Below, in pieces: positions 1 through 64,000 of a stretch of DNA of 64,000 nucleotides. Under the pieces are notes generated by a model. It made no database searches. It was not told the origin of the DNA and saw only the letters and a program-made list of their open reading frames with translations. Positions within the stretch are counted from its first letter, which is position 1; the number at the start of each line of letters is the position of its first letter. A program made the position numbers and the translations under genes. Where the stretch lies: the NCBI GenBank assembly GCA_016182875.1, contig JACPFQ010000010.1:1268-65267 (forward strand). The letters are read 5' to 3'. Source of the stretch: Candidatus Doudnabacteria bacterium (GTDB taxonomy: Bacteria > Patescibacteriota > Doudnabacteria > UBA920 > O2-02-FULL-48-8).

Positions 1-11
1 TTTCATGCTTT

Positions 12-1025
12 TTAGGGTTGTCTTAAAATGTCCGCAGCGACTTCAGGGAGCACTGTATTTACATAAACGTCCGAACCGAGCTCAAACCCGCCCCAGACGT
101 TTAAACGGGGCAGAATCTCCAAATGCCAGTGATAACTCCGGTAATCGTAGCGGGTCAGGATTGAATGCGACACCGGCATGGTATGAATATAATAATTATA
201 AGCGGGATTGTCGAACTTGTTATAGAGTTTTTGCAAAGCCAGTTTCAAAACTTCGGCCAGTGATTTTCGCTTCTCGTCAGTCATGTCGATAAAACTGGCC
301 TGATGCGTCTTAGGAATGATGCGCATGGCGTAAGGAACCCTGGACGCAAATGGCGAAAATACCAGGAAATCCTTCTGGTCCAAAATAATGCGGTCCTTAT
401 CAGCCAATTCCTTCAGGATCATTTCGCAGTAAATGCAGGCGCCGTTCTGCATAAAATAAACGAAGCTTCCGGTGACTTCGTCGTGCAAATGTTCAGGCAC
501 GAACGGAGTGGCCGCGACCTGCGAATGCGGGTGAGCCAAACTAGCACCCCCGTCCCGCCCGTGATTTTGAAAAATATGAATGTACTGGACTTCAGGATGG
601 TTAGAAAGTTCAAGCATGCGGTCTTGGTAAACTTTCAAATTTAGATTCATCAAATCATCGTCCAAAAATCCGGTGAGGATATTGTGCGGCCGCGTGATGA
701 TAACCTCGTGATCACCCATCCCTTCGCGGACAATGTAAAAATCTGATTTCTCCCGCCCGCCCCGATGCCCCAGGGCTTCAAATTTGTTGGGGATGACGCG
801 GACTTGCCAGTCCCGGCCTTTTGGATAAGAAGCAATCTCTAGATTATACTCTTCATTTCCCGAGCAAAAAACGCAGGTTTTATCATGCGCGGGGAGTTTG
901 CCCGTGGCCGGCTTTCCGCCAAAGGCGGCACTACCTCCGGCGGAGAAGTCTTCGGGTCTCCCGCCGCGGTTGGGCGCAAACAGCACCCAATGTTTGGAAA
1001 CGATATCCTGGCGGAATTCACTCAT
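12..1025 (-). CDS. galT: galactose-1-phosphate uridylyltransferase family (GalT/HIT-like)
   Basis: CxxC...HPHSQ motif region (FCSGNE; IFQNHGRDGGASLAHPHSQV) matches the GalT signature. Start trimmed to MSEFRQ, which overlaps the ruvX stop. Confidence 0.65.
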   Translation of the reverse strand: MSEFRQDIVSKHWVLFAPNRGGRPEDFSAGGSAAFGGKPATGKLPAHDKTCVFCSGNEEYNLEIASYPKGRDWQVRVIPNKFEALGHRGGREKSDFYIVREGMGDHEVIITRPHNILTGFLDDDLMNLNLKVYQDRMLELSNHPEVQYIHIFQNHGRDGGASLAHPHSQVAATPFVPEHLHDEVTGSFVYFMQNGACIYCEMILKELADKDRIILDQKDFLVFSPFASRVPYAMRIIPKTHQASFIDMTDEKRKSLAEVLKLALQKLYNKFDNPAYNYYIHTMPVSHSILTRYDYRSYHWHLEILPRLNVWGGFELGSDVYVNTVLPEVAADILRQP

Positions 1026-1422
1026 GTCTATCCAAATAATTCTGCAGCAAAGTTTGCGCAGCAATATTATCTTTAATTTCTCGTTGGTTTTTTTGGGAGA
1101 CTCCCTGCTGCGTCAAGATTTTTTGTGCGGCCACTGAGCTTAGCCTTTCATCGAGCAGTTCAACTGGTTGTGAAGTTTCAGCTTTAAGCTTAATAATAAA
1201 TTCTTTTGCCTTTTCCGTGCTCGCGGTAGCCTGGCCCTTCAAGCCGGTGGGCAAGCCAATCAAAACTTTTTCTACCCCAAACTCGCCGGTTATCTTTTTA
1301 ATTTCCTCAACCGCGTTTTTTGTTTCAATAACCTTCTCAAAGGGAAATGCGATTTTTTGTTGTTCATCCGAAATCGCTGCCCCAATCCTCTTGCTGCCCC
1401 AATCTAAGGCAAGAATCCGCAT
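1018..1422 (-). CDS. ruvX: Holliday junction resolvase-like / pre-16S rRNA nuclease YqgF(RuvX)
   Basis: N-terminus MRILALDWGSKRIGAAISD is a typical YqgF motif. Confidence 0.8.
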   Translation of the reverse strand: MRILALDWGSKRIGAAISDEQQKIAFPFEKVIETKNAVEEIKKITGEFGVEKVLIGLPTGLKGQATASTEKAKEFIIKLKAETSQPVELLDERLSSVAAQKILTQQGVSQKNQREIKDNIAAQTLLQNYLDRHE

Positions 1423-1423
1423 T

Positions 1424-2671
1424 TTATTTGCTCTCGCCCAGCGTGACGGTAATTTCCTTCTCTTGATCGCGGGTCAAAATTTTCATTTTCACGGTATCGC
1501 CGGGGTTATAATTTTTTAGCAATCCGGCCAGGCTGCGCTGCTGGGTAATTTTACTGCCGTTCAATTCCAAGATTATATCGTTCTCACGCAGCCCCGCTTT
1601 GTCCGCTGCAGACCCGGGAGTGACGGCTGGCTGGTTTGGACTGCCCCCGCTTACTATCAAAGCCCCATAGTCAACAGGCAGGTTATTTTCCTCTTTGAGC
1701 GCCTGGTTTATAAGCACGTACCTGATACCCAGGAAGGGTTTGATGATTTTTCCAAATTTCTTAAAGCTTTCTATGTCGCTCTTTAGATCGTTGACTGGTA
1801 TGGCAAATCCGACCAGCTGGCCCTGAGCGTCGATGGCGGTATTGAGTCCGATTACCGAACCGCCAATGTCCAGCAAGGGGCCTCCCGAATTGCCCCTATT
1901 TATCGCAGCGTCGGTTTGTATGACCCCTTCCAGCTGCTCCGAACCGATGGTGCTGCCGGAAGCGGTAATGGACCTGCCAATCCCGGAAACCACACCCGTG
2001 GTCACGGTGTTTTGGTACTGGCCCAAAGCGTTGCCAATTGCAATAACCTTCTGGCCGACTTCCAACTGGGACGAATCTCCTAAGGTTAAAGTCGAAAAAT
2101 TATTGCCTTCAATTTTGACGAGGGCGATATCATTGATGGGATCCAGTGACAGGACCTGTGCCTCATGTTTTTTGCCATCATTGGTCAAGACCGTATACGT
2201 AGCGGCGCTGTCCGCCACGACGTGCTTGTTAGTCACAATCAAACCATCTTCAGAAATGATAAAGCCGCTGCCCCCGCCGACTTCCTGGATATTCGGGGCA
2301 GAATTGCCTTGATTGCGGGAATTAAAGAACGGGTCAAAAAAGAACGGGCCAAAATCAAAAGGCGAGGAGCCGTAGCCGGGAAGCTTGTTGAGGTCTTTGG
2401 AAATAATGATGGAGACCACGGCGGGGCTGGCTTTCTTCACGACTTCGACGATTGCCGAGTCTTCGTTCACTTGAATTGTCCGGATGTCGGAAATAGTCGT
2501 ACTGCCGTCTTCCTTTTTATAAAACGGCAGTATATAGCGGTCAGAAACTACGGACCCGGCCATTCCAAATAAAAAACTCAACAATACGACAGTTGAGATT
2601 AGCTTGCTGTCCGGCTTTTGTGAATCTTTAGGTAAATCTGAAGTCAAACTTTTATTTTTTTGCTCGATCAT
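1424..2671 (-). CDS. HtrA/DegP-family serine protease with C-terminal PDZ domain
   Basis: GNSGGPLLD catalytic Ser motif, a His/Asp region and a PDZ-like C-terminus; N-terminal TM segment. Confidence 0.85.
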   Translation of the reverse strand: MIEQKNKSLTSDLPKDSQKPDSKLISTVVLLSFLFGMAGSVVSDRYILPFYKKEDGSTTISDIRTIQVNEDSAIVEVVKKASPAVVSIIISKDLNKLPGYGSSPFDFGPFFFDPFFNSRNQGNSAPNIQEVGGGSGFIISEDGLIVTNKHVVADSAATYTVLTNDGKKHEAQVLSLDPINDIALVKIEGNNFSTLTLGDSSQLEVGQKVIAIGNALGQYQNTVTTGVVSGIGRSITASGSTIGSEQLEGVIQTDAAINRGNSGGPLLDIGGSVIGLNTAIDAQGQLVGFAIPVNDLKSDIESFKKFGKIIKPFLGIRYVLINQALKEENNLPVDYGALIVSGGSPNQPAVTPGSAADKAGLRENDIILELNGSKITQQRSLAGLLKNYNPGDTVKMKILTRDQEKEITVTLGESK

Positions 2672-2698
2672 AGTTCTAAAGTTTCTATATTATACCAT

Positions 2699-2810
2699 AA
2701 GCGAGGCATAGTTGCAAAACTAGCTTGCGCAGCGCGACGGCGCGAGCACGCAGGCCGCAAAATCAGCAGATTTTGACGGCCGGTAGTTTTGCAATCTGTG
2801 CCGAGCGACT
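2699..2810. repeat. 115-nt structured inverted-repeat element, copy A (between map and htrA)
   Basis: Terminal inverted repeats gcatagttgcaaaactagc / ccggtagttttgcaatctgtgcc enclose two internal hairpins; two other copies at 16015 and 17219. Confidence 0.7.
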
Positions 2811-3573
2811 AAATATTGGTAAAAATCTCGCATCCTTTGTCCGTAACAATCACGGTGTGTTCGAAATGAGCGGAATACCCGCCATCAGCGGTCTTTACGG
2901 TCCAACCATCTTTATCAAATATTACTTTCCAACCGCCTTCGTTGACCATTGGCTCGATGGCCAAAACCATACCCAAAACCAGCTGGGGGCCGGTTTTGGG
3001 TTTTCCAAAACAGGGAATTTCAGGATCCTCATGGACACTCTTGCCGACCCCGTGCCCGACCAGCTCTCTAACGACGCTAAAGCCCTGCTGTTTCGCTGTG
3101 GATTCGATAGCGTGCCCGATGTCGCCGATGAAATTGCCGAGAGATACAACTTTTAGCGCGTTATTCAAGCAATTTCTGGCGGTGTTTATGAGGTTCAAAT
3201 ATTTGGCTTCCACCCTTCCTACTGGAACTGTAATCGCGGCATCAGTGAAGTAATTTTCAAAATTCACTCCCAAATCCAACCCAACAATATCGCCTTCTTT
3301 AAAGATTTTATCCTCGCGGGGAATGCCGTGGACCACTTCGTTATTGATAGAAACGCAAAGACTGGCCGGGAAAGCAGTTCCCTGCGGATGCGATTTGTAA
3401 TTTTTGAATGAGGGAACGGCCCCTCTCTTGAGAATTTCTTGCCTGGCAAGCTTATCAAGCTCTGCGGCAGAAATACCCGGCTTAACTTTGCCTGCAACCA
3501 ATTGCAAGACTTCCGCCAGGACCTTTCCCGATGTCCGTAAAAGTTTAATCTCTCCGGGATCGCTTGTAATCAT
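2809..3573 (-). CDS. map: methionine aminopeptidase type I
   Basis: Full-length MAP-like sequence (FKGYKGFP-like region, HGIP, metal ligands D/H/E). Confidence 0.9.
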   Translation of the reverse strand: MITSDPGEIKLLRTSGKVLAEVLQLVAGKVKPGISAAELDKLARQEILKRGAVPSFKNYKSHPQGTAFPASLCVSINNEVVHGIPREDKIFKEGDIVGLDLGVNFENYFTDAAITVPVGRVEAKYLNLINTARNCLNNALKVVSLGNFIGDIGHAIESTAKQQGFSVVRELVGHGVGKSVHEDPEIPCFGKPKTGPQLVLGMVLAIEPMVNEGGWKVIFDKDGWTVKTADGGYSAHFEHTVIVTDKGCEIFTNI

Positions 3574-4108
3574 GCAGTACCTTTTCTATATCAGAATGAA
3601 CTTTATTAATGCTTTGGTTGGCTTTGGCAAATTTAATCTTTTTGAGCTTTTTGTAAAATCTAACCGTGCCGCTGACTTTATTTTTATAATAAGCGATTCG
3701 GCTGTTTATGAGTTTCAGTTCGACATCCTCCAAACGTTCAGCTCTTCTTTTTGAACGTTTAATAATCTCTTTCTTGGGAAGCTTAAGGTAAACGACAAAA
3801 AAATCACGCTGCCGTTTTTTCAATTGTCTTACCAGATACTCCGCTTCGTGTCTCAGCCTGGCGGCTCCGACAAAAATCACATTTCTATGCCAGCCTAAAT
3901 GTTTCAAACTATGATTCAAAAAATGAATTACTAAATTAGAGGGAGCTGGTTGTCCGTGCCGATATTTATACCCCTTTAATTTCCTTAGGTATTCTCCTGT
4001 ACGCGCCAGCCTGACATTATATTTTTTAGCCAGCAGCAAGGCATGCGTGTCTTTGCCCGAAGCCGTGTCTCCTAACAGAATCAAGTCGAATCCTAAACGC
4101 TTTTTCAT
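3545..4108 (-). CDS. adenylate-kinase-like paralog with degenerate P-loop
   Basis: Collinear with the Adk core/LID regions (GDTASGKDT in place of GPPGSGKGT; NVIFVGAARL~LDGFPRT; YYKNK~YHAQT) and adjacent to adk. Confidence 0.4.
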   Translation of the reverse strand: MKKRLGFDLILLGDTASGKDTHALLLAKKYNVRLARTGEYLRKLKGYKYRHGQPAPSNLVIHFLNHSLKHLGWHRNVIFVGAARLRHEAEYLVRQLKKRQRDFFVVYLKLPKKEIIKRSKRRAERLEDVELKLINSRIAYYKNKVSGTVRFYKKLKKIKFAKANQSINKVHSDIEKVLHDYKRSRRD

Positions 4109-4674
4109 AGTCCCAATTTATTTATAATTTCGCTATGCACTTCCTCAATTGGCCGGTCGCCGTTAATCTGAACCAATTCACCCAACTTCTCGTAGTGGTC
4201 CTTAACCGGCGCTGTTTTGTTGATGTACTCTTCAAATCTTTTTTCAATCACAGATGGATCGTCGTCTGCCCGCCCTTCGCCTCTTTTAATCACCCTATCC
4301 AAAAGCTTCTGCTTATCAACTTCCAGAAATAAGGCCCTTACTTTGGGGTTCCCCAATTCTTTGAACAAGCCTCCCAAAATTTTGACTTGTCCCACGGTTC
4401 GAGGGAACCCATCGAGGATAAGCCCTTCGATGGAATTCATGAGTCCAATCTTTTGCCGAAAAATTTCTGTCATCATTTCATCTGGGATGATAATGCCCCG
4501 GTGTATGTAACTTGCAATCTCCTTGCCCAGCGGAGTGTGCTGTTTCGCAATTTCACGGAGCAAAGCGCCGGTGCTGAAATAAGTATAACCCAATTTCTCG
4601 CCAAGCAATTTGCTTTGCGTCCCCTTGCCGCTTCCCGGCGGGCCCATAATAACAATGATATTTTTCACTTGCAT
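4105..4674 (-). CDS. adk: adenylate kinase
   Basis: IVIMGPPGSGKGTQ P-loop, GFPRTVGQ and a short LID. Confidence 0.9.
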   Translation of the reverse strand: MQVKNIIVIMGPPGSGKGTQSKLLGEKLGYTYFSTGALLREIAKQHTPLGKEIASYIHRGIIIPDEMMTEIFRQKIGLMNSIEGLILDGFPRTVGQVKILGGLFKELGNPKVRALFLEVDKQKLLDRVIKRGEGRADDDPSVIEKRFEEYINKTAPVKDHYEKLGELVQINGDRPIEEVHSEIINKLGL

Positions 4675-4744
4675 GATTATATTTTAGCATAAAAAACGGC
4701 TGGGATTCTAAATCGCAAGATTTAAGAACCCCAAGCCGATACGA

Positions 4745-5380
4745 TCAGAGACGCCGGGCTGCCCGTCGGATAGCGTCCGCGTCTGCCTCAAGCAGGAACT
4801 TGACCACTGTTTCGGACAGATGTTTGAGCATATCCGGCCGGACGTAGTGCGGCAATTCTCGGTCCACGACATTGATTCTACCAAAACTAATCCGACTGAC
4901 TACTATCGGCAGCACTTCAGCCTGCCAGTTGCTTTGAGAGCCGCCTAAGTTCACCGCTTCGTAGTAACCTCCTTCCGTGAGCCAAAGAATTCGCAACCAA
5001 GCTTGAGAGTGAGGATCGAAGCCAAAAAAATTTTTTCCGCTCTTGAGCTCCATTTTCATTTTCGTCGACTCATACTGAATCGAGTAGCCCCAAACGGTGG
5101 CTTTTCCTTCCACCCAGGCGAAAACGAGACGGTCACCTACTCGCGGCTTCGGAAGCACTTTTCCAGATTCTGGACGGCGAAACTTGGGTATTTCATCGCC
5201 GATTGGAAACACATTCGGATCGTCATAATCGGGACCGATAAACATCCCTTCTCCAAGTGCATAGTAACTTCGGTTGACGTTCCCAGTGTAAACAGATGAC
5301 GCTCCGGAGTCGACGATTCCCTCCAGCACATCAAACTCTCTCGTAGGATCGCTATAGGTACACATCCTGCCTTTGATCAT
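4745..5380 (-). CDS. hypothetical protein (no recognised domain), GC-richer than neighbours
   Basis: Start trimmed to MIKGRM, preceded by GAGGAGGAAGAA. Sits between secY and adk, where no gene is normally found. Confidence 0.5.
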   Translation of the reverse strand: MIKGRMCTYSDPTREFDVLEGIVDSGASSVYTGNVNRSYYALGEGMFIGPDYDDPNVFPIGDEIPKFRRPESGKVLPKPRVGDRLVFAWVEGKATVWGYSIQYESTKMKMELKSGKNFFGFDPHSQAWLRILWLTEGGYYEAVNLGGSQSNWQAEVLPIVVSRISFGRINVVDRELPHYVRPDMLKHLSETVVKFLLEADADAIRRAARRL

Positions 5381-5550
5381 TTCTTCCTCCTCTGCTCGCA
5401 ACAAAAAAACGCCTACCGTCATGGAGGCGCTTTGCTGCGAATCGGACAACCTAGCTTGTCATGCCGACGGCGCAAAAAGCTCCACAACGGATGTTGGGTC
5501 TTTTTGCTGTTGAGTCCTGGTTTTCTTGATATTATCCAGCATAACCAAAG

Positions 5551-5578
5551 ATTATATGCTTTTTGACAACATTGTCAA
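5551..5578 (-). promoter_or_regulatory. consensus sigma70-type promoter (TTGACA-16-TATAAT on minus strand) with overlapping 7-2-7 palindrome ttgacaatgttgtcaa
   Basis: Plus strand shows attata at 5551-5556 and tgtcaa at 5573-5578; the palindrome overlaps the -35. Confidence 0.5.
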
Positions 5579-5630
5579 GAGAGAGTTCGAAATAAAAATC
5601 GATATTTACTATCACGATAGTATTTGTTTA

Positions 5631-5660
5631 AACAAAAAACACCTACAGTCCGGTGTTTTA
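5631..5660 (-). terminator. rho-independent terminator after secY
   Basis: Stem acacc/ggtgt followed by a T-run on the minus strand. Confidence 0.55.
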
Positions 5661-5671
5661 ATTCGCAGAGA

Positions 5672-6970
5672 TTAAAAGTTCTCGTAGTCGCGCATGACCA
5701 TCTGGGCTTCGACTTGCTTCATGACTTCGATGACGACCGCGACCACGATCAAAATGCTCGTGCCGCCAAGGGTTAGAGCCTGGGTATTCGTGAAGCTCTG
5801 GACAATGTATGGCAGAACCGCGATTAGACCTAGGAAAATCGCGCCAGCCAAGGTAATCCGGTTCAATACCTTATATAGAAACTCCGCAGTTTGGCGGCCG
5901 GGCCTCAAGCCCGGCACGAACCCGCCCTGCTTCTGGATGTTTTCCGCTATCTCATCGGGATTGAATACGATTGCGGTGTAAAAGTAGGTGAAAGCCACGA
6001 CCAAAAGGAAGTACATAATACCGTAGTATGTTTGGTTCTGGAAAAAGTCGTTAATCGCTCTGGAAGCATCGGCAATGGCGGCGGTTTTGGAAGCCGAGAA
6101 AAAGTTGGCGATCAGGCCTGGGAAAAGCAAAATCGAAATGGCAAAAATTATAGGGATGACGCCGGCTTGGTTGACCCGAAGCGGCAGATGAGTGTTGACC
6201 CCGCCATAAAGCTTGTTGCCCCGCACCCGCTTGGCATACGAAACAGGAATGTTTCTTTGAGCTTCGGTTATTGCAACTATAGCCGCAATCACCAAAACCG
6301 CCACCGCCAAAAAAGCGAGTCCAGTCACCAAACCAGCTCCGGACAAGCCGCCCGTAGAAGTGGTTAAATTTACATAAGCCTGCTGGGCCAGGACCGGAAG
6401 CTGGGCGACAATACCGGCAAAGATAATTAAGGAAATACCGTTGCCAACCTTATACTCGCTAATAATTTCACCCAGCCACATAAGAAGCATGGTTCCCGCA
6501 GTCACCGAAAGCAGGGTCACGAACCATTGGAAAACGGTGAAATCTGAAATGACGTTCGAACCGCTGGTGCGAGCCAGCAAGATAATCGTTCCGTACGCCT
6601 GGATGACCGTAAGCGGCACAGTCATCAACCTTGTATATTGGTTGATTTTGGCCCTTCCGGCTTCACCGCCTTCTTTTTGCAGCTCGCCAAGCTTCGGAAT
6701 GATGATAGTCAGAAGCTGCATAATAATGGAAGCAGTAATGTAAGGGCCAACCCCAAGCATGGCTACCGAAAAATTGCTCAAACCGCCGCCTGAAAATATG
6801 TTGAACAAGCCGAACAGTTGATTGGAGCTAAGCAGTGAACGCAAATTACCAAGCTCAATCCCCGGAATCGGAATGTTGGCCAGGATTCTGGTTCCCACCA
6901 AAAGCAGAGCAATAATAATTATCTTATTGCGCAAGTCCTTAGTTTTCCAGATTTGTATTATTTTAGACAT
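5672..6970 (-). CDS. secY: preprotein translocase SecY
   Basis: 10-TM SecY-like sequence, placed after rplO. Confidence 0.9.
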   Translation of the reverse strand: MSKIIQIWKTKDLRNKIIIIALLLVGTRILANIPIPGIELGNLRSLLSSNQLFGLFNIFSGGGLSNFSVAMLGVGPYITASIIMQLLTIIIPKLGELQKEGGEAGRAKINQYTRLMTVPLTVIQAYGTIILLARTSGSNVISDFTVFQWFVTLLSVTAGTMLLMWLGEIISEYKVGNGISLIIFAGIVAQLPVLAQQAYVNLTTSTGGLSGAGLVTGLAFLAVAVLVIAAIVAITEAQRNIPVSYAKRVRGNKLYGGVNTHLPLRVNQAGVIPIIFAISILLFPGLIANFFSASKTAAIADASRAINDFFQNQTYYGIMYFLLVVAFTYFYTAIVFNPDEIAENIQKQGGFVPGLRPGRQTAEFLYKVLNRITLAGAIFLGLIAVLPYIVQSFTNTQALTLGGTSILIVVAVVIEVMKQVEAQMVMRDYENF

Positions 6971-7053
6971 AACGCTTTATTATAATCCACTAGCTGACAC
7001 TAATACTAGACGAATGGACTACGAACTTAGTGTTTCTTAGTTTAATATTAGTG

Positions 7054-7500
7054 CTATTCGTGGTTTACTCGACCGCCGGCTTTCTCAATTTTCTCAAGGG
7101 CGGTTTTGGAAACAGCGATTTTCTCAAAGGTTAAGGCCTTGGTCAGCTTGCCGTCTCCCAGGATTTTGACCCTCGCCGCAGGATATTTAACCAGCCCCTT
7201 ATTGATCAACACTTTGCGATTGACTACTTCCCCGGGCTTAAAATTACTTTCAATCCTGTCCAAGTTCAAAACCTCGACCTTGGGGTTAAGGCTCTTAAAC
7301 CCCCGCTTTTTGGGAAGCTGGCGGTGCAGCGGCATTCTTCCGCCTTCAAATCCCAAACGAATCGAGGACCCGGCGCGGGCCTTCTGCCCTTTAGCGCCGC
7401 GTCCGGAAAATGTGCCGCGTCCGGAGCCAACCCCCCGGCCTACCACCTTGCGGCGATGAGTCGAGCCCTTTTTTGGCTTTAATTCAGAAAGTTTAAGCAT
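7054..7500 (-). CDS. rplO: ribosomal protein L15
   Basis: RGVGSGRGTFSGRG glycine-rich L15 motif. Confidence 0.9.
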   Translation of the reverse strand: MLKLSELKPKKGSTHRRKVVGRGVGSGRGTFSGRGAKGQKARAGSSIRLGFEGGRMPLHRQLPKKRGFKSLNPKVEVLNLDRIESNFKPGEVVNRKVLINKGLVKYPAARVKILGDGKLTKALTFEKIAVSKTALEKIEKAGGRVNHE

Positions 7501-7503
7501 AGT

Positions 7504-8010
7504 TTAGGCCGCTTTCTCCGGGCTTCGGACAGATGCGCTTTCGCTGGCGCGCATTTTGGAAAGCGCCAAATAAGTCGCCATGACGTTGTTAATTTTATTG
7601 GATGAACCAATCATCTTCGATAGAACGTTCTTGACCCCAACCAAATCCAAGACCTGGCGAATCGCGCCGCCGGCAATTATCCCGGTACCCGGCTGGGCCG
7701 GCTTCAAAAAGACTACCGATGATTTATATTTCAGCTTGATTTCGTGGGGAATGGTGTCCTTAATGATATTCACCGAAATCATGCTTTTTTTAGCGGCGGT
7801 GACGGCCTTGTTCACAGCCTCGGAAACATCCGCTCCTTTTCGTAAGCCTATCCCGACCTTGCCCTTTCTGTCGCCAATCACGACCAATGCGCGAAACCGC
7901 ATGCGCTTGCCGCCGGCCACGACCCTGGTCACGCGCTTGACTTCCACGACCTTTTGGTCGAAATCCCGCTTGATTTGCTCAAATTGTCTACTACTTCTCT
8001 GTCTTATCAT
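7504..8010 (-). CDS. rpsE: ribosomal protein S5
   Basis: RVTRVVAGGKRMRFRALVVIGD motif. Directly followed by L15, with no L30 gene between them. Confidence 0.9.
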   Translation of the reverse strand: MIRQRSSRQFEQIKRDFDQKVVEVKRVTRVVAGGKRMRFRALVVIGDRKGKVGIGLRKGADVSEAVNKAVTAAKKSMISVNIIKDTIPHEIKLKYKSSVVFLKPAQPGTGIIAGGAIRQVLDLVGVKNVLSKMIGSSNKINNVMATYLALSKMRASESASVRSPEKAA

Positions 8011-8130
8011 AAGTGTGATGCTAATTTGCTAATGTTATGCTAATCTGGCGAATTGCTAATGGCCTAACGCTAAGAATCAGCTTATTCGCAATTTGTAAAT
8101 TGGCATTAGATTCGTAGATTCGCATCATAT

Positions 8131-8472
8131 CTAGAATGTTAATCCTGCCGAGCGCGCGGCTTCAGCCAGGCTCTTGACCCGGCCATGGTATTTGTATCCG
8201 GCCCGGTCAAATGTCACCTGCTTAATGCCAGCCTCCAACGCTTTGGCGGCAATTAATTTACCAACCTCTGCGGCAATGTCATTTTTCTTGCCTTGCCTCT
8301 TTACATCCTTGCTGGAGGCAGCAACCAAGGTTCGCCCCAGTTCATCGTCGATCAACTGGGCGTAAATCGATTTCAGCGAGCGAAAGACATTCAAGCGGGG
8401 TTTTGCTGCAGTCCCCGAAACCTTGGCTCGAACCCTGTGCTGTCTGAGTTTTCTTTGCTTATGCTTGTTCAT
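8131..8472 (-). CDS. rplR: ribosomal protein L18
   Basis: RLNVFRS...YAQLIDD motif. Confidence 0.9.
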
Positions 8473-8510
8473 GTTTAGAAATTAGATATTAGAAATTAGA
8501 AATTTTGGAA

Positions 8511-9065
8511 CTACTTCCCTCCACCTACAGCCTTAACAACCTTACCTGCCTTTCTGCGAATAATCTCATCAGCGTACTTGATGCCCTTGCCTTTATACGG
8601 TTCCGGCGGTCTCAATCCGCGGACAACGGCCGCAAACTGCCCAACAGCTTGTTTGTCGGCGCCAGTTAGGGTAATGATATTCTTTTCTACTTTGGCTTCA
8701 AGTCCGGAAGGAACCGCAAGCTCAATCGGATGCGAATAGCCCAAATTTAATACCATTTTTTTTCCCGAAACCGCGGCTTTATATCCGACACCGTTTACTT
8801 CCAGACTTTTGGCAAACCCCGAAGTCACTCCTGTCACCATATTGTTTATAAGCGAGCGGAACAAGCCCCAAAGCGCTTTTTCCTGCTTGGATTGCTTATC
8901 GCTGATATCAACTGACAACTCGGAGTTCTGCATGATTAATTTGATTTTAGGATGCAAAGGTAAATTCAGCTCCCCCTTGGGACCTTTAATCTTCAAGGTG
9001 TCAGGTTTCAAGTCGACGGTAACCCCTGACGGTATTAAAATTGGTTTTTTGCCTATCCTTGACAT
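8511..9065 (-). CDS. rplF: ribosomal protein L6
   Basis: Start MSRIGKKPI; two L6 repeats. Confidence 0.9.
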   Translation of the reverse strand: MSRIGKKPILIPSGVTVDLKPDTLKIKGPKGELNLPLHPKIKLIMQNSELSVDISDKQSKQEKALWGLFRSLINNMVTGVTSGFAKSLEVNGVGYKAAVSGKKMVLNLGYSHPIELAVPSGLEAKVEKNIITLTGADKQAVGQFAAVVRGLRPPEPYKGKGIKYADEIIRRKAGKVVKAVGGGK

Positions 9066-9069
9066 AGTT

Positions 9070-9462
9070 TTACCATACCTGGCAGATAATTTCTCCCCCA
9101 ATTTTTTCTTTGCGTGCCGAAGAATCGGTCATCACTCCCTTGGACGTTGAGACAATGACCGTACCCATGCCGCCTAAGACTCTTGGCAAATCAGAATTTT
9201 TCCGATAGATGCGCTGGCCCGGCTTGCTGACCCGCGAAATTCCCGAAAGCGCCGGCTCGCCCTCTTGATTGTATTTCAATTCAATCAGCAGGGATTTAAA
9301 TTTAGTGTCATCTTTTACCTGAAAATTCTTTATCCAGCCATTATCGGCCAAGACCTTGGACAAACTGTGTTTGAATTTGGAATAAGGAACCACAACCTCG
9401 GCTTTCCGAGCGCTGTAGGCGTTTCTTATTCTGGTTAGCATATCTGATATAGGGTCTGTCAT
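9070..9462 (-). CDS. rpsH: ribosomal protein S8
   Basis: Start MTDPISDMLTRIRNA. Confidence 0.9.
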   Translation of the reverse strand: MTDPISDMLTRIRNAYSARKAEVVVPYSKFKHSLSKVLADNGWIKNFQVKDDTKFKSLLIELKYNQEGEPALSGISRVSKPGQRIYRKNSDLPRVLGGMGTVIVSTSKGVMTDSSARKEKIGGEIICQVW

Positions 9463-9466
9463 ATAT

Positions 9467-9661
9467 TTACCATGAGGACTTAACCACGCCGGGAATCTCA
9501 CCGTTGCTGGCCAGTTCGCGGAAACAAATCCTGCATAAATCGAAATCACGCATATACCCGTGCTTCCGGCCGCAGCGCCAGCATCGCCGAACTACGCGAG
9601 TGGAGTATTTCGGTTTTGTTCGAGAACGCAGTGATTTTATGTATTGTGCTTTAGTGGCCAT
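9467..9661 (-). CDS. rpsN: ribosomal protein S14 (Zn-binding short type)
   Basis: 64 aa with a CxxC...CxxC zinc-binding arrangement. Confidence 0.85.
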
Positions 9662-9713
9662 ATTAGTTGAAAGTTGCAGGTTTAGGTTAACCTTAATCCT
9701 TAATCTTAAATCC

Positions 9714-10253
9714 TTAATCCTCACGAAACGGAAAGCCTAATGATTTAAGCAGAGCTAGGGCTTTCTTGTCGTCCCCGGCATTCGTCTGGATGTTCACTTC
9801 CAGTCCAAAAGTGTACTCAATATGCTCCCTGAGAGTTTCGGGAAATACTATCTGTTCCCGGAAGCCGATGCTGTAATTCCCCTTGCCATCGAAGCTGTCG
9901 GGGCTTAAACCCTTAAAATCCCGCACGCGGGGCAGGGCGACCTTGATTAACTTCTCCAAAAAATCATACATTCTGGCTCCCCTCAGCGTCACCATCAATC
10001 CCACGACCTGATTCTCCCTTATTTTAAATCCGGCGACAGATTTTTTGGCCAAGGTTTTTACAGGGAGCTGTCCCGTTATTCTTTTGAGGTCCTCGATAAC
10101 GGCATCCAAAAATTTGGGGTCCTTGAGAGTCTTTCCAACGCCGACATTGACAACTACCTTCTCGATTCTCGGCACTGCCATATCATTATCAAGACTGAAT
10201 GCTTTTCGCAAGCCAGGTACGGTTTTTTCTTTGTATACTGTTTTAAAACTCAT
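9714..10253 (-). CDS. rplE: ribosomal protein L5
   Basis: Standard operon position; L5-like sequence. Confidence 0.9.
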
Positions 10254-10272
10254 TGTTAAAAGTTAATAGTTA

Positions 10273-10590
10273 TTAGTTAATCAATTTACCACACTTCCTG
10301 CATTTACGAAAATTTTTCTCATTATTCTTCTCGTGAGCTATCCTGGTGGGCTTGCCGCAATGGGGGCAGACCAGCATAACTTTAGCCGCCGGCATGGCGG
10401 CCGGGAATTCAAGCCGCTGCCCTTTCTCACCGCGTCTCTTGGGCCTGGCAAATCTATAATGGACATTCACGCCTTCGACCATCACTTTTGCGTCCTGTGG
10501 TAACGTCCTGATTACCTGCCCTTCTTTTCCTCGGTCTTTTCCAGAAAGGACTTTCACTCGATCGCCTTTTTTAACATTTAAATGCGTCAT
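10273..10590 (-). CDS. rplX: ribosomal protein L24 with C-terminal zinc-ribbon extension
   Basis: KOW motif (KGDRVKVLSGKDRGKEGQV) plus a C-terminal CPHC...CRKC. Confidence 0.85.
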   Translation of the reverse strand: MTHLNVKKGDRVKVLSGKDRGKEGQVIRTLPQDAKVMVEGVNVHYRFARPKRRGEKGQRLEFPAAMPAAKVMLVCPHCGKPTRIAHEKNNEKNFRKCRKCGKLIN

Positions 10591-10599
10591 ATCTTTTCC

Positions 10600-10971
10600 C
10601 TATATTACCTCTGGGGCCAATGAAATAATCTTGGTAAATCCCAAGTCCCGCAGCTCTCTGGGTATGGGGCCGAAAATGCGCGTCCCGCGGGGCTCCTGCG
10701 TTCCTTTATTCACGAGCACCGCCGCATTATCATCAAATCGAATATATGACCCGTCTTCCCTTCGGACTTCTTTTCTCGTCCGGACAATTACCGCGTAGAC
10801 TTTCTCGCCTTTTTTTACCTGGCCCTTGGGAGCGGCGATTTTTACCGAAGCGGCAACCACCTCGCCCAAATGAGCAAACCGCCTGCGGTTTTTGCCGGAA
10901 ACTCCGAAAACAGCGATCTCCTTAGCGCCGGTGTTGTCTGCGACTTTTAATCTGGTTCTTAATTGAATCAT
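10600..10971 (-). CDS. rplN: ribosomal protein L14
   Basis: Start [17 protein letters not shown]. Confidence 0.9.
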
Positions 10972-11201
10972 GTTACCTTCCTAAGTATCGTCCAATTCTT
11001 GGTGCGGCTCATAGGCTTGGTTTCTTGTATTTCGACCTTGTCGCCGACATTAAATTTATCTTGAGTGTGAGCCGCATATTTCCGATAAACTCGAAAACGC
11101 TTCTGATATTTTGGGTGGACCTTGGTAATTTCAACCTTCACGATTACCGTCTGGTTCATTTTATTCGAGCTTACTGTTCCAATTAAAGTCTTTTTTGCCA
11201 T
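10968..11201 (-). CDS. rpsQ: ribosomal protein S17
   Basis: S17 OB-fold sequence. Confidence 0.85.
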
Positions 11202-11202
11202 G

Positions 11203-11391
11203 CTACTGCTTATTGATGTTAATTACGGTCAGAATCCGTGCGATGTCTTTCTTGATCTTGCGCAGCTGGTGGTTGTTCTTAACCTCTTTGGTATAAATCT
11301 TAAATCGAAGCTGCCGCAGCTGTTCGCGCAAACTGGCAAGCTGTTTAAACAACCTCTGGCTATTCATGGTTTTTAGTTCCTGCATCTTCAT
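11203..11391 (-). CDS. rpmC: ribosomal protein L29
   Basis: 62 aa, helical L29-like. Confidence 0.8.
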   Translation of the reverse strand: MKMQELKTMNSQRLFKQLASLREQLRQLRFKIYTKEVKNNHQLRKIKKDIARILTVININKQ

Positions 11392-11394
11392 AGA

Positions 11395-11808
11395 TTACCG
11401 ATTGTCCTTGGTTATAAATCTGGTTTTTACCGGCAATTTGTGGGCGGCCAGCCTCATGGCTTCGGCGGCCTGCTCCGGGGTAACTCCGTCCATTTCAAAT
11501 AACATTCGGCCTTTTTGGACTACGGCGACGAAGTGGTCCACTTGCCCCTTGCCGCTGCCCATCGGAGATTCGTTTCCATGGCTGGTAATCGGCTTGTCAG
11601 GAAAAACTCTAATCCAGATTTTGCCGCCGCGGGCAACATATCTGGTCATGGCCCGACGCGCCGCTTCTATTTGCCGGGAAGTAACCCAGCTGTTCTCCAA
11701 AGACTTAAGGCCAAAACTGCCAAAAGCAATCGTACTGCCGGAAAGAGCCTTGCCCTTCGATCTGCCGCGATGATGTTTTCGATGTTTAACTTTCTTTGGA
11801 AGTAGCAT
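11395..11808 (-). CDS. rplP: ribosomal protein L16
   Basis: Start [15 protein letters not shown]. Confidence 0.9.
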
Positions 11809-11868
11809 GTGTCTGACTATTAACTATTTACTGTTGACCTTTGACCGTTAATGGTCAATCGTCAATTG

Positions 11869-12519
11869 TTATCGTTTAGGTTTTTGCTCATCAAAAACCT
11901 CACCCTTGTTAATCCAAACTTTGACCCCGATTGTGCCGTAAGTAGTGAAGGCGGTAGCCCTGGCAAAGTCGATATTGGCCCGCAAAGTATGCAGAGGGAG
12001 TTTGCCTTTGAACAGACGCTCGCTCCGCGCAATGTCAGCCCCGCCGATTCTTCCGGACACTTCTACTTTTATCCCTTCAGCGCCCGAATCCATAACTTGG
12101 TCAATCGCCTGCTTCATGGCGCGGCGATGGGAAATTCTTTTTTCCAGCTGGTCTGCGATGTTGGAAGCGACTATCTGGGACTGAAGATTAATGTCCCTAA
12201 CCTCTTCGATATTAATCTTAACGTCAAGCTTTTTATTAAGCTGTTTGGCAATTTTTTTCTTCAATTCCTCAATTCCGCCGCCGCCCTTGCCGATTATCAT
12301 TCCCGGCTTGGTGGTTTTAATCGTGACGTTAATGCCGTTGCCAAACCTTTCGATGTCGACTCTAACCACGCCAGCCTTGCGCAAATGACTGAACAGAAAA
12401 TTTCTCATCAGTGAATCCTGCTTCAGATACTCAGAAAAATTCTTGCGCGAAAACCATCTTGATTTCCAAGTGTCGGTGATTTTTAGTCTTAAGCTGTTGG
12501 CGTTTACCTTTTGCCCCAT
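11869..12519 (-). CDS. rpsC: ribosomal protein S3
   Basis: Start MGQKVNANSLRL; KH domain. Confidence 0.9.
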   Translation of the reverse strand: MGQKVNANSLRLKITDTWKSRWFSRKNFSEYLKQDSLMRNFLFSHLRKAGVVRVDIERFGNGINVTIKTTKPGMIIGKGGGGIEELKKKIAKQLNKKLDVKINIEEVRDINLQSQIVASNIADQLEKRISHRRAMKQAIDQVMDSGAEGIKVEVSGRIGGADIARSERLFKGKLPLHTLRANIDFARATAFTTYGTIGVKVWINKGEVFDEQKPKR

Positions 12520-12520
12520 T

Positions 12521-13096
12521 CTAAGTTCCTGACTTGCGGTTAAATAATCTTCGCTTCAAATCGACTAAGTGGCGCTTGATTTTTTCTTCCGACTTAGGCG
12601 GCTGCTTGATTTTTGGCACTGTTCGCTCAACCTTGTCCACAGCTTGTGACTCCTGCTTAGTTACCTGCTTTGCTTCCGGCTTATCTATTACTTTCGGAAG
12701 GGCTCGGAATATAGACCGCTTGGACTTGCGCCCAGCAGGCTTAAATTCCAACAAGACATTAATGTGGCTGGTTCGCTTCCGGACCAGAAACGCGCGGCCT
12801 TGGGCCCGAGGGGCCGCTTTCTTAATCACCGGGCCGGGGTCAATCGTCAATTTTTTGATATACAGCTGCTCTTTGTTCAAATCAAAATTGTGAACCGCGT
12901 TGGCCACTGCTGAATTAAGGGCTTTCATGATTGGAAGAGCGGCTTTCTTGTGCGAAAATTTAAGCTGCATCAGAGCCTCATCAACGGAGTTGCGGTCAAT
13001 TAAGTCAGCCACCAAACGAAGCTTGCGCGGGGATACATGAATGTACCTCGCGTACGCCTTGACCTCTTTGGTTGTTTGCTTATCTTGAGCGGTCAT
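12521..13096 (-). CDS. rplV: ribosomal protein L22 (with C-terminal extension)
   Basis: Contains AYARYIHVSPRKLRLVADLIR. Confidence 0.85.
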   Translation of the reverse strand: MTAQDKQTTKEVKAYARYIHVSPRKLRLVADLIDRNSVDEALMQLKFSHKKAALPIMKALNSAVANAVHNFDLNKEQLYIKKLTIDPGPVIKKAAPRAQGRAFLVRKRTSHINVLLEFKPAGRKSKRSIFRALPKVIDKPEAKQVTKQESQAVDKVERTVPKIKQPPKSEEKIKRHLVDLKRRLFNRKSGT

Positions 13097-13104
13097 AGTT
13101 ATCG

Positions 13105-13446
13105 TTATTTCTTGGGCTCTGACTCAGCTTTAGCCGCTTCCATTTGCCGCTTTTCCGCCTCCGCCGCGGCCATCGCTTCCTCTTTGGCCATGCGGCCTCC
13201 GTGCCTGGTGAATTTCCTGGTCAGCGCGAACTCGCCAAGCCGGTGTCCGACCATGTTCTCGTTGATGTTGACGGTTATGAAATTCTTGCCGTTGTGAACT
13301 TGGAAAGTCAAACCGACCATCTCAGGAAAAATAGTTGAATCGCGCGACCAGGTCTTAATCTCGACCTTTTTGCCGACCTTGGCTTTTTGAACTTTTTCCC
13401 AAAGCTTCGGGTCTACAAACGGTCCTTTTTTCAGTGATCTGCTCAT
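13105..13446 (-). CDS. rpsS: ribosomal protein S19 (Ala/Glu-rich C-terminal tail)
   Basis: Contains [12 protein letters not shown]...HNGK. Confidence 0.9.
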
Positions 13447-13473
13447 ATTATTTAGTGAATCTAAAAGTTAAAA

Positions 13474-14304
13474 TTATTTCCTACGCTGAACAATAAACTT
13501 ACTGCTTGCTTTCTTGGGGTTGCGGGTCTTTACACCTAACGCATGTTTTCCCCAAGGCGTCTTCGGATACTTCAAACCAATCGGGTTGTGGCCCTCGCCT
13601 CCGCCATGAGGATGATCGACTGGATTCATGACTTTGCCTCGGACTGTCGGCCTAATCCCCATATGTCGAGTTCTTCCGGCTTTGCCGATGCGCACATACA
13701 TCCAGTCAACGTTGGAAACCTGGCCGATGGTGGCATAAGCGTCGCCAGAAACCCGGCGGATTTCGCCTGAAGGCATCTTAAGCAGCACGGAGTCTCCCTC
13801 AGACGCCTGAATTATGGCATAGGCTCCGGCAGATCTGGCAATTTGGCCCCCGCCCGTTTTATCAATCTGAATATTGTGCACATAAGCGCCAACCGGAATA
13901 TTTTTTAGCATCATCCTATTGCCCACCTTGACATCGGTCCTGGGAGCAGTGAGGATCGTGTGTCCAACCCGAAGGCCGTCAGGAGCCAAGATATAGCGCT
14001 TTTCGCCATCCTTATAAGCCACCAGAGAAATAAACGCGCTGCGGGCCGGATCGTATTCCAAAGTCTTTATTGAAGCCTCGATATTCATTTTTTGCCGCGC
14101 AAAGTCCACTTCCCTTACTTTATAACGATGCCCGCCGCCATGATGACGGACCGTGATTTTGCCCTGGTTGTTGCGGCCGGCTCGGCCGAACTTGCGCGCA
14201 ATCAAGCTTCGCGGAGCCTTGGTTTTTTTGCTCAAAACCGAATAGTCGGTAACCGACATGATTCTGCGCCCGGGGCTGGTAGGTTTGTACTGCTTGATGG
14301 CCAT
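13474..14304 (-). CDS. rplB: ribosomal protein L2
   Basis: L2 signatures (GRNNQGKITVRHHGGGHRY). Confidence 0.9.
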   Translation of the reverse strand: MAIKQYKPTSPGRRIMSVTDYSVLSKKTKAPRSLIARKFGRAGRNNQGKITVRHHGGGHRYKVREVDFARQKMNIEASIKTLEYDPARSAFISLVAYKDGEKRYILAPDGLRVGHTILTAPRTDVKVGNRMMLKNIPVGAYVHNIQIDKTGGGQIARSAGAYAIIQASEGDSVLLKMPSGEIRRVSGDAYATIGQVSNVDWMYVRIGKAGRTRHMGIRPTVRGKVMNPVDHPHGGGEGHNPIGLKYPKTPWGKHALGVKTRNPKKASSKFIVQRRK

Positions 14305-14305
14305 G

Positions 14306-14758
14306 CTAGATTCCTTCGACTAATCCTTCAATTTTTTCACCGGTTTTCAGGGTCACGACCGCTTTTTTCCAATCAGAGGTTTTGCCGAACTTTCTGCCCA
14401 TGCGGCGCATCTTACCCTTGGTGTTAATGACGTTGACCGCGGTGACGTGAACGTCAAATGTTTTTTCAACAGCCTTTTTCACGTCAATTTTATTCGCTTT
14501 GGGATTAACTTTAAACACATACCGGCCAACTGTCGAAAGCGCGTTGGTTTTTTCGGAAAGGTGGACTGAACTCAGAACTCTATAAGCCCGTCCCGTATCA
14601 TCTTTGAGCACTACTTCCTTTTTGGGTGTTTCTTGCTGCGGCTCTTTGACCATATCCCCGCCTTCGCTCACGCTTCGGCGGGCAGGCAAAACATTTTCTT
14701 GGACCCTTTTATTCCCTTTATCCCCCTTATTCCCTTTTATCTTATCCAATAATCCCAT
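14306..14758 (-). CDS. rplW: ribosomal protein L23 (Lys/Gly-rich N-terminal extension; true start may be an internal Met)
   Basis: The C-terminal 95 aa are L23-like. Confidence 0.8.
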   Translation of the reverse strand: MGLLDKIKGNKGDKGNKRVQENVLPARRSVSEGGDMVKEPQQETPKKEVVLKDDTGRAYRVLSSVHLSEKTNALSTVGRYVFKVNPKANKIDVKKAVEKTFDVHVTAVNVINTKGKMRRMGRKFGKTSDWKKAVVTLKTGEKIEGLVEGI

Positions 14759-14760
14759 AA

Positions 14761-15399
14761 TTATTTCAAGTAGCTTTCTTCAATGACGCTTAAGGCTTCC
14801 TCGGTAATTACCAGGTCATGCTTGAGCAAATCAATAATATTCAGCTGGCTGGCCGCCAGAACCTTAAAGTCTCCAAGGTTCCGCGCCGCCTGCATAATCT
14901 TCTTGTTGGATTTGGGAATGATCAGGGCGACCTTAATGCCCAGGCCCGCGGGTTTTGCTATTTCCGAGATTGTTTTTTGGAATTGGGAAGTTTTTTCGAC
15001 TTCGGGAAAGTCATCCAGCACCACCAATTTATTGCTCAATAACTTGTCGCTAAGAATCGTAAACAGCGCTTTTCTAAATGCGTTTTTATTCAGCTTCATC
15101 GAAAAGTTTCTGTCGCTTCGCGGTCCAAAGGTCACCCCGCCGCCTCGCCACAAAGGGGATCTGATGGAGCCCACTCGGGCTCGGCCTGTGCCTTTTTGCT
15201 TCCATGGCTTCTTGCCGCCGCCGGAAACCTCACCGCGATTTTTGACATGTCCGATAGCGCGCCGCAGATTGTTGCGCTGGGCGCGGACCGCGAAGTGCAC
15301 CAAAAACGGGTCTATCTTATCAAGTCCAAAAACTTTCTGATTCAGCTCCATTTCAGAAACTTTCTCGCCAACTTTGTTGTAGACTGCGGCTTTCGTCAT
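14761..15399 (-). CDS. rplD: ribosomal protein L4
   Basis: Start trimmed to MTKAAVYNK; contains GTGRAR. Confidence 0.85.
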   Translation of the reverse strand: MTKAAVYNKVGEKVSEMELNQKVFGLDKIDPFLVHFAVRAQRNNLRRAIGHVKNRGEVSGGGKKPWKQKGTGRARVGSIRSPLWRGGGVTFGPRSDRNFSMKLNKNAFRKALFTILSDKLLSNKLVVLDDFPEVEKTSQFQKTISEIAKPAGLGIKVALIIPKSNKKIMQAARNLGDFKVLAASQLNIIDLLKHDLVITEEALSVIEESYLK

Positions 15400-15401
15400 A
15401 G

Positions 15402-16004
15402 TTATTGCCTGATTACGTCGGGGTGATCGGTAAAAACCCCATCGACTCCTAATCTTTTCACGTCTTCGAACAGGTTTTGTTCGTTTATCACAAAGGTATA
15501 AATCTGGAAACCCAATCTTCGCATCCACCACATACGCGCCGCAGTAAGAAGCGAGTAATGCGGATGGATTGAGTAAATTCTTAAATAATGGGAAAGTAGT
15601 ATCAAGAAGCTGAAGTAACGATTCATTTTTTGATTGATCGCCAGGCCCAGCTTGATATTTCTGTCCAAACTTCTGATCTTTCGCAAAATTTTAAGTTTAA
15701 ACGACGAGATCAGGACTTCAGACGGAAAATCCTTAATCATTTCGAGAAGCTGTTTTTCAAATCCGCTTTCTTTGATTTCCAAATGCAGTGCGACATTTAC
15801 TGCTTTCAAAACTTCTGTCAGCCGAGCTGAGCGCGGGTAAATTTTTTCCGGGTCCGCGTCGTGAGCGACTACGATTACACCATTTCTGTCTAGCCGCAAA
15901 TCCATTTCCACCGCATCCACTCCCAGCTCTATTGCTTTTTTGAAAGAACCAATCGTGTTCTCCGGTTCGAGCCCGGCCGCCCCTCTGTGCCCTATGATCA
16001 GCAT
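15402..16004 (-). CDS. glycerophosphodiester phosphodiesterase (GDPD) inserted between rplC and rplD
   Basis: Contains MLIIGHRGAAG...ENT...EMDLRL...HD, matching the GDPD signature. Confidence 0.75.
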   Translation of the reverse strand: MLIIGHRGAAGLEPENTIGSFKKAIELGVDAVEMDLRLDRNGVIVVAHDADPEKIYPRSARLTEVLKAVNVALHLEIKESGFEKQLLEMIKDFPSEVLISSFKLKILRKIRSLDRNIKLGLAINQKMNRYFSFLILLSHYLRIYSIHPHYSLLTAARMWWMRRLGFQIYTFVINEQNLFEDVKRLGVDGVFTDHPDVIRQ

Positions 16005-16014
16005 ACGGATTCGG

Positions 16015-16147
16015 AACGCGAGGGCTGGCGGCAAAAACTAGCTTTCGCAGACCGGCTCCATCCGGCCGAGAACGCAGGTCGCAAAATTTGCGGCTTCCAT
16101 GCCCAAATTTTGACGACCGGTAGTTTTTGCCCGACAGCCCGAGCGCT
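16015..16147. repeat. 115-nt structured inverted-repeat element, copy B (between GDPD and rplC)
   Basis: The two terminal repeats co-vary (gcggcaaaaactag / ctagtttttgcccg); the internal hairpins are conserved. Confidence 0.7.
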
Positions 16148-16710
16148 CATACGCTCTGAATCCTCACTATGCCGCCTCGAGCCCCAGGTACTGCTCCCTT
16201 CACTGCTATCAAATTCCGAGCAGAATCGACTTCCACTACTTCTAAATTTCTTACCGTTCTTATTCCACCCATCCTGCCGGCCATTCTTGTGCCCTTCATG
16301 ACATGCTGCGGAAACCTGCCGCCTATCGAACCCACCGCCCGGGGATGGTCGTGGCCGTGGGAAGCGGGAGCGCCTTTGAAGCTGTACTTCTTCACCGGCC
16401 CGGTAAATCCCCTGCCCTTCATTTGAGCTGTGACCTTAACGCGGTCTCCTGCCTGAAAAACATCCACTTTAACTTCTTGATCTTTGGCGAAGTCCTTAAC
16501 ATCGCTGGCCCGAAACTCGGACAATTTGCGGAATGGCCGCTTTTTGCTTTTACCAAACCCAACCTGTACCGCCTGGTACTTGTCGTTTTCCATGGTTTTA
16601 ACCTGGGTCACCTTCACCGGTCCCGCACGCAAAATCGTCACCGGGATAGACTTGCCATCCTTGAAAATCTGGGACATATTCAGTTTTTCCGCCAAAATGA
16701 ATTTAGTCAT
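16147..16710 (-). CDS. rplC: ribosomal protein L3
   Basis: Start trimmed to MTKFILAEK. Confidence 0.85.
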   Translation of the reverse strand: MTKFILAEKLNMSQIFKDGKSIPVTILRAGPVKVTQVKTMENDKYQAVQVGFGKSKKRPFRKLSEFRASDVKDFAKDQEVKVDVFQAGDRVKVTAQMKGRGFTGPVKKYSFKGAPASHGHDHPRAVGSIGGRFPQHVMKGTRMAGRMGGIRTVRNLEVVEVDSARNLIAVKGAVPGARGGIVRIQSV

Positions 16711-16808
16711 AGCATCCGGTTTAAAAAACCGCTCAGGATCCCTTTTTAACAAAGAAGCCTAAGCGGTTCTTCATTCGTTGGCGATATCCTTTGGGATCAG
16801 TCCAACTT

Positions 16809-17138
16809 TTACATTTTAATCTCTACGTCTACACCGGCCGGCAAATTCAGATTCGACAAGGCGTCAATGGTTTTGGGAGTCGGGTTGGAAATGTCGATTA
16901 ATCTTTTGTGAAGCCGCATCTCAAATTGCTCACGCGAGTTCTTGTGCACGAACGTAGACTTGTTAACGGTATACTTGGTTTTTTCGGTCGGCAGCGGCAC
17001 CGGGCCTAAGACTTTGGCTTGAGTCCTTTTGGCGGTATCGACGATCTGGCGCGCAGACTGATCTATAAGCTTATGGTCATAAGCTCTGATTTTTATCCTT
17101 ATTCGTCCTGATTCTTGCTTTTCTTGTTGTTGCGGCAT
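16809..17138 (-). CDS. rpsJ: ribosomal protein S10
   Basis: Contains [17 protein letters not shown]. Confidence 0.9.
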
Positions 17139-17218
17139 CTCAAATTAATTAAAGTTTTTTAAGTACAGCTTGCTTATTTTACATAAAAGAGCCACTCAGG
17201 TCAACCCTAGGATTCTAG

Positions 17219-17348
17219 AAGCGAGGGATAGTTGCAAAACTAGCCTTCGCAGGCCGGCTCATCCGGCCGAGAACGCAGGCTGCAAAATTTGGCTTATCAA
17301 TGCCGAATTTTGACAGCCGGTAGTTTTGCAATCTATCCCGAGCGACTG
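17219..17348. repeat. 115-nt structured inverted-repeat element, copy C (S10 leader, between rpsJ and tuf)
   Basis: gggatagttgcaaaactag ... ctagttttgcaatctatccc, with internal ggccggctcatccggcc and gcaaaattt/aattttgac hairpins. Confidence 0.7.
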
Positions 17349-17404
17349 ACCCGTCGCCCAAAGAGTATCAAAAGGACTAGCCTTGGCTAGGCTAGCCCTT
17401 TATT

Positions 17405-18592
17405 TTATTTGTTAATCTTGAGCACCACGCCAGCGCCTACAGTGTGTCCGCCTTCTCTGATTGCGAATCGTTGCTTTTCTTCCAATGCGACCGGGCTGAT
17501 GAGCTTAATCTCCAAACTGACGGTATCGCCAGGCATGACCATTTCTTGGCCGGCAGGTAATTCAACCTCGCCGGTGACATCAGTGGTTCGGATGTAAAAT
17601 TGCGGCTTGTAGCCTTTGAAAAACGGAGTGTGGCGTCCGCCTTCTTCCTTGGTCAGAATGTAAACTTCAGCGTCAAATTCGGTGTGAGGAGTCACTGAAC
17701 CGGGTTTGGCCAAAACTTGTCCGCGTTCAACTTCATCCTTTTTGGTTCCCCGAAGGAGAACCCCGGCATTATCTCCGGCGCGGCCTTCATCCAATTGCTT
17801 GTTAAACATCTCAATTCCTGTGACCACGGTCTTGCTGGTCGGACGCAATCCCACAATTTCAACTTCACCATTAAGTTTAACCACTCCTCTTTCGATTCTT
17901 CCGGTCACAACCGTGCCGCGGCCTTCGATTGAGAAGATGTCTTCAATCGGCATCAAATACGGCTTATCGACTTCGCGGACCGGTTCAGGAATATAAGTGT
18001 CCAGGGCTTCCACCAACTTCAAAATCGACGGTTCGCCGATTTCGGAGCTGTCGCCTTCCAAAGCCTTGAGCGCTGAGCCGCGAATAATCGGTGTTTCTTT
18101 GCCCGGGAATTGATATTTGGTCAAAAGGTCTCGCACTTCTTCCTCGACGAGGTCCAAAAGCTCTTTGTCGTCAACCATGTCAACTTTGTTGAGATAAACA
18201 ATAATGTAAGGAACTCCGACCTGGCGGGCCAAAAGAATGTGTTCGCGAGTCTGAGGCATAGGGCCGTCGGCGGCAGACACGACCAAAACCGCGCCATCCA
18301 TCTGGGCCGCCCCCGTAATCATGTTTTTGATGTAGTCAGCGTGCCCTGGGCAGTCAACGTGGGCATAATGCCTTTTTTCGGATTCATACTCCACGTGAGT
18401 GGTATTGATTGTAATACCGCGCGCCTTCTCTTCCGGCGCATTGTCAATCGAATCATATCCCCGCGCTTTGGCCTTGCCTTGCTTGGCCAAAACCGTGGTG
18501 ATTGCCGCGGTCAAAGTGGTCTTGCCATGGTCAACGTGGCCAATGGTGCCGATGTTGATGTGCGGCTTATCTCGCTTAAATTGCTCCGCCAT
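17405..18592 (-). CDS. tuf: elongation factor Tu
   Basis: [14 protein letters not shown] and NKVD G-motifs; 395 aa. Confidence 0.95.
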
Positions 18593-18840
18593 AAATTCTT
18601 GGTTTATCCTTGCTGAAATATGGTAGAAACTAGCTCGCTACGCTCGCGAAATTGATAGAAATTGGCCGTAGCTAATCTCTACTAGTTTCGCAGCCGAAGG
18701 CTGCATATTTCTATATATTTCTAAACAGCTTAATTAATAGCCCTAAGATTATAATGCTTTCGCTCCCTTTTGTAAAGGGCCTGATAATCTTAATACTTTT
18801 TCACGAAACGGTCAAATGGCTATGATTACTTTCAATTTAT

Positions 18841-18900
18841 CCTTCTCCCCTTGCGGGAGAAGGTGGCCGCAGGCCGGATGAGGGGTAGCAAAGTACCCGC
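18841..18900. repeat. GC-rich hairpin element (ccttctcccc-ttgc-gggagaagg + ggccgcaggccggatgagggg)
   Basis: Shares modules with the elements at 56996-57146, 24069-24196 and 59664-59745. Confidence 0.6.
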
Positions 18901-18937
18901 ATTAAGGCTATGATTTGAATACCAGAAGGAGGAAACA

Positions 18938-19150
18938 GTGGCGAAAACACGCCGGAAAGCTCCTCAGAAGCAAGAAAAGCCAGACTTTGGCAGGCTGTTC
19001 CTCCAGGTGTTTTTGTTTGTTCGGGGCGTCAGCAGCGACAACCCAAAAACCCAAAAGCGCTGTGGCAGACTGCTCAACGAACTCGCCGAAAAACGCAAAC
19101 CCAGGAAACGGAAGCTAGCGAGGAGACGTCATGGCAAGGCCGAGAACTAA
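18938..19150 (+). CDS. small highly basic protein (island ORF)
   Basis: GTG start 7 nt after AGGAGG. K/R-rich 70 aa in GC-rich DNA unlike the flanking sequence. Confidence 0.4.
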   Translation: MAKTRRKAPQKQEKPDFGRLFLQVFLFVRGVSSDNPKTQKRCGRLLNELAEKRKPRKRKLARRRHGKAEN

Positions 19151-19397
19151 CTGTTCTTCGGAAGCGGACGTGATGAGGCTCGTTAACTACGTGCTCAATC
19201 ACGACGGTCCCGACGAGCACCGCGAGACGCAGAAACACCTCAAGGTATGCGGTGAGTGTCGGGAAATGCTTACACTCATGCGCAAAGCCAAACGGCGCAT
19301 GACTAACCCCAACCCCGGGATTTCCATGGCTCTCCGCGCTTCAAAGGCAGAGAAAGCCAGAAAAGCTTTCAGAATCGTGCACAACGAAACGCGCTAA
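19131..19397 (+). CDS. small Cys/His zinc-finger protein, anti-sigma-factor (ZAS)-like HxxxCxxC motif
   Basis: RBS GAGGAG; contains HLKVCGECREML. Confidence 0.4.
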   Translation: MARPRTNCSSEADVMRLVNYVLNHDGPDEHRETQKHLKVCGECREMLTLMRKAKRRMTNPNPGISMALRASKAEKARKAFRIVHNETR

Positions 19398-19410
19398 CGA
19401 GGAGGCGCTT

Positions 19411-19575
19411 ATGGCAATTGCGTTGTGGGTTCTCAGTGCGGTCGCGCTGGTTCTCCTCGCTGGGGGTTTGATCTTGCGTCATTGGGCGGGGAAACCAATC
19501 AGCACCTTTGAACCGCGACCCATGGGGCGAGAATATTCCCCATACGACCCTGACGATCCTGAGTACATCGGGTAG
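19411..19575 (+). CDS. small predicted membrane protein (54 aa)
   Basis: RBS GAGGAGG 6 nt upstream of ATG; one hydrophobic helix. Not in the ORF track because it is under 60 aa. Confidence 0.35.
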   Translation: MAIALWVLSAVALVLLAGGLILRHWAGKPISTFEPRPMGREYSPYDPDDPEYIG

Positions 19576-19596
19576 AATCTTTAGCGGGAGGTGGCT

Positions 19597-19797
19597 ATGC
19601 CCGAGAAGTGGCGTGTGGTAGAAGTCGACCCAAATTGCGGCGCGGAAATCACGGGCCGAGACGCAGACAGTGAAGAAGACGCGCTCATGGCTGCCGGACT
19701 CATGAAAGGCTACCGGCTCATCAGGCGCCCGGACGGAAGCTGGTTTCAGTACGACCCGCCTGAGCCGAAGCCCGTGGACAGAGTTGATTGGTTCTAA
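19597..19797 (+). CDS. small hypothetical protein (island ORF)
   Basis: RBS GGGAGG followed by ATG; 66 aa. Confidence 0.4.
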   Translation: MPEKWRVVEVDPNCGAEITGRDADSEEDALMAAGLMKGYRLIRRPDGSWFQYDPPEPKPVDRVDWF

Positions 19798-19808
19798 AGG
19801 AGGGTGCC

Positions 19809-19997
19809 ATGACTTACGATCCGCAGGAGCTCCAGCGGCGGCACAACGAGACACAATGGCCTGGCGGCCATGATCCCGAAATTCGCGAATTCACGACGCA
19901 GCCGCGCCAACTGGAAAAAGCTGTTCGTGAAAAGCTCTCGCCCCGCCCGACCGGAAAGCGTGTTGAGCCCGGCGAACCAACCCATGGCGGAATCTAA
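19809..19997 (+). CDS. small hypothetical protein (island ORF)
   Basis: RBS AAGGAGG followed by ATG; 62 aa. Confidence 0.4.
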   Translation: MTYDPQELQRRHNETQWPGGHDPEIREFTTQPRQLEKAVREKLSPRPTGKRVEPGEPTHGGI

Positions 19998-20001
19998 AGC
20001 A

Positions 20002-20169
20002 ATGCTCACGAGTCCTGTTCCACTGGACCCCGGCAGACACGACGTGCCCATTCTGCCGCCGCCATTTCCAATAGATCCTAACTACCAGCCCGACAAACCT
20101 GTCTTGCCGGTAGTAGAAGAGGAGGAGCCCGAAGAGGACGGCGAAGATCCGGCCAGCGACGACGATTAG
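20002..20169 (+). CDS. small acidic Pro-rich protein (island ORF; start uncertain, alternative 19984)
   Basis: In-frame continuation; C-terminus EEEEPEEDGEDPASDDD. Confidence 0.3.
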   Translation: MLTSPVPLDPGRHDVPILPPPFPIDPNYQPDKPVLPVVEEEEPEEDGEDPASDDD

Positions 20170-20274
20170 TCAACCTGCGCTAACCGTCTTTTTTTATTTA
20201 AAGAGCCTTGTTCGCCCCAACGGCTCAAGTACTTGAGGCGTTAAAATACTTGCTTACGGGCCAGTAAGCAAGTC

Positions 20275-20302
20275 TACTGCAATACGTTCCCGTATTGCAG
20301 TA
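20275..20302. repeat. perfect palindrome tactgcaatacg-ttcc-cgtattgcagta (family member)
   Basis: Other copies at 30477-30504, 57758-57785 and 60105-60133; two further hairpins lie at 20224-20273. Confidence 0.7.
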
Positions 20303-20350
20303 TTAGGCAGCTATTCTAGTCAAAAAAAATAATCCGCTTAAGCCCAAAGC

Positions 20351-20749
20351 CTAAGCGGTGTGACCGACCTCGAGGTCGGCTATTGAGACAGGCCGAGTGC
20401 CCGGCTCTGCCCTTCCTCCAGCCTGCCACCGAACAACCGCCTTAAATGGCCGCGGAGGACGTCCGCCGTGTCTTCGCATGTCGCGAACTTCGTATCCGCT
20501 CAGAGCGTAGAGGTAAAGCACAGTGCCCGGATTGCCATACGCGCGTGAGCGGACCGTTTTGCCTACGTACTGCTCTTGAGCGGACTTGAGAATCGCGATA
20601 CGCTCGCTTTCGATAGTGCCGCCGGTGCCGTTGCCCATTTCAATGTAGCTAATCAGGCTTGCTGCTACCCGCAAAGTGGGCGGCACTTCGATACCACGCT
20701 CCCTGAGAAAATCGACCTGCCTGCCGATCGGAGGGGTCGGACGCTTCAT
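20351..20749 (-). CDS. hypothetical protein (132 aa), GC-rich
   Basis: Start MKRPTPP preceded by AGGGGGAAATGAG. Confidence 0.4.
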   Translation of the reverse strand: MKRPTPPIGRQVDFLRERGIEVPPTLRVAASLISYIEMGNGTGGTIESERIAILKSAQEQYVGKTVRSRAYGNPGTVLYLYALSGYEVRDMRRHGGRPPRPFKAVVRWQAGGRAEPGTRPVSIADLEVGHTA

Positions 20750-20790
20750 CTCATTTCCCCCTTTCATCCATAATGAAACATAATAGCACG

Positions 20791-20816
20791 AAAAGCAGGC
20801 TTTCGCCTGCTTTTCT
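20791..20816 (-). terminator. rho-independent terminator downstream of fusA
   Basis: Hairpin aagcaggc-tttc-gcctgctt with a T-run on the minus strand. Confidence 0.55.
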
Positions 20817-20917
20817 GTTAAGCGCGACGGGTGGCACGTTTGTTGGGGACCCCGACAGCGCGCAACGACAGTGAGCACTGGCGGGGTAACAAACGTGACA
20901 GGACCCGTCGCTCAAAG

Positions 20918-23044
20918 CTACTTGCCTACCTGTCCCACTCTTATCTTGCCAGTACCTTCAATTATTTTCTCGGCCACGTTTTTGGGCACTTCTTCGTAGT
21001 GATGGAACTCCATGGTATACGAGGCCTGGCCCTGGGACATGGACCGGATTTGCGTGGCGTAGCCGAACATCTCGGCCAAAGGCACTTCCGCGTCCACCAC
21101 CTTCACATTGCCCCGGTCGGACATTTCCAAAATCTTGCCGCGCTTGGCGTTCAAATCTCCGATTACATCGCCCAAAGAAGTTTCCGGGGTTATGACTTCC
21201 ACTTTCATGATTGGCTCAAGTAAAATCGGCTGAGCTCTCCTGACCGCGTCCTGGAACGCCATGGATCCGGCTATTTTGAAGGCTATTTCAGACGAGTCAA
21301 CTTCGTGGTAACTGCCGTCAGTCAAAGTAACCTTCCAGTCAATCACCGGGAAGCCGGCCAAAACACCTCGGTCAGCCGCCTCCCTGATTCCCTTTTCAAT
21401 CGGGTTTATATACTCTTTGGGAATCGTTCCGCCCACTATTTCATTGATGAACTCGGCTCCCTTGCCTGGCTCATTGGCCTCAAGATTGATTACGACGTGG
21501 CCATACTGGCCTCTACCTCCGGTCTGCCGGATATACTTGCCTTCCGCTTCAGACTTTCCTTTGATGGTTTCTTTATACGCAACCTGCGGCCGGCCGACGT
21601 TGGCCTCAACTTTGAACTCCCGCTTCATGCGGTCAACCAAAATTTCCAAATGCAATTCGCCCATGCCGGAAATCAAAGTCTGCTGGGTTTCTTCGTCAGA
21701 CTTTATTTTAAAGGTCGGGTCTTCTTCCGAAAGTTTCTGCAAAGCCAGACCCATTTTTTCCTGGTCAGCTTTGGTTTTCGGCTCGATTGCCACCGAAATC
21801 ACCGGTTCGGGGAATTTAATCGCCTCAAGAAGAATCGGATGCTCCAAATCGCAAAGCGTATCCCCGGTAAAAGTTTCTTTGGGGCCGACCAAGGCTGCGA
21901 TATCTCCGGCGAAAACTTCCTTGATGTCTTCACGCTCGTCGGCATGCATGCGGACCACGCGGCCGACCCGTTCTTTGTTGGTGCTGCGGGTATTTAAGAT
22001 ATAACTGCCCGCAGTAAGCGTGCCGGAATAAACGCGGAAGAAGGCCAGCTTTCCCACAAACGGGTCAGTGGCGATTTTGAACGCCAAAGCCGTGAACGGC
22101 TCTGAATCAGAAGGTTTGCGCACCAGTTCTTCTTTGGTTTTGGGATTGATGCCTTTGACATCCCCCCTATCAATCGGGCTTGGCAGAAAGTTGGCTACGG
22201 CATCAAGCAGGGTTTGCACAACAATACCTCGGCCATCGCCGCCCAACACCGGATAAAACTTGCCGGACTGCGTGGCTTTGCGGATGGCGGTCAGGAACTC
22301 CTGTTCATTCAACTCTTGGCCATTTAGATATTTTTCCATAAAAGCGTCGTCCGACTCAACAACCTTTTCCATAAGTTTGTGCCGCCAGGCTTTGGCTTTT
22401 TCCACTAAATCGTCCGGGATTTCGCCGACAGTAAATTCCTTGTCCGTGTATTGCTTGTAAATGTAAGATTTCATGGTCACCAAATCCACAACACCCGAGA
22501 CATCCTTTTCGAAGCCAATGGGAATTTGAATAGGGTGAGCGTGCGGAGAAAGTCTTCTGTGAATCGCATCCAATGATTTATAAAAATCCCCGCCGGTCTG
22601 GTTTATCTTATTAATAAAGCACATGCGGGGAACATGATATTTATCTGCTTGTCTCCAGACTGTTTCGGATTGGGGTTCCACTCCCATTTTGCCGTCAAAG
22701 ATAACGACCGCGCCGTCGAGCACGCGCAAGGAGCGTTCGACTTCGACTGTAAAGTCCACATGCCCTGGAGTGTCGATAATATTGATTTTATGTTTAGTCT
22801 CAGCGCCAAGCTTGATAAGCTTAGGCGTCCAATAGCAGGTCACCGCCGCAGCCGTAATGGTAATGCCGCGCTCGCGCTCCTGCTCCATCCAGTCCGTCAC
22901 CGTTTCTCCTTCGTGAACCGAGCCGATTTTATGAATGAGGCCAGTATTATACAAAATACCCTCAGTGACTGTGGTCTTGCCGGCATCTATATGCGCTATG
23001 ATGCCAATGTTGCGCGTTGATTCAATTGGATACTCGCGTGGCAT
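20918..23044 (-). CDS. fusA: elongation factor G
   Basis: Contains [17 protein letters not shown]; 708 aa. Start trimmed to MPREYP, which overlaps the rpsG stop. Confidence 0.95.
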
Positions 23045-23045
23045 A

Positions 23046-23543
23046 TTACCTTCTCTGGAACCTCGCAAAGTGCGCAAAGGCTTTGTTAGCCTCAGCCATC
23101 TTATGCGTGTCTTCGCGTTTCTTCATGGCAGTGCCTATTTTGTTATACGCGTCCATCAGTTCATCCGCGAGCTTGGCAGCCATGGGCCTGCCTTTTTTGG
23201 CGCGGGCCGCGGCAATCACCCACTTCATGCCCAGAGTCGTTCGGCGCGGTTCCGCTACTTCCATGGGCACCTGATAGTTGGCGCCCCCGATTCTCCGGCC
23301 TTTGACTTCCACCATAGGTGAAACGTTTTTTATGGCCTGCTCGAAAATTGCTTTCGGCTCTGCTTTCGGGTCGGACTTCATTTTGTCTTGAATCAAATCC
23401 AAGGCCGCATAAACAATCTTCTGGGCCACGGATTTTTTGCCGCGCTCCATGACGTAGTTTATAAACTTGGCGACTTTAAGACTGTTGTACTTGTAGTCCG
23501 ATGTCGCAGGATGTCGTTTGTAAGTTCTGGCTTTCCTAGGCAT
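23046..23543 (-). CDS. rpsG: ribosomal protein S7
   Basis: S7-like 165 aa in the str operon order. Confidence 0.9.
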
Positions 23544-23632
23544 AGTGAGAATTTTGAATGATTATTTTTGAATTTTGATTCAAATTCGAATTTCAGAAAT
23601 TAGAATATTCATTCGAAATTCTAAAATCGAAA

Positions 23633-24046
23633 TTAGCTTTTCTTCGCTCCATATTTAGATCGTCCGCGCTTTCGCCCGTCCACGCCAGCCGTGTCCAGTT
23701 TTCCTCGAACTATGTGATACCGCACGCCTGGCAAATCTTTGACCCTGCCGCCGCGGATCATAACCACCGAGTGTTCTTGAAGATTATGGCCAATGCCTGG
23801 AATATAAGCCGTGACTTCCATGCCATTGGAAAGGCGAACCCTGGCAATCTTTCTGATTGCCGAATTTGGCTTTTTGGGAGTCGTGGTTGTGACTTTGATG
23901 CAGACCCCGCGCTTGAACGGACTGCCTTTGGCGAAAGTGTAAGGGCGGCCGGCGAGCAGGTTGAAACCGCGGTCCAGAGCCGGAGTTTTGGACTTGGCCC
24001 GAAGCGGGTGTCGTCCGTGTCGAACTAATTGATTAATGGTTGGCAT
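23633..24046 (-). CDS. rpsL: ribosomal protein S12
   Basis: Contains PTINQLVR...PKKPNSA. Confidence 0.95.
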
Positions 24047-24068
24047 AGTATTATCACTTCAGTTTAGA

Positions 24069-24196
24069 CTCCCCTCTCCTTCCAGGAGAGAAATTCTCTA
24101 CCTCACCAGCTGCCGAGAGCTGGTCGGGGGAGAGGTGGCTTAAGTTTGCCATGCCCACCCCACCCTTTAATCCCTCCCCTGGAAGGGGAGGGAAAT
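24069..24196. repeat. GC-rich multi-hairpin element upstream of rpsL
   Basis: ctctcc-ttcc-aggagag; cagctgccgagagctg; ccctcccc-tggaa-ggggaggg. Confidence 0.55.
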
Positions 24197-24293
24197 TATA
24201 ATTTGTTAAAAGTCTGAGCAAATAAAAACGGTCATAAGACCGCGTGCAACTCTACGCAGGTTTCGAAACAAAGAATAACAATTTCCGCCAGCC

Positions 24294-24322
24294 TTGTCAA
24301 ATGGCGGGGCTTATGGTATGAT
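24294..24322 (+). promoter_or_regulatory. sigma70-like promoter TTGTCA-17-TATGAT on plus strand
   Basis: Near-consensus hexamers with a 17-nt spacer. Confidence 0.35.
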
Positions 24323-24486
24323 ATCGGGTCGACAATTTAAGGAGGGTCGACAATCGTTCTTTCCACCACCTCGCCGTTGGCGGGGTATTATCAACCTGGC
24401 TAAAACTAGCTAAAAGCCATATCACTACCCGCGTATGCTCTACCGACTGTACCCGTAGGCAACAGCATTCCGCACAAGGACCACGC

Positions 24487-24660
24487 ATGACTAAGGATCT
24501 CTTGATCGCAACAACGGTCATCCCCCTGGTGGTGTGGGGCTACCCCGTGGTCATGGGGCCACCGCACAATTGGGCTGACGGACTCGTTCTTGGAGGCTTG
24601 CTTGCGGCCCTGTACTGGGCGTGGGCAAGGTTAGGACGACAATCCGCTCAAGGAGGATAA
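24487..24660 (+). CDS. small hydrophobic protein (57 aa), speculative
   Basis: ATG ORF downstream of the promoter above; two hydrophobic segments; weak RBS. Confidence 0.25.
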   Translation: MTKDLLIATTVIPLVVWGYPVVMGPPHNWADGLVLGGLLAALYWAWARLGRQSAQGG

Positions 24661-24797
24661 GCGCAGCTAGATAGCAGGCGCCGGGGTGAGGACCGCAAGT
24701 CCCACTCCCGCGCCGATTTTTTTATTTTGCGAAGCAAAAATAGAATCACGACTTATAAAATGCTATAGCATATTTTAAGTCCAAAGCACTTAAATAA

Positions 24798-25442
24798 TTA
24801 AAAACCCGAAGTTACATCTGTACCCAGAAACAACCTCAGCAAGAAAAAGACAGGGGGCAGAAGCACTGTCTGCAGAAGCCCGGAAAACATAAAAAGAATA
24901 ATTAAAATGAACCCGAACCGCTCCAAAGCCAAAATAGAGTACATCCAATTGCGGTCAATGAAACCAAAAATGCTGGCTAAAACCTTGGAACCATCCAGCG
25001 GCGGAATGGGAATCATGTTAAACACTCCCAAGACGATATTTAATAAAACCGTTTGAACCAATAATTTCTCACCCATTGCCGAAAGGTTCGGGCTTAGGCG
25101 AAAAACTTGGGCGGCGAGAAATGCCAGGGCAATGTTGGTTAAAGGGCCGGCTAGTGCGATTAAAAACATATCGCGCCTGAGGTTGCGCAGATTTCGGTAA
25201 TCAATCGGGACCGGTTTGGCCGCGCCAAACACAAATTGTCCCGCGGTTGCCCAATACAGAAACATGGGCAGCAAGATAGACCCGAAGAGGTCAATGTGCG
25301 GAATGGGATTAAGCGTGAGCCGTCCAGCATAACGCGCAGTCGGGTCGCCAAGTTTTTCAGCCACCAACCCATGCGCCACTTCGTGGAAGATGACGGAAAA
25401 CAAAAGAATAAAGATAAAGACAATTATGCTTAGCGGGTCCAT
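24798..25442 (-). CDS. M50-family (site-2 protease-like) zinc metalloprotease
   Basis: HEVAHG HExxH motif in a TM helix plus a downstream LDG motif. Start trimmed to MDPLSII. Confidence 0.7.
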   Translation of the reverse strand: MDPLSIIVFIFILLFSVIFHEVAHGLVAEKLGDPTARYAGRLTLNPIPHIDLFGSILLPMFLYWATAGQFVFGAAKPVPIDYRNLRNLRRDMFLIALAGPLTNIALAFLAAQVFRLSPNLSAMGEKLLVQTVLLNIVLGVFNMIPIPPLDGSKVLASIFGFIDRNWMYSILALERFGFILIILFMFSGLLQTVLLPPVFFLLRLFLGTDVTSGF

Positions 25443-25616
25443 TGCTTTGTTGGAAACGTAACCCTGAACTTGATTCAGGGTCTCGTCTTGAGCAGGCAAT
25501 ACCTCACCGGCCGCCGGGGGCTGTTCCTGATTTTCGTCAGGATTACGATAATGCTCTTGCTTAATGACAAAAACTCTGCTAATATATCCTAGCGTCAAAT
25601 TAATTCTTTCACAACT

Positions 25617-25832
25617 ATGCGAAAATGCAATATCTGCGGCAAAGGCTATATGAATACGGTGAGACGCTCACACTCGATGCAGGCCAACAAAGTTCGGCTC
25701 TATCCGAATTTGCAATGGCTCAAACTCCCACACGGACAGCGAATCAAGGCCTGCACCAAGTGCATGAAAACCTATCACCGGAAGATGGTGGTCGCCGCAC
25801 CCGCCTTCGCTGAAGCTTCGGCGGGCAAGTAA
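25617..25832 (+). CDS. rpmB: ribosomal protein L28
   Basis: Contains RKCNICGK...RRSHSMQANKVRLYPNLQ, which is L28-like. Confidence 0.65.
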   Translation: MRKCNICGKGYMNTVRRSHSMQANKVRLYPNLQWLKLPHGQRIKACTKCMKTYHRKMVVAAPAFAEASAGK

Positions 25833-25868
25833 AAATCTCTAGGAATACTAGAGATTTTTTGTTTGTTT
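25833..25868 (+). terminator. rho-independent terminator after rpmB
   Basis: Hairpin aaatctctag-gaata-ctagagattt followed by tttttgtttgttt. Confidence 0.65.
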
Positions 25869-25968
25869 AACCCTCACCGCACCCCTGAACTTGATTCAGG
25901 GTCTCAAGATGAGATCCTGACTTTCGTCAGGATTGCGTGACTCATTTTTCTAGTGCCATAATATATTT

Positions 25969-27450
25969 ATGCTTTCATATCTTAGAAACCTCTCCATGTA
26001 CCGGCTGATGCTCTATTACCTGCGGGCCCTGATCGCCGCGGCCGTGGTCTTGAGCTTCTTCGAAATTCTGCCTTATACCTGGTGGCATATTTTGGCCATT
26101 CTTTTCTATTTGATTGCCGTGTGTTTCACTGCCAATCAAATTTTTGCCAGGCTCTTTAAGGTTAAAACCAACTACGAGTCCCAGTTCATCACGGCCGAAA
26201 TTTTAACTCTGATTATCGGTCCGTATTTTTCCATTCCGCTGCTTCTACCGCTCACAGTCGCGGGCGTTGCTGCCATGGCATCCAAATACATCTTCGTTTA
26301 TCAAAAGCGGCATATCTTCAACCCCGCAGCGGCCGGCGCTTTGGCCATGGCGCTTACTGCCCATGAAATTGCGAGCTGGTGGGTGGGCAATCTTTACCTT
26401 TTGCCGGTCATTGCCATTGGCGGAATTATTATGATGTGGAAGCTTCGCTGGTGGCACCTCTCCCTGACTTTTTTATTAAGTTATCTTATCCTGCTGCCGG
26501 TGAGTTTCATCAATCTGGCTTCACTTGAAAACTTAAAATATCCGTTTGCAACTATCATTTCTCCGCTGGCATTCTTCGCTTTTGTCATGCTCGTTGAACC
26601 CCTTACTGCTCCCGGGAGAAAAAAATTGCGGATAATTTATGGGCTTGGCACAGCATTTATCTTGGTTTTGTACCAGCGGTTCGTGTCGGCCCCCTATACT
26701 TTAGAGCTGGCTTTGCTTTCCGGCAACATCTTGGGGCGATTTTTAGATCCCAAACCCACGATCATCTTGAAGTTTCAGAAAAAACTGGAAGTCGCCAAGA
26801 ATATTTACGCTTTTTACTTCGAACCCCTCAAACAATTCAGATTTATTCCAGGCCAATTTTTGGAATGGCAGCTGCAGCATCCCCATGCAGACAGCCGAGG
26901 GACAAGGCGGTGGTTTACCATTTCCTCTTCTCCCACCCAGCCGGAAATCATTTTGACCACTAAGTTTGCAGAAAACGGGAGCACTTTTAAATCTGCGCTC
27001 AAACAGCTTTCACAAGGCGATGAGCTGACGGCCGTAGGCCCTGCCGGCGACTTTGTCTTGCCGCCTGACAAAAGCAGAAAACTGGCCTTTATAGCCGGCG
27101 GCATCGGCGTTACCCCGTTCGTCAGCATCATCAATGATCTTTTGGACACGAATCAGCTCCGCGACATAATTCTTCTGTACGCGGCCAAAACGGCGGATGA
27201 GTTCGCCTTCCAGAATGCCTTTAGTGAGGCCAAAAAAATCGGCGTCAATGCCGTTTATATCCCCACTGACGAGCAGGGCTTCATTACCCCCCAAACCATC
27301 AAGGAAAAAATTCTAGACTGGCCGGAAAGGTTGTTTTACGTTTCTGGCCCCGAACCGATGGTCGAAGCTTACGAGAAGATGCTCTCGTCCATGGGAATAA
27401 AAAATATCAAGCGCGATTACTTCCCGGGTTACGAAGAACCAATCAAATAG
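25969..27450 (+). CDS. membrane oxidoreductase: RnfD/NqrB-like N-terminal domain fused to FNR-type FAD/NAD(P)-binding domain
   Basis: FNPAAAG motif in a polytopic N-terminus. The C-terminus has RWFTISS (RxYS-like FAD site) and GGIGVTPF (NAD site). Confidence 0.5.
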   Translation: MLSYLRNLSMYRLMLYYLRALIAAAVVLSFFEILPYTWWHILAILFYLIAVCFTANQIFARLFKVKTNYESQFITAEILTLIIGPYFSIPLLLPLTVAGVAAMASKYIFVYQKRHIFNPAAAGALAMALTAHEIASWWVGNLYLLPVIAIGGIIMMWKLRWWHLSLTFLLSYLILLPVSFINLASLENLKYPFATIISPLAFFAFVMLVEPLTAPGRKKLRIIYGLGTAFILVLYQRFVSAPYTLELALLSGNILGRFLDPKPTIILKFQKKLEVAKNIYAFYFEPLKQFRFIPGQFLEWQLQHPHADSRGTRRWFTISSSPTQPEIILTTKFAENGSTFKSALKQLSQGDELTAVGPAGDFVLPPDKSRKLAFIAGGIGVTPFVSIINDLLDTNQLRDIILLYAAKTADEFAFQNAFSEAKKIGVNAVYIPTDEQGFITPQTIKEKILDWPERLFYVSGPEPMVEAYEKMLSSMGIKNIKRDYFPGYEEPIK

Positions 27451-29743
27451 CGGTAACCATTTCCTTGACCCAAATCGATTTGCTGGCCATAAACTCAAAG
27501 CAAGAATCCGCTGGCAGAGGAGGGCTGAACAAATAACCCTGGGCCCTGTCGCAGTGGTTTTTAATCAGGAACTCAAGCTGACGTTTGTTCTCGACTCCTT
27601 CGGCCACCGCCACTTTACCCAAATTATGAGCTAGTTGAATGATTGTTATGGCAATCGCGCGGTCATGCGCGTTATTGGGAATGCCAGCGACGAATGACCG
27701 GTCGATCTTTAAAACATCAATGTTGAATTGCTTGACGTAGCTCAGGGAAGAATAGCCGGTATTAAAGTCATCAATGGTGAAGTTAACTCCGATTCTTCCC
27801 AGCTCCTCCATAATGCGCCGCACCAAATCCGCTTCCGCAAGCAAAGTTCTTTCCGTCAGTTCCAATTCCAAAAGCTTGCTGGGCAGCCGGTATTTTTGCA
27901 GCCAACCCGAGATTTTTTGGCCCAAGTCAGTCTGGTTGAATTGGCGTGAAGATAAGTTCACGGCAACACCGACCGGCAAACCGCTTTTGTGCCATTCGGC
28001 AGTTTGGGCAATGGCTTTTTCCAAAGCATAGTCTCCTATTTCATCTATCATTCCCGTGACTTCGGCAAGCTCGATGAACTCAGAGGGCCTGACCAAGCCC
28101 ATGGTCGGATGCTGCCAGCGAAGCAAGGCTTCATTTTTTATTATTTTGCCGCCGGACAGCTCGATCTGCGGTTCAAAATAAACCAGCATCTCGCGATTTT
28201 GGATCGAGCGCCGCAGGGCATTTTCCATGGTCAATTGCTGGAAAGTCGTACTTGCCAGCGACTCAGTATAAAATTGAAAATTGTTCCGACCCAGGCCCTT
28301 GGCTCGATGGAGCGCTGCTTTGGCCGTATTAAGCAGGCTTGAAGCGTCAGCGGCATCATTCGGGAAGGAACTGATGCCAATGCTGGCCGTAACATGCAAT
28401 TCGTACCCGTCAATCACGAAGGGTTTTTTGAGGCTTTCCAAAATGTCTTCGGCGGTGTTCAGCGCATTTTGCCGCTCACTTGTTTCATTGACCAAAACCG
28501 CAAATTCATCGCCACCCGAACGAGCCATAAAAGAACCGATATCAATAACCGACCTTATCCTTGCCGCAACAAACTTAAGCAAATCCTCGGCCAAAATATG
28601 ACCAAGTGAATCGTTAATAGTCTTGAAACGGTCTAAATCAATGTTCAATAACGCATAAGACTGCTTAATTTTGCTTTCGGTCAAAAGTTTGCTCATGTGT
28701 TCAAAAAAATAGAAGCGGTTGGGAAGATCGGTTAAAGAATCATAATATATCCGATGCTGAGCCTGCGTTTGAGCCTCCTCTCCTTCTTCAATGCTTGCCG
28801 CCATAATGAGGCTGGTCATGCTAAACACAAAAAAATAGACCAAAAGTAAAATCAAATTTACTTCTAGCGAATCGTTACCAGTAAACGGTCCGCGGTGAGC
28901 AAAAGTTCCTATAACGGCAATGGTGGCAATCACAAAGTTGGCCGTCACAGCCCCGATTGGTCGAAGCCTCAACCCGGCCCAGACTATAAACGGAAGCATC
29001 AGGTAAGCGTAAGGCGAGATCGTCTCCGGTATACGCAGGAAAATTATACCTGCCGTCATAAGCAGCAGAAGAAAAAACAAACGGGCTTCCCAGAGCTTGG
29101 AAGCCAAAAAATTTCTCGATTCCCTATTTGCCCAAACCAATATCAGCGGAGCTACAAGCAGGATGCCGGCCATGTCACCCAGCCACCAGACCAGCCAAAT
29201 CCGGGCAAACTGCTCCCAGGCTATGATTTGCGAAATTGCCAGATTCAAAGTTCCTAAGATCGAACCGATAAGCGAGGATAAAAAGGCTCCAGCCACGACA
29301 AAAGCTATAACGTCACGAACTCGACCAAGGCCATTTTTGAAGCCTAATTTTTCTTTCAATAGGTAAGCGCCAGCAAGCCCCACGGCTGTATTGCTGACCG
29401 CGATTCCAACGGCAGTCAGGAAAGGTTCCCGCGCCATGACATTGGCGGCGAACGCTCCAATCAAAATACCCGGCCAAATTCGGTAGCCAAAAATCAAAAG
29501 GCCCGCAAGCGCAATCCCGCTTGGAGCCCAAATCGCGGTAACCTGCTCGGTCGATTGAGCCAGAGATAAGCCCAGCCTTGCGGTCAAAAAATAAATTATG
29601 GCCAAAATCAATATTCGCTTGAGCAAAATTCTTTGGTTCAGCGAATTTTTTAGCGAGTCATAGTGCAACAAAAAAAAGCGCCAGAAACGCACCCTCGAAA
29701 AAGGAAAAGTGAAATTATTCGGCAATACCCGCATATTTACCAC
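27443..29743 (-). CDS. MASE1-GGDEF-EAL c-di-GMP signalling protein
   Basis: Polytopic N-terminus, GGDEF (RSGGDEFAVL) and EAL (EALLRW...DDFNTGYSSL). Confidence 0.85.
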   Translation of the reverse strand: MVNMRVLPNNFTFPFSRVRFWRFFLLHYDSLKNSLNQRILLKRILILAIIYFLTARLGLSLAQSTEQVTAIWAPSGIALAGLLIFGYRIWPGILIGAFAANVMAREPFLTAVGIAVSNTAVGLAGAYLLKEKLGFKNGLGRVRDVIAFVVAGAFLSSLIGSILGTLNLAISQIIAWEQFARIWLVWWLGDMAGILLVAPLILVWANRESRNFLASKLWEARLFFLLLLMTAGIIFLRIPETISPYAYLMLPFIVWAGLRLRPIGAVTANFVIATIAVIGTFAHRGPFTGNDSLEVNLILLLVYFFVFSMTSLIMAASIEEGEEAQTQAQHRIYYDSLTDLPNRFYFFEHMSKLLTESKIKQSYALLNIDLDRFKTINDSLGHILAEDLLKFVAARIRSVIDIGSFMARSGGDEFAVLVNETSERQNALNTAEDILESLKKPFVIDGYELHVTASIGISSFPNDAADASSLLNTAKAALHRAKGLGRNNFQFYTESLASTTFQQLTMENALRRSIQNREMLVYFEPQIELSGGKIIKNEALLRWQHPTMGLVRPSEFIELAEVTGMIDEIGDYALEKAIAQTAEWHKSGLPVGVAVNLSSRQFNQTDLGQKISGWLQKYRLPSKLLELELTERTLLAEADLVRRIMEELGRIGVNFTIDDFNTGYSSLSYVKQFNIDVLKIDRSFVAGIPNNAHDRAIAITIIQLAHNLGKVAVAEGVENKRQLEFLIKNHCDRAQGYLFSPPLPADSCFEFMASKSIWVKEMVTAI

Positions 29744-29836
29744 TTAATGATAAATAAATTAGGTATTTGGGGCTTCTGCCGAAAGAAATAAAAAAAACTT
29801 TCAAAGTCCGAAGTTTTTTGTACCTTTGCACAAAAA

Positions 29837-30139
29837 TTACTTATCATCTCTCCGTCGCAAGCGATTGATTTGTTTAACCATGAGAAAAACCGCAAAAGCG
29901 ACAATCAGGAAATTGATGACAGCGTTTAAAAAAGCGCCGTAGCGCAAAACCGCTTTTCCGGGCAGGCCCAGAGCCAGTTTGCTTAAATCCACATGCCCGG
30001 TCAGCGTGCTCAAAACCGGCGTGAATATGTCGTTGACCAAAGAATTGACAATGGTCGTGAATGCCGCGCCAATAATCACGCCTACCGCCAGATCAAGCGC
30101 GTTGCCTTTGACCGCGAACTCTTTGAACTCCTTCAGCAT
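29837..30139 (-). CDS. mscL: large-conductance mechanosensitive channel
   Basis: Start [27 protein letters not shown]. Confidence 0.85.
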
Positions 30140-30324
30140 TATTTCCTTTTTTTCGTGATTGCGTCGCGAACCACCAGCCCATGACTAGCCCTTTTGACCA
30201 GCACCCTTTGTCGTTCCTTCCATCCCAGGGCGCGGACAAGCGACGGCGGCAGGACCACGGCCAGCGAAGCTTTGCCCAAGCGAATCAGATGCTGGGCGGA
30301 TTTTCTTGGTTTTGATTTCGCCAT
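30139..30324 (-). CDS. AbrB/MazE/SpoVT-family DNA-binding protein
   Basis: [23 protein letters not shown] swapped-hairpin motif; 61 aa. Confidence 0.5.
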
Positions 30325-30476
30325 TTGGTTCCTTTCAAATTAGTTATACTTGTGCTTAACATTTTACTCCTTAGCTTATTGCTTGCCAAGTTTTTAATCA
30401 GTCTAATGTTTGGTGTAATTACACCATTTGTTAGACTAAACACGCCGATTCAAAATCCAAATCTTGAATCTTGCCC

Positions 30477-30504
30477 TACTGCAATACGTTCCCGTATTGC
30501 AGTA
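30477..30504. repeat. palindrome tactgcaatacg-ttcc-cgtattgcagta
   Basis: Identical to the 20275 copy and preceded by aatcttga, as at 57750. Confidence 0.7.
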
Positions 30505-30517
30505 CTACTCAAATTCC

Positions 30518-31792
30518 CTATTTAATTTTCCTCACCAGTCTCGACTCGTCTTTAGGCTTTTTATTCAAGACGAGGCGGACAATCCCCTTGTTGGCGTCGA
30601 CTTCGACCAAGTCTCCGTCCTTGAAAATCTTGGTCGCGAACTTAGTGCCGATGACGCAGGGTTTTTTCAGCTCTCTGGAAACAATTGCCGCATGGCAAAG
30701 CATGCCGCCTTCGTCCGTGACAATCGCGGAGGCTTTTTTAATTGCCGGTAACCATTGCGGGCGGGTCATGGAGGTAACAATAATTGATTTGTTCTTTACT
30801 GCTTTTATATTTTTAGCAGTCATCAAGATAACAACCTTTCCACTAGCTTTACCCGCTTGGGCAGTCGTCCCAGACAAAGTGTTGATTTTTGAAGAAATAT
30901 TTCCTTGCGGCCCTAACTCTTTCGCAGCGATTTTCTGTGCCTCTCTCCCGGAATACAGTAACCAGGTTTGATTCTTTAAAACTAAAACGTAAAAGCTTCT
31001 TCGCTTTTTTACTTCAACTTGGAGTAACTTCCAACTCCTCTTTACGCTTTGCAAGATTTCTTCAGGCCGATACCAGACCAGGTCTTTTTTTGGAATTTCG
31101 TTTTGTCTCACGATTTTTTCTAAAAATTTTTGGAATTTCGGAAAAGAATATTTAGTAGTTACTAATTCAGCAACTTCGTGCAAATAAAACCGCCATTCAA
31201 AATATTTTATTAATTCTTTAAACGCGGTCGAAGGCTTGAGCTTGTTTAACAATCTTAGCTTTTTCTCTACTAGCGCCTTATCCGGATGAAAAAACTCCTC
31301 AAGGTTGCTTGCGTTTATTACAGGATAAACAAGGGTAGCAAATAGCTCGTCACTTGTTCCATATCCAAATTTCAAAAGTTCTTTTTTCAACAGCAGCTCG
31401 AGCTCTGGCTGAGGTATGCAGTACGCCACTATCGCCCTTGCCTGGATATAAAGATTAAAATAATTTTTCAAAGATTCTATAATTTGATCTGGCTGATCTG
31501 GCGGTAACTGCTCGATGTGGTCAGTCAGCCTGATCAGTTGAGTTAATATACTGCAAGAACTCTTAAATAATCTTTTATATACTTTTGTTTTATAATCATT
31601 CTGGATAATTCGTAATTTTTTTGGGATTTCATTTGGTCCGAAATACATAACCGGCAGTTCGTGCTCCGCAACTATTAAAATCTCACCAATGCAATATTTG
31701 GTTCCAGATAAATTTGTGGCATACCCAAGAGTTTTGAGGTAACGCTCAAGCAAAGTTGCCTCCCGAGTAATCATTTTTTTCCAGTAGGTCAT
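30518..31792 (-). CDS. paralog 6: novel helical N-domain + C-terminal PEP-utilising phosphohistidine (swivel) domain
   Basis: C-terminus [28 protein letters not shown]...[11 protein letters not shown]. Confidence 0.8.
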   Translation of the reverse strand: MTYWKKMITREATLLERYLKTLGYATNLSGTKYCIGEILIVAEHELPVMYFGPNEIPKKLRIIQNDYKTKVYKRLFKSSCSILTQLIRLTDHIEQLPPDQPDQIIESLKNYFNLYIQARAIVAYCIPQPELELLLKKELLKFGYGTSDELFATLVYPVINASNLEEFFHPDKALVEKKLRLLNKLKPSTAFKELIKYFEWRFYLHEVAELVTTKYSFPKFQKFLEKIVRQNEIPKKDLVWYRPEEILQSVKRSWKLLQVEVKKRRSFYVLVLKNQTWLLYSGREAQKIAAKELGPQGNISSKINTLSGTTAQAGKASGKVVILMTAKNIKAVKNKSIIVTSMTRPQWLPAIKKASAIVTDEGGMLCHAAIVSRELKKPCVIGTKFATKIFKDGDLVEVDANKGIVRLVLNKKPKDESRLVRKIK

Positions 31793-32112
31793 AGTAACAA
31801 CTCTGCCGCTGTCCGAGCCTGTTTCTCTCCTTCACCAGTTAATTCCGCTTCCGCTCCCTCGCCTAGGGCCTGACCGTGCCTGAAAAAATAAGCATTAACT
31901 TCCCGGCCTTTAGGTTCTTCTTCTCTCGCCTCCTTAAATCTCGGCTCTCCCTCTCCCTCTCCAAATTTTCTTTCATTCATATATTAACCTTTCTTAATTA
32001 TTTTATCTTCCTCACAACCCCTCGATTCGCCCCTGTACCAGTCCGCCTCAGGCGAACAGTACAGGGCTTCGCTCGCTCTGTGCACTTTAGTACGGTCGTG
32101 TATTAAAGCCTG

Positions 32113-33375
32113 TTAATTTGCTCGTTTAAGTAATTTTACTATTCCCCGCTGCGCATCCACCTCGACCAAATCCCCTGTCTTAAATACTTGTGTCCCTATT
32201 TTGGTCCCTATAATACATGGGATTTTCATTTCCCGGGATACTATCGCTGCATGGGAAGTAATTCCACCTTCATCTGTCACAATGGCTTTAACTTTTTTCA
32301 AATATGGCACGGCTGCGGGCTGGGTTTCTGGAGTAATTAAGATCTCGCCTGATTTGATTCCTGAAAAATTATAGGCATCAGCAACGCGGGCTCGGCCAGT
32401 AACCCTACCTTTATTTGCAATTAACCCCGCAATTTTGGAAGTTCTACCGTTTAAATCCTGGATTGATTTTTTAAAGTCTTGAAGTTTGGGTCCAACAATA
32501 ATCTTAACTCCTTGAGACGCAAACATTAAACCGTAATCTTTCTGTCGCAATTTCAGAATTCTGCGATTAAACTTTCCGGAAATTAACTCTTCTGGGGTCA
32601 ATTGCCTGGCTGCTTCGTAACTTAATCCCTGAGCTTTTTTCATTAGCAAAGGTTTGAAATAATAGAAAAATTCACTAATTTTATACAGCCGCCAGTCACG
32701 GAAATGAATATATTCCTGCGCCATTGCAACTAATCGATCAATGCGAGGATTAATCTTTGTTTTTTGTGATTGCACGGCCTTAATTTGATTTTTCTTTGCT
32801 GATTTCCAATCAGCCTTGAATGTTTCGTAAGTCAACGGAGTTATGTCCATAACGTAAGAATTTATCCATGCATAATTTATGAATACCTTTTTAAATACTT
32901 CTGGGTTTGGCTTCTTAACTGCGCGCAAAGCTTGTTGGTATTTTTGGCGCATTAAGGGTTTCTTGCCAAGAGGAACTTTCTCAATTACCGGTTTGAGCTC
33001 TTCATTAATAACCAAATCAATCATAATCGGCAAATAGGTAGCTTGAAATGCCAAAGCCGCTTGATCGAATATCTGTTTGAGGTTTTGCTTGGTAGCATGT
33101 TTGGTATGCTTTGTGATGACGATAAGCTTTTCTGAATCACCTTTCATCTTTTTCAAGGCCCGATATGGCCAATCCGTCCCAAGTTTTTTTTTGATAGCTT
33201 GTAAAAGTAATTTAAGCTCTCGTTCTTCCACCCATAAACTACCCGAATGTCTAGCCCAATGTTTGAGATTGGGCAGACCAAAATAATCGCCGAATTCGCG
33301 TCGTAATGATTCCATAACCCAATAAACATACAAAATCGGATGATTACCGCGAGTAAAAAATCTTATCCATTTCAT
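32113..33375 (-). CDS. paralog 5: variable N-domain + PEP-utilising phosphohistidine domain
   Basis: C-terminus [28 protein letters not shown]...[11 protein letters not shown]. Confidence 0.8.
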   Translation of the reverse strand: MKWIRFFTRGNHPILYVYWVMESLRREFGDYFGLPNLKHWARHSGSLWVEERELKLLLQAIKKKLGTDWPYRALKKMKGDSEKLIVITKHTKHATKQNLKQIFDQAALAFQATYLPIMIDLVINEELKPVIEKVPLGKKPLMRQKYQQALRAVKKPNPEVFKKVFINYAWINSYVMDITPLTYETFKADWKSAKKNQIKAVQSQKTKINPRIDRLVAMAQEYIHFRDWRLYKISEFFYYFKPLLMKKAQGLSYEAARQLTPEELISGKFNRRILKLRQKDYGLMFASQGVKIIVGPKLQDFKKSIQDLNGRTSKIAGLIANKGRVTGRARVADAYNFSGIKSGEILITPETQPAAVPYLKKVKAIVTDEGGITSHAAIVSREMKIPCIIGTKIGTQVFKTGDLVEVDAQRGIVKLLKRAN

Positions 33376-33626
33376 TTTATTTTCCTCACAATCCCATTAT
33401 TCGCATCGACTTCCACCAAATCGCCGTCTTTTAATCTTTTATATTTACTATTCCTGTAAATCAAGCGGACTTTCGCGGTATCCTGTGTAATCCACTTTTG
33501 TTCTTCTTTCGTCTTGTAATACTTCTTGTTTGCGTAAAAATGACCGAAAATTTTAGCCTGTCCTTGTTTTCGATCAAAGTATATTTCCGCCAACTTATTA
33601 TTAACCATTGCAAAACACCACGGCAT
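33372..33626 (-). pseudogene. remnant of a further paralog (only the extreme C-terminal swivel-domain motif retained)
   Basis: Ends ...[20 protein letters not shown], identical in style to the paralog C-termini, and lacks the GG..HAAI core. Confidence 0.5.
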
Positions 33627-33638
33627 AGATATTTTTTA

Positions 33639-34055
33639 TTATTTTGTTAGATACTTATTCAAAAAATCACCTGGCAAAAGAATGGGAAACGACACGGCTC
33701 CCATCACCCTGGGCTGGATAAAATGCTTACGGTCTAAAGTTATAAAAAAATCGCAATTGGCTTTCATGGCCGCAGCAAGAATTACTGCATCAAATACATT
33801 GATTAATTTTTTAGCTTTTAAGATTGTTTTTTTATCTGGCTGGATTAAAACCGCATGCACAGAATCAAACAAAGCTAAAAAACTTTGAACTTTAACGGGA
33901 TATTTCTCGTTCAAATTCCTGGTAACTTCCTCGAAAACATCTGGCGAGCTGATTACCGGAAGCCTCTTATTTATGACTTGGCGAATAATTTCGGCTGACG
34001 CGCCTTGTTCAGAAAGACTCGCCGCTATCCAAACACTACTGTCTAAGAAAATCAT
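33639..34055 (-). CDS. vapC: PIN-domain toxin (VapC-like)
   Basis: Start MIFLDSSVWIAA plus conserved acidic residues; 138 aa, immediately downstream of the RHH gene. Confidence 0.7.
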   Translation of the reverse strand: MIFLDSSVWIAASLSEQGASAEIIRQVINKRLPVISSPDVFEEVTRNLNEKYPVKVQSFLALFDSVHAVLIQPDKKTILKAKKLINVFDAVILAAAMKANCDFFITLDRKHFIQPRVMGAVSFPILLPGDFLNKYLTK

Positions 34056-34057
34056 CT

Positions 34058-34330
34058 TTATTTAAAAAGATAAGGATAGCGTTCTTTTACCAATTCCGAT
34101 CGAATTCGCCTATAATCTTTTTCAATTTTTTTCCATAACCGGGCATCTTCTTTTTCGAGCTGAAGTAATTTTTTCTTTGGGATTTTTTTGCTTGCTTCTT
34201 CCAAATAACGGCGCAGTGCCGTGCGTAAAAGTTCTGAACGGGTCATATTCTGCTTTTGGGCTATTTTTTCCGATTCCCGCAGCATTTGAGGCGGTAGGGA
34301 AATAGTGACTAACGACGTATTACGCTTCAT
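34058..34330 (-). CDS. vapB: ribbon-helix-helix antitoxin (CopG/VapB-like)
   Basis: 90 aa with an RHH-like N-terminus (VTISLPPQMLRESEKIAQ); 3-nt spacing to the PIN gene. Confidence 0.6.
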   Translation of the reverse strand: MKRNTSLVTISLPPQMLRESEKIAQKQNMTRSELLRTALRRYLEEASKKIPKKKLLQLEKEDARLWKKIEKDYRRIRSELVKERYPYLFK

Positions 34331-34424
34331 ATAATTTATATGTTAATACTAAGTATTAACATTGTACTTAGCTAATTTATAGCTGTCAATATGCCTTTTC
34401 TATAACCTATTATATCTAAAATTA

Positions 34425-35873
34425 TCATCTGCCAACTTTTCTGACAATCCCCTTACTAGCATCGACCTCGACCAAATCCCCATCTTTGAGGACTTTGGTT
34501 GCTATTTTGGTGCCGACGATGCAAGGAACGCCCAGCTCGCGGGAAACTACCGCCGCATGAGACATTAGTCCGCCGACATCAGTGACAATTGCTTTAGCCT
34601 TGCGCATAGCAACTATATAGTCGGGTGAGGTCATGGGGGCGACCAAGATTTCTCCGGGTTTCATGTATTGGGCAAATTTCGGTGAATGCAGAATCCTAGT
34701 CCGCCCGCTAACCTTCTGTCCTGAATTAAAAGCCACTATTCCTTGGACTTCTTTGCCAGCATTTATTTCTTTCTTCGATTCCAAAGCCTTGAGGAAATCT
34801 TTTACTTTTTTGCCGTAAAAAAATCTGTAATCCTTGGGTGTTACCAAAATCATCGTCGAATTTTTCCTGTGCTTAAGTACGCGAGGACTGACCTTGGCCC
34901 CGGTTTGGAATAACCTTAACCACTCGGCGCAATCATAATACATCAACTGGTCAATGCTTAGGCCAAAAACCGGGCTGGCGAATTTATTAAACCTATCAAT
35001 GACATTGTGGGCCCGCCAGCTGGTGGCCTTGCGGTGGTCCTGCCACCAGATAGAAAAAGAAATATTACGCGCAGCGGCGACCAAGCTTTTTGGAACGTGA
35101 TATTTTTTTATAACTTGTCTTTTTCTTTTGGCGATCTCGCGGCGCGATGCCAAAATGTTTTGTATTTTTTCCTTCAGCTGCTGTTTGGAAAGCCTGCTCA
35201 CTTGCCTTAAAAAATATGTGTCGGGAAGGATTTGCGCTGTATAATAGCTATTTTCCACCCAATACCATTTGGAGGCGTAAACTTTCAATTTGGCGCGCAA
35301 GCCCTTTTTATTTTTAGCCGCTAAGGCAGTTTGGAGCAATTCCAGTTCGCTTTGTTGATGGAAGCTTGGTTTTGGAGAGGCCATAAGTATGCCAACTGTT
35401 TCTTCCATCTCGCTTGCTGGAACAAGGCCGCGAAGTTTCCTGCTTAAATATTCAGGTGAGGCAAAATTAGCCAGTTCTTGAACTAAAGCATAAACCCAAA
35501 GTTGAATCAAATAACGGTAAAATTTTTCAACGTAAGGCCTAAGCTGCTCAATATTTTTAAAGTTAGTGACATGCGATATCTCTCTTTTAAATTTTCTAAG
35601 GTTAAGCACATTGTCCCAGTACTTTTTCCACAAAATTTTCATTTTCCCAGTGGGAATAATCCAGCGATTCAGCGCGACCTCACCCCTTTTTTGCATCTCT
35701 GCTTTCTCCCAATAATACGCCATCTTGTCGTGGCCATAAATCCCGACATAAGTGGGCCAGGGCGCTTTGAATTTCATGCCGCTTGTGGCATTGGCCACTA
35801 TCCAAAACGACGGATACAAAAGCCTCCCATCTATTGGGCCCCACTGGTCAATTTCTTTTTTATGGTTAAGCAT
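34425..35873 (-). CDS. paralog 4: variable N-domain + PEP-utilising phosphohistidine domain
   Basis: C-terminus AIVTDVGGLMSHAAVVSRELGVPCIVGT...[11 protein letters not shown]. Confidence 0.8.
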   Translation of the reverse strand: MLNHKKEIDQWGPIDGRLLYPSFWIVANATSGMKFKAPWPTYVGIYGHDKMAYYWEKAEMQKRGEVALNRWIIPTGKMKILWKKYWDNVLNLRKFKREISHVTNFKNIEQLRPYVEKFYRYLIQLWVYALVQELANFASPEYLSRKLRGLVPASEMEETVGILMASPKPSFHQQSELELLQTALAAKNKKGLRAKLKVYASKWYWVENSYYTAQILPDTYFLRQVSRLSKQQLKEKIQNILASRREIAKRKRQVIKKYHVPKSLVAAARNISFSIWWQDHRKATSWRAHNVIDRFNKFASPVFGLSIDQLMYYDCAEWLRLFQTGAKVSPRVLKHRKNSTMILVTPKDYRFFYGKKVKDFLKALESKKEINAGKEVQGIVAFNSGQKVSGRTRILHSPKFAQYMKPGEILVAPMTSPDYIVAMRKAKAIVTDVGGLMSHAAVVSRELGVPCIVGTKIATKVLKDGDLVEVDASKGIVRKVGR

Positions 35874-35876
35874 GTG

Positions 35877-36743
35877 TTATTTACCCAGTCTAGCTTTTAA
35901 CCATTCCGTAATTTGTTGAGAAAATTGCGGCCATTCTGACTCTAGCATCAGCAAGTGCCCTGCTTTCATTTCGAGATAATCTCCTCTTAAAAACCTCGCT
36001 AGTTCCTGGCACTGCTGCGGGGAAACACGGTTGTCATCCGAAGCCCCAACAACTAAAATAGGACATTTTATTTTTTCCGGATTGATTGAAGGAGGTTTGC
36101 TATAAGCTTCAAAACGAGCCTGGTGTGACTCAAATCCCAACATTGGCTTGTATTTTTCATCATAGGCTGCTTCAAAGTCAGACGGAACCCGATCGCCAAA
36201 CCAGCTTAAAAAACTCGCTTTATCTCTTTTTATCATATCTCCCCTTGCAATTAATTCTTGAACTTTTGCTTCTTCTTCGGGAGTTGGCGCTTTCATCGGA
36301 AACTGAGATGGGAGTCCGGGTGTAAGCAAAATCAATGCGGCTGGCTTTTGGTCAGCGGCTTGCTCCATTGCAGTCAAGCCGCCGGCGCTACGGCCTACCA
36401 ATACTTGTTGATTGTAATTTAAGCCTTGCTGTGTTAAATCTTCACGCGCCCTGCGGATATCTTCGTTAAAATCCACCATGCTTCTACCTGCGAATTCTGC
36501 ATTAGGAAGTTCGCCCAGCCGCCCTTTAAGATTAACTGACATTGAATCAAAGCCATTGCGCCCGAAACTTTCCAAAACGGGCAGGCCACTTTTTGCAGTA
36601 AGACCTGATCCGGGAATGAAAATGGCAGTCTCCAGATAAAGTTTGGGCTCTGCTGGCAAAAATTCTGCTCTTAATCCGCCTACAATGATTTCTCTCGTAG
36701 GAATTTTGGGAGCATCAAATCGCCCGGAATCTTCTATGCTCAT
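35877..36743 (-). CDS. alpha/beta-fold hydrolase
   Basis: GRSAGG nucleophile elbow (GxSxG) with downstream D/H; 288 aa. Confidence 0.65.
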   Translation of the reverse strand: MSIEDSGRFDAPKIPTREIIVGGLRAEFLPAEPKLYLETAIFIPGSGLTAKSGLPVLESFGRNGFDSMSVNLKGRLGELPNAEFAGRSMVDFNEDIRRAREDLTQQGLNYNQQVLVGRSAGGLTAMEQAADQKPAALILLTPGLPSQFPMKAPTPEEEAKVQELIARGDMIKRDKASFLSWFGDRVPSDFEAAYDEKYKPMLGFESHQARFEAYSKPPSINPEKIKCPILVVGASDDNRVSPQQCQELARFLRGDYLEMKAGHLLMLESEWPQFSQQITEWLKARLGK

Positions 36744-37735
36744 TCTTTCTTTTCAAACCTACTCTTTGCTACTTCAGCTAACTCTCTAACTTTTTGCCAG
36801 TCCAAATAAACTCTTTTGCCTTTAAATAATTTGGCCCGCTCAGGGTCTGTAAACTCAAACTCCGCTTTGGTGTCTTTGTCAAAATCATCTAAGCTTCGCG
36901 GATCGCCCATTCTGGTGTCGCGGGAAAGTTTGATGCGAAACGCTGTGGCCTGTTTGGTGAACCCGCCGATTTCGTCCACGTCATCAAAGCCGACTTTCCG
37001 CTCCCCGGTTTGCGGATCTTCTACGACCAAAGCCTGTTTATACAAAGATTCCGCAAACAGTCCGCTGCCGACTATGGGAATCGCTTTTGACTCACCGCCC
37101 TTCACGCCTCTTCTGGAAAGCTCAATTGCGTGCATCAACTCATTGGCTTCGTTTTCGGCCAAAGGACGGGCAATATCTTCATTGGCTAGCGCTTCTCGCA
37201 ATCCTACTATTTGCGCCTTTTCCCTATTTGCGGCTCGAAATTCCGCGTCAGATTTGAATCTTTCCTGGTCCTCCGGCGACAACTCTAAAACCAAACGATT
37301 GAGCTTAGTGTTGATCAAATCTTTGTATTGCTTCAACACCGGATTTAGGCCAGCGCCAGCATAATCAACGCCTTTGCCGCGCCTTGCTCCTTTTACTTTG
37401 CCGGTTTTGCCTTTGACCGGTGAGGCGTCTTCTCGCTCACCGAACTTTTCACTCCCGGCCAATATATCTTCTCCGGTTTCACCATGTCTGGGCTCATCTC
37501 CTCCCCGAGGATGAACCAAAGTCACTTCTTCGGGATAATTAGCCGCCCCATACTCTTTTGCTCGGGACTTGCCCACAGGCGTTAAGTCCGTAGGGTCATC
37601 AAACTTTTGCCGGCTGCCATCGGCAAAGGTGATATCCATCGGCCCGCCGAACCTACTGCCGTGGCGCGTAAGGTCGATGTAGGTCGTCGCGATAAACTGT
37701 TTCTCCTCCTCAAGATTGCGCATTTCTTCATTCAT
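36740..37735 (-). CDS. hypothetical protein, possible histidine-phosphatase-like (RHG motif near N-terminus), charged/low-complexity middle
   Basis: LTRHGSRFGGP motif; otherwise unrecognised. Confidence 0.35.
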   Translation of the reverse strand: MNEEMRNLEEEKQFIATTYIDLTRHGSRFGGPMDITFADGSRQKFDDPTDLTPVGKSRAKEYGAANYPEEVTLVHPRGGDEPRHGETGEDILAGSEKFGEREDASPVKGKTGKVKGARRGKGVDYAGAGLNPVLKQYKDLINTKLNRLVLELSPEDQERFKSDAEFRAANREKAQIVGLREALANEDIARPLAENEANELMHAIELSRRGVKGGESKAIPIVGSGLFAESLYKQALVVEDPQTGERKVGFDDVDEIGGFTKQATAFRIKLSRDTRMGDPRSLDDFDKDTKAEFEFTDPERAKLFKGKRVYLDWQKVRELAEVAKSRFEKKE

Positions 37736-38322
37736 AGTTTTTGTAACTCCTTTTTTAATTGTTCAACATTTTTATAAATTAGAATTTTCATTGCCAATTG
37801 CTCGGCACCCTCGATTCTGTCCGGACGATCATCGATATACAAAGCTTCGCTTCCGGAAACGCCGGCTTGTTGGAGTGCATATTCGTAAATTTTCACATCT
37901 GGCTTGCGGATATGCAGATAACTGGATACAGCTTTAATAGTAAAAATTTCACCCCAATGATACTGCTGCCAAAAATAATCAAACCATTCTTTGGGATTAT
38001 TGGAAATAACGCCCAGGGTGAAGCGGCTCTTGAGAACCGCCAAGAATCCCAGCAGTTCTCTGTTCGGGGAAAAATTTTTAAGAATCAATTTCTTTAAATC
38101 CTCGACGTCCAGCGCTTGCTTGAAGTCTTCCGCAGTTTTTTGAAAGTACTCCTGCTCGCTAATATTGCCCAAAGTGAAGTCCTTCCACCACACTCCATCA
38201 TGAGCTGAAGCGTAAAGCAAGCCAGGTTTAATCCCATGAGCCGCCTCGTATTCCTTAATCCCGGCTGTAAAACCTTCTCTCACTAAAACATTACCGGAAT
38301 CAAAAAAAATTGCCTTGATCAT
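37732..38322 (-). CDS. HAD-superfamily hydrolase (subfamily IA-like)
   Basis: Motif I IFFDSGNVL and motif IV YIDDRPD. Confidence 0.65.
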   Translation of the reverse strand: MIKAIFFDSGNVLVREGFTAGIKEYEAAHGIKPGLLYASAHDGVWWKDFTLGNISEQEYFQKTAEDFKQALDVEDLKKLILKNFSPNRELLGFLAVLKSRFTLGVISNNPKEWFDYFWQQYHWGEIFTIKAVSSYLHIRKPDVKIYEYALQQAGVSGSEALYIDDRPDRIEGAEQLAMKILIYKNVEQLKKELQKL

Positions 38323-39815
38323 TTTGCTCTTTCCAGAATCCGGACGATTCCTTTTTGCGCATCCACTTCCAGCAAGTCATCGTCGTGGATAATCCGGGTT
38401 CCATTTTGGGTGGCGATGACGCACGGAACTCCCAATTCGCGGGAGACAATCGCGGCATGCGAAGACAAGCCTCCCTGGTCCGCGACAATTGCGACCGCTT
38501 TTTCCATGGCCGGCACAAAATCCGGAGTGGTGAACTGCGCCACCAGGATGTCGCCCCGCTTGACCTTGCCTATTTCATGTTTGTCCAGGCAGACCCTTGC
38601 TCGACCCCGGATCATGCCGCCCAAACACGCCATCCGTCCGTGAATCTCTTCGATTTGCTCAACTTTGACAAAATACTTTTTTTCTAATTTTTTAATTTCG
38701 GCAGGATCAGTAATCAACTTGGTTTCGGCATTCCGCACTACCATGGCGTAATCTTTAAATCTCCTTTGCATCTCAGCGCTATTGGGCAGCGGCTTGCCCC
38801 GGAGTGCGCCAAACATTTCCGGAGTGGAGACTTCCATAATCCAGTCAGGGTTGAATTTGGCTCGTCGGGCGATCTCGGCGTACATGAAGCTTGCGCCATA
38901 ATCGGCGTTGAAAAACGCTTCTACGCGGCGGTTGCGGACGTAGGAATGGAGTTTTGCCTGGCCAATGATCTTTTGGAAATCTTTTTTCGGCCTAATTTTC
39001 TCAATGGCGTCTTTGTAATCGTCCCCGACTTTCTTCTCGGAAGCGAAGTAGATTAGGTCATCAATCGACTGGCCTGCGGAAATTTGCCTTTTTATCTCTT
39101 TGAGCCTGTCAATTATGTCCTTGTAAGAGTAGGGCTTGCTCGTGGCTAGGCCGCGGTTGATGTAGGCAAATTTATCCAGATGCTTTTGAATTTTTTGCTT
39201 AAACTTCGACGGCAAGCTGTTTAAATCAGCTTTGGCTTTGAAAAGTTCTTTGGCCAACAGCGTCAGCTTCCACCGTTCTTCGGCCACGTCGGTCATTTCT
39301 TTGGGATCGGTAAAGACCAATACATAATGGCGAAAATTTGGATTATCGCCTTTGATGCAATCAAGCAATTTTTCCTCAATTGCTTTTTCAAAATATTCAT
39401 CCAACGGGTATTGGGCATACCAAGGGCAGGCCAACTCTCGATACTGCTCCAGCAAATCTTTCAAAACGCCTGCCATGTGTCGGTTGGTTTTGCTCTGCCA
39501 ATCTGTCTTTTTGAGCTCAAAACCCCGATTGTAAAGCTTCTCCGACTTTTTCAACTCGCGCACGCAGTATCTTTCAAACCAGCCGTCATTTTTCTTGGGG
39601 TGCCCGGTTATTTCCGCTTCAAAGGGATTATATTCCTCCGCCGGCCAGTAGATCATGTGGTGCAGGTAAGCTCTGTTGGCCAAAACCGTTCTGATTTGAG
39701 CCTTCGCCGCGTTTTCCGGATTGAACGAAGAGTTAATCATGAAGCGCAAAAAGATCGGAAGCTTGCCCGACGGCTTGATCCTCCATTTGCCCGAATACAT
39801 TACTGCCCCGGCCAT
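38319..39815 (-). CDS. paralog 3: variable N-domain + PEP-utilising phosphohistidine domain
   Basis: C-terminus [28 protein letters not shown]...DDLLEVDAQKG. Confidence 0.8.
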   Translation of the reverse strand: MAGAVMYSGKWRIKPSGKLPIFLRFMINSSFNPENAAKAQIRTVLANRAYLHHMIYWPAEEYNPFEAEITGHPKKNDGWFERYCVRELKKSEKLYNRGFELKKTDWQSKTNRHMAGVLKDLLEQYRELACPWYAQYPLDEYFEKAIEEKLLDCIKGDNPNFRHYVLVFTDPKEMTDVAEERWKLTLLAKELFKAKADLNSLPSKFKQKIQKHLDKFAYINRGLATSKPYSYKDIIDRLKEIKRQISAGQSIDDLIYFASEKKVGDDYKDAIEKIRPKKDFQKIIGQAKLHSYVRNRRVEAFFNADYGASFMYAEIARRAKFNPDWIMEVSTPEMFGALRGKPLPNSAEMQRRFKDYAMVVRNAETKLITDPAEIKKLEKKYFVKVEQIEEIHGRMACLGGMIRGRARVCLDKHEIGKVKRGDILVAQFTTPDFVPAMEKAVAIVADQGGLSSHAAIVSRELGVPCVIATQNGTRIIHDDDLLEVDAQKGIVRILERAK

Positions 39816-39818
39816 AAT

Positions 39819-40397
39819 TTAGAATTTAAATTCTTTTGAATGCATTAAAAAATATTTCAATTCTTCGATAAAAGGTTCTGTAAGCCTCATCTTTTTCTCG
39901 TTATAAAGCTGCCAGACTTTTCTTAAATCAAATGCTTTAAAATTCTTAATTTCCTGCCGGTTTGGTTTGACTTGTCCGTCATGTTTCCCAATGTACCAAT
40001 ATACCATTATTCCGCCGATTGATAAACCAGGCATCGGAATAATCTTTATCAGTTTAAGAGGAACCTGAATGCCTAACTCTTCCTTCAACTCCCTCAAAGC
40101 ATCGGCCAAAATCTGTTTTTTTGTTCGTGCGCCCGACCTTACAAATCCGGAGCATGCTGATTGCCAATGAAGCGGCTGGATGTCTTTCGTTCGGCTTCTT
40201 TGCTGGAGCCAAAATTTTCCCTGCGAGTTTTTTAGCCAGATGTGGGCTGAGCGGCGCATCAATTTCCGGTTCTGCAAGAATTTTTTTCTCGTAGCCCTGC
40301 CAATGACCTTATTGCGCAAATTCACGATATCGTGCAGCTCACCCATCGGGTCAGAGCTGTCTTTGAGATTAATCAGTTTTACTCTCTTTAATTTCAT
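39819..40397 (-). CDS. Nudix hydrolase
   Basis: Nudix box SGFVRSGARTKKQILADALRELKEELGI (Gx5Ex7REUxEExGU). Confidence 0.65.
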   Translation of the reverse strand: MKLKRVKLINLKDSSDPMGELHDIVNLRNKVIGRATRKKFLQNRKLMRRSAHIWLKNSQGKFWLQQRSRTKDIQPLHWQSACSGFVRSGARTKKQILADALRELKEELGIQVPLKLIKIIPMPGLSIGGIMVYWYIGKHDGQVKPNRQEIKNFKAFDLRKVWQLYNEKKMRLTEPFIEELKYFLMHSKEFKF

Positions 40398-41007
40398 TTT
40401 CTAGAAGCTGATTTAAATCGCCGATTTCAAAAAACTGATGCTCGGTCCACTTAAGACTGGAATCATTGCTATTTATGTTATAAACCCGGGTTTTAAAATT
40501 TGCGCCCTCATCCTGTAAATGCTTTGCGGCATCCAGGAAAAACCGGCAATTTTCACGGCTGTTATCCGTATAAACTATTGTATCATAACCGGCAACAAGC
40601 TTCTTAACCAGAATGTCTTTAAGCATCGCTTCTGTTTTGATATTCGTGTTCCCGTAGTCAAAAGTGCTATGGACTTCTCTGATGTAATCGCGCGGGTCAA
40701 TGCCATACTTTCTTACGATCTGCTCAGCCCGCCAATCCATCTGTTCGGGGTTGCCAGTCGTGAATACCGCATTGTTTTTGGTCCAACCCAAAACTTCCTC
40801 GAAATGTTCGGCTAGATCAAGATCAAACAACCCCTTCCGGTACGGCCGTTCGTAAGCGTACTCATAATCTCTGGGGCTAATGGTCTTTAGATCGAATCCG
40901 AGCGACTCAATATAAGCGTCAAAGTTTGGGAAGCCGCTTTTTCGGCTGTCCCATCGCTCCAGAAACAAAGTGTCCGCCAAATCCCAAAGGTACAAAGTCT
41001 TACTCAT
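40369..41007 (-). CDS. HAD-like hydrolase / nucleotidase-like (weak)
   Basis: N-terminal LYLWDLADTLF, a DxDxT-like motif. Confidence 0.35.
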   Translation of the reverse strand: MSKTLYLWDLADTLFLERWDSRKSGFPNFDAYIESLGFDLKTISPRDYEYAYERPYRKGLFDLDLAEHFEEVLGWTKNNAVFTTGNPEQMDWRAEQIVRKYGIDPRDYIREVHSTFDYGNTNIKTEAMLKDILVKKLVAGYDTIVYTDNSRENCRFFLDAAKHLQDEGANFKTRVYNINSNDSSLKWTEHQFFEIGDLNQLLENEIKESKTD

Positions 41008-41013
41008 TGCAAA

Positions 41014-42495
41014 TTATTTTATTTTCCTCACCCACCCATGATTGGCATTGACCTCGACTATGTCGCCGTCTTTCAAAACTTCGGTGGCGATCTTGGTGCC
41101 GATGATGCAGGGGATGCCCAGCTCGCGGCTGACAATCGCGGCGTGCGAAGTGATGCCTCCTTCGTTGGTGACGATTGCCGCGGCTTTCTTCATGGCCACC
41201 ACGTAATCCGGCCGGGTCATGACCGCCACCAAAATATCGCCGGCCCTGACTTTGCCCACTTCCGAAGAAGATTTAAGCACCTTCACCGGCCCAATGGCCT
41301 TGCCCGTGGATGCCGAAAGCCCGCGGAAGTCATCGACTTCTTCCTGTTTTCTGCGGCCGAACATGGCAGATTTAAGAGCCTCAACGTCGCGGCCGGTGAA
41401 AAATTTGGCATACTGCCTCGTGGCAATCACCGCCGAACCTTTCATGCGCTCCTGCAAAATTTTTCGGCTCGGATTTCCGGACTTAATAATGTCCGGTATT
41501 TCCGAGGGTCCGGCGTACTTTAATTCATCTAAAGTATAGTGTGCCTTTTTGGCGATGGCAGACAGAATTTGACAGCCCATGTGGATATTCAGATAGGTAG
41601 CGCGCTTGCGCTGGTCCTGCCATGCCGTAAAGTCATCGGAAATTTGCAGCAGGGTCCGCAAAAAAACCGAAAGCTTGTACTGCCTAAATAATTTTTGCTT
41701 CGCTATTTTATTTCTTGCCGGTGTTTCTTCAATCTGCCGCAGCTCTTCTGCCAAATTCTTTTTGCTTTGCTTCCAGGCTTTAATTTCCTGTTCAAACTCG
41801 GCAACGCTGAGCACGTGGGCGCGAATGTAATTATTACTGGTCCAGAAAAATTTCTTCTGATGATCTTTGAGCGAATCTTTGGACTTGCCCAAAATTATTT
41901 TAAGCAGGCTGATCTCAGCTTCACTTATGAAAGATTGTCTGGTGGGAGCGGAAGCGACGGCGAAAATCTTGGCCAAATCCGATGTTTTGAGATTTCTGCC
42001 ATATTTTGTTACTTCTTTTTTCAGCATGTCGGCCACCAGCTCATCCGTGCCCAAAGCAAAGTGGTCGATGATTGCCGAGGAAGTGAAGCGCTTGACTCCA
42101 GCGATATGATAGCGCTCCCAAGCTTGCGCCAAGGAGGCTTTGGATAACTTTTTCAAATCAGCCTTTTGCAGTTTCTTAAACAGTCTTTCAAAAATTTGTT
42201 CGTCCTTCTTCCATAGGCGCATAAGCTTGCGGGAAAAGTCGGGGTCTTTTTTGGCAAGCTTAAGAATTACGCGAACGCCGCGCTTTATATCTTTCTGGTC
42301 CAGGTACCAGTCAACTTTTCCCCGGTCAAAAAAGCAGACGCGCACATCCGCCTCGGTTCCAGCCGGCTTGCGGGGTTCTTTTTTCGGCTCTGCCTCCCAA
42401 ATAAACCCGATAAACATTGGTGAGCCATCAAACCGCTGATGGTACCATTCTCGGTTCTTCAATTGGCCTAAATTATAGCTTTTTAATAGTTTCAT
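41014..42495 (-). CDS. paralog 2: variable N-domain + PEP-utilising phosphohistidine domain
   Basis: C-terminus [28 protein letters not shown]...[11 protein letters not shown]. Confidence 0.8.
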
Positions 42496-43940
42496 TTCTT
42501 AGCTTTCGTTAATATTTTAACCATTCCTAAATTTGCATCAACTTCCACCAAGTCCCCAGTTTTTAGAACTTTCGTGGCGACCTTAGTCCCGATTATGCAG
42601 GGAATTCCAAGTTCCCGCGAGACAATCGCCGCATGCGATGTAATCCCACCCTCATCTGTAATAATAGCCGAGGCTTTATGCATAAACGGCACAAAGTCCG
42701 GCCGGGTCATGGTCGTGACCAGTATTCTGCCGTCGATAAATTTTTCCTTATGAGGATTGATGACGACGCAGACCTGGCCCTTGAAGCGGCGGACAGGTGC
42801 GGAGGCAACAAAGCCCCAAAACGACTGAACCTGCCTGGTGCGGAAGCGATCAAAAATTGCCTGGGCCTGCTTGCCAACATAAATTTTTTCGTCCAATCCT
42901 GTTTTTGTCAAACTCGTGACGATCACCGAAAACCTTCTGCGCTGTTTGGGAATTCTCGAATCCAGCTTAACTTTTTTTATTAATAAATTTACAGCTTCTT
43001 CTGGGGTATAATAATTAAGCAAGTCTTTGGGAACTTTTGTTCTTCTGATGATTTCATCCAAAAGGGAATCAACATAATAAATCATATGCAGAGCGCCGAA
43101 CTTTCTTTCGTCAATCCAGCGGCTCATGATTCGCAAAAGTTCAAATGTCTTGGCCATTCTTGGAGTCAAACTAAATTCTGCCAAAAGCTGAGTTTGATGC
43201 TTTTTTAGATTGAGGGCTTTACTTTGCAAGCCCCTTATCTCTCGTTGAACCTGTTCTCGATTTTTTGACTTCAATAATATTTTGGCCTGATTCTGGAAAT
43301 AGTTCTTATCCAATGCTTTGTGGCCAGTATAGTTGTTCTGCGACCAATGATATTTCTCGGCAAAGGCTTTGAAGTTTGGTTTTCTCTTGAGGCACTCTTG
43401 GAGAAACTCCAGCCTTTCCCGTTCAATAAATGAAAGCATGGGATATGTTGAAAGAATCAAACTGGCTTCCGCCGGAACGTTTTGATCCAGTAATTCTTGA
43501 TCAGAATAAATGTCAGCAGACTCGGGAATAATAGAATGAGTGAAATGGAGGACGGATAAATCATAAACCTCTCGATAGACAGCGGCCAATTTTCTATCAG
43601 AAAATTTTTTTCTTCCCGTGACCGCCCATTCTCCTCTCTGGATCAGCTGTTTCTGGACAGCTTTGTATTTTTTGTACCAAAGCAGAACTTTGCGCGGATT
43701 GCGCAGGTACAGATTTAGAATTTTATGGAACTGCCTGAGCTTTTCTTGCTCTGAAGTTTTTTCCAGAACTAGGTCACTTTTATAAAGAGCCAGGCAGATG
43801 CTCAAAAATTTCTGCTTGTAAACGTGGCTTTGCATGATGAAACATCGCCAAGCACAGATAGTCAACTGATAGTTGCTGGGCATGTCCTCACTCCACCAGG
43901 TGTCTTTTTTGATTTTCCCGATAATTTGTTCAAAGATCAT
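42492..43940 (-). CDS. paralog 1: variable N-domain + PEP-utilising phosphohistidine domain; ATGA-coupled to the upstream ATP-grasp gene
   Basis: C-terminus [28 protein letters not shown]...[11 protein letters not shown]. Start at MIFEQ overlaps the stop of 43937..44872. Confidence 0.75.
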
Positions 43941-44872
43941 AACGTAGTGATTGGCCGAGATTGAGTGATGTAAAATTTGCCGCGAACAAAAGCCCATTCT
44001 ATGTCTTGAGGTTTTTTGTAGTGTTTCTCAATGCCTTTGCAAATTTTTGCCAGCTCCACGATTTGCTTGCCGGTTAGCTTCTGCCTTCCGCCGGCTTTGG
44101 CTGATAATTTTTTGTGCAAGTTTTTATTTCCTGCCCGCACGATCATCATGCTTTGCTCCGAGACATTTATATCCAGAATCGAAAGGTCGTCTTTGTGGAC
44201 CACGTAAGTATCCGGGGTTACTGAACCGGAAACTATGGCTTCGCCCAAACCAAACCCGGCCTCAATCACCATTTGATTGCGGTCTTTAGTGACCGGGTGC
44301 ACGGTGAAGCAAATGCCGGAAATTTCCGACTGGATCATGGCCTGCACGACCACGGCGACGGAAACCGGCTTTTTATGCAGTTTCTTTTCGAAGCGATAGA
44401 AAATCGCGCGCGGCGTGAACAGCGAGCTCCAGCACTTTTGCACGTTTTTCAAAAGGTCTTTTTCGGTCGTGTTCAAATACGTTTCAAGCTGGCCGGCCCA
44501 AGCGGCGGTCGAGCTATCTTCGGCCGTGGCCGAGGAGCGGACAGCTACAAACTTGCTCTTAAGCCGCCGAAAGTGACTTTTAACCTCTTCGGCCACATCT
44601 TTGGGCATTTTAGCTTTCTCAATCAACCCTCGAATATCTTCCGATGCTTCCTCGACCGAATTTATATCCTTATGGTTGACCTTCTTCAAAGCCGCCTCGA
44701 CTTCGGCGTCCAAATCCGTCTCCTCCAGGAACTGGTCAAATGCGGAGGCAACAACCACAAAACCCGGCGGAACCGTAATACCCGCCTGAGTCATTTCCCC
44801 AAGCGAAGCGCCTTTGCCCCCGGCGATTGACACATCTTTTTTTGATAGTTGCCTGAATATTTTGACGAACAT
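43937..44872 (-). CDS. stand-alone PPDK_N-type ATP-grasp nucleotide-binding domain protein (PEP synthase / rifampin phosphotransferase N-domain-like)
   Basis: [10 protein letters not shown]...VPPGFVV...[11 protein letters not shown]...DIEWAF...ITQSRP matches the PEP/pyruvate-binding ATP-grasp signature; 311 aa. Confidence 0.8.
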
Positions 44873-44873
44873 T

Positions 44874-44892
44874 GCTATACGTTCAGTATAGC
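44874..44892. promoter_or_regulatory. perfect palindrome gctatac-gttca-gtatagc abutting the ATP-grasp gene start
   Basis: 7-5-7 inverted repeat 2 nt upstream of the start codon. Confidence 0.35.
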
Positions 44893-45004
44893 ATTTTCCG
44901 TAGTATTTGTTTGCGCTTCTTCGTTGACTTTTGTGAGCCCGATAATTGAAACTGCCAAAGTAAAGCCGCTATGACGATAAGCCAAGGACCTAGTTTATAT
45001 TGGT

Positions 45005-45427
45005 TCAAATCTTGAAAAATTCGCGGGCCTGAAGCTCATCATCTTTCATCTGGTCTATAAGCGCTTCTTTGGTTTCGAACTTCTGGTTATCGCGTATCTT
45101 TTTGATAATCTCGACTTCCAGTTCACAGCCATAAATCTCCTGGCTAAAATCAAGGATATGAACCTCGACCAAGGTTTTGGTTTCGTCGAAGGTTTCCGCC
45201 TTGCCTATAAAAATCAGCGCAGGGAGGCCAGTGTTTTTGAAAAGCTTGGCATGCGGCAGCAGCTTGCGCAAAAACAGCGGCGGGAGTTTGCCGCCGGTGA
45301 TATTTTTTACTAACCCAAGATAGATGCCCTCTGGTAACTCTATTTTGGCATCCAAATTCGCCGTTGGGTAGCTAAGTCGCTTACCACGGCCGAGGTGTTT
45401 GATGACTTTACCTGAAATACTTGTCAT
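45005..45427 (-). CDS. riboflavin kinase
   Basis: Contains KVIKHLGRGKRLSYPTANLD, a flavokinase motif. Confidence 0.7.
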   Translation of the reverse strand: MTSISGKVIKHLGRGKRLSYPTANLDAKIELPEGIYLGLVKNITGGKLPPLFLRKLLPHAKLFKNTGLPALIFIGKAETFDETKTLVEVHILDFSQEIYGCELEVEIIKKIRDNQKFETKEALIDQMKDDELQAREFFKI

Positions 45428-45428
45428 G

Positions 45429-45824
45429 TTATTTGCTGTTCGAACGAAGCTGAGAACTTTTATAAATACTCGGCCTAAAAGCCTTCAGCCGAACCACTTT
45501 CGCGATTTTTTTGAGCTGATTCATGCTCACATAAGGCATCTGGTCATAACCAAGCGCAATTACATCCGGCTTCTCTTTACGAATATGCGGCCAGGGATTT
45601 TTTAGTCCACCCAAAACCACTTTATCTATAAACGGTAATTTTTTAAGCGCGGCGGTTCTTGTTTTTTCGCTCTGTGAAGTTTTATGCCTCTTAACCTTTC
45701 TAACGTTTGCGTCTCTGGCAACCGAAACCACCAGATAGTCACCAAGCTTTTTCGCCTGCTTCAAAAAATCTACATGCCCCGGGTGCAGTAAATCAAATAC
45801 TCCAAAGACCATGACTTTTTTCAT
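45429..45824 (-). CDS. cytidylyl/adenylyl-transferase-like (HxGH) protein, probable FMN adenylyltransferase partner of riboflavin kinase
   Basis: Contains VFGVFDLLHPGHVDFL, a (T/H)xGH nucleotidyltransferase motif. Adjacent to, and 2 nt from, the riboflavin kinase gene. Confidence 0.5.
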   Translation of the reverse strand: MKKVMVFGVFDLLHPGHVDFLKQAKKLGDYLVVSVARDANVRKVKRHKTSQSEKTRTAALKKLPFIDKVVLGGLKNPWPHIRKEKPDVIALGYDQMPYVSMNQLKKIAKVVRLKAFRPSIYKSSQLRSNSK

Positions 45825-45825
45825 A
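45752..45825. repeat. 74-bp direct repeat copy 1 (5' end of nucleotidyltransferase gene)
   Basis: Matches 46635-46708 at about 70 of 74 positions. Confidence 0.8.
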
Positions 45826-46627
45826 TCAGTTTTTTAAAACCGAGCAGTCTTTGCAGATGATGATAATTATCAAAGGTCGATAATCCCTTCAGAAAGAATT
45901 TAAAAAAGTTTCCGAAGGGGACATAAAGCCTGACCTTGAAATTTTCTTTGACTAATCGCTCGGCTTGCTTATCTCTCACGCCGCGAAAAAATTGGAGCTC
46001 GGCATGCTTCAAATTTCTATCCCTAATAATCTTTTTGGCTTTTTCAACCAGTATTAAATCATGCGTGGCAATGCAGGGGCGGTCGCTTTGTTCCAACAAA
46101 ATTTCCATCAATCGTGAATAGTTTTCCGTTACTCTCGACCAGTCTTTAAAGTCACTGGGTTTATAAAAACCCTTCACCAATCTCATCGCTACGCGTCTCT
46201 GAAGCAGGTACTTCATGTCCGCCTCGGTTCGGTCTAGGTAGGCTTGGAGGCAAATTCCTATATTTTTATGTTTGTCATAAATATCATCAAATATCTCAAT
46301 AGTGGCTTCAACAGTTATCTTACGCTCCATATCTAGCCATACAAAGTTGCCGAGCCTCTCGGCCTCTTCGACTATGGAACGAATGGCTTGCTTGGCCCAA
46401 GCCATGGTCTTGTATACACCAAACTGGTGAAGCTTCAGCGTTACATCCGAATTTAGGTTTTCCTTTTGGATTTTATTCAGAACTTGGAAGTAGATTTGTC
46501 TGTTCCGTTCAACTTCTTGTTCTGTAGTTGAAATAACAGGCAGGTAAGACAAACTGACTGCTATTCCTTTTCTGTTAATCTTTCCTGAAACTTCTGCGGC
46601 CTTATCAAGATTAGTAAGAATCTTCAT
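45821..46627 (-). CDS. proline dehydrogenase family protein
   Basis: PRODH-like TIM-barrel motifs (RLVKG, LQFFRGVRDKQ, VRLYVPFG). Confidence 0.6.
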   Translation of the reverse strand: MKILTNLDKAAEVSGKINRKGIAVSLSYLPVISTTEQEVERNRQIYFQVLNKIQKENLNSDVTLKLHQFGVYKTMAWAKQAIRSIVEEAERLGNFVWLDMERKITVEATIEIFDDIYDKHKNIGICLQAYLDRTEADMKYLLQRRVAMRLVKGFYKPSDFKDWSRVTENYSRLMEILLEQSDRPCIATHDLILVEKAKKIIRDRNLKHAELQFFRGVRDKQAERLVKENFKVRLYVPFGNFFKFFLKGLSTFDNYHHLQRLLGFKKLI

Positions 46628-46634
46628 ATTTTGG

Positions 46635-46708
46635 TCGCCTGCTTCAAAAAATCTACATGCCCTGGGTGCAGCAAATCAAACACGCCAAAGACCATGACTT
46701 TTTTCATA
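46635..46708. repeat. 74-bp direct repeat copy 2 (encodes a 27-aa N-terminal fragment MKKVMVFGVFDLLHPGHVDFLKQATKI* ending in ATGA with PRODH start)
   Basis: Duplicate of the nucleotidyltransferase 5' end. Confidence 0.8.
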
Positions 46709-47804
46709 AGGCCTTTCTTATAGCTGCAATTACCCGGCCATTTGTCCTTTTGTCTTTGACAGCAATCCTGATAAATCTGTCTTTTAACCGGTTGTCTGCA
46801 GCAAATGTTCGTATGAAGATATCCTGCTTCATAAGTTTCCGCGACAATTCTTTTGCGCCCATTTTACTCCCGGATAATTCTATCAGCACAAAATTTGCAA
46901 CTGAATCGTACGGTTTAAGTCCTTTAATCTGCGATAAGTTTTTAATTAGCTGGTTTCGCAATCTTCGAGTTTCCTGATACTTTTTTTGATAATAGTTTCT
47001 ATCTTTTAGGGCTTCAACGCCGGCGATTTGACCTATTAGTCCTACAGAAAAAGGCGGAATGAAACTTGCAACCCGGTCAGCAAGCTTGCTAGCAGCAACA
47101 AGATAACCCACCCTGACACCGCTTAAAGCATAGGCTTTAGACATTGACTTTATAATGACTAAATTCTCATGGCGTTTAACTTCCGATTCAAGCGACAGGT
47201 TGGAATCAACGTAATCGATATAGGTTTCATCTACTACCACCAAGGTATCCTCCGAAATAGACTTTAGTAACTTCAAAAATTTATTGCGCGGAATGTATTG
47301 GCCGGTCGGACTGTTGGGATTGACCAAAACCAACAACCGAGGCTTCTGTTTTTTAACCTCATTTATAAGTTGATTTATATCAACTTTGAAATCATTTTGT
47401 TTATGAAGATTGAATTTAATAATTCGAGAACGGGTAATGTACTTGAAGATATGCTCATATTCACCGTACATGGGATCGAGTACCATGACCCTGTCAGCCT
47501 TGCCAGCCATTCGAGGGAAAAAGGCAAACATCAAATCAGAAGAACCTCCTGAGACAAGAATATTCTCTTTCGGTATTTTTCTATATTTAGAAATAGTTTC
47601 GACCAAACCCTCGGAATGCGTAGGGCCAGAAGTCTTGATGTTAAACCTGAGATACTGTCTTATTTTATCGACAACTCTGGGTGAGGGATCAAACCACGCA
47701 TCTAACACGTCGGCGCTGATAACTTTTTTAGAGCGTTCATAAGTAGAAAAGTTTGGGCCTATGGCATTGAAAAATGCACCGCCGTGATAAGCATGCCTTC
47801 TCAT
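46704..47804 (-). CDS. class I/II aminotransferase (histidinol-phosphate aminotransferase-like)
   Basis: KSMSKAYALSGVRVGY PLP-Lys region; NPNSPTG. Confidence 0.7.
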   Translation of the reverse strand: MRRHAYHGGAFFNAIGPNFSTYERSKKVISADVLDAWFDPSPRVVDKIRQYLRFNIKTSGPTHSEGLVETISKYRKIPKENILVSGGSSDLMFAFFPRMAGKADRVMVLDPMYGEYEHIFKYITRSRIIKFNLHKQNDFKVDINQLINEVKKQKPRLLVLVNPNSPTGQYIPRNKFLKLLKSISEDTLVVVDETYIDYVDSNLSLESEVKRHENLVIIKSMSKAYALSGVRVGYLVAASKLADRVASFIPPFSVGLIGQIAGVEALKDRNYYQKKYQETRRLRNQLIKNLSQIKGLKPYDSVANFVLIELSGSKMGAKELSRKLMKQDIFIRTFAADNRLKDRFIRIAVKDKRTNGRVIAAIRKAL

Positions 47805-47807
47805 ATA

Positions 47808-48611
47808 TTAATCAACTTTATTTAATTCAAGGCAATAGCCTGGATAATATAGCCCAATTTCTTCTTTTTTGATATTTGATAAATCCACCCGTCCCCTTGG
47901 GCCATCTGAATAAACTCTGAACCCTTTGGCTAAAGCAATATTATACTCAGTCAAGCCATCATAAACGTTTATATTTTCTTCGTACACGCCTGCCGCCTTA
48001 TTGCAGGCAAACATAACTATACTGCTGACATCTTCACCAAAAGTTTCGATCTGAGCGAAACACAAGCCTTTATTTTTCAACTTAATCAATAATTCTTCAG
48101 AGATGTTTTTCTCGGGGTTGCCCACCCAATAAACAATAGTTCTCTGTGCTTCAGTTGGCAATGAGAAAGTTGGCGTTTCACCCAAAATAGAATAATTATT
48201 ATTCACTATTTTGAGAGTCCAATTTAACTTGGGATATCGAACAAACCTATAAAGAAAATTTTTGCCATCGTGAAGTGAGATGATCTGACTAAAGTATTTT
48301 CCATTTTTCGCGTAAATTGCCGTGCCATCAATCGGGTCTATCGCCAAGTAATACCTTCCTTGTTCGTTAAACTTACTTGCAAGAGGTGTTTTTTCTTCCG
48401 CCATTAGCCGACAATTTACTAAGTCAGTTTTACTCATCGCTTCCAATAGTAGTTCTTGAACTGCCAGATCAGCTTCAGTGACAATATCTTTTACAGGATT
48501 GCCACTATTGAACTTATTGTGATGCTTAACACCCTTCTGCATTTTGCAGGCTAGTTCTCCAGCCTGCATAAAAACAGGTTCAAGTTTTTCTAATGTCGCT
48601 ATTAAATCCAT
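47808..48611 (-). CDS. inositol-monophosphatase/FBPase-family phosphatase (divergent)
   Basis: Contains AIDPIDGT. Confidence 0.55.
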   Translation of the reverse strand: MDLIATLEKLEPVFMQAGELACKMQKGVKHHNKFNSGNPVKDIVTEADLAVQELLLEAMSKTDLVNCRLMAEEKTPLASKFNEQGRYYLAIDPIDGTAIYAKNGKYFSQIISLHDGKNFLYRFVRYPKLNWTLKIVNNNYSILGETPTFSLPTEAQRTIVYWVGNPEKNISEELLIKLKNKGLCFAQIETFGEDVSSIVMFACNKAAGVYEENINVYDGLTEYNIALAKGFRVYSDGPRGRVDLSNIKKEEIGLYYPGYCLELNKVD

Positions 48612-48617
48612 AAGAGA

Positions 48618-48857
48618 CTAAACCAAATGTTTTCTGGCAAATGCGAAGCCTGAACCTTGTTTTAAATACCTTTCGAAAGCATTTGCTTTCTGTTTATCAA
48701 CAAAAGCACAGTACCAAACTAAAGCGTAAGGCCGTTTTTGAGAAGTAAACTTTTGCCCGCCTTCGTTATGTTTCTGAAGTTGTTTCTCGACGTCAGTAGT
48801 ATAACCAGTATAATAGCTTCGATCTTTTTGACTTTGGATTATATAAACGTAATACAT
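48618..48857 (-). CDS. GIY-YIG nuclease-family protein (UPF0213/YhbQ-like)
   Basis: Start MYYVYIIQSQKDRSYYTGYTTDVEKQLQKH. Confidence 0.75.
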   Translation of the reverse strand: MYYVYIIQSQKDRSYYTGYTTDVEKQLQKHNEGGQKFTSQKRPYALVWYCAFVDKQKANAFERYLKQGSGFAFARKHLV

Positions 48858-48940
48858 GGCTTTGTAAAGTACTGCTTCGCCTTCTGCTTCGTTAAAACTT
48901 CGCAGGACACTGCTTGCACTGCGAAGCCTTGGCGAAGCAG

Positions 48941-49014
48941 TGGTCGGGGTATCCGGAATCGAACCGGAACTACATGCACCCCATGCACGCGGGCTACCAC
49001 TACCCCATACCCCG
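48941..49014 (-). tRNA. tRNA-Pro (anticodon GGG), manual fold
   Basis: 7-bp acceptor cggggta/taccccg, T-arm tccgg-ttcgatt-ccgga, anticodon loop atGGGgt and encoded CCA. D-stem is only 3 bp. Confidence 0.6.
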
Positions 49015-49191
49015 ATTAGTGGCTCACTAAGTATAAAAAATTTTAAAGAATAAAAAAAGGGCCCGAGGGAAGCGCAACGGCGCTTCCCTGGGCGGGTGAG
49101 GGCTTCGCGGCCCTCGGAAAAACCTTAGCCACTAAGGACCAAACGCTAGAGTCATCCAGCGCACTTACTGCTTCGCGGCAGTTCAGTGCGC

Positions 49192-49482
49192 TTACGGGCG
49201 GTTCAGGTCCTCGAGCTGGGCCCGATCGCGGGCGATCAGGCGCTCGAGCCGCCGAAGTCTGCGGGCACCTTCGCCCCAGGGTGCGATCGGGGCGTACTCT
49301 TCTCGCAGGAGTGCAAGTGCCTTGATGCGTTGTTCGATCGCACTCCCGAGGCGCCATCGAAGCCGTTCGATGGGGCTCCGTGGCCCGCGGGTGTGGGACT
49401 GGTCGTCCTCCTGACTCAAGGATTCCATACTCCTCCTCGAGTGCGAAGGTTCGCTGGGACCGCTGGTCGGCGTCATGGTCAT
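49192..49482 (-). CDS. small Arg-rich coiled-coil protein (island ORF)
   Basis: GGAGGA RBS 4 nt before ATG; GC-rich. Confidence 0.4.
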   Translation of the reverse strand: MTMTPTSGPSEPSHSRRSMESLSQEDDQSHTRGPRSPIERLRWRLGSAIEQRIKALALLREEYAPIAPWGEGARRLRRLERLIARDRAQLEDLNRP

Positions 49483-49901
49483 AGGCTCCTCCGTAACGAT
49501 GCTGCTTACTGATTGATGGGAAGTTCTGAGTCTTGCTTCAAAATCTTTTTGTGATTCTCAAGCAAATCCGGAACTTTTGGTATTTACTTCGACGCTGCGG
49601 AACGTCAGACGTTCCTGCGGTCGGAGTTGAAACTTTAGCTCGGCAAAAGTTTCAAAAAAACCGACTCTTTGGTCGGTTGAGAGGTCCTCGTGAGCTTATT
49701 GCTCTTGTACTTGCTCTAAACCGACCCATTGGCTGGACTTGGCAATGTAAACCAAGCCCCAAATGGTTGGGGTTGCGACCCTGGAAATAAGATTTGCGTA
49801 ATTACTGTTCATAACTAATGATAGTCTAAAGCAGGTAAAAATAAGTGTCAATCAAAGCAATTGAGGATAAAAAAAGTGGGGGTCGAAAACAGGCTCGACC
49901 C

Positions 49902-50117
49902 CTACGCGCCCTTAAAGTGTCCAAGCTCTTCGACGCGGCGATTGTACTCCTGCTGGAAGAGTGTGAACGCCCTGGCAGTCAGAACTTTCCTCCCGTCATG
50001 GCTGAAACGAAATACTTCGGGGAACTGCGGAGCCGACATGACGACCCGGAGACCGTCGGGCGTGAGCTGAGGGCGATTTTCATTTGATCGCTCGATGAAC
50101 AGAATGTTGTCCATCAT
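49902..50117 (-). CDS. small hypothetical protein (island ORF)
   Basis: AGGAGGA RBS followed by ATGATG. Confidence 0.4.
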   Translation of the reverse strand: MMDNILFIERSNENRPQLTPDGLRVVMSAPQFPEVFRFSHDGRKVLTARAFTLFQQEYNRRVEELGHFKGA

Positions 50118-50345
50118 CTTCCTCCTAACGAAAAGCGCCGACCTTGTGGGTCGGGCTTGGGTTGAGATGTCTTAGAATTGCGGACTTTTACCTATGACCA
50201 AAGCCGACCCTGTGTGTAATGGCCAACAACAAACCCAGAAGGTTTATCGCCGGTCGGCTGTTCATAGTAAAGCCATTCTAGCACCGGCAAAAAGCTAGGT
50301 CAAGGCAAAAAAAGAAGGGCCGGAACGGGTCGACCCTCGAAAGAT

Positions 50346-50422
50346 TGGCGCCGCAGGCAGGATTTGAACCTGCAACCTCCGGTGGTGGGTCCCGGCGCTC
50401 TGCCAGACTGAGCTACAGCGGC
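50346..50422 (-). tRNA. tRNA-like gene with non-canonical anticodon loop (acCCAcc; nominal Trp/CCA), possibly pseudo-tRNA or att-site tRNA
   Basis: Perfect D-arm (gctc/gagc) and T-arm (gcagg-ttcaaat-cctgc), U8, GG in D-loop, CCA end. Acceptor has one U·U mismatch; anticodon stem has a G·A mismatch; C33 replaces U33. Confidence 0.45.
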
Positions 50423-50440
50423 ACGCTTAGTGGCTAATCC

Positions 50441-50659
50441 TTAACGGGTGGCCGCAGCGCGGCCGCGCTTGATCTCGTTGAGGTAGAGCAAATGCGTGAT
50501 TTGCGTCTGAAGCGCGTTGTAGGCCGGGTGGCCCACAGGGGTGCGCGTCAGCTTCTTGCGCAGGCGTCGGGCCTCACGTTCACGAGCGGCAATCACCCGT
50601 TGAACTTCGGCGTTGAGGTTGAGTCCCAGTCCCTTGCCTTGATCCGGCGATGCAAACAT
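50441..50659 (-). CDS. small Arg-rich protein (island ORF)
   Basis: AGGAGG RBS; 72 aa. Confidence 0.4.
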   Translation of the reverse strand: MFASPDQGKGLGLNLNAEVQRVIAAREREARRLRKKLTRTPVGHPAYNALQTQITHLLYLNEIKRGRAAATR

Positions 50660-50669
50660 ACGGCCTCCT

Positions 50670-50870
50670 CTACGACATCAGTTCATCGGGTTTCGGGGTG
50701 GCCAATGGCCGACCCGAAGCTTCCGCAGCGGGCACGAATCCCTTGGCGGCGGGGAGATCAACCAACGTGGCTGATGAGGCATCACAGCAGCTGATGCAAT
50801 GCGCGCCTTCCTCGTCCACCTTCACCTTGGGATGACCACGGTAGTCAGTAACTTCTGCTCCACTCTTCAC
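50670..50870 (-). CDS. small Cys-containing protein (island ORF)
   Basis: GGAAGGAGG RBS with GTG start; contains HCISCCD. Confidence 0.35.
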   Translation of the reverse strand: MKSGAEVTDYRGHPKVKVDEEGAHCISCCDASSATLVDLPAAKGFVPAAEASGRPLATPKPDELMS

Positions 50871-50993
50871 GGTTTCCTCCTTCCAGGGCTGCCATTTCCT
50901 GAAAATCTGTCATTCCGGACTTGATCCGGAATCCAGTTTTTCTGGATCCTGAATCAAGCTCAAGATGACAATATTCTCGCAGCCCGTGATACA

Positions 50994-51018
50994 AAAAATC
51001 CGACCTTTCCGGTCGGTT
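50994..51018 (-). terminator. rho-independent terminator (ccgacc-ggaaa-ggtcgg + T6) downstream of the four-helix-bundle gene
   Basis: Hairpin plus T-run on the minus strand. Confidence 0.5.
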
Positions 51019-51206
51019 CTATGTTACATGATCTATACTACATGCTACATGAAATTACCGACCGCGAGCTCGGAAGAAATAAAACCAGAAAGACTGTGAG
51101 GAGGTAGATAAATTCATATCCTTTACCAAGTATATGCTAAGCAAAAAGCCTTGTCAAACAGAGAGCGTAAAGCTAAAAACGAAAAGCGTAAAGTAACAGT
51201 TTAAAA

Positions 51207-51581
51207 TTAAAATTTACCTTTAAGCGTCAAAACACTGGCGCCAAGAATATTAGCTATTTCTGTGGCTTCCTGAAGTAAACGATTTGCTTCCTCTTTTGGC
51301 GCTAGTCCTGAATCTATTAAAAGTCCGAGCCAAAATTTTGTTTCATTCGAGGATTTCAATGCATGTGTGAAAAAATTAGTAAAATCTTTCTTAGTTCTGC
51401 CTGCTTGTGCTTCGATTATGTTTGCGCCAATGCTGGTTGCGCTTCTTAAGACCTGTTTTGCCATTACTTGAACACTTAAATTTTTCTGATCGAGCTTATT
51501 TACAAAGCTTATAACATCCAGAGCAAATCTATAAGCTCTAGCTTTTAAATCTATTTTGACTTTTGCACTGTTATTTTGCAT
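51207..51581 (-). CDS. four-helix-bundle protein (23S rRNA intervening-sequence protein family)
   Basis: Family-typical AYRFALDV...LRSATSIGANIIEAQ...ETKFWL motifs. Confidence 0.75.
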   Translation of the reverse strand: MQNNSAKVKIDLKARAYRFALDVISFVNKLDQKNLSVQVMAKQVLRSATSIGANIIEAQAGRTKKDFTNFFTHALKSSNETKFWLGLLIDSGLAPKEEANRLLQEATEIANILGASVLTLKGKF

Positions 51582-51596
51582 TTTTCGCTTTACGCT

Positions 51597-52478
51597 TTAC
51601 GTTTCCAATTTGTTAACCTTATCCAAAAAACTGTTCAGCTCTTCCTGGGAGTAAAACTCGATGGTGATTTTGCCAGTCTCGCCGTTTTTCTGCACTTTGA
51701 CCTTGGTCCCGAGTTTTCCTCGCAGTTCCGACTCCAGCGCCGCCGCTTCGGGATTGACCGGCACCCTGGGCGCCCGCTGGACCTTGGGCCGGTCCAGAAT
51801 TTCCCGTGAGCGTTCTTCCGCCTGTCTTACAGTCATGTTCTCAGCCACAATGGTTTCAAAAAAAGCCAGCTGCTTCTCCATACCCGGCAAAGTCATGATG
51901 GCGCGGCCGTGGCCTTCGGAAATTGCCCCTTCGGCCACAGCCCGCTGGATCCGAAGCGGCAGATGAAGCAGGCGCAGAGTATTGGTGATGGTCGTCCGGT
52001 GCTTGCCCATTTTCTTCGAAATTTCTTCCTGGGTCATCTGGTACTGGTCAATCAACTGCTGATAAGCCATGGCTTCTTCAATGGGGTCCAGATTATGCCG
52101 CTGGATATTTTCTATAAGCGCCAGTTCAAGCTTATGGCGTTCTTCCACCGTGTCGCGGACAATCACCGGGACTTTTTCCAAACCGGCCAATTTGGCCGCC
52201 CGCAATCTTCGTTCGCCTACAATCAGCTGGTACGTGCCGTCATCGACTGGAATCACTACCAAGGGCTGCAAAATTCCATGCTCACGGATCGAATCCGCTA
52301 GCTGCTGGAGAGTGTCAGGCGCAAAAACCTTCCTTGGCTGCCAAGGGTTGGGCTTGATGAGATCAATCGAAATTTCGGTGAAATTCAAAACCGGCAGATT
52401 AGACGGGGGCGGAACAACTTTGACCTCGTGATTTTCTGTTTCTTGGCCTGTCTGCGCAGTCGTTAAAGTATTATCCAT
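51597..52478 (-). CDS. parB: ParB/Spo0J partition protein
   Basis: ParB box (LIVGERRLRAAKLAGL), HTH and C-terminal dimerisation region. No parA adjacent. Confidence 0.85.
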   Translation of the reverse strand: MDNTLTTAQTGQETENHEVKVVPPPSNLPVLNFTEISIDLIKPNPWQPRKVFAPDTLQQLADSIREHGILQPLVVIPVDDGTYQLIVGERRLRAAKLAGLEKVPVIVRDTVEERHKLELALIENIQRHNLDPIEEAMAYQQLIDQYQMTQEEISKKMGKHRTTITNTLRLLHLPLRIQRAVAEGAISEGHGRAIMTLPGMEKQLAFFETIVAENMTVRQAEERSREILDRPKVQRAPRVPVNPEAAALESELRGKLGTKVKVQKNGETGKITIEFYSQEELNSFLDKVNKLET

Positions 52479-52687
52479 GTAAAAATCTTAACAAAAGAAA
52501 TAAAAAAAGACCAGTTATACTGGATTCTGGTGCCGCGGGAGAGAATCTTCATTCGCCGCTGAGGCGGCTCAACCTGGGGCAGCGCCGGAAGCTGCGTATA
52601 CTCGCTTCCGTCGATCGTTCGGCTGCGTCTGATGACTTGCCTCACTTCTGCCCGTTCGATTCTGCTCTAAAACTTTTTCAGATTCTC

Positions 52688-52760
52688 TGGTGCCGCAGGA
52701 GAGAATCGAACTCTCATGGGATTACTCCCGCACGATTTTGCCTGTCCGCCGAAGCTTTAG
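52688..52760 (-). other. tRNA 3' fragment (type-II-like variable arm + T-arm + CCA) without detectable 5' acceptor strand; ~25-nt direct repeat of its 3' end at 52519-52546
   Basis: gagag-ttcgatt-ctctc T-arm and ctgcggc-a-cca end, but no complementary 5' strand was found within 95 nt. Confidence 0.4.
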
Positions 52761-52813
52761 CGAAGGCGGAAGTCAGTGTGCGCCCCGCACCAGTAACACT
52801 ATTTACATGCAAG

Positions 52814-52900
52814 TGGTGCCGCTGGTCGGAATCGAACCGACATGGCCGTGAGGCCACACGATTTTGAGTCGTGCGTGTCTGCCTGTTCCACCACAGCGGC
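52814..52900 (-). tRNA. tRNA-Leu (anticodon CAA), type II
   Basis: Acceptor gccgctg/cagcggc, D-stem gtg/cac, anticodon arm cacga-ctCAAaa-tcgtg, variable arm ggcc-tcac-ggcc, T-arm gtcgg-ttcgatt-ccgac and CCA. Confidence 0.8.
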
Positions 52901-53013
52901 CCCACTTGAAAATAAAAGTAAGTTACGGTGCGGAGTAAATCTGCCTGCTTGCCCCGTAGCGAACGCTAGTTCTGCTTCGGGGTTCCGCCACCGCGGCGTG
53001 GTCGCACTATATT

Positions 53014-53784
53014 CTACAAAATTATCCACCAAAAAACAAGAGCGACGATGATGCGATAAATGCCAAAGCTGACGAAAGAATGCTTTTGGATAAAGCTAAG
53101 CAGGAACTTAATCGCACCCATAGCCACCAAAAAAGACACGATAAAACCCACGGCCAAGACTTCAAACTGGTCAAGACTGAATTGACCTGTACTTTTGTAC
53201 AAATCCAAGCCTGTGGCCGCGGCCATGGTCGGCACTGCCAAAAGAAACGAAAATTCCACGATGGTTTTTCTTTTTAGATTCAAAAGCAGGCCGCCCAAAA
53301 TGGTCGCCGCGGCCCGCGAGACCCCGGGTATTATGGCCACTGATTGAGCCAGCCCGATCAGCGCCGCAGTTTTATAAGGCATGCTGGCGATGTCCTCGGA
53401 AGCGTCTGGTTTTTCTTTGTGCCAATACTCAAACAAAATCAAAGCTATGCCTCCCAAAAGCAGTGACCAAAGCACGACTTGTTCATTGCTCAAGAGAAAT
53501 CCTTTTACAATGTTATAAAGCAAGGCCCCAATCAGTGCTGTGGGAATAAACGCGGCTAATATTCTTTTTAGCGTTTCCAAGCTGACAAAAAACGACCGCC
53601 AGTACAAGACGACCACGGAAAGTATCGCCCCTAGCTGTATGGCAATCTCAAAGCTTTTGAGAAATTCAGTCTGCCCCAAGCCTAAAAGCTTGGAGGACAG
53701 AATCAAATGGCCGGTCGAGGAAATCGGTAAGAATTCGGTAATGCCCTCGATGATGCCGAGAACGATGCTATCTAGAATACTCAT
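53014..53784 (-). CDS. uppP: undecaprenyl-diphosphatase
   Basis: Contains GIIEGITEFLPISSTGHL, BacA-type. Confidence 0.85.
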   Translation of the reverse strand: MSILDSIVLGIIEGITEFLPISSTGHLILSSKLLGLGQTEFLKSFEIAIQLGAILSVVVLYWRSFFVSLETLKRILAAFIPTALIGALLYNIVKGFLLSNEQVVLWSLLLGGIALILFEYWHKEKPDASEDIASMPYKTAALIGLAQSVAIIPGVSRAAATILGGLLLNLKRKTIVEFSFLLAVPTMAAATGLDLYKSTGQFSLDQFEVLAVGFIVSFLVAMGAIKFLLSFIQKHSFVSFGIYRIIVALVFWWIIL

Positions 53785-53895
53785 AGTGAATCGTTTAAAG
53801 GTTACGAGACCCGTTTCGTTATACGGCTACGTTCAACGTCTAACTCTCAACGATACTGGCATCGTTACCGTCTAACGCTAAACTATAAGCTAAAA

Positions 53896-55131
53896 CTATA
53901 GCCCAGGTGCCGGAAAATTCTTGCAAAACCGCTTTACTTCCTGCTTGACTTTTGCGGCAATGGATGGATCCGTAATCACAGCCGCTATCCAGGATGCGAT
54001 TTTCTGCATTTCTTTTTCTTTCATGCCGCGGGAAGTCACGGCTGCGCTTCCCAACCGAACACCGGAAGGATCCCAAGGTTTTCTCGGGTCTTGTGGAATG
54101 CCGCTTTGACTCGTGACTATCCCGGCCGATTCCAAAAGTTTTCTGGCGTCCAAACCCGTAATGTTTTTGTTAGTCAGGTCAACAATCATCAGATGATTGT
54201 CCGTGCCGCCGGAAACAATTTTGAACCCGAAGTCTTGCAACGTGTGGGCCATGGCCTTGCAATTCTTGACCACTTGTTCGGCATATTTGCGGAAGCCAGC
54301 CGTCTTGGCTTCCTTCATGGTTACGGCAATGGCCGCAATCGCGTTGATGTGCGGACCGCCTTGCATGCCCGGGAAAACTGACTTATCAATGGCGGTGGCG
54401 AATTTATCTTTGCACATGATGATGGCGGCTCTCGGTCCTCGCAAAGTCTTGTGCGTGGTCGATGTCACGACATCGAAGAATGGGATCGGCGAGGGGTGCG
54501 CATCCGCGGCAATCAAGCCGGCAATGTGGGATATATCAGCCATAGCTACGGCCCGCACCTTGTCGGCGATTTCTCGAAACTTTTTGAAATCTATTTCGCG
54601 CGAATAGGCTGTATAGCCGCAAAGAATCAATTTCGGATTGACTTTGTCGGCCAGCTTCAAGATTTCCATGTAATCAAGCTTGCCAGTTTTGGGTGACAAG
54701 CCATAATGCACAAACTTATACGTTTTGCCGGTAAAGTTCACTGGTGATCCGTGAGTCAAATGTCCGCCGCTCAACAAATCCAAAGCCATGATCGTGTCTC
54801 CCGGCTCGAGCAATGCGTTGTAAACTTCGAGGTTCGCCGGACTCCCGGAATACGGCTGAACATTGACATGCCAATCCAGCGGCAATTTGAAGGCTTCTCG
54901 CACCCGATCGCGGGCCAATTCTTCGACCTGGTCAACGATTTCGCAGCCGCCGTAATACCTTTTACCCGGATAATTTTCCGCGTATTTGTTGCCGAGAATC
55001 GAACCAAGCGCTTCCATGACTTCCTTGGAGGCGAAATTTTCAGACGCGATCAAATCCAAGGTTTCCATTTCTCGTTTGCGCTCTCTTTGAATTAAATCGT
55101 AAATTTGCGGGTCTTTAGTTTTTAAGCTCAT
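53896..55131 (-). CDS. glyA: serine hydroxymethyltransferase
   Basis: PLP-Lys region TTHKTLRGPR; 411 aa. Confidence 0.9.
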   Translation of the reverse strand: MSLKTKDPQIYDLIQRERKREMETLDLIASENFASKEVMEALGSILGNKYAENYPGKRYYGGCEIVDQVEELARDRVREAFKLPLDWHVNVQPYSGSPANLEVYNALLEPGDTIMALDLLSGGHLTHGSPVNFTGKTYKFVHYGLSPKTGKLDYMEILKLADKVNPKLILCGYTAYSREIDFKKFREIADKVRAVAMADISHIAGLIAADAHPSPIPFFDVVTSTTHKTLRGPRAAIIMCKDKFATAIDKSVFPGMQGGPHINAIAAIAVTMKEAKTAGFRKYAEQVVKNCKAMAHTLQDFGFKIVSGGTDNHLMIVDLTNKNITGLDARKLLESAGIVTSQSGIPQDPRKPWDPSGVRLGSAAVTSRGMKEKEMQKIASWIAAVITDPSIAAKVKQEVKRFCKNFPAPGL

Positions 55132-55227
55132 AATGTCAATTATTAAATTAATAATTTTGAATTTCGATTAAATTTTAAAAATTCGAATTTCGAAATTTAT
55201 TCAAAATTCAGAATTTATAATTCAAAA

Positions 55228-56385
55228 TTATTTCCTCAGTAGTCCATAAAACATTGTTAGAATTCCTACGAACGCAAATACCCAAAACACATTGCCGGTG
55301 AGGGCCAAAATCACGATGCCGCTAAGCGCCGTAAGCACTTTTCCTATGGCCAGGCTGAATTCGTAAAAAACCGAATAAGCGATGGCATGCTCCGAGCCTT
55401 CACTGCCGGCCAAATCATAAGTTAAAGAAATCATAGGGACGTTGAGAAATCCCTTGCCGGTTCTAGTTAAGGCATCAAATGTCAACACCGGCCAGAAGCC
55501 TTTCGCCAAAAACCGAAAGACCCACGTTAGTCCATAAACCAGTGCTCCCACTTGCACCAATTCAACTTTCGATAAACGATCCGTAAGCTTTCCTAAGTAC
55601 AACATTATCACGGTTGCAATTATACTGGCAAATGTCGCTATCGTTCCCACATGGAATACGGAAGAGACGGTAAGAAACATGAACACCGGCCACAAAGTCA
55701 TAATCATCAAGTCTTCCGCATAGCCCCAGTATCCTAAAAAGTTCAATGGATACCTGCGAAAAACTTTGATGAAATTTCTAAAATGAAATTTGTGCCGGGT
55801 ATAGACTTCCTTCGACCGAAACAGCGGATAAACCGAAAACAACATTAGGATTGAGCCGACTAAAAACAACGCCTGAAAACCATAAAAATAAGAAATCGCC
55901 CCGCCCAACAAGGGACCTACGATAGTGACCAGTTCAATGGTCGAAAACAATACTGCCACTTCCCTGCCGCGCTGGGATTTTTGCGAAGAAATCGCGACCT
56001 CGGCGTCATACGCCGGCCAAAAAAGCGATTTCTGAATCGCCAGCAAGACTGGAGCGAAATAAAAAAGGCTCGCATATGAACCAATTTGGTAAAGCGTCAG
56101 CCAATAAAGCACGTAGAAAACCGAACCCAGGAACATGGCGTGCTTATAGCCGATGAGGCTGGTGACTCGGGCTCCGCCAAAAATCAAAACGCTGTACCAG
56201 AAGTAAACGAACGCATAAAAAATAAGGATTTGGCCAAGGCCATACCCGAGCTTGTAAAGAAAAATTGGCTCAAAAATGAAGGTAAGCGTAAGCGCCAAAT
56301 TGAAAAAAGCCGCGCTCCAATACACTTCCTTGACTTCGCGGTTAACGTGATGGGAAAAATAATGCGGGATGTGAGGATGAATCAT
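55228..56385 (-). CDS. polytopic membrane transporter (MFS-like)
   Basis: About 12 hydrophobic segments; 385 aa. Confidence 0.5.
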   Translation of the reverse strand: MIHPHIPHYFSHHVNREVKEVYWSAAFFNLALTLTFIFEPIFLYKLGYGLGQILIFYAFVYFWYSVLIFGGARVTSLIGYKHAMFLGSVFYVLYWLTLYQIGSYASLFYFAPVLLAIQKSLFWPAYDAEVAISSQKSQRGREVAVLFSTIELVTIVGPLLGGAISYFYGFQALFLVGSILMLFSVYPLFRSKEVYTRHKFHFRNFIKVFRRYPLNFLGYWGYAEDLMIMTLWPVFMFLTVSSVFHVGTIATFASIIATVIMLYLGKLTDRLSKVELVQVGALVYGLTWVFRFLAKGFWPVLTFDALTRTGKGFLNVPMISLTYDLAGSEGSEHAIAYSVFYEFSLAIGKVLTALSGIVILALTGNVFWVFAFVGILTMFYGLLRK

Positions 56386-57749
56386 TTCAAAGCTTTTTCT
56401 ATCTGTTTCTTGGTGATTGGCCCTTCTCTTAATATTTTAACATGTTCAATCAAAGAAACCACTGTGGATGGCTTTGTTTTCGGCAGTCCGCCGCCGTCCA
56501 AAAATGTTATATTCGTACTTAACTTGGACTTAGCAAATTGTTTCTTAACTTCCGAAATGGAATAACAATCAGGCCCACCGGCGATATTGGCCGAAGTGGT
56601 GGTGATTGGCTTGCCAAGTTCTTCAACTAAAGCTCGAGCTAATTTGTGCGCCGGATACCTTACCCCAAGCGTCCTAGTTCCTGCCGAAAGCATTTGCCAG
56701 GATTTACCTTTGGCCTTAAGCGGCAAAACAATCGTCAACGGCCCCGGCCAGAATTTTTTTATCAATTTCTTGGCGTGAGTATTAAGTTTGACTATTTTGC
56801 CAATACTATAATACGGCGCAGTATTAGAGTAAGAGCAAATAACGTGCACTGGTTTTTTAAACCCCCGACCCTTAAGCTTATACAGCTTCCTGACGGCAAT
56901 AACATTAGTTGCGTCCACGGCCAGGCCATAAGAAGTGTCCGTGGGATAAACCACAATACCGCCAGCCTTCAGGGTTTTTACAGCCTTTGAGACTGACCCC
57001 TCACCCCTAGCCCCTCTCCCTTTGGGAGAGGGGAACCCTAGCGCTTTATCCAAAGCGTCAGGCCGCAGTTCCCTTCTCCCATCGGGAGAAGAAATTCCCT
57101 CCCTCATCTCCCGCCGGGGGCTTGGCCGAAGGCCGGATGAAGGGTTGCCGAGCTTAAACTTTTTTATCACTCGCGTTACTTGATGCCAAAAATTAACTTC
57201 AGTAATCGCCACTTCTTGAGGAACGAAATTCAATCTGAGTCCTTTCCACTTTTGTGCAATCGCTTTTGCGTCAAGTGGATTTTTAAACATTGCCAAGGTT
57301 ATATGAGGGTAAAAATTTTTCAGAATATGTCGGCTGCCAAAATTCTTTCTATATTCCAGCCCCTGCTTGCTAACATGTTTGCTCGTTACCGGCATCATTC
57401 CCGTCCTTAGATCCCTAAGCGAGTAAACCATTGCTTCATGCAACGCTCTCAGCCTTTTCGAGTTGCTTAAACCAATACCAAACCAGGAACGGCCAACTTC
57501 ATTACCTACATCCAAAGCGATAGATCTAATTTCGGGTAGTTTATGTTTTTTTATAACATCCTGAATTATCTGTGCCATCTTTTTGAGTTTTTGATTAGAA
57601 GAACGAATATGGAATAAACTAACATGCGGGATCAGTATTTTATTATCCACAACAAAAATATGCGGATACCCTTGAGCCGCATGTTTTATTTGCGTTCCGA
57701 GTTTGTGTCTAAGCTCCGCCGGCGGCAGAATGACTATATCTAACAGCAT
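56382..57749 (-). CDS. continuous ORF: N-terminal 2H phosphoesterase (LigT-like, two HxT/S motifs) - GC-rich hairpin linker - C-terminal TsaC/YrdC (L-threonylcarbamoyladenylate synthase) domain
   Basis: PHVSLFHI and PHITLAMF (2H motifs); GGIVVYPTDTSYGL (YrdC motif). No stop across the 56996-57146 hairpin element. May be two genes with alternative start MREGISS at 57107. Confidence 0.55.
   Translation of the reverse strand: MLLDIVILPPAELRHKLGTQIKHAAQGYPHIFVVDNKILIPHVSLFHIRSSNQKLKKMAQIIQDVIKKHKLPEIRSIALDVGNEVGRSWFGIGLSNSKRLRALHEAMVYSLRDLRTGMMPVTSKHVSKQGLEYRKNFGSRHILKNFYPHITLAMFKNPLDAKAIAQKWKGLRLNFVPQEVAITEVNFWHQVTRVIKKFKLGNPSSGLRPSPRREMREGISSPDGRRELRPDALDKALGFPSPKGRGARGEGSVSKAVKTLKAGGIVVYPTDTSYGLAVDATNVIAVRKLYKLKGRGFKKPVHVICSYSNTAPYYSIGKIVKLNTHAKKLIKKFWPGPLTIVLPLKAKGKSWQMLSAGTRTLGVRYPAHKLARALVEELGKPITTTSANIAGGPDCYSISEVKKQFAKSKLSTNITFLDGGGLPKTKPSTVVSLIEHVKILREGPITKKQIEKALK
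56996..57146. repeat. GC-rich hairpin element inside the 2H/TsaC ORF
   Basis: cccctctccc-tttg-ggagagggg; cccttctccc-atc-gggagaag; tggccgaaggccggatgaagggt, as at 18841. Confidence 0.6.
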
Positions 57750-57757
57750 AATCTTGA

Positions 57758-57785
57758 TACTGCAATACGGGAAAGTATTGCAGTA
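57758..57785. repeat. palindrome tactgcaatacg-ggaaa-gtattgcagta
   Basis: Family member, between the membrane-protein stop and the 2H gene start. Confidence 0.65.
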
Positions 57786-57787
57786 TT

Positions 57788-58360
57788 TTACAATTTTCTT
57801 CTTGCAAACAATGTTTCGGCTAACTGACTTGCTACGATTGCTGCCACCAAAACCGTCAGATACCACTTGAGAATGTCCGCAAAGCTTCCCGGCATGCCGC
57901 GGTAAGCGCCGATAACCGCGGCCGTGTACCACGAAGTTATGGAAATCGAACCGAGGGCAAAAGCCAGCCTTCGCCAGTAACGAGGAATTTGCAACAACTG
58001 GCCGGTGAAAATCTGCTCCACTCTCGGAGCGACCAGAAAGTTCAACCCTATCCCATTCATGATAATTACCGCAAACACGATCATTTTGACCAAAAACTTC
58101 GGCGTTTGGTTATATGCGGAGGCGGAAGATAAATAAAGAGCCAGGCCGGAGAGGACAATAAAAATTAACGCCACCCAAATAACTTGGGAAAGCGAGCTTA
58201 ATATGGTGCTTTCTTCCTTCGTGATTTTTAGATCTTTAAGAAAGCGAAAAAATAAAAAATCGGCCACGGTTGCCGCGCCCAAGCCCACCGCGATGCTCAA
58301 AAGGTGGGCGATTAAAAACAGTTGATGATATTGTTCCGCTAACTCTGCCATCGTTTGCAT
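57788..58360 (-). CDS. hypothetical membrane protein (4-5 TM)
   Basis: Hydrophobic 190 aa. Confidence 0.45.
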   Translation of the reverse strand: MQTMAELAEQYHQLFLIAHLLSIAVGLGAATVADFLFFRFLKDLKITKEESTILSSLSQVIWVALIFIVLSGLALYLSSASAYNQTPKFLVKMIVFAVIIMNGIGLNFLVAPRVEQIFTGQLLQIPRYWRRLAFALGSISITSWYTAAVIGAYRGMPGSFADILKWYLTVLVAAIVASQLAETLFARRKL

Positions 58361-58364
58361 GGGT

Positions 58365-61300
58365 TTATTTAATCACGAAGTTAATCAGTTTATCAGGCAC
58401 AAAAATTTCTTTGACGATTTTTTTGCCCTCCAGGTGCCTGTTCACGTTTTCGCCTGCCAAAGCTTTTTCTTTCACTTCCTGCTGAGAAGTGCCAGCAGGC
58501 ATTTCCAAAGTCGCTCGGACCTTGCCGAGCACCTGCACTACGAAGGTCACCTTCGTATCCTGGGCAAGCTTGGGATCAAATTTGGGCCATTCCTTCAAAT
58601 GAATCGAGTCTTTGTGACCTAGCTGGTGCCAAAGCTCTTCGGTCAGATGCGGCGCAAAGGGTGCTAAGAGTTTCAAAAATTCTTGCCATTCTTCTTTTGT
58701 TACGAAATCAACTTCAATCCTATTTTCATCTTCGCTAACCTTCCAAACCTCATTCAAATAAATCATCATCTGACTAATGGCTGTATTGAACCTAAAACCC
58801 TCGATATCTTGTGTTACTTTTTTGATAGTTTTGTGCAGTAGATTCTTTTTTTCAACCCTAGGCAAATCTTTGGATATTTCTTGATATCTTAATACTCTAT
58901 CCAAGAATCTCTTAATACCCATAATCCCTTTGTCATTCCAACTAACCGTGTCACCATGCGGGCCCAAAAACATTTCATACATGCGCAGAGCATCCGCGCC
59001 GAATTTTTCAATAATCTCATCGGGATTCACCACATTGCCCCGACTTTTGCTCATCTTTTCTCCATCGGGACCTAAAACAATCCCGTGCGGCACGCGCTTG
59101 GTGAACGGCTCCTTGGCTGTCACATGGCCTTGGTCATACAGAAACAAATTCCAGAAGCGCGAATAAAGCAAGTGCAGAGTGGTATGTTCCATGCCGCCGA
59201 AATAAACATCTACTGGCGTCCAGCGCTTCAATAATTTCTTACCAGCCATTTCTTTTTTATTATCTGGGTCCGCATAACGCAGCCAATACCAAGAACTGCC
59301 CGCCCATTGGGGCATGGTGTTCGTCTCTCTTTTAGCGGGGCCACCACAATTCGGACATTTCACATTCACCCACTCATCAATCGCGGCCAATGGCGACTCG
59401 CCGGTTCCTGTCGGCTCATAGTCTTTTACTTCAGGCAATGTCACCGGCAAGTCTTCTTCGGGCACAGGCACTGTTCCACAATTTTGGCAATGAATCAGCG
59501 GAATCGGCTCGCCCCAATAGCGTTGACGGGAAAATACCCAATCGCGGAGCTTGTACTGCACTTTCGGTTGCCCGAAATCCTTGGCTATTTTTTTTCTTGC
59601 TTCTTCTGTACTCATCCCGTCATATCCGTCAGAATTTATCAAAAGCCCTTCGCCGGTAAATAACTCCCCCTCACCCCCTCTTATATTAAGAGGGGGTTCC
59701 TCTGCAGTTTCACCTCCCCTTAAATTAAGGGGAGGCTGGGAGGGGTTATTGATCACGGTTCTTATCGGCAGTTTATATTGCTTAGCAAATTCAAAATCGC
59801 GCTCATCGTGGGCGGGTACAGCCATGATAGCGCCCGTGCCGTATCCCATAAGCACATAGTCCGCGACCCAGATTGGAATCTCCTCTTTGGTCGCAGGATT
59901 AACAGCGTAAGAACCTAAAAATATTCCGGTTTTTTCTTTTTCTACTGCGGCCCGCTGCATATCTGTTTTCTTTTTCGCATTTTCTATATATTTTTTAACT
60001 TCCGCCCAATTCTTGATTTGAGATTTAAGATTTGAGATTAATGGATGTTCTGGAGCCAAAACTAAAAATGTCGCCCCGGGCAAAGTATCAACTCTCGTAG
60101 TGAATACTGCAATACGTGACAGTATTATAGTAAGCAACTCAGGCTCTTGTTCATCTAAGAAATGAGGTTTGGCTGCGGCCGCTTTAATTAGATTGACACC
60201 AAGCTTTGCAGCATATGATTCTCCGTCTGACATCGCAACAACGTAATCTGTGGTATCTGATATAACTTTGAAGAAACCGCAATTCTTTATTACAGCTGCA
60301 AAATCAAAACCTTTTTTTGCCGCAGCTGTGACAGTCGGACGATTTTTACCATCCATAAACTTCCCAGTAAAAGGTGTTGCAACCAAAATTGCCCCTGCCA
60401 ATCTCGCGCCTCGTTCAAGCAAACGAAGCGCTACGATACCGCCGAACGAATGGCCAATAACTACGGTGTGTTCATCCAGGTTGCAATGCTGTTGTATAAA
60501 ATCTGCACACTCGTCATCCTTCGGCTCCTCCCCGCCGGGCATTTGAGGCGACTGAACTTCAAATCCTTTACTCTCCAACTTTTTCTTTAACCAAGTATAA
60601 AAATGATCTTTTGGTCTGCTTCCCCGACCATGCAAAATAATAAATTTCCTGATTCCTTTTTGCGCTATTGGAAATTCTATTTCAGCCCCCTCACTTTTAC
60701 CTATCCAGTTTTCCTGCTGGAGTTTCACTGGCTCCGGCCATTCTTTAAGTTCTTTCAGGCCTTCCAGCAACTTTTCGGCATATGCCGTAATTTTAAGATA
60801 CCACTGCCGCAGTTCTTTTTTCTCAACCACGGTGCCGCAGCGCTCGCAGCGGCCGTCGATGACCTCTTCGTTGGCAAGGCCGGTTTTATCTTTGGGGCAC
60901 CAGTTAATAAGTCCGGTCGCTTCGTAAGCCAATCCGGCTTTGTAGAATTGCAAAAAAATCCACTGCGTCCATTTGAAGTAATCTGGGTCCGTGGTATTGA
61001 TTTCCCGCGACCAGTCAAAGCTTATACCCCAGTTTTGCAGCTGTTTTTTGGCATTGGCAATATTTTTGGCCGTCGAAACGCGCGGATGAACTTTGTTTTT
61101 AATCGCGAAATTTTCCGCAGGCAAGCCAAAAGCGTCCCAGCCAATTGGGTACAGAACCTCGCAACCCTTCATGCGAAAATAACGGCTGTATGTATCCCCG
61201 GCTGTGTACGGCCGCAAATGCCCCATATGCAAACCTTCGCCGGAAGGATACGGAAACTCAATCAGCACGTACTTCTTCGGCTTTTTGCCGGCATCGGAAG

Positions 61301-61373
61301 CCTGGTAGGTTTTTTCTTTCTCCCAGGCATTCTGCCATTTTTTTTCTATCGCTTTGTGATCGTATTTGGTCAT
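58365..61373 (-). CDS. leuS: leucyl-tRNA synthetase with inserted alpha/beta serine-hydrolase (YdeN/RBBP9-like) domain and in-frame palindromic insert
   Basis: HMGH (GLHMGHL), CP1 start VFTTRVDTLPGATF, KMSKS (EKMSKSRGN). About 190 extra aa (ILHGRGSRP...GHSFGG) lie between the NWIGKSEGAEIEF and VFTTR motifs. Confidence 0.9.
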   Translation of the reverse strand: MTKYDHKAIEKKWQNAWEKEKTYQASDAGKKPKKYVLIEFPYPSGEGLHMGHLRPYTAGDTYSRYFRMKGCEVLYPIGWDAFGLPAENFAIKNKVHPRVSTAKNIANAKKQLQNWGISFDWSREINTTDPDYFKWTQWIFLQFYKAGLAYEATGLINWCPKDKTGLANEEVIDGRCERCGTVVEKKELRQWYLKITAYAEKLLEGLKELKEWPEPVKLQQENWIGKSEGAEIEFPIAQKGIRKFIILHGRGSRPKDHFYTWLKKKLESKGFEVQSPQMPGGEEPKDDECADFIQQHCNLDEHTVVIGHSFGGIVALRLLERGARLAGAILVATPFTGKFMDGKNRPTVTAAAKKGFDFAAVIKNCGFFKVISDTTDYVVAMSDGESYAAKLGVNLIKAAAAKPHFLDEQEPELLTIILSRIAVFTTRVDTLPGATFLVLAPEHPLISNLKSQIKNWAEVKKYIENAKKKTDMQRAAVEKEKTGIFLGSYAVNPATKEEIPIWVADYVLMGYGTGAIMAVPAHDERDFEFAKQYKLPIRTVINNPSQPPLNLRGGETAEEPPLNIRGGEGELFTGEGLLINSDGYDGMSTEEARKKIAKDFGQPKVQYKLRDWVFSRQRYWGEPIPLIHCQNCGTVPVPEEDLPVTLPEVKDYEPTGTGESPLAAIDEWVNVKCPNCGGPAKRETNTMPQWAGSSWYWLRYADPDNKKEMAGKKLLKRWTPVDVYFGGMEHTTLHLLYSRFWNLFLYDQGHVTAKEPFTKRVPHGIVLGPDGEKMSKSRGNVVNPDEIIEKFGADALRMYEMFLGPHGDTVSWNDKGIMGIKRFLDRVLRYQEISKDLPRVEKKNLLHKTIKKVTQDIEGFRFNTAISQMMIYLNEVWKVSEDENRIEVDFVTKEEWQEFLKLLAPFAPHLTEELWHQLGHKDSIHLKEWPKFDPKLAQDTKVTFVVQVLGKVRATLEMPAGTSQQEVKEKALAGENVNRHLEGKKIVKEIFVPDKLINFVIK
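59664..59745. repeat. GC-rich double-hairpin element translated in-frame within leuS (PPLNLRGGETAEEPPLNIRGGEGE)
   Basis: ccccctctta-tatt-aagaggggg and cctcccctta-aatt-aaggggagg. Confidence 0.65.
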
Positions 61374-62155
61374 GTAATCCGATTTTTTTTCAAAATCGGG
61401 TAAAGCTGTTTGTAAATAACCGGCCTGGCCGCGATGAACCCTTTGTCTTTTATGCTCCATGGTTGGCCTTGGAAATTGGTCACTTTTACCCCTGCCTCCT
61501 TCATAATAAGGTATCCGGGCGCTGTATCCCAAATGTAAAAATTACGCCAGAACATCAGATCGAGCCGCCCGGCAGCGACGTAGCATTCGTTGAGAATAAT
61601 AGCCGGCGGCCGCACCAAAGCTATTTCATGGTCAAAAAAGGCGCGATGCGCACGCAGCGACAGCTCCCTGCGCTTGCGAAACGGAAGTTCATAAGTAAAC
61701 AAGAAACTGCCTGAAGTCTGCCAAAGTTTGTTTCGTACGACCGGCTTTATTTTTTTTCCATTGAGGTAAGCGCCGCTGTTTTTTTTGGCAAAAAACAATT
61801 CGTCATGATTGGGGTCATAGACCGCGGCCAATATCACTTCCTTGTCCATCAAAAGCGCTATCGCCGTGCAAAAGAAAGGTATGCCGTGGGCAAAGGCGTT
61901 GGTCCCGTCCAATGGGTCGACAATCCAAGTATAGCCCTTGCCGATTTTGTCTTTTGAGAATTTTTCCTCTGTGACTATGCCATGGCTTGGGAACCGAGCT
62001 TTGATCTTATTTATTATAAAATTATTGGCTGCCAAATCCGCGGCAGTAAGCAGATCCTTGCGATGCGTCTTGGTTTTGAAGGATTTGATCTTGCGAAACT
62101 TGGAAAGCGCTATTTTCCCTCCGGCCTTGGCTAGTTTTTGTATGAATTGGTCCAT
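61370..62155 (-). CDS. suhB: inositol monophosphatase family protein
   Basis: Contains WIVDPLDGTNAF...; 261 aa. Confidence 0.75.
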   Translation of the reverse strand: MDQFIQKLAKAGGKIALSKFRKIKSFKTKTHRKDLLTAADLAANNFIINKIKARFPSHGIVTEEKFSKDKIGKGYTWIVDPLDGTNAFAHGIPFFCTAIALLMDKEVILAAVYDPNHDELFFAKKNSGAYLNGKKIKPVVRNKLWQTSGSFLFTYELPFRKRRELSLRAHRAFFDHEIALVRPPAIILNECYVAAGRLDLMFWRNFYIWDTAPGYLIMKEAGVKVTNFQGQPWSIKDKGFIAARPVIYKQLYPILKKNRIT

Positions 62156-62157
62156 GA

Positions 62158-62973
62158 CTAGACTTTAAATAATCTCTTAGCGTTCTCAAATGTCTTTTCG
62201 GCCGCCTCTTCCAGACTAATCCCCCTCACCTGCGCGATCTTTTCGACCACATATCGAACATAGCTCGGCTCGTTCCTTTTGCCGCGATACGGCGGCGGAG
62301 TCAAATAAGGCGCATCGGTTTCCGTAAGCAGACGGTCAAGCGGGGTCTTTTGGGCAACTTCAGCCAGCCTTCCGGTTTTGTCAAAGGTCAAAATTCCGTT
62401 TAGAGCGATGTAAAATCCCTCATCCAAAAATTTCTTGGCTGTCTCCCAGGTATCCGTAAAAGAGTGAATGACTGCGGGCATGCCGGCGTATTCAGCCTTC
62501 AAAATCTGGAGCAAATCTTCATAAGCGTCCCGGCAATGCACGATTAATGCCAAATTATTTTTCCTTGCAAACGCAATTTGCGCAATGAACACGGCTTTTT
62601 GTTTTTTTATTGCTTTTTCTTTATTGTCTTCCGGAAGCCTAAAATAATCCAGTCCGCATTCACCCACGGCCACCACTGCCTTACTGTACAGTAAGGCAGT
62701 GTACTCAGATTCGTTGAATTCTTCCTGCCGACTTTTGAAATGGCTTTCTTCCTCATCCAGCATCTGCTGCCAGGTGTGAACGGGGTGAAGACCAATTGCG
62801 GCATATACGCCTTCAGAATATTTTGAGGCAAGCTCAACCGCGGCCGTTGAGGTATCCTGTTGTGTACCAACATTTATGAGCCATGTATCACAAGCCAAGG
62901 CGCGTTTGATTACCTCATTCGCATCGCTTTTAAAGGCAGAAAAATTTACATGAGTATGCGTATCAAAAAACAT
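62158..62973 (-). CDS. tatD: TatD-family metal-dependent hydrolase/DNase
   Basis: Start MFFDTHTHVNF...; 271 aa. Confidence 0.8.
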   Translation of the reverse strand: MFFDTHTHVNFSAFKSDANEVIKRALACDTWLINVGTQQDTSTAAVELASKYSEGVYAAIGLHPVHTWQQMLDEEESHFKSRQEEFNESEYTALLYSKAVVAVGECGLDYFRLPEDNKEKAIKKQKAVFIAQIAFARKNNLALIVHCRDAYEDLLQILKAEYAGMPAVIHSFTDTWETAKKFLDEGFYIALNGILTFDKTGRLAEVAQKTPLDRLLTETDAPYLTPPPYRGKRNEPSYVRYVVEKIAQVRGISLEEAAEKTFENAKRLFKV

Positions 62974-62999
62974 TTTTTGTCCTCTATTACAGCGCAGTA

Positions 63000-63389
63000 T
63001 TATAGCATTGCAGCACGCCGCGAGCTTGGCATAGGTCTTGGTTTAACCAGCCAGCTTTTATTTTTACGGCTCTTTTCACCACTCACCAACCTGTCAATAA
63101 CCAGCTTATAACCATCACCGAATGCATCGTTCCAATTACTTATCTTGGCAATAGTTGAATCAGTAACTTTAAGAGTATTCTTTATAATGGCATAACTACA
63201 ACCTTCGTTGAGCATTTTTACGATCTCCAAGCGTTTCGACAGCATCTGAAGTTCCGTCCTAGTCAAAATGTCGTGGAGAAATTTATGAACCTCGTCTTTG
63301 GTTTCCAATAGTGTAAAGGCGCGCCAAAGCTGGTCAATCAGGAGTGACAGTTGCTCACGAGGAAGTTTTATTCTTGAAATCTTGGTCAT
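63000..63389 (-). CDS. TrpR-like YerC/YecD family DNA-binding protein
   Basis: Contains LTRTELQMLSKRLEIVKML..GCSYAIIKNTLKVTDSTIAKIS. Confidence 0.5.
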   Translation of the reverse strand: MTKISRIKLPREQLSLLIDQLWRAFTLLETKDEVHKFLHDILTRTELQMLSKRLEIVKMLNEGCSYAIIKNTLKVTDSTIAKISNWNDAFGDGYKLVIDRLVSGEKSRKNKSWLVKPRPMPSSRRAAML

Positions 63390-63423
63390 ACTTTAATACG
63401 GCGCAGTATTATAGTATCATAAC

Positions 63424-64000
63424 TTAATCGATTTTTGGAAATAAAGGGGCCGAAGGTTTTGTTATTTTCTCTTGCTCAAGTGCTTCGCGTATTTTGTTCG
63501 CGGCATCCGGCATAATCGGCGAAAGCTTGAGCGCCAGCTCAGAAAGCACGGCCACAAGGTTAATCAAAAGCTCCTTAACCTTCTTCGGTTCGGTTTTATG
63601 CAGTTCCCAAGGCTTGGCTTTATCTATCAAGCCGTCAGCCCAGGCAACGGTTTCCCAGGCCACTTCGAGGCCATGGCTGAAATCAAGGTTATAAAAAGCT
63701 TCGGAAACCTCTGACAAGTCCCTTGGCGATTTCGTAAGCTCCACATCGCCATCCAGAAATTTTTCCACCATATTCGTAATACGGGAAAAAAGATTGCCCA
63801 AGCCATTGGCTAAATCCGAATTATACCGGCTCTTAAGCTTCTCCTCGCTGACATCGCCGTCCTCGCCGAACGGCACTTCGCGAAGAAGAAAATATCGCAC
63901 GGCGTCTGCGCCGTACTTAGCGACCCAATCATTGGGGTCAATGACGTTGCCAATGGTTTTGCTTATCTTTTGTCCGGCAACCGTGAAAAAACCATTGGCA
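63424..64000 (-). CDS. metG: methionyl-tRNA synthetase, C-terminal portion (gene continues beyond window)
   Basis: Contains YFLLREVPFGEDGD..LANGLGNL. Upstream in frame is GQKISKTIGNVIDP, a KMSKS-region equivalent. Confidence 0.8.
   Translation of the reverse strand, partial: ANGFFTVAGQKISKTIGNVIDPNDWVAKYGADAVRYFLLREVPFGEDGDVSEEKLKSRYNSDLANGLGNLFSRITNMVEKFLDGDVELTKSPRDLSEVSEAFYNLDFSHGLEVAWETVAWADGLIDKAKPWELHKTEPKKVKELLINLVAVLSELALKLSPIMPDAANKIREALEQEKITKPSAPLFPKID

Follow-up and report, generated by a model that had tools for sequence, protein, structure and literature searches.

Five hydrolase genes lie among phosphotransferase paralogs in one gene array of an ultra-small bacterium of the CPR (Candidatus Doudnabacteria), which raises the question of whether, and how, the two sets of enzymes act together. 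The locus was analysed within a window of 64,000 nucleotides, the whole stretch of DNA under study. A sequence-only reading had taken the tight gene spacing to imply co-transcription and had proposed, as one possibility, paired modules that phosphorylate and dephosphorylate or hydrolyse related substrates, as in a salvage or detoxification pathway. Two-component dikinases with a histidine mechanism are known, and dephosphorylation follows later in their pathways (PMC12167813). In AcvAB/AcvF and PpsAB/phenylphosphate carboxylase delta, the kinase is paired with a HAD phosphatase (bioRxiv 10.1101/2022.04.28.489975). No description of arrays combining dikinase and hydrolase genes in this way was found in the searchable literature.

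Organization of the gene array

The array consists of one ATP-binding subunit gene, six phosphate-carrier subunit genes and five interleaved hydrolase genes. Read along the minus strand, the genes run from ATP-grasp (PPDK_N only) through P501, P493, the pair HADL212 and Nudix, P498, and the trio HAD196, RHG331 and ABH288 to P482. The features are:

43937-44872, minus: GRASP311, stand-alone ATP-grasp (I-type) dikinase subunit, Pfam PPDK_N
42492-43940, minus: P501, H-type subunit, PEP-utilizers at the C-terminus
41014-42495, minus: P493, H-type subunit, usual neighbour of the HADL212 family
40369-41007, minus: HADL212, uncharacterised 212-aa family with a HAD-like motif pattern
39819-40397, minus: NUD192, Nudix hydrolase, YfcD/DR0079-like
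38319-39815, minus: P498, most conserved H-type subunit
37732-38322, minus: HAD196, HAD-IA hydrolase with an insert of C1-cap length
36740-37735, minus: RHG331, divergent protein of the histidine-phosphatase superfamily
35877-36743, minus: ABH288, alpha/beta-fold serine hydrolase
34425-35873, minus: P482, H-type subunit downstream of ABH288
34058-34330 and 33639-34055, minus: RHH antitoxin and PIN toxin, a pair inserted in the array
33372-33626, minus: s84, relic of a seventh paralog
32113-33375, minus: P420, shorter H-type subunit
31789-31980, minus: 63-aa His-phosphatase relic with the branch-1 signature
30518-31792, minus: P424, shorter H-type subunit and last gene of the array

All five hydrolase genes were found between swivel-domain paralogs, as had been reported. 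The tight spacing was confirmed, the measured junctions ranging from -29 to +6 nt instead of the claimed spacers of 0-4 nt and overlaps. In the upstream part they are +6 (P493 to HADL212), -29 (HADL212 to NUD192) and +3 nt (NUD192 to P498). Downstream, P498 overlaps HAD196 by 4 nt (ATGA), as do HAD196 and RHG331, and RHG331 and ABH288, and ABH288 is followed by P482 at +3 nt. The claimed one-for-one interleaving did not hold. The hydrolases form blocks of two and three, P501 and P493 adjoin directly with none between them, and P420 and P424 are without a partner hydrolase except for the 63-aa relic. A promoter and terminator scan of the array region gave matches no better than those of shuffled sequences; the top sigma-70-like match (11/12) lies at 34389-34361, just upstream of the RHH/PIN pair.

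The distal end carries an insertion and relics. The toxin-antitoxin pair has RHH_1 and PIN Pfam matches on identical contigs. In s84 only the last ~22 aa of the swivel domain are recognisable, with 85-90% BLAST identity over ~20 aa to paralog C-termini in three compared loci (L009, L024, L037). The relic translation (…YFFRHGQA…LTGEGEKQA…) bears the signature of the array-embedded family X1, a member of which (L027, 3319-4383) matches His_Phos_1 at 5.4e-6. Next to the window array lie genes for a riboflavin kinase and an FMN-adenylyltransferase-like protein, both of which are inside the array in L008.

ATP-binding and phosphate-carrier subunits

GRASP311 matched PPDK_N over residues 15-310 (6.8e-102), lacks a swivel domain and was the sole match to the GRASP HMM among the ORFs of the window. 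The arrays of L007, L010 and L012 each contain a single ortholog (59-63% identity). According to Pfam, PPDK_N is confined to this protein and PEP-utilizers to the C-terminus of the six paralogs, none of which has an ATP-grasp domain of its own; a PEP/pyruvate TIM barrel was found by Pfam in none of the array proteins. The one PPDK_N gene (43937-44872) must serve all of the paralogs, a point missed by the sequence-only reading. The catalytic His motif of the phosphohistidine swivel domain is intact in all six, which are H-type subunits of two-component small-molecule dikinases (PpsAB/HpeHI/AcvAB, RPH-like). Their C-terminal regions, swivel domain included, share about 40-57% identity, and their N-terminal domains just 20-24%, where these can be aligned at all.

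P501 (PEP-utilizers 3.2e-26) has its catalytic motif within 13 residues; it measures 482 aa from the ATG at 43940 and 501 aa from 43997, and gene callers on identical contigs start it at the ATGA overlap with the ATP-grasp stop. P493 (9e-26) matches residues 709-864 of RPH (5fbs) and has orthologs at 40-59% identity. P482 (3e-27) has orthologs at 33-35% in L007, L010 and L012. The motif was likewise located, as 13 residues, in P420 (2.3e-25) and P424 (6.1e-25).

The P498, HAD196 and RHG331 module

More than 110 orthologs of P498 were found across Patescibacteria at 57-75% identity, followed by a steep fall to 36%. P498, the only H subunit modelled (AF2, pLDDT 93.5), had as its best PDB fold match RPH, an antibiotic kinase (5fbu, E 1.8e-13, TMq 0.61; RIF-binding and swivel domains), and its N-terminal part is predicted to adopt a rifampin-binding-like fold. 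The catalytic H453 lies in a 13-residue motif, and Arg and Lys are frequent among the invariant positions (K14, R24, R48, R294, R297, R352). A HAD gene directly follows the P498 ortholog in 10 of 11 loci, the window included (ATGA overlap in 7 of those 10), and a His-phosphatase-family gene adjoins it in all 11; since homology to RHG331 or P498 served to find the loci, these counts do not represent an unbiased genome survey. The three proteins keep 50-75% identity over several CPR classes, in fixed order.

HAD196 matched Pfam Hydrolase (2.2e-12) and HAD_2 (5e-12), and its profile retrieved 3cnh (2e-25) and YihX (4e-20) from the PDB. In canonical HAD phosphatases Asp+2 is the general acid. It is missing from motif I of HAD196 (D8-S-G-N-V) and of the window's clade; the orthologs in L010 and L011 retain the canonical DxDxV. 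Between motifs I and II, HAD196 and HADL212 carry an insert of 70-95 residues. One natural fusion, P0102, joins a P498 ortholog to HAD196, the HAD being placed directly after the swivel domain.

RHG331 has no Pfam match and no PDB sequence match. Its AF2 model (pLDDT 95.3) led Foldseek to histidine acid phosphatases (E 3e-6, prob 1.0, TM 0.45) and is predicted to carry a ~80-residue helical insert above the core. All 35 homologs compared share the motif R24-H25-G26-x-R28 unchanged; S224 stands in place of the canonical second His, and a new invariant R83-H84 appears. When RHG331 was compared by hhalign with the 'TRHAER...THG' relatives of L010-L012 (prob 97.6%, E 3.8e-12), S224 aligned with their His; the relative in L012 has a weak His_Phos_1 match. 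Homologs are rare, with 43 matches in 5.8e9 proteins.

HADL212, NUD192 and ABH288

HADL212 had no Pfam, NCBIfam or PDB match. Its profile placed HAD hydrolases at the top of the PDB, yet at E=0.16 only, and hhalign against the HAD196 family was colinear through all four motifs without being significant (prob 0.4%). The motif pattern is D9-x-A-x-T13, T83-T84-G, K124 and D148, and all relatives lack the Asp+2 general acid/base; from sequence, HAD membership is statistically unproven. The family numbers 33 representatives in 1.84e9 proteins and is array-embedded in each context seen, with orthologs of 42-58% identity inside arrays in L007, L009, L011, L012, L013 and L015. In 6 of 7 loci the direct neighbour of HADL is a member of OG0, a broad cluster to which P482 and P493 both belong; in L015 one gene separates the two. 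Two further fusions were found: P0177 (paralog plus HADL) and P0186 (HADL plus paralog N-terminal domain).

NUD192 matched Pfam NUDIX (3.5e-11), NCBIfam YfcD below the cut-off (2.6e-15) and PDB 2fkb (3.4e-8); its Nudix box REUxEExGU at 102 reads REL-KEE-LGI. One other genome holds a homolog, in L013, at the same position between HADL and P498. ABH288 matched Abhydrolase_6 (1.8e-10) and has G117-R-S119-A-G, SDD235 (D236/237) and H263; just two relatives (55% and 39% identity) were found, both beside PEP-utilizers paralogs in two other genomes. The six loci first examined, L007-L012, hold no homolog of either. The claim that all five enzymes belong to phosphoester-, pyrophosphate- or ester-cleaving superfamilies stands for ABH288, HAD196 and NUD192 by Pfam and for RHG331 by fold; HADL212 was not verified as a HAD protein.

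Arrays and fusions in other genomes

Comparable arrays were found among both CPR bacteria and DPANN archaea. In L007, L010, L012, L013, L016, L024, L026, L027, L029 and L041, 5-10 paralogs occur together with one PPDK_N-only gene, and there are natural fusion proteins with 2, 4 or 8 modules on one grasp; that of L023 has 3,761 aa, one ATP-grasp and eight modules with 8/8 His motifs intact. Arrays without P498 orthologs also hold His_Phos_1, HD and MBL-fold hydrolases, and three distinct His-phosphatase lineages recur (RHG331/A6, X1 and L024 7564-8190).

RHG331, HAD196 and HADL212 are co-inherited with particular paralogs across Patescibacteria, and kinase-hydrolase adjacency recurs in related genomes, also as fusions (P0102, P0177, P0186). 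Because it is conserved in other genomes and accompanied by gene fusions, the adjacency is more than chance. Many compared loci come from related Patescibacteria, so that synteny alone could account for part of it; the fusions and the array-embedded His-phosphatases of distant lineages argue against synteny alone. Nor are the hydrolases housekeeping genes, RHG331, HADL212 and ABH288 being rare array-bound families. A functional tie between the hydrolases and the phosphotransferase paralogs is supported, and the conserved units are P498 with HAD196 and a His-phosphatase, and a P493-type paralog with HADL212.

Proposed system and alternatives

It is proposed, with a probability of about 0.5, that the five genes encode accessory hydrolases dedicated to a multi-subunit small-molecule dikinase system of the RPH/PpsAB type. 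By homology to RPH, PpsAB, HpeHI and AcvAB, the ATP-grasp subunit would present ATP to the swivel His of a docked H subunit, forming His~PP and AMP, then His~P and Pi; the swivel domain would swing back and phosphorylate a hydroxyl of a small molecule in the binding domain of the same subunit. If any H subunit can dock on the shared grasp, as homology suggests, one ATP-binding subunit would serve six acceptor specificities. From conserved adjacency and fusions, HAD196 and RHG331 would partner P498, HADL212 (with Nudix in some genomes) the P493 type, and ABH288 P482. The hydrolases would act on the same metabolite or an immediate derivative and would most likely strip off the added phosphate, or a different ester or pyrophosphate group. 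The phosphate would in that case serve as a temporary handle for activation or trapping, as it does in PpsAB/phenylphosphate carboxylase delta and AcvAB/AcvF.

Since HAD phosphatases are known partners of characterised two-component dikinases, the idea of phosphorylation and dephosphorylation modules is supported in principle, although the hydrolases do not match the paralogs one to one. Inserts the size of a C1 cap in both HAD-type proteins, together with the large helical insert of RHG331, favour small molecules over proteins as substrates. With Asp+2 missing from both HAD-type proteins and the second His from RHG331, simple phosphatase chemistry is not assured, and HAD196, HADL212 and RHG331 may not be ordinary phosphomonoesterases. 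Against the proposal, a kinase fused to the phosphatase of its own product would burn ATP in a futile cycle if no other step came in between. In the Pps, Cre, Hpe and Acv pathways a transforming enzyme is present, whereas the window cluster contains no carboxylase, oxygenase or other transforming enzyme.

That difficulty disappears if the hydrolases act before the dikinase, stripping conjugates from the host (nucleotide-linked, esterified or wrongly phosphorylated) until a compound with a free hydroxyl remains, which the matching H subunit re-phosphorylates irreversibly (ATP to AMP + Pi) at a useful position. CPR and DPANN organisms, in both of which the arrays occur, are known to depend on scavenged metabolites, and such unpacking would suit the diverse chemistries (Nudix, Ser-esterase, HAD and His phosphatase; HD and MBL elsewhere) better than a single dephosphorylation; the riboflavin kinase and FMN-adenylyltransferase-like genes at the window array and within that of L008 also fit. 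We nevertheless consider this order of events rather doubtful: no transporter or identifiable pathway enzyme ties the cluster to a salvage route, the phosphatase follows the kinase in the characterised precedents, and the gene order P498-HAD-RHG indicates no direction. An island in which every RPH-like module and every hydrolase has its own xenobiotic or antibiotic, of host or neighbour origin, to inactivate, the genes being co-located through common role and regulation and not as consecutive steps, appears unlikely. Among solved folds, that of an antibiotic kinase comes closest, array composition is variable with a decaying distal end, other arrays hold resistance-type folds (an APH-like kinase in L031, a weak ANT-like nucleotidyltransferase in L024, MBL-fold proteins in L025 and L095, and α/β-hydrolases), and rph-like genes in CPR genomes have been reported by a survey (PMC8651080). 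Yet the 50-75% identity and fixed order of P498, HAD196 and RHG331 look core metabolic and not like accessory resistance, covalent fusions of paralogs with HAD-type proteins imply coupled action, HAD, His phosphatase and Nudix proteins are not classical resistance enzymes, and the Arg/Lys-rich invariants of P498 may hint at an anionic, not hydrophobic, ligand.

The placement of HAD directly after the swivel domain in P0102 would also suit regulatory phosphatases, RHG331 and/or the HAD-type proteins discharging the swivel pHis (or a Ser/Thr beside it) and thereby resetting or gating the H subunits; in the extreme form, the Asp+2-less HAD would be a His-to-Asp phospho-acceptor. An activated donor such as pHis would be in keeping with the lost general acid, SixA and PGAM5 are pHis phosphatases within the histidine-phosphatase superfamily, of which three lineages recur in arrays, and PSRP/PDRP control PEP synthase and PPDK. 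This is quite improbable, however, given that C1-type caps mark small-molecule HAD enzymes and protein phosphatases are capless, that RHG331 with its insert is unlike the minimal SixA, and that canonical DxDxV persists in L010 and L011. Chance or purely syntenic co-location, with unrelated hydrolases placed in a variable stretch between paralogs duplicated in tandem, would agree with the toxin-antitoxin insertion, the gene relics and the lack of ABH288 and NUD192 homologs in L007-L012. It is very improbable and already largely refuted by three independent fusions; the adjacency is moreover conserved reciprocally, in loci found from RHG331 and in those found from P498, and RHG331, HADL212 and ABH288 are extremely rare outside arrays. 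Returning to the accessory hydrolases of a shared dikinase, the kinase-hydrolase neighbourhoods and fusions point to an undescribed phosphorylate-then-dephosphorylate system.

Organization of the array

The window stems from a metagenome-assembled genome of a Candidatus Doudnabacteria bacterium (CPR/Patescibacteria). Nearly all of its genes lie on the minus strand, and the array runs from position 44,872 down to 30,518. It comprises one stand-alone ATP-grasp gene, six swivel-domain paralogs and five hydrolase genes (the number in each name gives the length in amino acids), together with a toxin-antitoxin pair and two short relics:

43937-44872, minus strand: GRASP311, ATP-grasp subunit (Pfam PPDK_N, 6.8e-102)
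42492-43997, minus strand: P501, swivel paralog (gene-caller start 43940)
41014-42495, minus strand: P493, PEP-utilizers swivel paralog
40369-41007, minus strand: HADL212, one of the five hydrolase genes
39819-40397, minus strand: NUD192, Nudix protein
38319-39815, minus strand: P498, swivel paralog
37732-38322, minus strand: HAD196, HAD-IA protein
36740-37735, minus strand: RHG331, histidine phosphatase superfamily
35877-36743, minus strand: ABH288, α/β-fold serine hydrolase
34425-35873, minus strand: P482, swivel paralog
33639-34330, minus strand: RHH/PIN toxin-antitoxin pair, between P482 and the 84-aa relic ORF
33372-33626, minus strand: 84-aa relic ORF, between the RHH/PIN pair and P420
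32113-33375, minus strand: P420, swivel paralog
31789-31980, minus strand: 63-aa relic ORF, in the 320-nt gap between P420 and P424
30518-31792, minus strand: P424, swivel paralog

The sequence-only reading had hydrolases alternating one-for-one with the paralogs, separated by spacers of 0-4 nt. The alternation does not hold, as the hydrolases stand in blocks of two and three, and P501 and P493 touch directly. Over the stretch covered by that reading the junctions lie between −29 and +6 nt, and three of them are ATGA overlaps. In its longest form the P501 ORF reaches 61 nt into the ATP-grasp gene (43937-43997); with the Met at 43940, where gene callers place the start on identical contigs, it meets the stop codon of GRASP311 in an ATGA overlap. 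For P498 the NCBI call (P0044) is 445 aa, shorter than the 498-aa ORF kept in orthologs. RHG331 corresponds to NCBI protein HYV13_04005 (100% identical), and identical contigs are present in samples of the SRR121134xx series.

A scan of 29.5-49 kb returned 31 promoters, no better than the 30.2 expected from shuffles, and 31 terminator-like sites against 23.0 (sd 4.9), a slight excess. The scan speaks neither for nor against a single operon. The tRNA and Rfam scans detected three tRNAs only, all distant from the cluster. The neighbours of the array are a riboflavin kinase, a CTP-transferase-like gene, Pro_dh, an aminotransferase and an IMPase-like gene; in the window annotation no carboxylase, oxygenase, P450 or other aromatic-catabolic gene was found near the array.

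The distal part of the array shows signs of decay. The 84-aa ORF closes with the final strand of a swivel domain and represents what is left of a seventh paralog, apparently destroyed at the site of the toxin-antitoxin pair; the GC content drops to 0.39-0.42 in this distal part. The 63-aa ORF breaks off after an N-terminal branch-1 histidine-phosphatase signature (YFFRHGQA…LTGEGEKQA); it represents a sixth hydrolase in truncated form, whose family has intact members in arrays L027, L015, L058 and L021 of other genomes. Just upstream of it, another frame ends in GANRGVVRKIK before a stop codon, a further relic of a swivel C-terminus.

The two genes immediately upstream of the ATP-grasp gene (45005-45824, minus strand) are the riboflavin kinase (Flavokinase, 5e-30) and a small gene of cytidylyltransferase-like, FAD-synthetase-like type. 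Homologs of both (47-51% identity) are found inside the paralog array of locus L008 (12696-13121 and 16384-16779), and the proximity may reflect a link to flavins or no more than synteny. Two other genes near the array are somewhat unexpected in a CPR genome, namely a 766-aa MASE1-GGDEF-EAL c-di-GMP protein just downstream (27443-29743, minus strand) and a proline-dehydrogenase-family protein upstream (45821-46627, minus strand; Pro_dh 4.9e-26).

Kinase subunits

GRASP311 carries PPDK_N over residues 15-310, and Pfam detects no second domain. The six paralogs have in common a C-terminal PEP-utilizers swivel domain, in which the histidine motif GGxx[S/C]HAA[IV][IV][SA]R is intact in every case and located at most about 50 residues from the C-terminus. 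Their C-terminal regions, swivel included, are ~40-57% identical, whereas the N-terminal domains (~310-400 residues) share only 20-24%. Pfam revealed no ATP-grasp domain in the six paralogs and no PEP/pyruvate TIM barrel (PEP-utilizers_C) in these proteins or in GRASP311, the swivel forming the extreme C-terminus.

P498 was the sole paralog modelled. The N-terminal ~330 residues gave no detectable sequence match among solved structures, and the NCBIfam PRK08296 models match only the C-terminal ~120 residues. The AF2 model (pLDDT 93.5) superimposes on the rifampin phosphotransferase (RPH) of Listeria, 5fbu, with E 1.8e-13 and TMq 0.61 over ~580 columns, covering the RIF-binding and swivel domains. 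For the other five paralogs, a RIF-binding-like domain is probable from their weak paralogy to P498.

The assignment of the paralogs as PEP synthase, PPDK or complete RPH was rejected, because they have neither ATP-grasp nor TIM barrel and all lie below the equivalog cut-offs: with NF041857 (rph) the paralogs score ~52-67 bits and GRASP311 296 bits (cut-off 999), and with PEP_synth 100-130 and 330 bits (cut-off 740). GRASP311 and P501 were also considered as one frameshifted RPH-like gene, and this was discarded since stand-alone grasp genes of 311-336 aa occur elsewhere, at varying positions in arrays. The grasp-less paralogs and the RPH-like model of P498 indicate one I-type and six H-type subunits in the window, the modelled architecture of P498 matching the H or A subunit of PpsAB, CreHI and HpeHI. 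The paralogs, previously read as phosphotransferases, are thus phosphohistidine swivel subunits, with the correction that they are H subunits sharing one ATP-grasp.

Hydrolase families and active sites

Five hydrolases had been proposed from sequence: an α/β-hydrolase, an RHG-motif protein, a Nudix protein and two HAD-like proteins. The assignments of ABH288, HAD196, NUD192 and RHG331 hold, while that of HADL212 as a HAD is unproven.

ABH288 matches Abhydrolase_6 (1.8e-10, 42.3 bits, cut-off 26.3). Its triad residues, assigned from motif order and not from structure, follow the canonical order: G117-R-S119-A-G, SDD235 (D236/237) and H263. NUD192 scores 43.7 bits with Pfam NUDIX (cut-off 21.1) and is nearest to YfcD and DR0079; the Nudix box RELKEELGI is present at 102-110, and the upstream Gx5E part is imperfect (S...K). 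HAD196 matches Pfam Hydrolase (2.2e-12, 48.2 bits, cut-off 26.4), and its profile retrieved the PDB entries 3cnh (2e-25) and YihX (4e-20). Motifs II-IV are conserved (S107, K140, D163-D164). Motif I reads D8-S-G-N-V in the window instead of DxDx[TV] and hence lacks the Asp+2, which serves phosphatases as general acid/base; the orthologs have G, A or N at this position, and the canonical DxDxV was found only in loci L010 and L011.

RHG331 had no match in Pfam, NCBIfam or PDB sequence searches. In an alignment of 35 sequences R24, H25, G26, R28, R77 and R83 are invariant. The structural matches of its AlphaFold model (pLDDT 95.3) all belong to the histidine phosphatase superfamily. The best Foldseek matches are histidine acid phosphatases (E 3e-6, TM 0.45, 10-13% identity), and their probability of 1.0 indicates that the modelled protein has the α/β core fold of this superfamily. 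No signal peptide is apparent from the sequence, in agreement with a cytoplasmic protein. The second catalytic histidine is missing: the invariant S224 (G-S224-G) aligns by hhalign with the T-H-G of A6, a group of distant relatives. The RHG331 type has gained an invariant R83-H84 in an inserted loop; H84 may compensate for the lost histidine, in which case the catalytic residue would have been relocated. The canonical THG is kept by members of the same family in L010 (12101-13162), L011 (11931-12989) and L012 (11508-12518).

HADL212 had no match in Pfam or NCBIfam, and a PDB sequence search gave nothing useful. When the protein and 17 relatives were compared with Pfam at E<=5, only noise was obtained, one relative matching Hydrolase at E 0.14. 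The family profile placed HAD hydrolases at the top of the PDB at E 0.16, and hhalign gave a probability of 0.4% against the HAD196 family, yet the alignment was colinear through motifs I-IV. D9, T13, T83-T84-G85, K124 and D148 show no or almost no variation across 18 sequences, and the +2 position in the relatives is always A, G, S or C. HADL212 fits the HAD-like four-motif pattern and may be taken as a candidate HAD. In its L012 ortholog (9330-9983) motif I is immediately followed by an in-frame stop codon (MSKILYLWDLADT, stop, FLEKWN…), and the gene caller begins at the next Met; the stop reflects a pseudogene or else an error in sequencing.

Inserts of 70-95 residues separate motifs I and II in both HAD-type proteins, and a long helical insert is present in RHG331. 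Inserts of this kind in HAD and histidine-phosphatase proteins point to small-molecule rather than protein substrates. In view of their altered active sites (no Asp+2, no second histidine), HAD196, HADL212 and RHG331 may not be ordinary phosphomonoesterases, and may favour substrates whose leaving group is a good one, for instance aryl, enol or acyl phosphates. An anti-phage defence role of the array was dropped after the PADLOC models gave no match for any of the ten array proteins searched.

Linkage of hydrolases and kinase subunits

Gene contexts were retrieved in two independent ways, from RHG331 homologs (loci L007-L009) and from P498 orthologs (L010-L012, L013-L016), and annotated with local HMMs. 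An adjacent RHG331-family gene was present in each of the 11 loci that contain a P498 ortholog, of which the window is one. These neighbours are of a close type (56-63% identity) or a distant type (~25%; hhalign probability 97.6%, E 3.8e-12), one of the latter giving a weak Pfam His_Phos_1 match. A HAD196 ortholog follows P498 in 10 of the 11 loci, with an ATGA overlap in seven of those ten. P498 itself is 57-75% identical across several CPR classes, being the most conserved carrier, and this conservation together with the constant histidine-phosphatase-family neighbour suggests an important function.

HADL212 orthologs (42-58% identity) are embedded in the arrays of L007, L009, L011, L012, L013 and L015, and HADL212 adjoins a member of OG0, the broad N-terminal-domain orthogroup that includes P482 and P493, in 6/7 loci. 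The order HADL–Nudix–P498–HAD–RHG in L013 is the same as in the window. Gene fusions were found as well: P0102 is a P498 ortholog fused to HAD196, P0177 a paralog fused to HADL, and P0186 an HADL fused to a paralog N-terminal domain. The conserved units are thus P498 with HAD196 and the histidine phosphatase, and the P493-type paralog with HADL212.

The families are rare. RHG331 had 43 database matches and HADL212 33 representatives among 1.84 billion. The metagenome contig scan gave no relative of ABH288; a search of 5.8 billion proteins then gave two, both beside swivel paralogs. The conserved adjacency, the fusions and this rarity argue against housekeeping genes that keep the same order in relatives lacking the paralogs; the families are bound to the arrays.

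Phosphohydrolases are also encoded in arrays without a P498 ortholog. Among them are His_Phos_1 proteins in L027, L021 and L024, with relatives in L015 and L058 that BLAST assigns to that family, as well as an HD-domain protein in L024 and MBL-fold proteins in L025 and L095. Two further array-embedded families have no Pfam match, one in L008 (6941-7906), L026 (13858-14535) and L031 (11050-11814), with 24-31% identity, and one in L007 (13353-14189) and L041 (7341-8171), with 43% identity.

Arrays in CPR and DPANN genomes

A contig scan with the P498 alignment revealed, among the matches listed, CPR arrays in Nealsonbacteria (ten paralogs, one grasp gene), Saccharibacteria, Paceibacterota and Magasanikbacteria, and DPANN arrays in Woesearchaeota, Iainarchaeum and a Nanoarchaeota single-cell genome. 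Arrays of 3-10 grasp-less paralogs occur in CPR-type bins (L024, L026, L027, L031, L041) and in DPANN (L025, L029, L033, L037), and one PPDK_N-only gene is visible wherever the array locus reaches it. The OG0 N-terminal domains span bacteria and archaea, a spread that suggests inter-domain transfer. Such arrays are also present in several bins that bear the labels Gammaproteobacteria, Pseudomonadales or Methanosarcinales, and these may have been mis-binned. In L010 (15904-20323) and L012 (13607-17998) type-IV-secretion-like genes (PrgI, TraC-like, DUF87/TraG P-loop ATPase) come directly after the stand-alone PPDK_N gene.

In some loci the modules are fused. A single 3,761-aa ORF of Woesearchaeota (L023, 389-11674, JAFGGS010000004.1) consists of one ATP-grasp and eight binding-domain/swivel modules, with the GGxx[S/C]HAAI motif intact in all eight; it strongly supports a ratio of one grasp to many modules. 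Grasp plus four modules are found in L043 (5565-11624) and L052 (7928-13912), the histidine motif being recognisable in three of four in each, and grasp plus two modules in L042 (384-4319), while L020 (2077-5397) has three modules fused without a grasp. Literature searches yielded no description of arrays of PEP-utilizer or swivel paralogs in CPR or DPANN; a survey of the CPR resistome does no more than list rph-like hits (PMC8651080).

Comparison with known systems

In two-component dikinases the ATP presented by a separate ATP-grasp subunit pyrophosphorylates the histidine; after loss of the γ-phosphate, the β-phosphate is transferred to a hydroxyl group on the small-molecule ligand (PMC12167813). 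The window array has the same division as PpsAB, CreHI, HpeHI and AcvAB, a separate ATP-grasp subunit and a RIF-binding-like subunit with a C-terminal swivel histidine (PMC12167813). A HAD-superfamily hydrolase gene in the cluster is also shared: AcvAB of Sphingobium works with the HAD phosphatase AcvF, and PpsAB of Thauera with the HAD-like δ subunit of phenylphosphate carboxylase (10.1101/2022.04.28.489975). In the Hpe pathway dephosphorylation takes place downstream (PMC12167813). In contrast to the 1:1 ratio of the PpsAB type, the window has six H subunits for one ATP-grasp, and up to ten are found elsewhere. The window cluster is also without the carboxylase, P450 and aromatic-catabolic genes of those operons, and its partners comprise a histidine phosphatase, a Nudix protein, an α/β-hydrolase and a new HAD-like family, with HADs lacking the Asp+2. 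The organisms differ too, PpsAB-type systems belonging to aromatic degraders and the arrays to CPR and DPANN symbionts.

RPH (5fbu/5hv1) is the best structural match of P498, with its substrate-binding and swivel domains; GRASP311 matches its ATP-grasp (NF041857, 7e-88), and the ATP to AMP + Pi mechanism is presumed to be the same. Unlike the single three-domain chain of RPH, the grasp is here a separate gene, identity is 14-15%, and nothing points to rifamycin as substrate of the window array. PEP synthase and PPDK have the PPDK_N and PEP-utilizers domains in common with the array, the swivel being 50-60% identical to that of archaeal PEP synthase; the array differs in its split subunits, the C-terminal instead of central swivel and the lack of a TIM barrel. 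RHG331 resembles branch 2 of the histidine phosphatases (Francisella/Legionella HAP, prostatic acid phosphatase, phytases) in fold and RHGxR nucleophile motif, and departs from it in having Ser224 for the C-terminal His (HD/HG), in the new R83-H84 and in being detected by no Pfam model.

PFK-2/FBPase-2 is a kinase fused to a histidine-phosphatase domain, and glucan-water dikinase (GWD), whose grasp and swivel-His chemistry is that of the dikinases, is paired with SEX4/LSF2; in both cases one metabolite is phosphorylated and then dephosphorylated in a cycle. As in these systems, the (di)kinase of the array is genetically or physically coupled to a phosphatase. The kinase fold of PFK-2 and the substrate domains of GWD (CBMs) are unrelated to the array, and no evidence for a signalling metabolite or a glucan as its substrate was obtained.

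Predicted reaction and alternative explanations

The array is best explained as a two-component small-molecule dikinase with several heads, whose hydrolase partners have evolved along with it. What is observed are the domains present, the fold, the motifs, the order of the genes, their conservation and the fusions; the predicted reaction is ATP + substrate-OH → AMP + Pi + substrate-phosphate via His~P. By homology, GRASP311 would charge the swivel histidine of each H subunit, and each H subunit would phosphorylate the ligand of its own divergent binding domain. Linkage and precedent suggest that specific hydrolases act on the same metabolite or a derivative, and most probably remove the phosphate again, as in AcvAB/AcvF and PpsAB/δ. 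The idea of paired phosphorylation and dephosphorylation, as first proposed from sequence, was largely right, and wrong in its one-for-one pairing.

Two observations fit this order of events less well. No carboxylase or oxygenase stands between kinase and phosphatase, and a fused kinase-phosphatase would be futile if both parts acted on one group. Three other readings were kept for these reasons, with the AcvF and δ-subunit precedents weighing for removal of phosphate after phosphorylation. The hydrolases could act first, in a salvage 'unpacking' that leaves the kinase the last step and would avoid the futile cycle. The genes could also form an island of parallel detoxification activities, against which the fixed order of P498, HAD196 and the histidine phosphatase and the fusions speak. 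Alternatively, the hydrolases might discharge the phosphohistidine in a regulatory manner. Running the dikinase in reverse, so that harvested phosphate would yield ATP, was considered as well; thermodynamics make this improbable for ordinary phosphoesters, and the phosphatases would be left unexplained.

In a broader proposal, to which a probability of roughly one in four is given, the array would be one instance of a general 'one ATP-grasp, many acceptor modules' platform, apparently typical of the ultra-small CPR and DPANN symbionts and serving cytoplasmic metabolite capture and salvage that replace missing biosynthesis. A single ATP-binding subunit would charge 5-10 interchangeable phosphohistidine carriers, in some archaea all within one protein of ~3,800 aa. 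Each carrier would trap a different scavenged metabolite by irreversible ATP-to-AMP phosphorylation, and the co-evolved phosphatases (the relocated-His lineage and the Asp+2-less HAD types) would release or re-route the phosphate.

A tiny genome here devotes ~14 kb to one ATP-grasp, six carriers and five hydrolases, and relatives devote more. The function suggested for P498 is obscured in current annotation by labels such as 'PEP synthase', 'PEP-utilizing enzyme' or 'hypothetical protein', and labels of this sort could inflate claims of gluconeogenic capacity in CPR and DPANN genomes. Two uncharacterised hydrolase families, the RHG331 type and HADL212, gain a biochemical context, and P498 with HAD196 and RHG331 makes a directly testable set for substrate discovery. 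CPR and DPANN account for a large share of microbial diversity and have to obtain their metabolites with minimal genomes. The recently recognised two-component dikinases, so far a 1:1 enzyme in aromatic degraders, gain in these organisms an architecture that is combinatorial and 1:many.

Follow-up and report, generated by a model that had tools for sequence, protein, structure and literature searches.

The locus described here lies within a 64-kb window (the whole stretch of Candidatus Doudnabacteria DNA that was analyzed) and joins a gene for a stand-alone ATP-grasp subunit (AD) to the gene of a swivel-domain protein (partner 1) by a four-nucleotide overlap, raising the question of whether the pair is one broken rifampin phosphotransferase (RPH)-like gene, a pair fused by frameshifting, or two genuine genes, and of how five further paralogs of partner 1 are served without an AD of their own. 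All genes of the locus, and thus all coordinates given below, are on the minus strand. The AD gene (43937..44872; 311 aa) stops at a TGA (43939 to 43937) contained in an ATGA (43937..43940, read directly as the reverse complement), the ATG of which (43940 to 43938) starts partner 1 (42492..43940; 482 aa). On this point the sequence reading agrees with the preliminary description, which had gone on to propose a recently split gene or one needing a frameshift, and had named a 1-nt assembly error as what would overturn its reading. With good confidence, we regard the locus instead as an anciently split RPH-like dikinase of a CPR/Patescibacteria genome, in which AD would most likely serve all six partners in trans and the ATGA represents packing.

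AD matched PF01326 (PPDK_N; E = 6.8e-102) and no other Pfam family, and was a 100% match to Candidatus Doudnabacteria HYV13_04040. Full-length alignment to the ATP-grasp domains of RPH and PpsA indicated that the nucleotide and Mg motifs are kept (DIEW..QSRP among them), and the C terminus of AD coincides with the ATP-grasp boundary of RPH (residue 316 in 5FBS; AD-only construct 5HV6). The best-matching chains were PEP synthase (8A8E; E = 2.9e-75), RPH (1e-63), and the 387-aa chain 9GOJ (9.5e-49), which is probably HpeI, and AD was 47–48% identical to the archaeal PpsA loci L078–L084 (related loci are designated by L numbers). Almost all of the best 120 database matches to AD were PF01326-only proteins of 310–312 aa with 68–84% identity, and more than 100 stand-alone homologs of ∼311 aa were 70–84% identical.

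At the junction, the reading frame of partner 1 can be extended upstream to an ATG at 43997, giving a 501-aa ORF with 19 extra codons (43941..43997) inside the AD gene and a 61-nt overlap with it. This is the 60-nt N-terminal extension of the preliminary description; the ORF exists and overlaps AD, but ATG 43997 is not the real start, because the Met matching 43940 is the first residue in 11 of 12 aligned partner-1 homologs. The sole exception (P0123, locus L004) shares the alternative-frame reading of the conserved AD C terminus, and the extension in the window is likewise a −1 frame reading of that segment. In the NCBI annotation, partner 1 has a truncated start and is 315 aa long instead of 482 aa. 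ATGA overlaps occur at 6 of the 15 junctions in the same-strand gene string, and an ATGA likewise closes the AD gene in L001/L002, L004, L005, L006, L014, L025, L049, and L077, while most other loci differ. The ATGA between AD and partner 1 is read as ordinary operon packing with no role in frameshifting, and it probably couples translation of the two genes.

Partner 1 comprises a predicted RPH-RD-like helical substrate-binding domain (residues ∼1–375) and a C-terminal swivel phospho-His domain (His436), the latter being its sole Pfam match (PF00391; E = 3e-26). Five further intact partners lie in the window: partner 2 (41014..42495; 493 aa; His451; PF00391 E = 9e-26; partner HMM E = 4e-138), which shares an ATGA overlap with partner 1; partner 3 (38319..39815; 498 aa; His453; 1.2e-23 and 4e-111, respectively), which is followed through another ATGA overlap by a HAD phosphatase gene; partner 4 (34425..35873; 482 aa; His439; 3e-27 and 1e-131), the last gene of the tight block that starts at AD; partner 5 (32113..33375; 420 aa; His375; 2.3e-25 and 3e-84); and partner 6 (30518..31792; 424 aa; 6.1e-25 and 4e-92). 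A relic of a seventh partner (33375..33635) retains only the last ∼22 residues of the swivel domain (partner HMM positions 476–497; E = 2.4e-6) and still overlaps the partner-5 start in an ATGA. The catalytic His motif GGxxxH is present in all six intact partners, located by motif in five and by reading in partner 6 (GGMLCH, within a 13-residue motif). The swivel motif is PEP-synthase-like (GGITSH), and the swivel domain aligned to PEP synthase 8A8E with E = 6.5e-45, T-S-H motif included.

An AF2 model of partner 1 (pLDDT 93.6; pTM 0.90) retrieved RPH-Lm structures as its top full-length Foldseek matches (5HV1, 5FBU, 5FBS, and 5FBT; E ∼1e-11; probability 1.00; TMq 0.47–0.53); RPH-Lm alone came near a TMq of 0.5, with all other matches at or below 0.21. 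In structure, the N-domain thus resembles the RD of RPH to a moderate degree (TMq ∼0.5, 14% identity). Profile alignment placed the partner against residues 608–866 of 5FBS, extending into the RD region (608–770), so that the sequence-level alignment covers just the last ∼150 RD residues. Taken together, alignment and predicted fold identify the partner as a homolog of the rifampin-binding and swivel-His domains of RPH. MarK was considered as a relative and rejected, its fold being unrelated. Orthologs of partner 1 were 42–52% identical over 97–99% of the length, and orthologs were also found for partner 2 (L004, 65%; L010, 59%) and partner 4 (L005, 42%). Among the partners themselves, N-domains are 14–25% identical and swivels about 50–70%, a pattern that fits a common docking module carrying different specificities. 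The partner family as a whole comprises ∼2,000–3,900 clusters at 50% identity. Matches to PF02350 (Epimerase_2) in longer homologs were evaluated as a potentially informative fusion and dismissed, as these proteins are tandem partner–partner fusions in which the epimerase match is subthreshold and overlaps the swivel.

From AD through partner 4, the genes run on one strand as a single block, in which the junctions range from −29 to +6 nt. Accessory genes are interleaved with the partners in an operon-like stretch (35877..41007, also spanning partner 3), as judged from Pfam matches and junctions: a 212-aa protein (40369–41007) and a 331-aa protein (36740–37735), neither with a Pfam match at E ≤ 1, and NUDIX (39819–40397), HAD (37732–38322), and alpha/beta hydrolase (35877–36743) genes. 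Their junctions measure −4 to +6 nt, apart from a single 29-nt overlap, and the succession of partner and HAD genes recurs in L001 and L085. Scanning yielded 27 promoter-like sites versus 25.6 expected and 24 terminator-like sites versus 22.7 expected. PADLOC assigned neither AD nor any partner to a defense system, and the same held for the 331-aa and 212-aa proteins; no carboxylase or aromatic-catabolism genes were detected by Pfam near the locus.

The window contains a single AD with its six intact partners and one relic, consistent with the earlier statement that the other five paralogs have no AD of their own. Relatives have between 0 and 7 partners at distances of up to 10 kb from AD; these share its strand without exception, and the repertoires vary between close relatives. 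In the 33 loci for which each flank extended 8 kb or more, AD was accompanied by no partner in 4, one in 7, two in 6, three in 6, four in 5, five in 1, six in 3, and seven in 1, such that 22 of 33 carry more than one partner beside a single AD; within the flank available, 15 of 69 stand-alone ADs were partner-free. One AD beside many partners is a common layout in ultra-small (CPR) bacteria. A DPANN array (L085) has 12 partner modules and no AD within 21 kb, implying that linkage of AD and partner is not obligatory, while L017 carries two ADs within 4 kb, suggesting that some genomes may pair ADs with partner subsets.

Could the junction nevertheless reflect a recent split, or a mis-assembly in which one RPH-like ORF of ∼793 aa was disrupted by a 1-nt indel near 43940? 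The summed length of AD and partner 1 does approach that of fused CPR relatives (e.g., L064, 798 aa), and an A6 run is located 76–81 nt ahead of the AD stop codon, in the segment that is also open in the frame of the partner. The resemblance to a full-length RPH-like protein noted in the preliminary description holds insofar as AD and partner 1 together present the three domain types in the RPH-like order and fused relatives reach about that size; its corollary, a recent split, does not. A shift at the A6 run would swap the conserved C-terminal ATP-grasp motifs for unrelated sequence, and AD was stand-alone in 69 of 80 assessable copies (related loci plus the window), with the same domain boundary serving as the gene end in all 69 of these independent loci. 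Most of them (57 of 69) finish in ...ITTL, and three stop codons are used at this identical position (TAA in 39, TAG in 16, and TGA in 14), which argues against both an assembly error and a recent event, as does the dominance of 311-aa AD homologs in the database. The gene after AD also varies, being DUF5674 in L001, separated by an 85-bp spacer in L003, and absent in the many loci where AD is the last gene of its array. Fused AD–partner forms (L045, L052, L058, L064, L072, and L081) are confined to a minority of CPR relatives, and in a rough NJ tree, the window AD fell within a crown clade of stand-alone ADs, whereas most fused forms constituted a separate basal clade. A broken gene, whether by recent mutation or misassembly, is thus regarded as extremely improbable. 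Scarcely more credible is the idea that programmed −1 frameshifting by the ribosome, or read-through of the stop, produces some AD–partner-1 fusion beside the separate products, even though no stop interrupts the frame of partner 1 in the 90 nt ahead of the AD stop and comparable overlapping open frames exist in L004, L005, L006, and L025. An open run of 20–30 codons in an alternative frame is not unlikely in itself, and the one seen here is a consequence of the conserved AD C terminus. The last 96 nt of AD contain no X_XXY_YYZ heptamer, nor is there a slippery site in the final 15 nt (CCA ATC ACT ACG TTA TGA), and any shift before these last ∼15 nt would destroy DIEW and the ensuing conserved ATP-grasp motifs. 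Read-through of the TGA would keep the AD frame, which meets another TGA ∼24 codons on, and a partner gene after AD is absent in most relatives. By these sequence comparisons, the split between AD and partner is genuine and ancient, and the two are real, separate genes.

Given two genes, AD might still act in strict 1:1 fashion with partner 1, the other five partners using another phosphodonor, depending on an AD elsewhere in the genome, or being noncatalytic. Such an arrangement would accord with the characterized HpeHI, CreHI, and PpsAB systems, and start/stop coupling to AD is seen for partner 1 only; moreover, L017 has its two nearby ADs, the L085 array lacks one within 21 kb, and the AD count in the present genome covers 64 kb. 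However, in all six partners the swivel is well conserved and the catalytic His motif is present, none has another recognizable phosphodonor domain or a PEP/pyruvate TIM barrel by Pfam, partners 2, 3, and 4 share the tightly packed block of AD, and multipartner arrays beside a single AD predominate among fully flanked relatives. A strict 1:1 pairing is therefore considered unlikely. For the five paralogs that lack an AD of their own, the best explanation is a single AD that would act in trans.

Under this shared-AD reading, a working mechanism can be proposed by analogy to RPH, PpsAB, and HpeHI. AD, as the 311-aa ATP-grasp subunit, would bind ATP, and each partner would contribute the catalytic His on its C-terminal swivel, along with a helical substrate-binding domain that diverges from partner to partner. 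The swivel His may dock onto AD and accept the beta-phosphate of ATP, with release of AMP and Pi, whereupon the charged swivel would return and phosphorylate a small molecule held in the partner's own N-domain. One AD would thereby form a hub with six partners as its spokes. What we infer is the phosphotransfer chemistry, on the basis of conserved motifs, together with the use of one AD by every partner and the small-molecule nature of the substrates; the overall reaction is predicted to be that of a dikinase (ATP to AMP + Pi via a phospho-His intermediate, yielding a phosphorylated small molecule). As to its role, our best guess is that scavenged metabolites are trapped or xenobiotics inactivated. 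More tentatively, and with slightly more doubt than conviction, the same scheme may extend across CPR and DPANN as a hub-and-spoke dikinase, in which a conserved ATP-grasp engine would charge a large, fast-turnover family of substrate-binding phospho-His carriers.

To our knowledge, it is only recently (HpeHI, 2025) that two-component RPH-like dikinases came to be recognized as a subfamily, solely as 1:1 pairs in aromatic-compound catabolism. Within the literature collection searched, there was no description of AD–partner arrays in CPR or DPANN, and a CPR resistome paper only counted rph-like matches. The present locus and its relatives represent a separate, large, uncharacterized CPR/DPANN branch with one conserved ATP subunit and many divergent specificity subunits. 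Should a single AD indeed serve many partners, tiny genomes would have a compact means of phosphorylating many substrates, and the partners would be a candidate set for what CPR/DPANN symbionts take up or detoxify. A true hub-and-spoke system would amount to modular ATP-driven phosphorylation of many different small molecules in these reduced symbionts, e.g., for trapping scavenged host metabolites or inactivating host antibiotics. In function, it would correspond to a PTS that runs on ATP and handles substrates other than sugars. The labels “pyruvate, water dikinase,” “PEP synthase,” and rph-like resistance gene are probably wrong for AD and partner genes, and their use can skew what is reconstructed of metabolism and resistome from CPR genomes.

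The likeness to the PTS is one of analogy, namely one general phosphodonor and many substrate-specific acceptors, although the swivel domain of Enzyme I is homologous; the PTS donor is PEP rather than ATP, and the HPr/EIIA/EIIB relays and membrane permeases of the PTS were not seen here. In sequence, both AD and the swivel domain come closest to PEP synthase, but unlike in PpsA or pyruvate phosphate dikinase, Pfam detected no PEP/pyruvate-binding TIM barrel in AD or any partner, the swivel is C-terminal behind a helical RD-like domain, and the proteins are separate; the model NF005057 scored 345 bits versus a cut-off of 598. True PpsA is exemplified by the archaeal loci L078–L084. As in RPH (Listeria, 5FBS/5HV1) and the prodigiosin ligases PigC, RedH, and HapC, AD plus partner presents the three domain types in the same order. 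RPH is a single polypeptide of ∼865 aa, in contrast to the two genes here, and the RD is smaller (∼375 aa) and 14% identical to that of RPH. No NCBIfam model reached its cut-off for AD or the partners, NF041857 (RIF_Ptrans_rph) scoring 295.9 bits for AD and 52–67 bits for the partners versus 999. The PRK08296-series models NF006149–NF006153 (∼570–630 aa), labeled “hypothetical protein,” which we assume to represent the HpeH/PpsA-type large subunit, matched the partners over only their last ∼110 profile positions (the swivel), with 50–101 bits versus cut-offs of 578–730.

The closest organizational parallel is provided by the small-molecule dikinases HpeHI, AcvAB, CreHI, and PpsAB, two-component RPH homologs encoded as 1:1 gene pairs; the subunits of HpeHI associate only transiently, and the chemistry converts ATP to AMP + Pi and a phosphorylated substrate through phospho-His (PMC12167813). 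As in these systems, an ATP-grasp protein and an RD-like protein with a C-terminal swivel His are encoded by neighboring separate genes, an arrangement kept in relatives. The large subunit is shorter here (420–498 aa versus ∼600–650 aa), the swivel motif is GGITSH rather than the Met-containing motif of HpeH and RPH, AD is nearer in sequence to PEP synthase and RPH than to 9GOJ, and the host is a CPR bacterium. As predicted from its domains, the AD–partner pair is a two-component dikinase like HpeHI, CreHI, and PpsAB, from which it differs in the ratio of AD to partner: against the 1:1 pairs of PpsAB (phenylphosphate synthase) and HpeHI stand one AD, six partners, and one relic here, 0 to 7 partners in relatives, and 12 modules in the DPANN array.

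The AD gene (43937–44872, minus strand), encoding a stand-alone ATP-grasp subunit, is a 311-aa ORF that ends in TGA and matches only PPDK_N ATP-grasp (PF01326, E 6.8e-102). Partner 1 (42492–43940, minus strand) is a 482-aa ORF whose sole Pfam match is a C-terminal PEP-utilizers swivel domain, and five further paralogs with this domain follow it on the same strand. The reverse complement of 43937–43940 reads ATGA, confirming the stop/start overlap of the two genes reported in the preliminary description. ATGA is the usual junction type in this gene string (6 of 15 junctions), and the overlap itself is therefore unremarkable. The in-frame N-terminal extension also reported for partner 1 exists as an ORF, readable from an ATG at 43997 (501 aa), but is not the real form: in 11 of 12 homologues (alignment A1) the first Met aligns with 43940, so that the true protein is the 482-aa form. 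In the exceptional twelfth homologue, the conserved AD C terminus is likewise read in this alternative frame. The NCBI annotation of partner 1 (HYV13_04035) starts at an internal Met and comprises 315 aa; as judged from homologues at 42–52% identity, which span 97–99% of the 482-aa form, this call is too short.

AD matched ATP-grasp domains in three structures: PEP synthase (8A8E, E 2.9e-75), the Listeria rifampin phosphotransferase RPH-Lm (1.3e-63), and 9GOJ, a chain of 387 aa (9.5e-49). A profile built from 37 partner homologues aligned with RPH-Lm residues 608–866, i.e., the end of the rifampin-binding domain (RD) and the swivel domain, while PEP synthases and PPDK matched this profile in the swivel only. 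The AlphaFold2 model of partner 1 was confident (pLDDT 93.6, pTM 0.90). In a Foldseek search of the PDB it matched the six RPH-Lm structures best, at E 8e-12 to 1e-10 with a probability of 1.00; their TMq reached 0.53, and no other match came near 0.5, all being at or below 0.21. The catalytic His motif is kept in all six partners as GG(I/L)(T/S/M)SHAA or GGMLCHAA. From these alignments, the model, and the motifs, AD plus one partner is therefore predicted to constitute an RPH-like dikinase divided precisely where the AD meets the RD, upholding the RPH-like architecture first proposed for AD and paralog 1. A two-component split of AD and its partners is highly probable.

The preliminary description read this pair as possibly a recently split full-length gene or one requiring a +1/−1 frameshift, and named a 1-nt assembly error as the alternative. 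Fused genes do occur: among 80 related loci, fetched from one-genome-per-species contigs and scanned with purpose-built HMMs, the AD ORF continued into RD-like and swivel sequence in six (e.g., L064 at 798 aa; 695–798 aa in L064:9989–12382, L045, L052, L058, and L072). In a rough neighbor-joining tree of AD domains, computed without support values, most fused CPR (Patescibacteria) forms fell in a basal clade, fused L058 was nested among split forms, and the window AD lay inside a large crown clade of stand-alone ADs. Stand-alone ADs numbered 69, the C terminus reading ...ITTL in 57 of them and the stop codon being TAA in 39, TAG in 16, and TGA in 14; the remaining five ADs, archaeal, are true PEP synthases. 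The exact AD protein is in the database as Candidatus Doudnabacteria HYV13_04040, and the best 120 matches, mostly from Patescibacteria, are almost all PF01326-only proteins of 310–312 aa (68–84% identity).

The gene that follows AD varies, being a DUF5674 gene, also joined via ATGA, in L001 and L002 and the partner-1 orthologue in L004; an 85-bp spacer follows in L003, and many loci have partners upstream of AD and nothing after it. No canonical −1 slippery heptamer is present in the last 96 nt of AD. An A6 run lies 76–81 nt upstream of the stop, and a shift there would replace the catalytic ...DIEW...QSRP... motifs, which reach within five residues of the stop. Direct reading of the sequence indicates that TGA read-through would keep the AD frame, with the next TGA ∼24 codons on. 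Given the conserved AD end, varied next gene, absent slippery site, and in-frame TGA, each of the three readings, be it an assembly error, a recent split, or a programmed frameshift, is very unlikely.

The two-component arrangement in the window comprises one AD, six intact partners, and the tail of a seventh. This relic (33375–33635, minus strand) retains only the last ∼22 swivel residues (E 2.4e-6), still overlaps the partner-5 start by ATGA, and suggests that partner genes arise and decay in this array. The genes from AD through partner 4 (34425–35873) make up a same-strand block with junctions of −29 to +6 nt; interspersed among them are NUDIX, HAD, and alpha/beta-hydrolase genes and two unknown ones. 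The partners share 14–25% identity in their N-domains and about 50–70% in their swivels. It is rather likely that the single AD serves all six.

Several other genes lie within the array. The partner 5/6 spacer (31793–32112, minus strand) holds a 63-aa ORF (MNERKFGEG...AYFFRHGQA...AELLL*) joined to the partner-6 start through an ATGA overlap at its stop codon; its weak, sub-threshold match to the histidine phosphatase N terminus (PF00300, E 0.087) may indicate a truncated phosphatase gene. A 331-aa protein (36740–37735) without a Pfam match carries a ...DLTRHGSR... motif. A VapBC-like toxin–antitoxin pair (33639–34342, minus strand) consists of an RHH/CopG antitoxin ORF (34061–34342; PF01402, E 1e-7) and a PIN toxin (33639–34055); HicAB and GIY-YIG genes are present in the L001 and L002 arrays.

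Partner number was counted for those 33 related loci in which 8 kb or more was available to either side, a partner being any of 300 aa or longer located no more than 10 kb from AD. Zero to seven partners were found in 4, 7, 6, 6, 5, 1, 3, and 1 loci, respectively, always on the AD strand. L005, whose AD is 84% identical, has a 42% match to partner 4 as its sole partner in common, and in L004 (AD 73%) partners 1 and 2 both have orthologues (51% and 65%, respectively), order unchanged. Partner repertoires turn over between relatives. A profile of the six N-domains matched 3,914 clusters (50% identity) at E≤1e-3 and 1,990 at E≤1e-10, most of them 470–530 aa with the domain N-terminal. In the Nanoarchaeota MAG JADHVY010000004.1 (L085:1–17264), 12 consecutive partner modules precede a HAD gene, one 1417-aa ORF comprising three fused modules, with no AD within the 21 kb fetched; the system therefore extends, even more expanded, to DPANN archaea.

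The database proteins P0247, P0249, P0264, and P0371 (1,800–2,650 aa) contain 2–4 tandem N-domain copies. They represent either genuine fusions of several modules or arrays that were read through in gene calling. Swivel-only ORFs of ∼105–125 aa adjoin AD in several CPR genomes (L016:8007–8369, L020:8606–8929, L021:8779–9144, L022:2354–2728, L027:8561–8899, and L063:8052–8405); these might encode free phospho-carrier proteins, or else be fragments of genes.

A perfect inverted repeat (44873–44893; TGCTATAC TGAAC GTATAGCA, gene strand; RNA fold −9.5 kcal/mol), with 8-bp arms around a 5-nt loop, extends right up to the AD start codon and may be an operator or translation-control hairpin; L005 and L003 show only faint resemblance to it. 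In L001, L002, and L004, the gene immediately upstream of AD encodes a PaaX_M domain. A riboflavin-kinase gene and a separate cytidylyltransferase-like (FMN adenylyltransferase-type) gene adjoin the array in the window (45005–45824, minus strand) and in L003 (15214–16311). Two proteins encoded just past the array are unexpected for a reduced CPR genome: a MASE1-GGDEF-EAL protein of 766 aa (27443–29743, minus strand) and a 493-aa protein with an RnfD/NQR2-like region and FAD/NAD-binding oxidoreductase domains (25969–27450, plus strand).

HpeHI, AcvAB, CreHI, and PpsAB are split RPH homologues, in each of which the ATP-grasp subunit is separate from the RD-plus-swivel subunit; the HpeHI complex is only transient, its conserved His is essential, and its products are AMP, Pi, and phosphorylated phenol (PMC12167813; PMC12624787). 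By analogy with RPH, PpsAB, and HpeHI, AD would bind ATP, the partner swivel His would dock on AD and accept the beta-phosphate with release of AMP and Pi, and the charged swivel would return to its own N-domain to phosphorylate the substrate bound there. A CPR resistome survey counted rph-like matches without analysis, and no description of CPR/DPANN partner arrays was found in the literature searched. The window system, although predicted to work as these enzymes do, appears to lie outside their clade: NCBIfam PRK08296 models, assumed to represent the large subunit, match the partners in the swivel only and far below cut-off, and AD is nearer PpsA and RPH than 9GOJ. In the swivel motif the PEP-synthase-type Thr-Ser-His is retained; HpeH and RPH carry Met there instead. 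The interleaved phosphatase-type genes (HAD, NUDIX, and a possible His-phosphatase relic) recall the kinase/transforming enzyme/phosphatase logic of the Hpe and Acv pathways. Pfam annotation of the neighbors revealed no carboxylase near the array. The locus is best described as a one-to-many, CPR/DPANN-lineage form of the known two-component dikinases, its notable feature being the array architecture and not the ATGA junction.

Follow-up and report, generated by a model that had tools for sequence, protein, structure and literature searches.

In-frame insertion of a probable member of a widespread nested-palindrome repeat family in leuS of Candidatus Doudnabacteria

The GC-rich byp hairpins in the mitochondrial genes of Magnusiomyces are bypassed by ribosomes, and phage T4 gene 60 behaves likewise. 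Palindromic elements that are read through in frame have a precedent in the Rickettsia palindromic elements (RPE), as outlined in PMC10969869, citing Ogata 2000 and 2002. Bacterial MITEs are occasionally fused in frame to host ORFs (PMC10969869, PMC5896051, PMC2229807), and in Geobacter multicopy nucleotide sequences occur inside genes without frameshifts (PMC2996986, PMC2700814).

Here we consider an element situated in frame in leuS, encoding leucyl-tRNA synthetase (LeuRS), in 64 kb of Candidatus Doudnabacteria DNA (the window, that is, the whole stretch analysed). This insert probably belongs to a widespread family of small repeats that are built of nested palindromes and have no coding capacity of their own. 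The locus has the following features.

58368..61373 (stop codon 58365-58367), minus strand: leuS coding sequence, 1002 aa, 100% identical to protein P0001.
59661..59748, plus strand: complete nested-hairpin repeat element, 'double' form, matched by the R1 model (see below); architecture as in L022, L030, L035, L047 and L085.
59661..59670, plus strand: outer left arm TAACTCCCCC, type A; in the predicted fold its partner is the outer right arm.
59673..59697, plus strand: hairpin A, ACCCCCTCTTA-tat-TAAGAGGGGGT, 11-bp perfect arms.
59698..59712, plus strand: inter-hairpin spacer, encoding ETAEE.
59713..59735, plus strand: hairpin B, CCTCCCCTTAA-a-TTAAGGGGAGG, 11-bp perfect arms.
59738..59748, plus strand: outer right arm GGGAGGGGTTA, type B, mirroring the purine arm of hairpin B.
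LeuRS peptide segments spanning the insert: ...VINNPSQPPLNLR / GGETAEEPPLNIR / GGEGELFTGEGLLINSDGYDGMSTEEAR.

The element thus consists of two perfect 11-bp hairpins nested in the outer inverted repeat, in the order A to B on the plus strand and B to A as read by the leuS coding strand. Its ends are TAAC...GTTA, giving a length of 88 nt, or 90 nt together with the A and T that usually flank it, and the start-to-start distance between the two hairpins is 39 nt, or 13 codons. A sequence-only reading of this DNA had reported two perfect 9-bp hairpins at 59664-59745 (82 nt); the hairpins are indeed two and perfect, but their arms have 11 bp, and the comparison with the family sets the boundaries at 59661-59748. 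It had also suggested that copies in coding sequences should have lengths that are multiples of 3. Neither 82 nor 88 is divisible by 3; the leuS frame is preserved because, compared with the orthologs, the insert adds a net whole number of codons. The window contains two matches to the degenerate hairpin pattern CCYCCYCTTANNNTAAGRGGRGG, where shuffling predicts 0.01. In Rfam searches, only tRNAs pass the gathering score in the whole window, and at E up to 10 the region 56800-59900 yields nothing but chance matches of the microRNA type.

The LeuRS ORF is intact, with the HMGH and KMSKS motifs present. The minus-strand frame across the element translates as ...LPIRTVINNPSQPPLNLRGGETAEEPPLNIRGGEGELFTGEGLLINSDGYDG..., identical to the in-frame translation reported earlier, and the element codes for about residues 542-571. 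The AF2 model of LeuRS has a mean pLDDT of 84.6, and its sole long segment below 50 is residues 549-568, LNLRGGETAEEPPLNIRGGE. The peptide encoded by the insert is thus predicted to be a disordered stretch in a variable loop of the editing (CP1) domain, which agrees with the surface loop proposed by the sequence-only reading: the loop aligns to a variable stretch after PIKKVI of the Thermus thermophilus LeuRS (1H3N), and in other Patescibacteria the equivalent loop houses NUDIX, methyltransferase, HAD or hydrolase domains. The product would be a translated and tolerated disordered loop of about 25-30 residues. The pyrimidine arms encode Pro/Leu/Ser and the purine arms Gly/Arg/Glu/Lys. In hairpins of the window type, one frame per strand escapes the TAA stops made by the TTA...TAA loop region, and with other loop sequences a second reading frame may stay open. 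Since the element is a palindrome, both orientations yield the same kind of peptide (PPLxxRGG).

The covariance model R1 was trained on 15 copies from other phyla, the window being left out. Over its full length, model positions 1-89 of 89, it matches the leuS element at 92.8 bits (E 8.6e-26). The basic unit of the family is TAAC with a pyrimidine tract, about 2 nt, a hairpin, about 2 nt, and a purine tract with GTTA, where the hairpin is formed by a pyrimidine arm followed by TTA, about 3 nt, and TAA followed by a purine arm. The family ranges in size from 48 to 110 nt, and the 'double' units (75-110 nt) are a type-A half joined to a type-B half. The window copy is a double and has every part of the family, that is, the outer arms, the hairpins with TTA...TAA loops, the A half and the B half.

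That the motif might be unique to the window, which had been named earlier as a ground for rejection, is not the case, as the family is found in many other genomes. The inner-hairpin pattern (about 36 bits, with a rough chance expectation of around 9 matches) is found in at least 120 stretches of species-representative genomes, and in viral contigs the count is 35. Among the matches listed, the carriers are Patescibacteria, Nitrospirota, relatives of Geobacter, Syntrophia, Clostridia and Dehalococcoidia, with Geobacter and the Desulfuromonadales among the main ones. The pattern formed by the outer arms only is found in at least 120 metagenome stretches, and about three quarters of 126 outer-arm matches have the type-A or a closely similar inner hairpin, though the pattern does not demand it. 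Many copies are situated at contig ends, in line with multicopy repeats. Instead of horizontal spread, the identity across phyla might be due to convergence on a functional structure. Searches of the literature by sequence strings, by topic and in the Geobacter supplements yielded no description of the family.

Among the matches listed, the copies are mostly intergenic. However, in-frame location, defined as a frame open for at least 300 nt on each side of an element cluster, is observed for 9 of 28 element clusters in the Candidate Phyla Radiation (CPR) against 4 of 94 in other phyla listed (Fisher p = 2e-4). In CPR genomes, in-frame copies with Pfam domains on either side occur in GatA, RuvB, transketolase (twice), PrmC, MurB, MurC, MutL, Fmt (in a Doudnabacteria genome) and at a second site of LeuRS. 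All intragenic copies examined are free of stops and preserve the frame. They use differing frames and encode differing peptides, such as PPLNLRGG, PPYIKGG and SPSYLKRGLGG.

In the window, leuS contains the only copy of this family. The sequence-only reading had listed related elements at three other loci.

18841..18886, plus strand: intergenic element of a second family.
24069..24196, plus strand: intergenic cluster of pyrimidine/purine hairpin modules, including the hairpin 24171-24193.
56996..57146, minus strand: cluster of hairpin modules, in frame, in the inter-domain linker of 2H-phosphoesterase/TsaC.

Hairpins are present at all three, but they are not sequence relatives of the leuS element, with R1 scores of 8.8-19.8 against 92.8 bits, and they lack both the TAAC/GTTA ends and the TTA/TAA loop. 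The first contains the hairpin CCTTCTCCC-cttgc-GGGAGAAGG (the hairpin proper spans 18841-18863), then T, the mini-hairpin GGCCGCAGGCC and the tail GGATGAGGGG mirroring the purine arm. The second has R1 scores of 15.9 and 9.2 bits. The third (19.8 bits) is composed of a tract at 56996-57007 (on the minus strand GGGGTGAGGGG, the mirror of the purine arm), hairpins at 57011-57033 and 57073-57091, and a mini-hairpin with a tail at 57123-57145. It is read through in frame, as claimed earlier, and NCBI annotates the 2H-TsaC ORF as a single 455-aa protein (P0121). 2H-TsaC is a conserved fusion protein with a variable linker, and this case is an insertion into the linker of an already existing fusion. 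By their sequences, the four loci of the window represent different families that have in common only the style: a pyrimidine arm, a loop, a purine arm and a mirrored tract. Modules of the second family are situated within 150 nt of TTA/TAA hairpins in 3 of 20 and 4 of 12 cases, compared to 5% of bases, which is only suggestive of co-occurrence.

The orthologous leuS site shows a diverse picture. The element is absent from the closest ortholog (L004, 68% identity) and from L284. Were the insert an artefact, orthologs without it should show a frameshift here, as noted in the sequence-only reading; both are in frame and intact, and therefore the insert is not an artefact. L001 and L002, two independent assemblies (NCBI and ENA) of one relative, contain the same double and additional modules. 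L003 has a single A unit at the loop, whereas L281, L282 and L283 have decayed or re-modelled versions. The hairpins are perfect even where identity in the flanking coding DNA of the ortholog drops to about 70-80%. Further, 35 nt that run from the spacer into hairpin A (coding strand, GAAACTGCAGAGGAACCCCCTCTTAATATAAGAGG) are identical in the window and L001, and in L001 the outermost pair of hairpin B is altered on both sides, from C-G to T-A, so that the pairing is retained. The perfection of the hairpins together with the 35-nt identity fits selection on structure or recent gene conversion better than passive decay, the selection being of the purifying kind and acting on the nucleic-acid structure.

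The mobility of the family was considered from several sides. Thirty complete copies have the terminal inverted repeats (C)ATAACTCCCCC ... GGGGGAGTTAT(G) and no variable direct repeats that could be taken for target-site duplications. The invariant TA at both ends may be read as a TA duplication or as a part of the element. If it is a duplication, the insert lengths clash with the preserved frames, as the lengths plus or minus 2 are not consistently multiples of 3. The TAAC..GTTA lengths of in-frame doubles are 88, 76, 86, 91 and 84, and no consistent boundary rule was seen among the copies; therefore there is no defined inserted unit. No transposase or RAYT gene was found near the copies in 2.0 Mb of loci, as assessed by tblastn with a single Y1 protein query, a search of limited sensitivity. 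The query matched nothing but L001 and L002, and in these a different hairpin flanks the gene; the window contains no Y1 gene. No autonomous insertion sequence with the same ends was seen. With no target-site duplication and no transposase found, we can only infer mobility. The description as REP/MITE-like and tolerated inside an essential gene, proposed earlier, holds for the behaviour, since copies are both intergenic and situated in housekeeping genes; the term 'MITE/REP-like' would thus refer to behaviour and not to mechanism.

Several candidate identities were rejected. A composite transposon or a parent insertion sequence was sought between neighbouring copies: the 3 kb between the two copies in L215 is katG, and the corresponding stretch in L275 has only small ORFs. 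The consensus sequences of attC (AAC/GTT core sites) and dif/Xer sites do not match the family. A scan of viral sequences with TGGCCGNAGGCCGGA produced mostly a coding motif of IS66-like transposases and GC-rich coding noise, with few true elements. A Shine-Dalgarno sequence with a start codon at the GGGGGAGTTATG terminus is not supported either, as only 9 of 54 such ATGs begin an ORF of 60 codons or more, a proportion no higher than at termini lacking ATG.

Our preferred explanation is that, in an ancestor of some Doudnabacteria, a copy entered, or was copied into, a hypervariable loop on the surface of the CP1 domain of LeuRS. Afterwards, depending on the lineage, it would have been kept, decayed, re-modelled via gain and loss of modules, or lost. 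It could survive within the gene given the kinds of residues that the arms encode, the one stop-free frame per strand, the similar peptide from either orientation, and a host loop able to take whole domains. The family itself would have spread as a selfish repeat of the REP/MITE type.

An alternative, compatible with a mobile origin, is that the element is kept for a nucleic-acid function, as structured DNA or RNA, a triplex or a three-way junction in the mRNA, and is merely tolerated by the protein. Such a module could act in pausing of transcription or translation, mRNA stability, replication or recombination. We regard this as rather unlikely, although the hairpins perfect across diverged orthologs, the two-sided pair change in L001 and the conservation of the element, with its 35 identical nucleotides including the spacer, above that of the flanking codons are in its favour. 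So is the fold of the mRNA strand, -54.9 kcal/mol (z = -6.2; none of 200 shuffles is as stable) in ViennaRNA, that is, in calculations that model no triplexes.

The same alternative draws support from the outer tracts. In the purine-motif triplex, formed by G.G-C, A.A-T and T.A-T triplets, the third strand is antiparallel to the purine strand. In each of the four arm types of the family, the outer purine tract varies together with the inner one as its mirror image (Fisher p 1e-38 and 1e-51, counted on copies rather than on events). In the A/B family 131 of 200 half-sites are wholly mirror-consistent, no G stands opposite A at the r2 position, and GTTA opposite TAAG is compatible with G.G and T.A triplets. 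In the second family, unrelated in sequence, nine different arm sequences show 8-10 consecutive G.G, A.A or T.A matches between the purine arm and the tail, and the tails mostly lack any Watson-Crick partner. The mirrored outer purine tracts thus have the geometry of an intramolecular triplex, as predicted from sequence. On the other hand, 39 of about 121 type-A half-sites have C in place of the mirrored A, which gives a non-canonical triplet; the turn, usually 0-2 nt, is short for a fold-back; and the outer tracts of the A/B family are paired in an ordinary Watson-Crick stem as well. Moreover, among the copies no rule for orientation or position with respect to genes could be seen, and the terminal ATG is no gene start (9 of 54 cases). 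The element is not required for leuS itself, because the closest ortholog works without it. Only tentatively, and with the odds somewhat against it, do we suggest that the leuS, 18841 and 56996 types form one class of elements built as a hairpin with a fold-back purine third strand (a triplex in single-stranded DNA or possibly RNA), where the fold itself is recognised, propagated or selected.

Selection on the peptide is very improbable. By this account, the Pro/Gly/Arg/Glu repeats of the PPLNLRGGE type are a functional flexible linker or interaction motif of LeuRS, and the palindrome is a by-product. The insert is in frame in several lineages, and similar peptides are seen in other CPR proteins. 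However, the nucleotide element lies for the most part between genes and is found in phyla whose proteins differ, the frames and the peptides vary among the in-frame copies, and the palindromy, the outer arms and the spacer are conserved as nucleotides; the peptide is predicted to be disordered and close orthologs lack the insert.

There is slightly less still to be said for the hairpins being left untranslated, through ribosome bypass in the style of T4 gene 60 or byp, or through RNA removal. A very stable structure within a coding region, a GC-rich intragenic palindrome similar to byp, would suit it, but the stop-free, frame-keeping state of all intragenic copies examined is something that bypassed elements do not need, and no matching take-off and landing codons were noted. 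Finally, although palindromes are able to cause assembly errors, an assembly or sequencing artefact or a leuS pseudogene has a negligible chance in view of the same insert in the independent assemblies L001 (NCBI) and L002 (ENA), homologous inserts in five other orthologs, the intact ORF with catalytic motifs and the high-confidence AF2 model.

If the repeat-family explanation holds, in-frame 'selfish' palindromes, so far mostly treated as a Rickettsia curiosity, are now seen in the CPR as well, as a family common to the CPR, Nitrospirota, Geobacter relatives and others that has repeatedly landed in essential enzymes: aminoacyl-tRNA synthetases, Mur ligases, RuvB, MutL, Fmt and GatA. It would provide a concrete source for many unexplained insertions of CPR proteins and a natural data set on where proteins accept loops of 15-30 residues, while creating a hazard for annotation in the form of spurious small ORFs, such as that at 24054-24221. 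Should a triplex underlie the mirror covariation, bacterial repeats would gain a further structural class. In that case, CPR bacteria would hold triplex-forming repeats, translated as loops, in many essential genes, and the structured element shared across phyla would be one undescribed in the libraries searched.

Among known systems, H-DNA is similar to the proposed fold: a purine tract mirrors the purine arm of a duplex, a turn connects the two, and T is accepted opposite A. The classical form is made by mirror repeats in supercoiled duplex DNA, whereas here the duplex is the hairpin of a dispersed repeat, known from sequence.

REP, BIME and REPIN elements are also short GC-rich hairpins with a conserved tetranucleotide by the stem, GTAG in the E. 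coli REP and TAAC in the present family. They resemble it further in frequent inverted pairs, mosaics with other modules, the lack of a visible target-site duplication and high copy numbers in some genomes. However, REPs are extragenic by definition and tied to a RAYT gene (Y1, PF01797) flanked by the same REPs, whereas the present family has copies inside genes and no Y1 gene was found nearby in the single-query search. Similarly, MITEs (Correia/NEMIS, ERIC, the Coxiella QMITE) are non-coding, 50-150 bp long and multicopy, with terminal inverted repeats; unlike them, the present family has no demonstrable target-site duplication, and no parent insertion sequence was found. The intragenic sequences of Geobacter are a finding of the same type, made in a clade that ranks among the main carriers of the present family in the scan. 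However, the intragenic family of G. metallireducens is a GGACCGG heptamer repeat, and the G. bemidjiensis supplements contain no match to the present arm sequences.

The RPE are close to the present family in behaviour only, the host here being Candidatus Doudnabacteria. As described in PMC10969869, they are small palindromes situated both between genes and in frame within unrelated housekeeping genes of a bacterium with a small genome, where they add a peptide segment, thought to be surface-located, and do not destroy the protein. They are about 100-150 bp long, restricted to Rickettsia and probably unrelated in sequence, whereas the present family has 48-110 nt, pyrimidine/purine arms and TAAC/GTTA ends, and occurs in many phyla, with the intragenic copies concentrated in the CPR.

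The leuS gene of the window contains a nested double-hairpin repeat with TAAC and GTTA ends, formed by outer arms and two hairpins, A and B:

58368–61373, minus strand: leuS (LeuRS), intact, 1002 aa; the coding strand contains the element
59661–59748, plus-strand sequence: leuS element, TAACTCCCCC-tca-[CCCCCTCTTA tat TAAGAGGGGG]-ttcctctgcagtttca-[CCTCCCCTTA aat TAAGGGGAGG]-ct-GGGAGGGGTTA

The arms of both hairpins are perfect (11 bp), and the hairpin starts are separated by 39 nt; two matches to the degenerate hairpin pattern fall in the window, where 0.01 are expected. The coding (minus) strand reads ...PIRTVINNPSQPPLNLRGGETAEEPPLNIRGGEGELFTGEGLL... across the element, and the fold of the mRNA strand comprises an outer stem and two hairpins (−54.9 kcal/mol, z = −6.2). 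An NCBI entry from Candidatus Doudnabacteria, which belongs to the Candidate Phyla Radiation (CPR), matches the LeuRS protein at 100% identity; its contig measures 70 kb. The sequence-only reading, which placed a palindromic element in frame in leuS, is confirmed by the intact frame and the perfect hairpins.

Scanning a single genome of each species for the hairpin pattern CCYCCYCTTANNNTAAGRGGRGG (about 36 bits, rough chance expectation about 9 matches) yielded at least 120 matching stretches. The listed carriers include Patescibacteria (Uhr-, Gottesman-, Saccharibacteria, Doudnabacteria and others), as well as Nitrospirota, Geobacter/Desulfuromonadales, Syntrophaceae and other Deltaproteobacteria, some Gammaproteobacteria, Clostridia and Dehalococcoidia. 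The full architecture was read from the flanks left free by the search pattern: there are single forms of 48–52 nt and double forms of 74–111 nt, the latter joining an A half to a B half, each an outer arm with its hairpin. In the converse metagenome scan, which used the outer arms only (TAACTCCCCC N22-40 GGGGGAGTTA), a type-A or closely similar inner hairpin was present in about three quarters of the 126 matches listed, and many matches were situated at contig ends, as is the behaviour of multicopy repeats. Given these genomic and metagenomic copies, and the presence of the hairpin in 35 viral contigs, the motif is not unique to the window. The covariance model R1, trained on 15 doubles from other genomes with the window left out, matches the leuS element at full length (92.8 bits, E = 8.6e-26). 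Rfam had no match for this element, and a literature search found no paper describing the family's sequences. In a Desulfuromonadaceae MAG (L040, 2700–4250) a unit repeats in tandem about every 220 nt, each time with one complete double element beside some 130 nt of conserved sequence.

The gene order around leuS (TatD, LeuRS, ..., TsaC, MFS, SHMT) is kept in relatives. The leuS site has no hairpins in L004, the closest orthologue (68% identity), and in L284. L001 and L002 (one relative, two independent assemblies) share the window's hairpin pair and spacer and add two modules; L003 has one A unit in a different codon register; the versions in L281, L282 and L283 are decayed or re-modelled. 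To account for this presence/absence pattern, several gains or losses are needed. Flanking coding DNA of the window and L001 shares about 70–85% identity per 60 columns, yet within the element 35 nt in a row, the spacer among them, are identical, and one pair of hairpin B is changed on both sides with pairing retained. G-E-(x)-L-Y/F is encoded at the L284 site, which is empty, and even in orthologues that are distant, and the corresponding DNA, GGnGAGTTATAy, resembles the GGGGGAGTTAT end of the element, possibly a target or homology effect.

In L004, the relative without the leuS insert, the same half-units, A and B, stand back to back at 8975–9076, between a CysRS-like gene and TatD, 1 kb upstream of leuS. 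R1 also matches (about 22 bits) within the TatD genes beside leuS in L282 (541–673) and L283 (330–421), whose products have 318–321 aa versus 270–296 aa in relatives; the matches probably represent additional Doudnabacteria copies in frame.

The element site aligns with a variable stretch after PIKKVI in the editing domain of T. thermophilus LeuRS (1H3N). In the AlphaFold model (mean pLDDT 84.6, 40-sequence alignment), residues 549–568, exactly the peptide encoded by the element, are the sole long stretch with pLDDT below 50, with confident strands on either side. In other Patescibacteria the same loop (59646–59750 in the window) holds whole extra domains of 100–200 residues (homologues P0005, P0024, P0030, P0033, P0036, P0043, P0052, P0094 and others), with Pfam marks for NUDIX (PF00293), methyltransferase (PF13489), HAD (PF13419) and further hydrolases. 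Hence the site is a permissive loop, and the earlier suggestion that an essential gene tolerates the element in a surface loop was essentially right, the loop being variable and, in the model, predicted to be disordered. Another insert, common to most Doudnabacteria/Patescibacteria LeuRS homologues, is an alpha/beta-hydrolase domain (PF06821/PF12697) at the start of the editing domain:

~60120–60662, minus strand: LeuRS hydrolase-domain insert, residues ~238–418, confidently folded (AF2 pLDDT 88–97)

Nor is leuS the sole host. Open frames of at least 100 codons span 37 of 137 element clusters. Pfam domains flank the element on both sides in GatA, LeuRS (second site), RuvB, transketolase (two copies), MurB, MurC and MutL; in Fmt of another Doudnabacteria genome it lies within the Formyl_trans_C domain, and PrmC also has an in-frame copy. 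If the open frame must extend at least 300 nt to each side, 9 of 28 CPR clusters qualify versus 4 of 94 others (p = 2e-4). In-frame copies are thus general, chiefly in CPR genomes. The TTA...TAA loop region of window-type hairpins leaves one stop-free frame per strand, and other loop sequences open a second frame as well, which explains the recurrent PPLxxRGG peptides and variants such as PPYIKGG. All six in-frame doubles (window leuS, L089, L022, L047, L085 and, going by its spanning ORF, L073) read B to A on the coding strand, NPSQPPL..RGG....PPL..RGGEGEL; an open frame exists in the opposite orientation too, and the bias is seen in a small sample.

Three other loci had been proposed as related elements:

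18841–18886: intergenic hairpin cluster
24069–24196: intergenic hairpin cluster
56996–57146: hairpin cluster read in frame within a 455-aa ORF annotated as one protein

These are real hairpin clusters, but they do not belong to the same family, as R1 scores only 8.8–19.8 bits; they have no TAAC/GTTA ends. The 2H-phosphoesterase/TsaC fusion is kept in six other Doudnabacteria-type proteins (380–433 aa) with linkers from 2–3 to about 25 residues, the longest linker being that of the window, with about 50 extra residues built of hairpin modules. Since the fusion is conserved and its linkers vary, the in-frame read-through described earlier for 56996–57146 is right, and the modules were inserted into an existing linker; the gene fusion was not brought about by the element. 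The 55-codon ORF at 24054–24221 (minus strand), almost wholly hairpin cluster, is the sort of spurious small ORF generated by such elements. A separate palindrome, TACTGCAATACG...CGTATTGCAGTA, occurs at 20275–20302, 30477–30504 and 57757–57786, with a half-site at 60105; two of the three 28-mers are identical, and the third precedes the start codon of 2H-TsaC by 11 nt. The palindrome is a putative operator or regulator site.

In the leuS-element family the outer purine tract mirrors the purine arm of the hairpin instead of complementing it:

TAAG-AGGGGG / GGGGGA-GTTA
TAAG-GGGAGG / GGAGGG-GTTA
TAAG-AGGAGG / GGAGGA-GTTA
TAAG-GGGGGG / GGGGGG-GTTA

No crossing occurs between the two variable mirror positions (Fisher p 1e-38 and 1e-51, on counts of copies, not of independent events). 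If the tract folds back, it gives G.G, A.A and T.A oppositions, among them GTT opposite AAG and T at places where the arm carries A. Such triplets are those of the antiparallel purine-motif triplex, and the hairpin with its tract may form an intramolecular triplex, with which the mirror covariation is compatible. However, C stands at the mirrored A in 39 type-A copies, and the usual turn of 0–2 nt is short. A second, sequence-unrelated family (including window 18841–18886 and copies in L292, L297, L394, L385, L398, L074, L134 and L176) favours the triplex: a hairpin is followed by T, a GGCCGnAGGCC mini-hairpin as the turn, and a tail, mostly without any Watson-Crick partner, that gives runs of 8–10 such oppositions across nine different arm sequences. 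The tract adjoining hairpin 57011 also appears to mirror the purine arm in its minus-strand form, GGGGTGAGGGG.

We thus observe a repeat family with a nested palindrome, lineage-specific presence, and gain and loss of modules. No target-site duplication was found at the family copies, though the invariant TA at each end may be such a duplication or belong to the element. Neither a parent insertion sequence nor, with a tblastn of one Y1 protein against 2.0 Mb of loci, a Y1 transposase near the copies was found. The GTTATG end as a ribosome-binding site with a start codon was rejected. About 4 kb upstream of leuS, L001 (2330–3020; L002, 530–1170) has a Y1/IS200-like transposase gene (PF01797) with the hairpin TGTGGAGGACGGACCTCCACA, unrelated to the leuS element, on both flanks, an arrangement similar to REP/RAYT. 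The Rickettsia RPEs are likewise palindromic repeats translated inside essential genes; new here are the named architecture, the cross-phylum distribution, the CPR enrichment of in-frame copies, and the mirror covariation compatible with a triplex.
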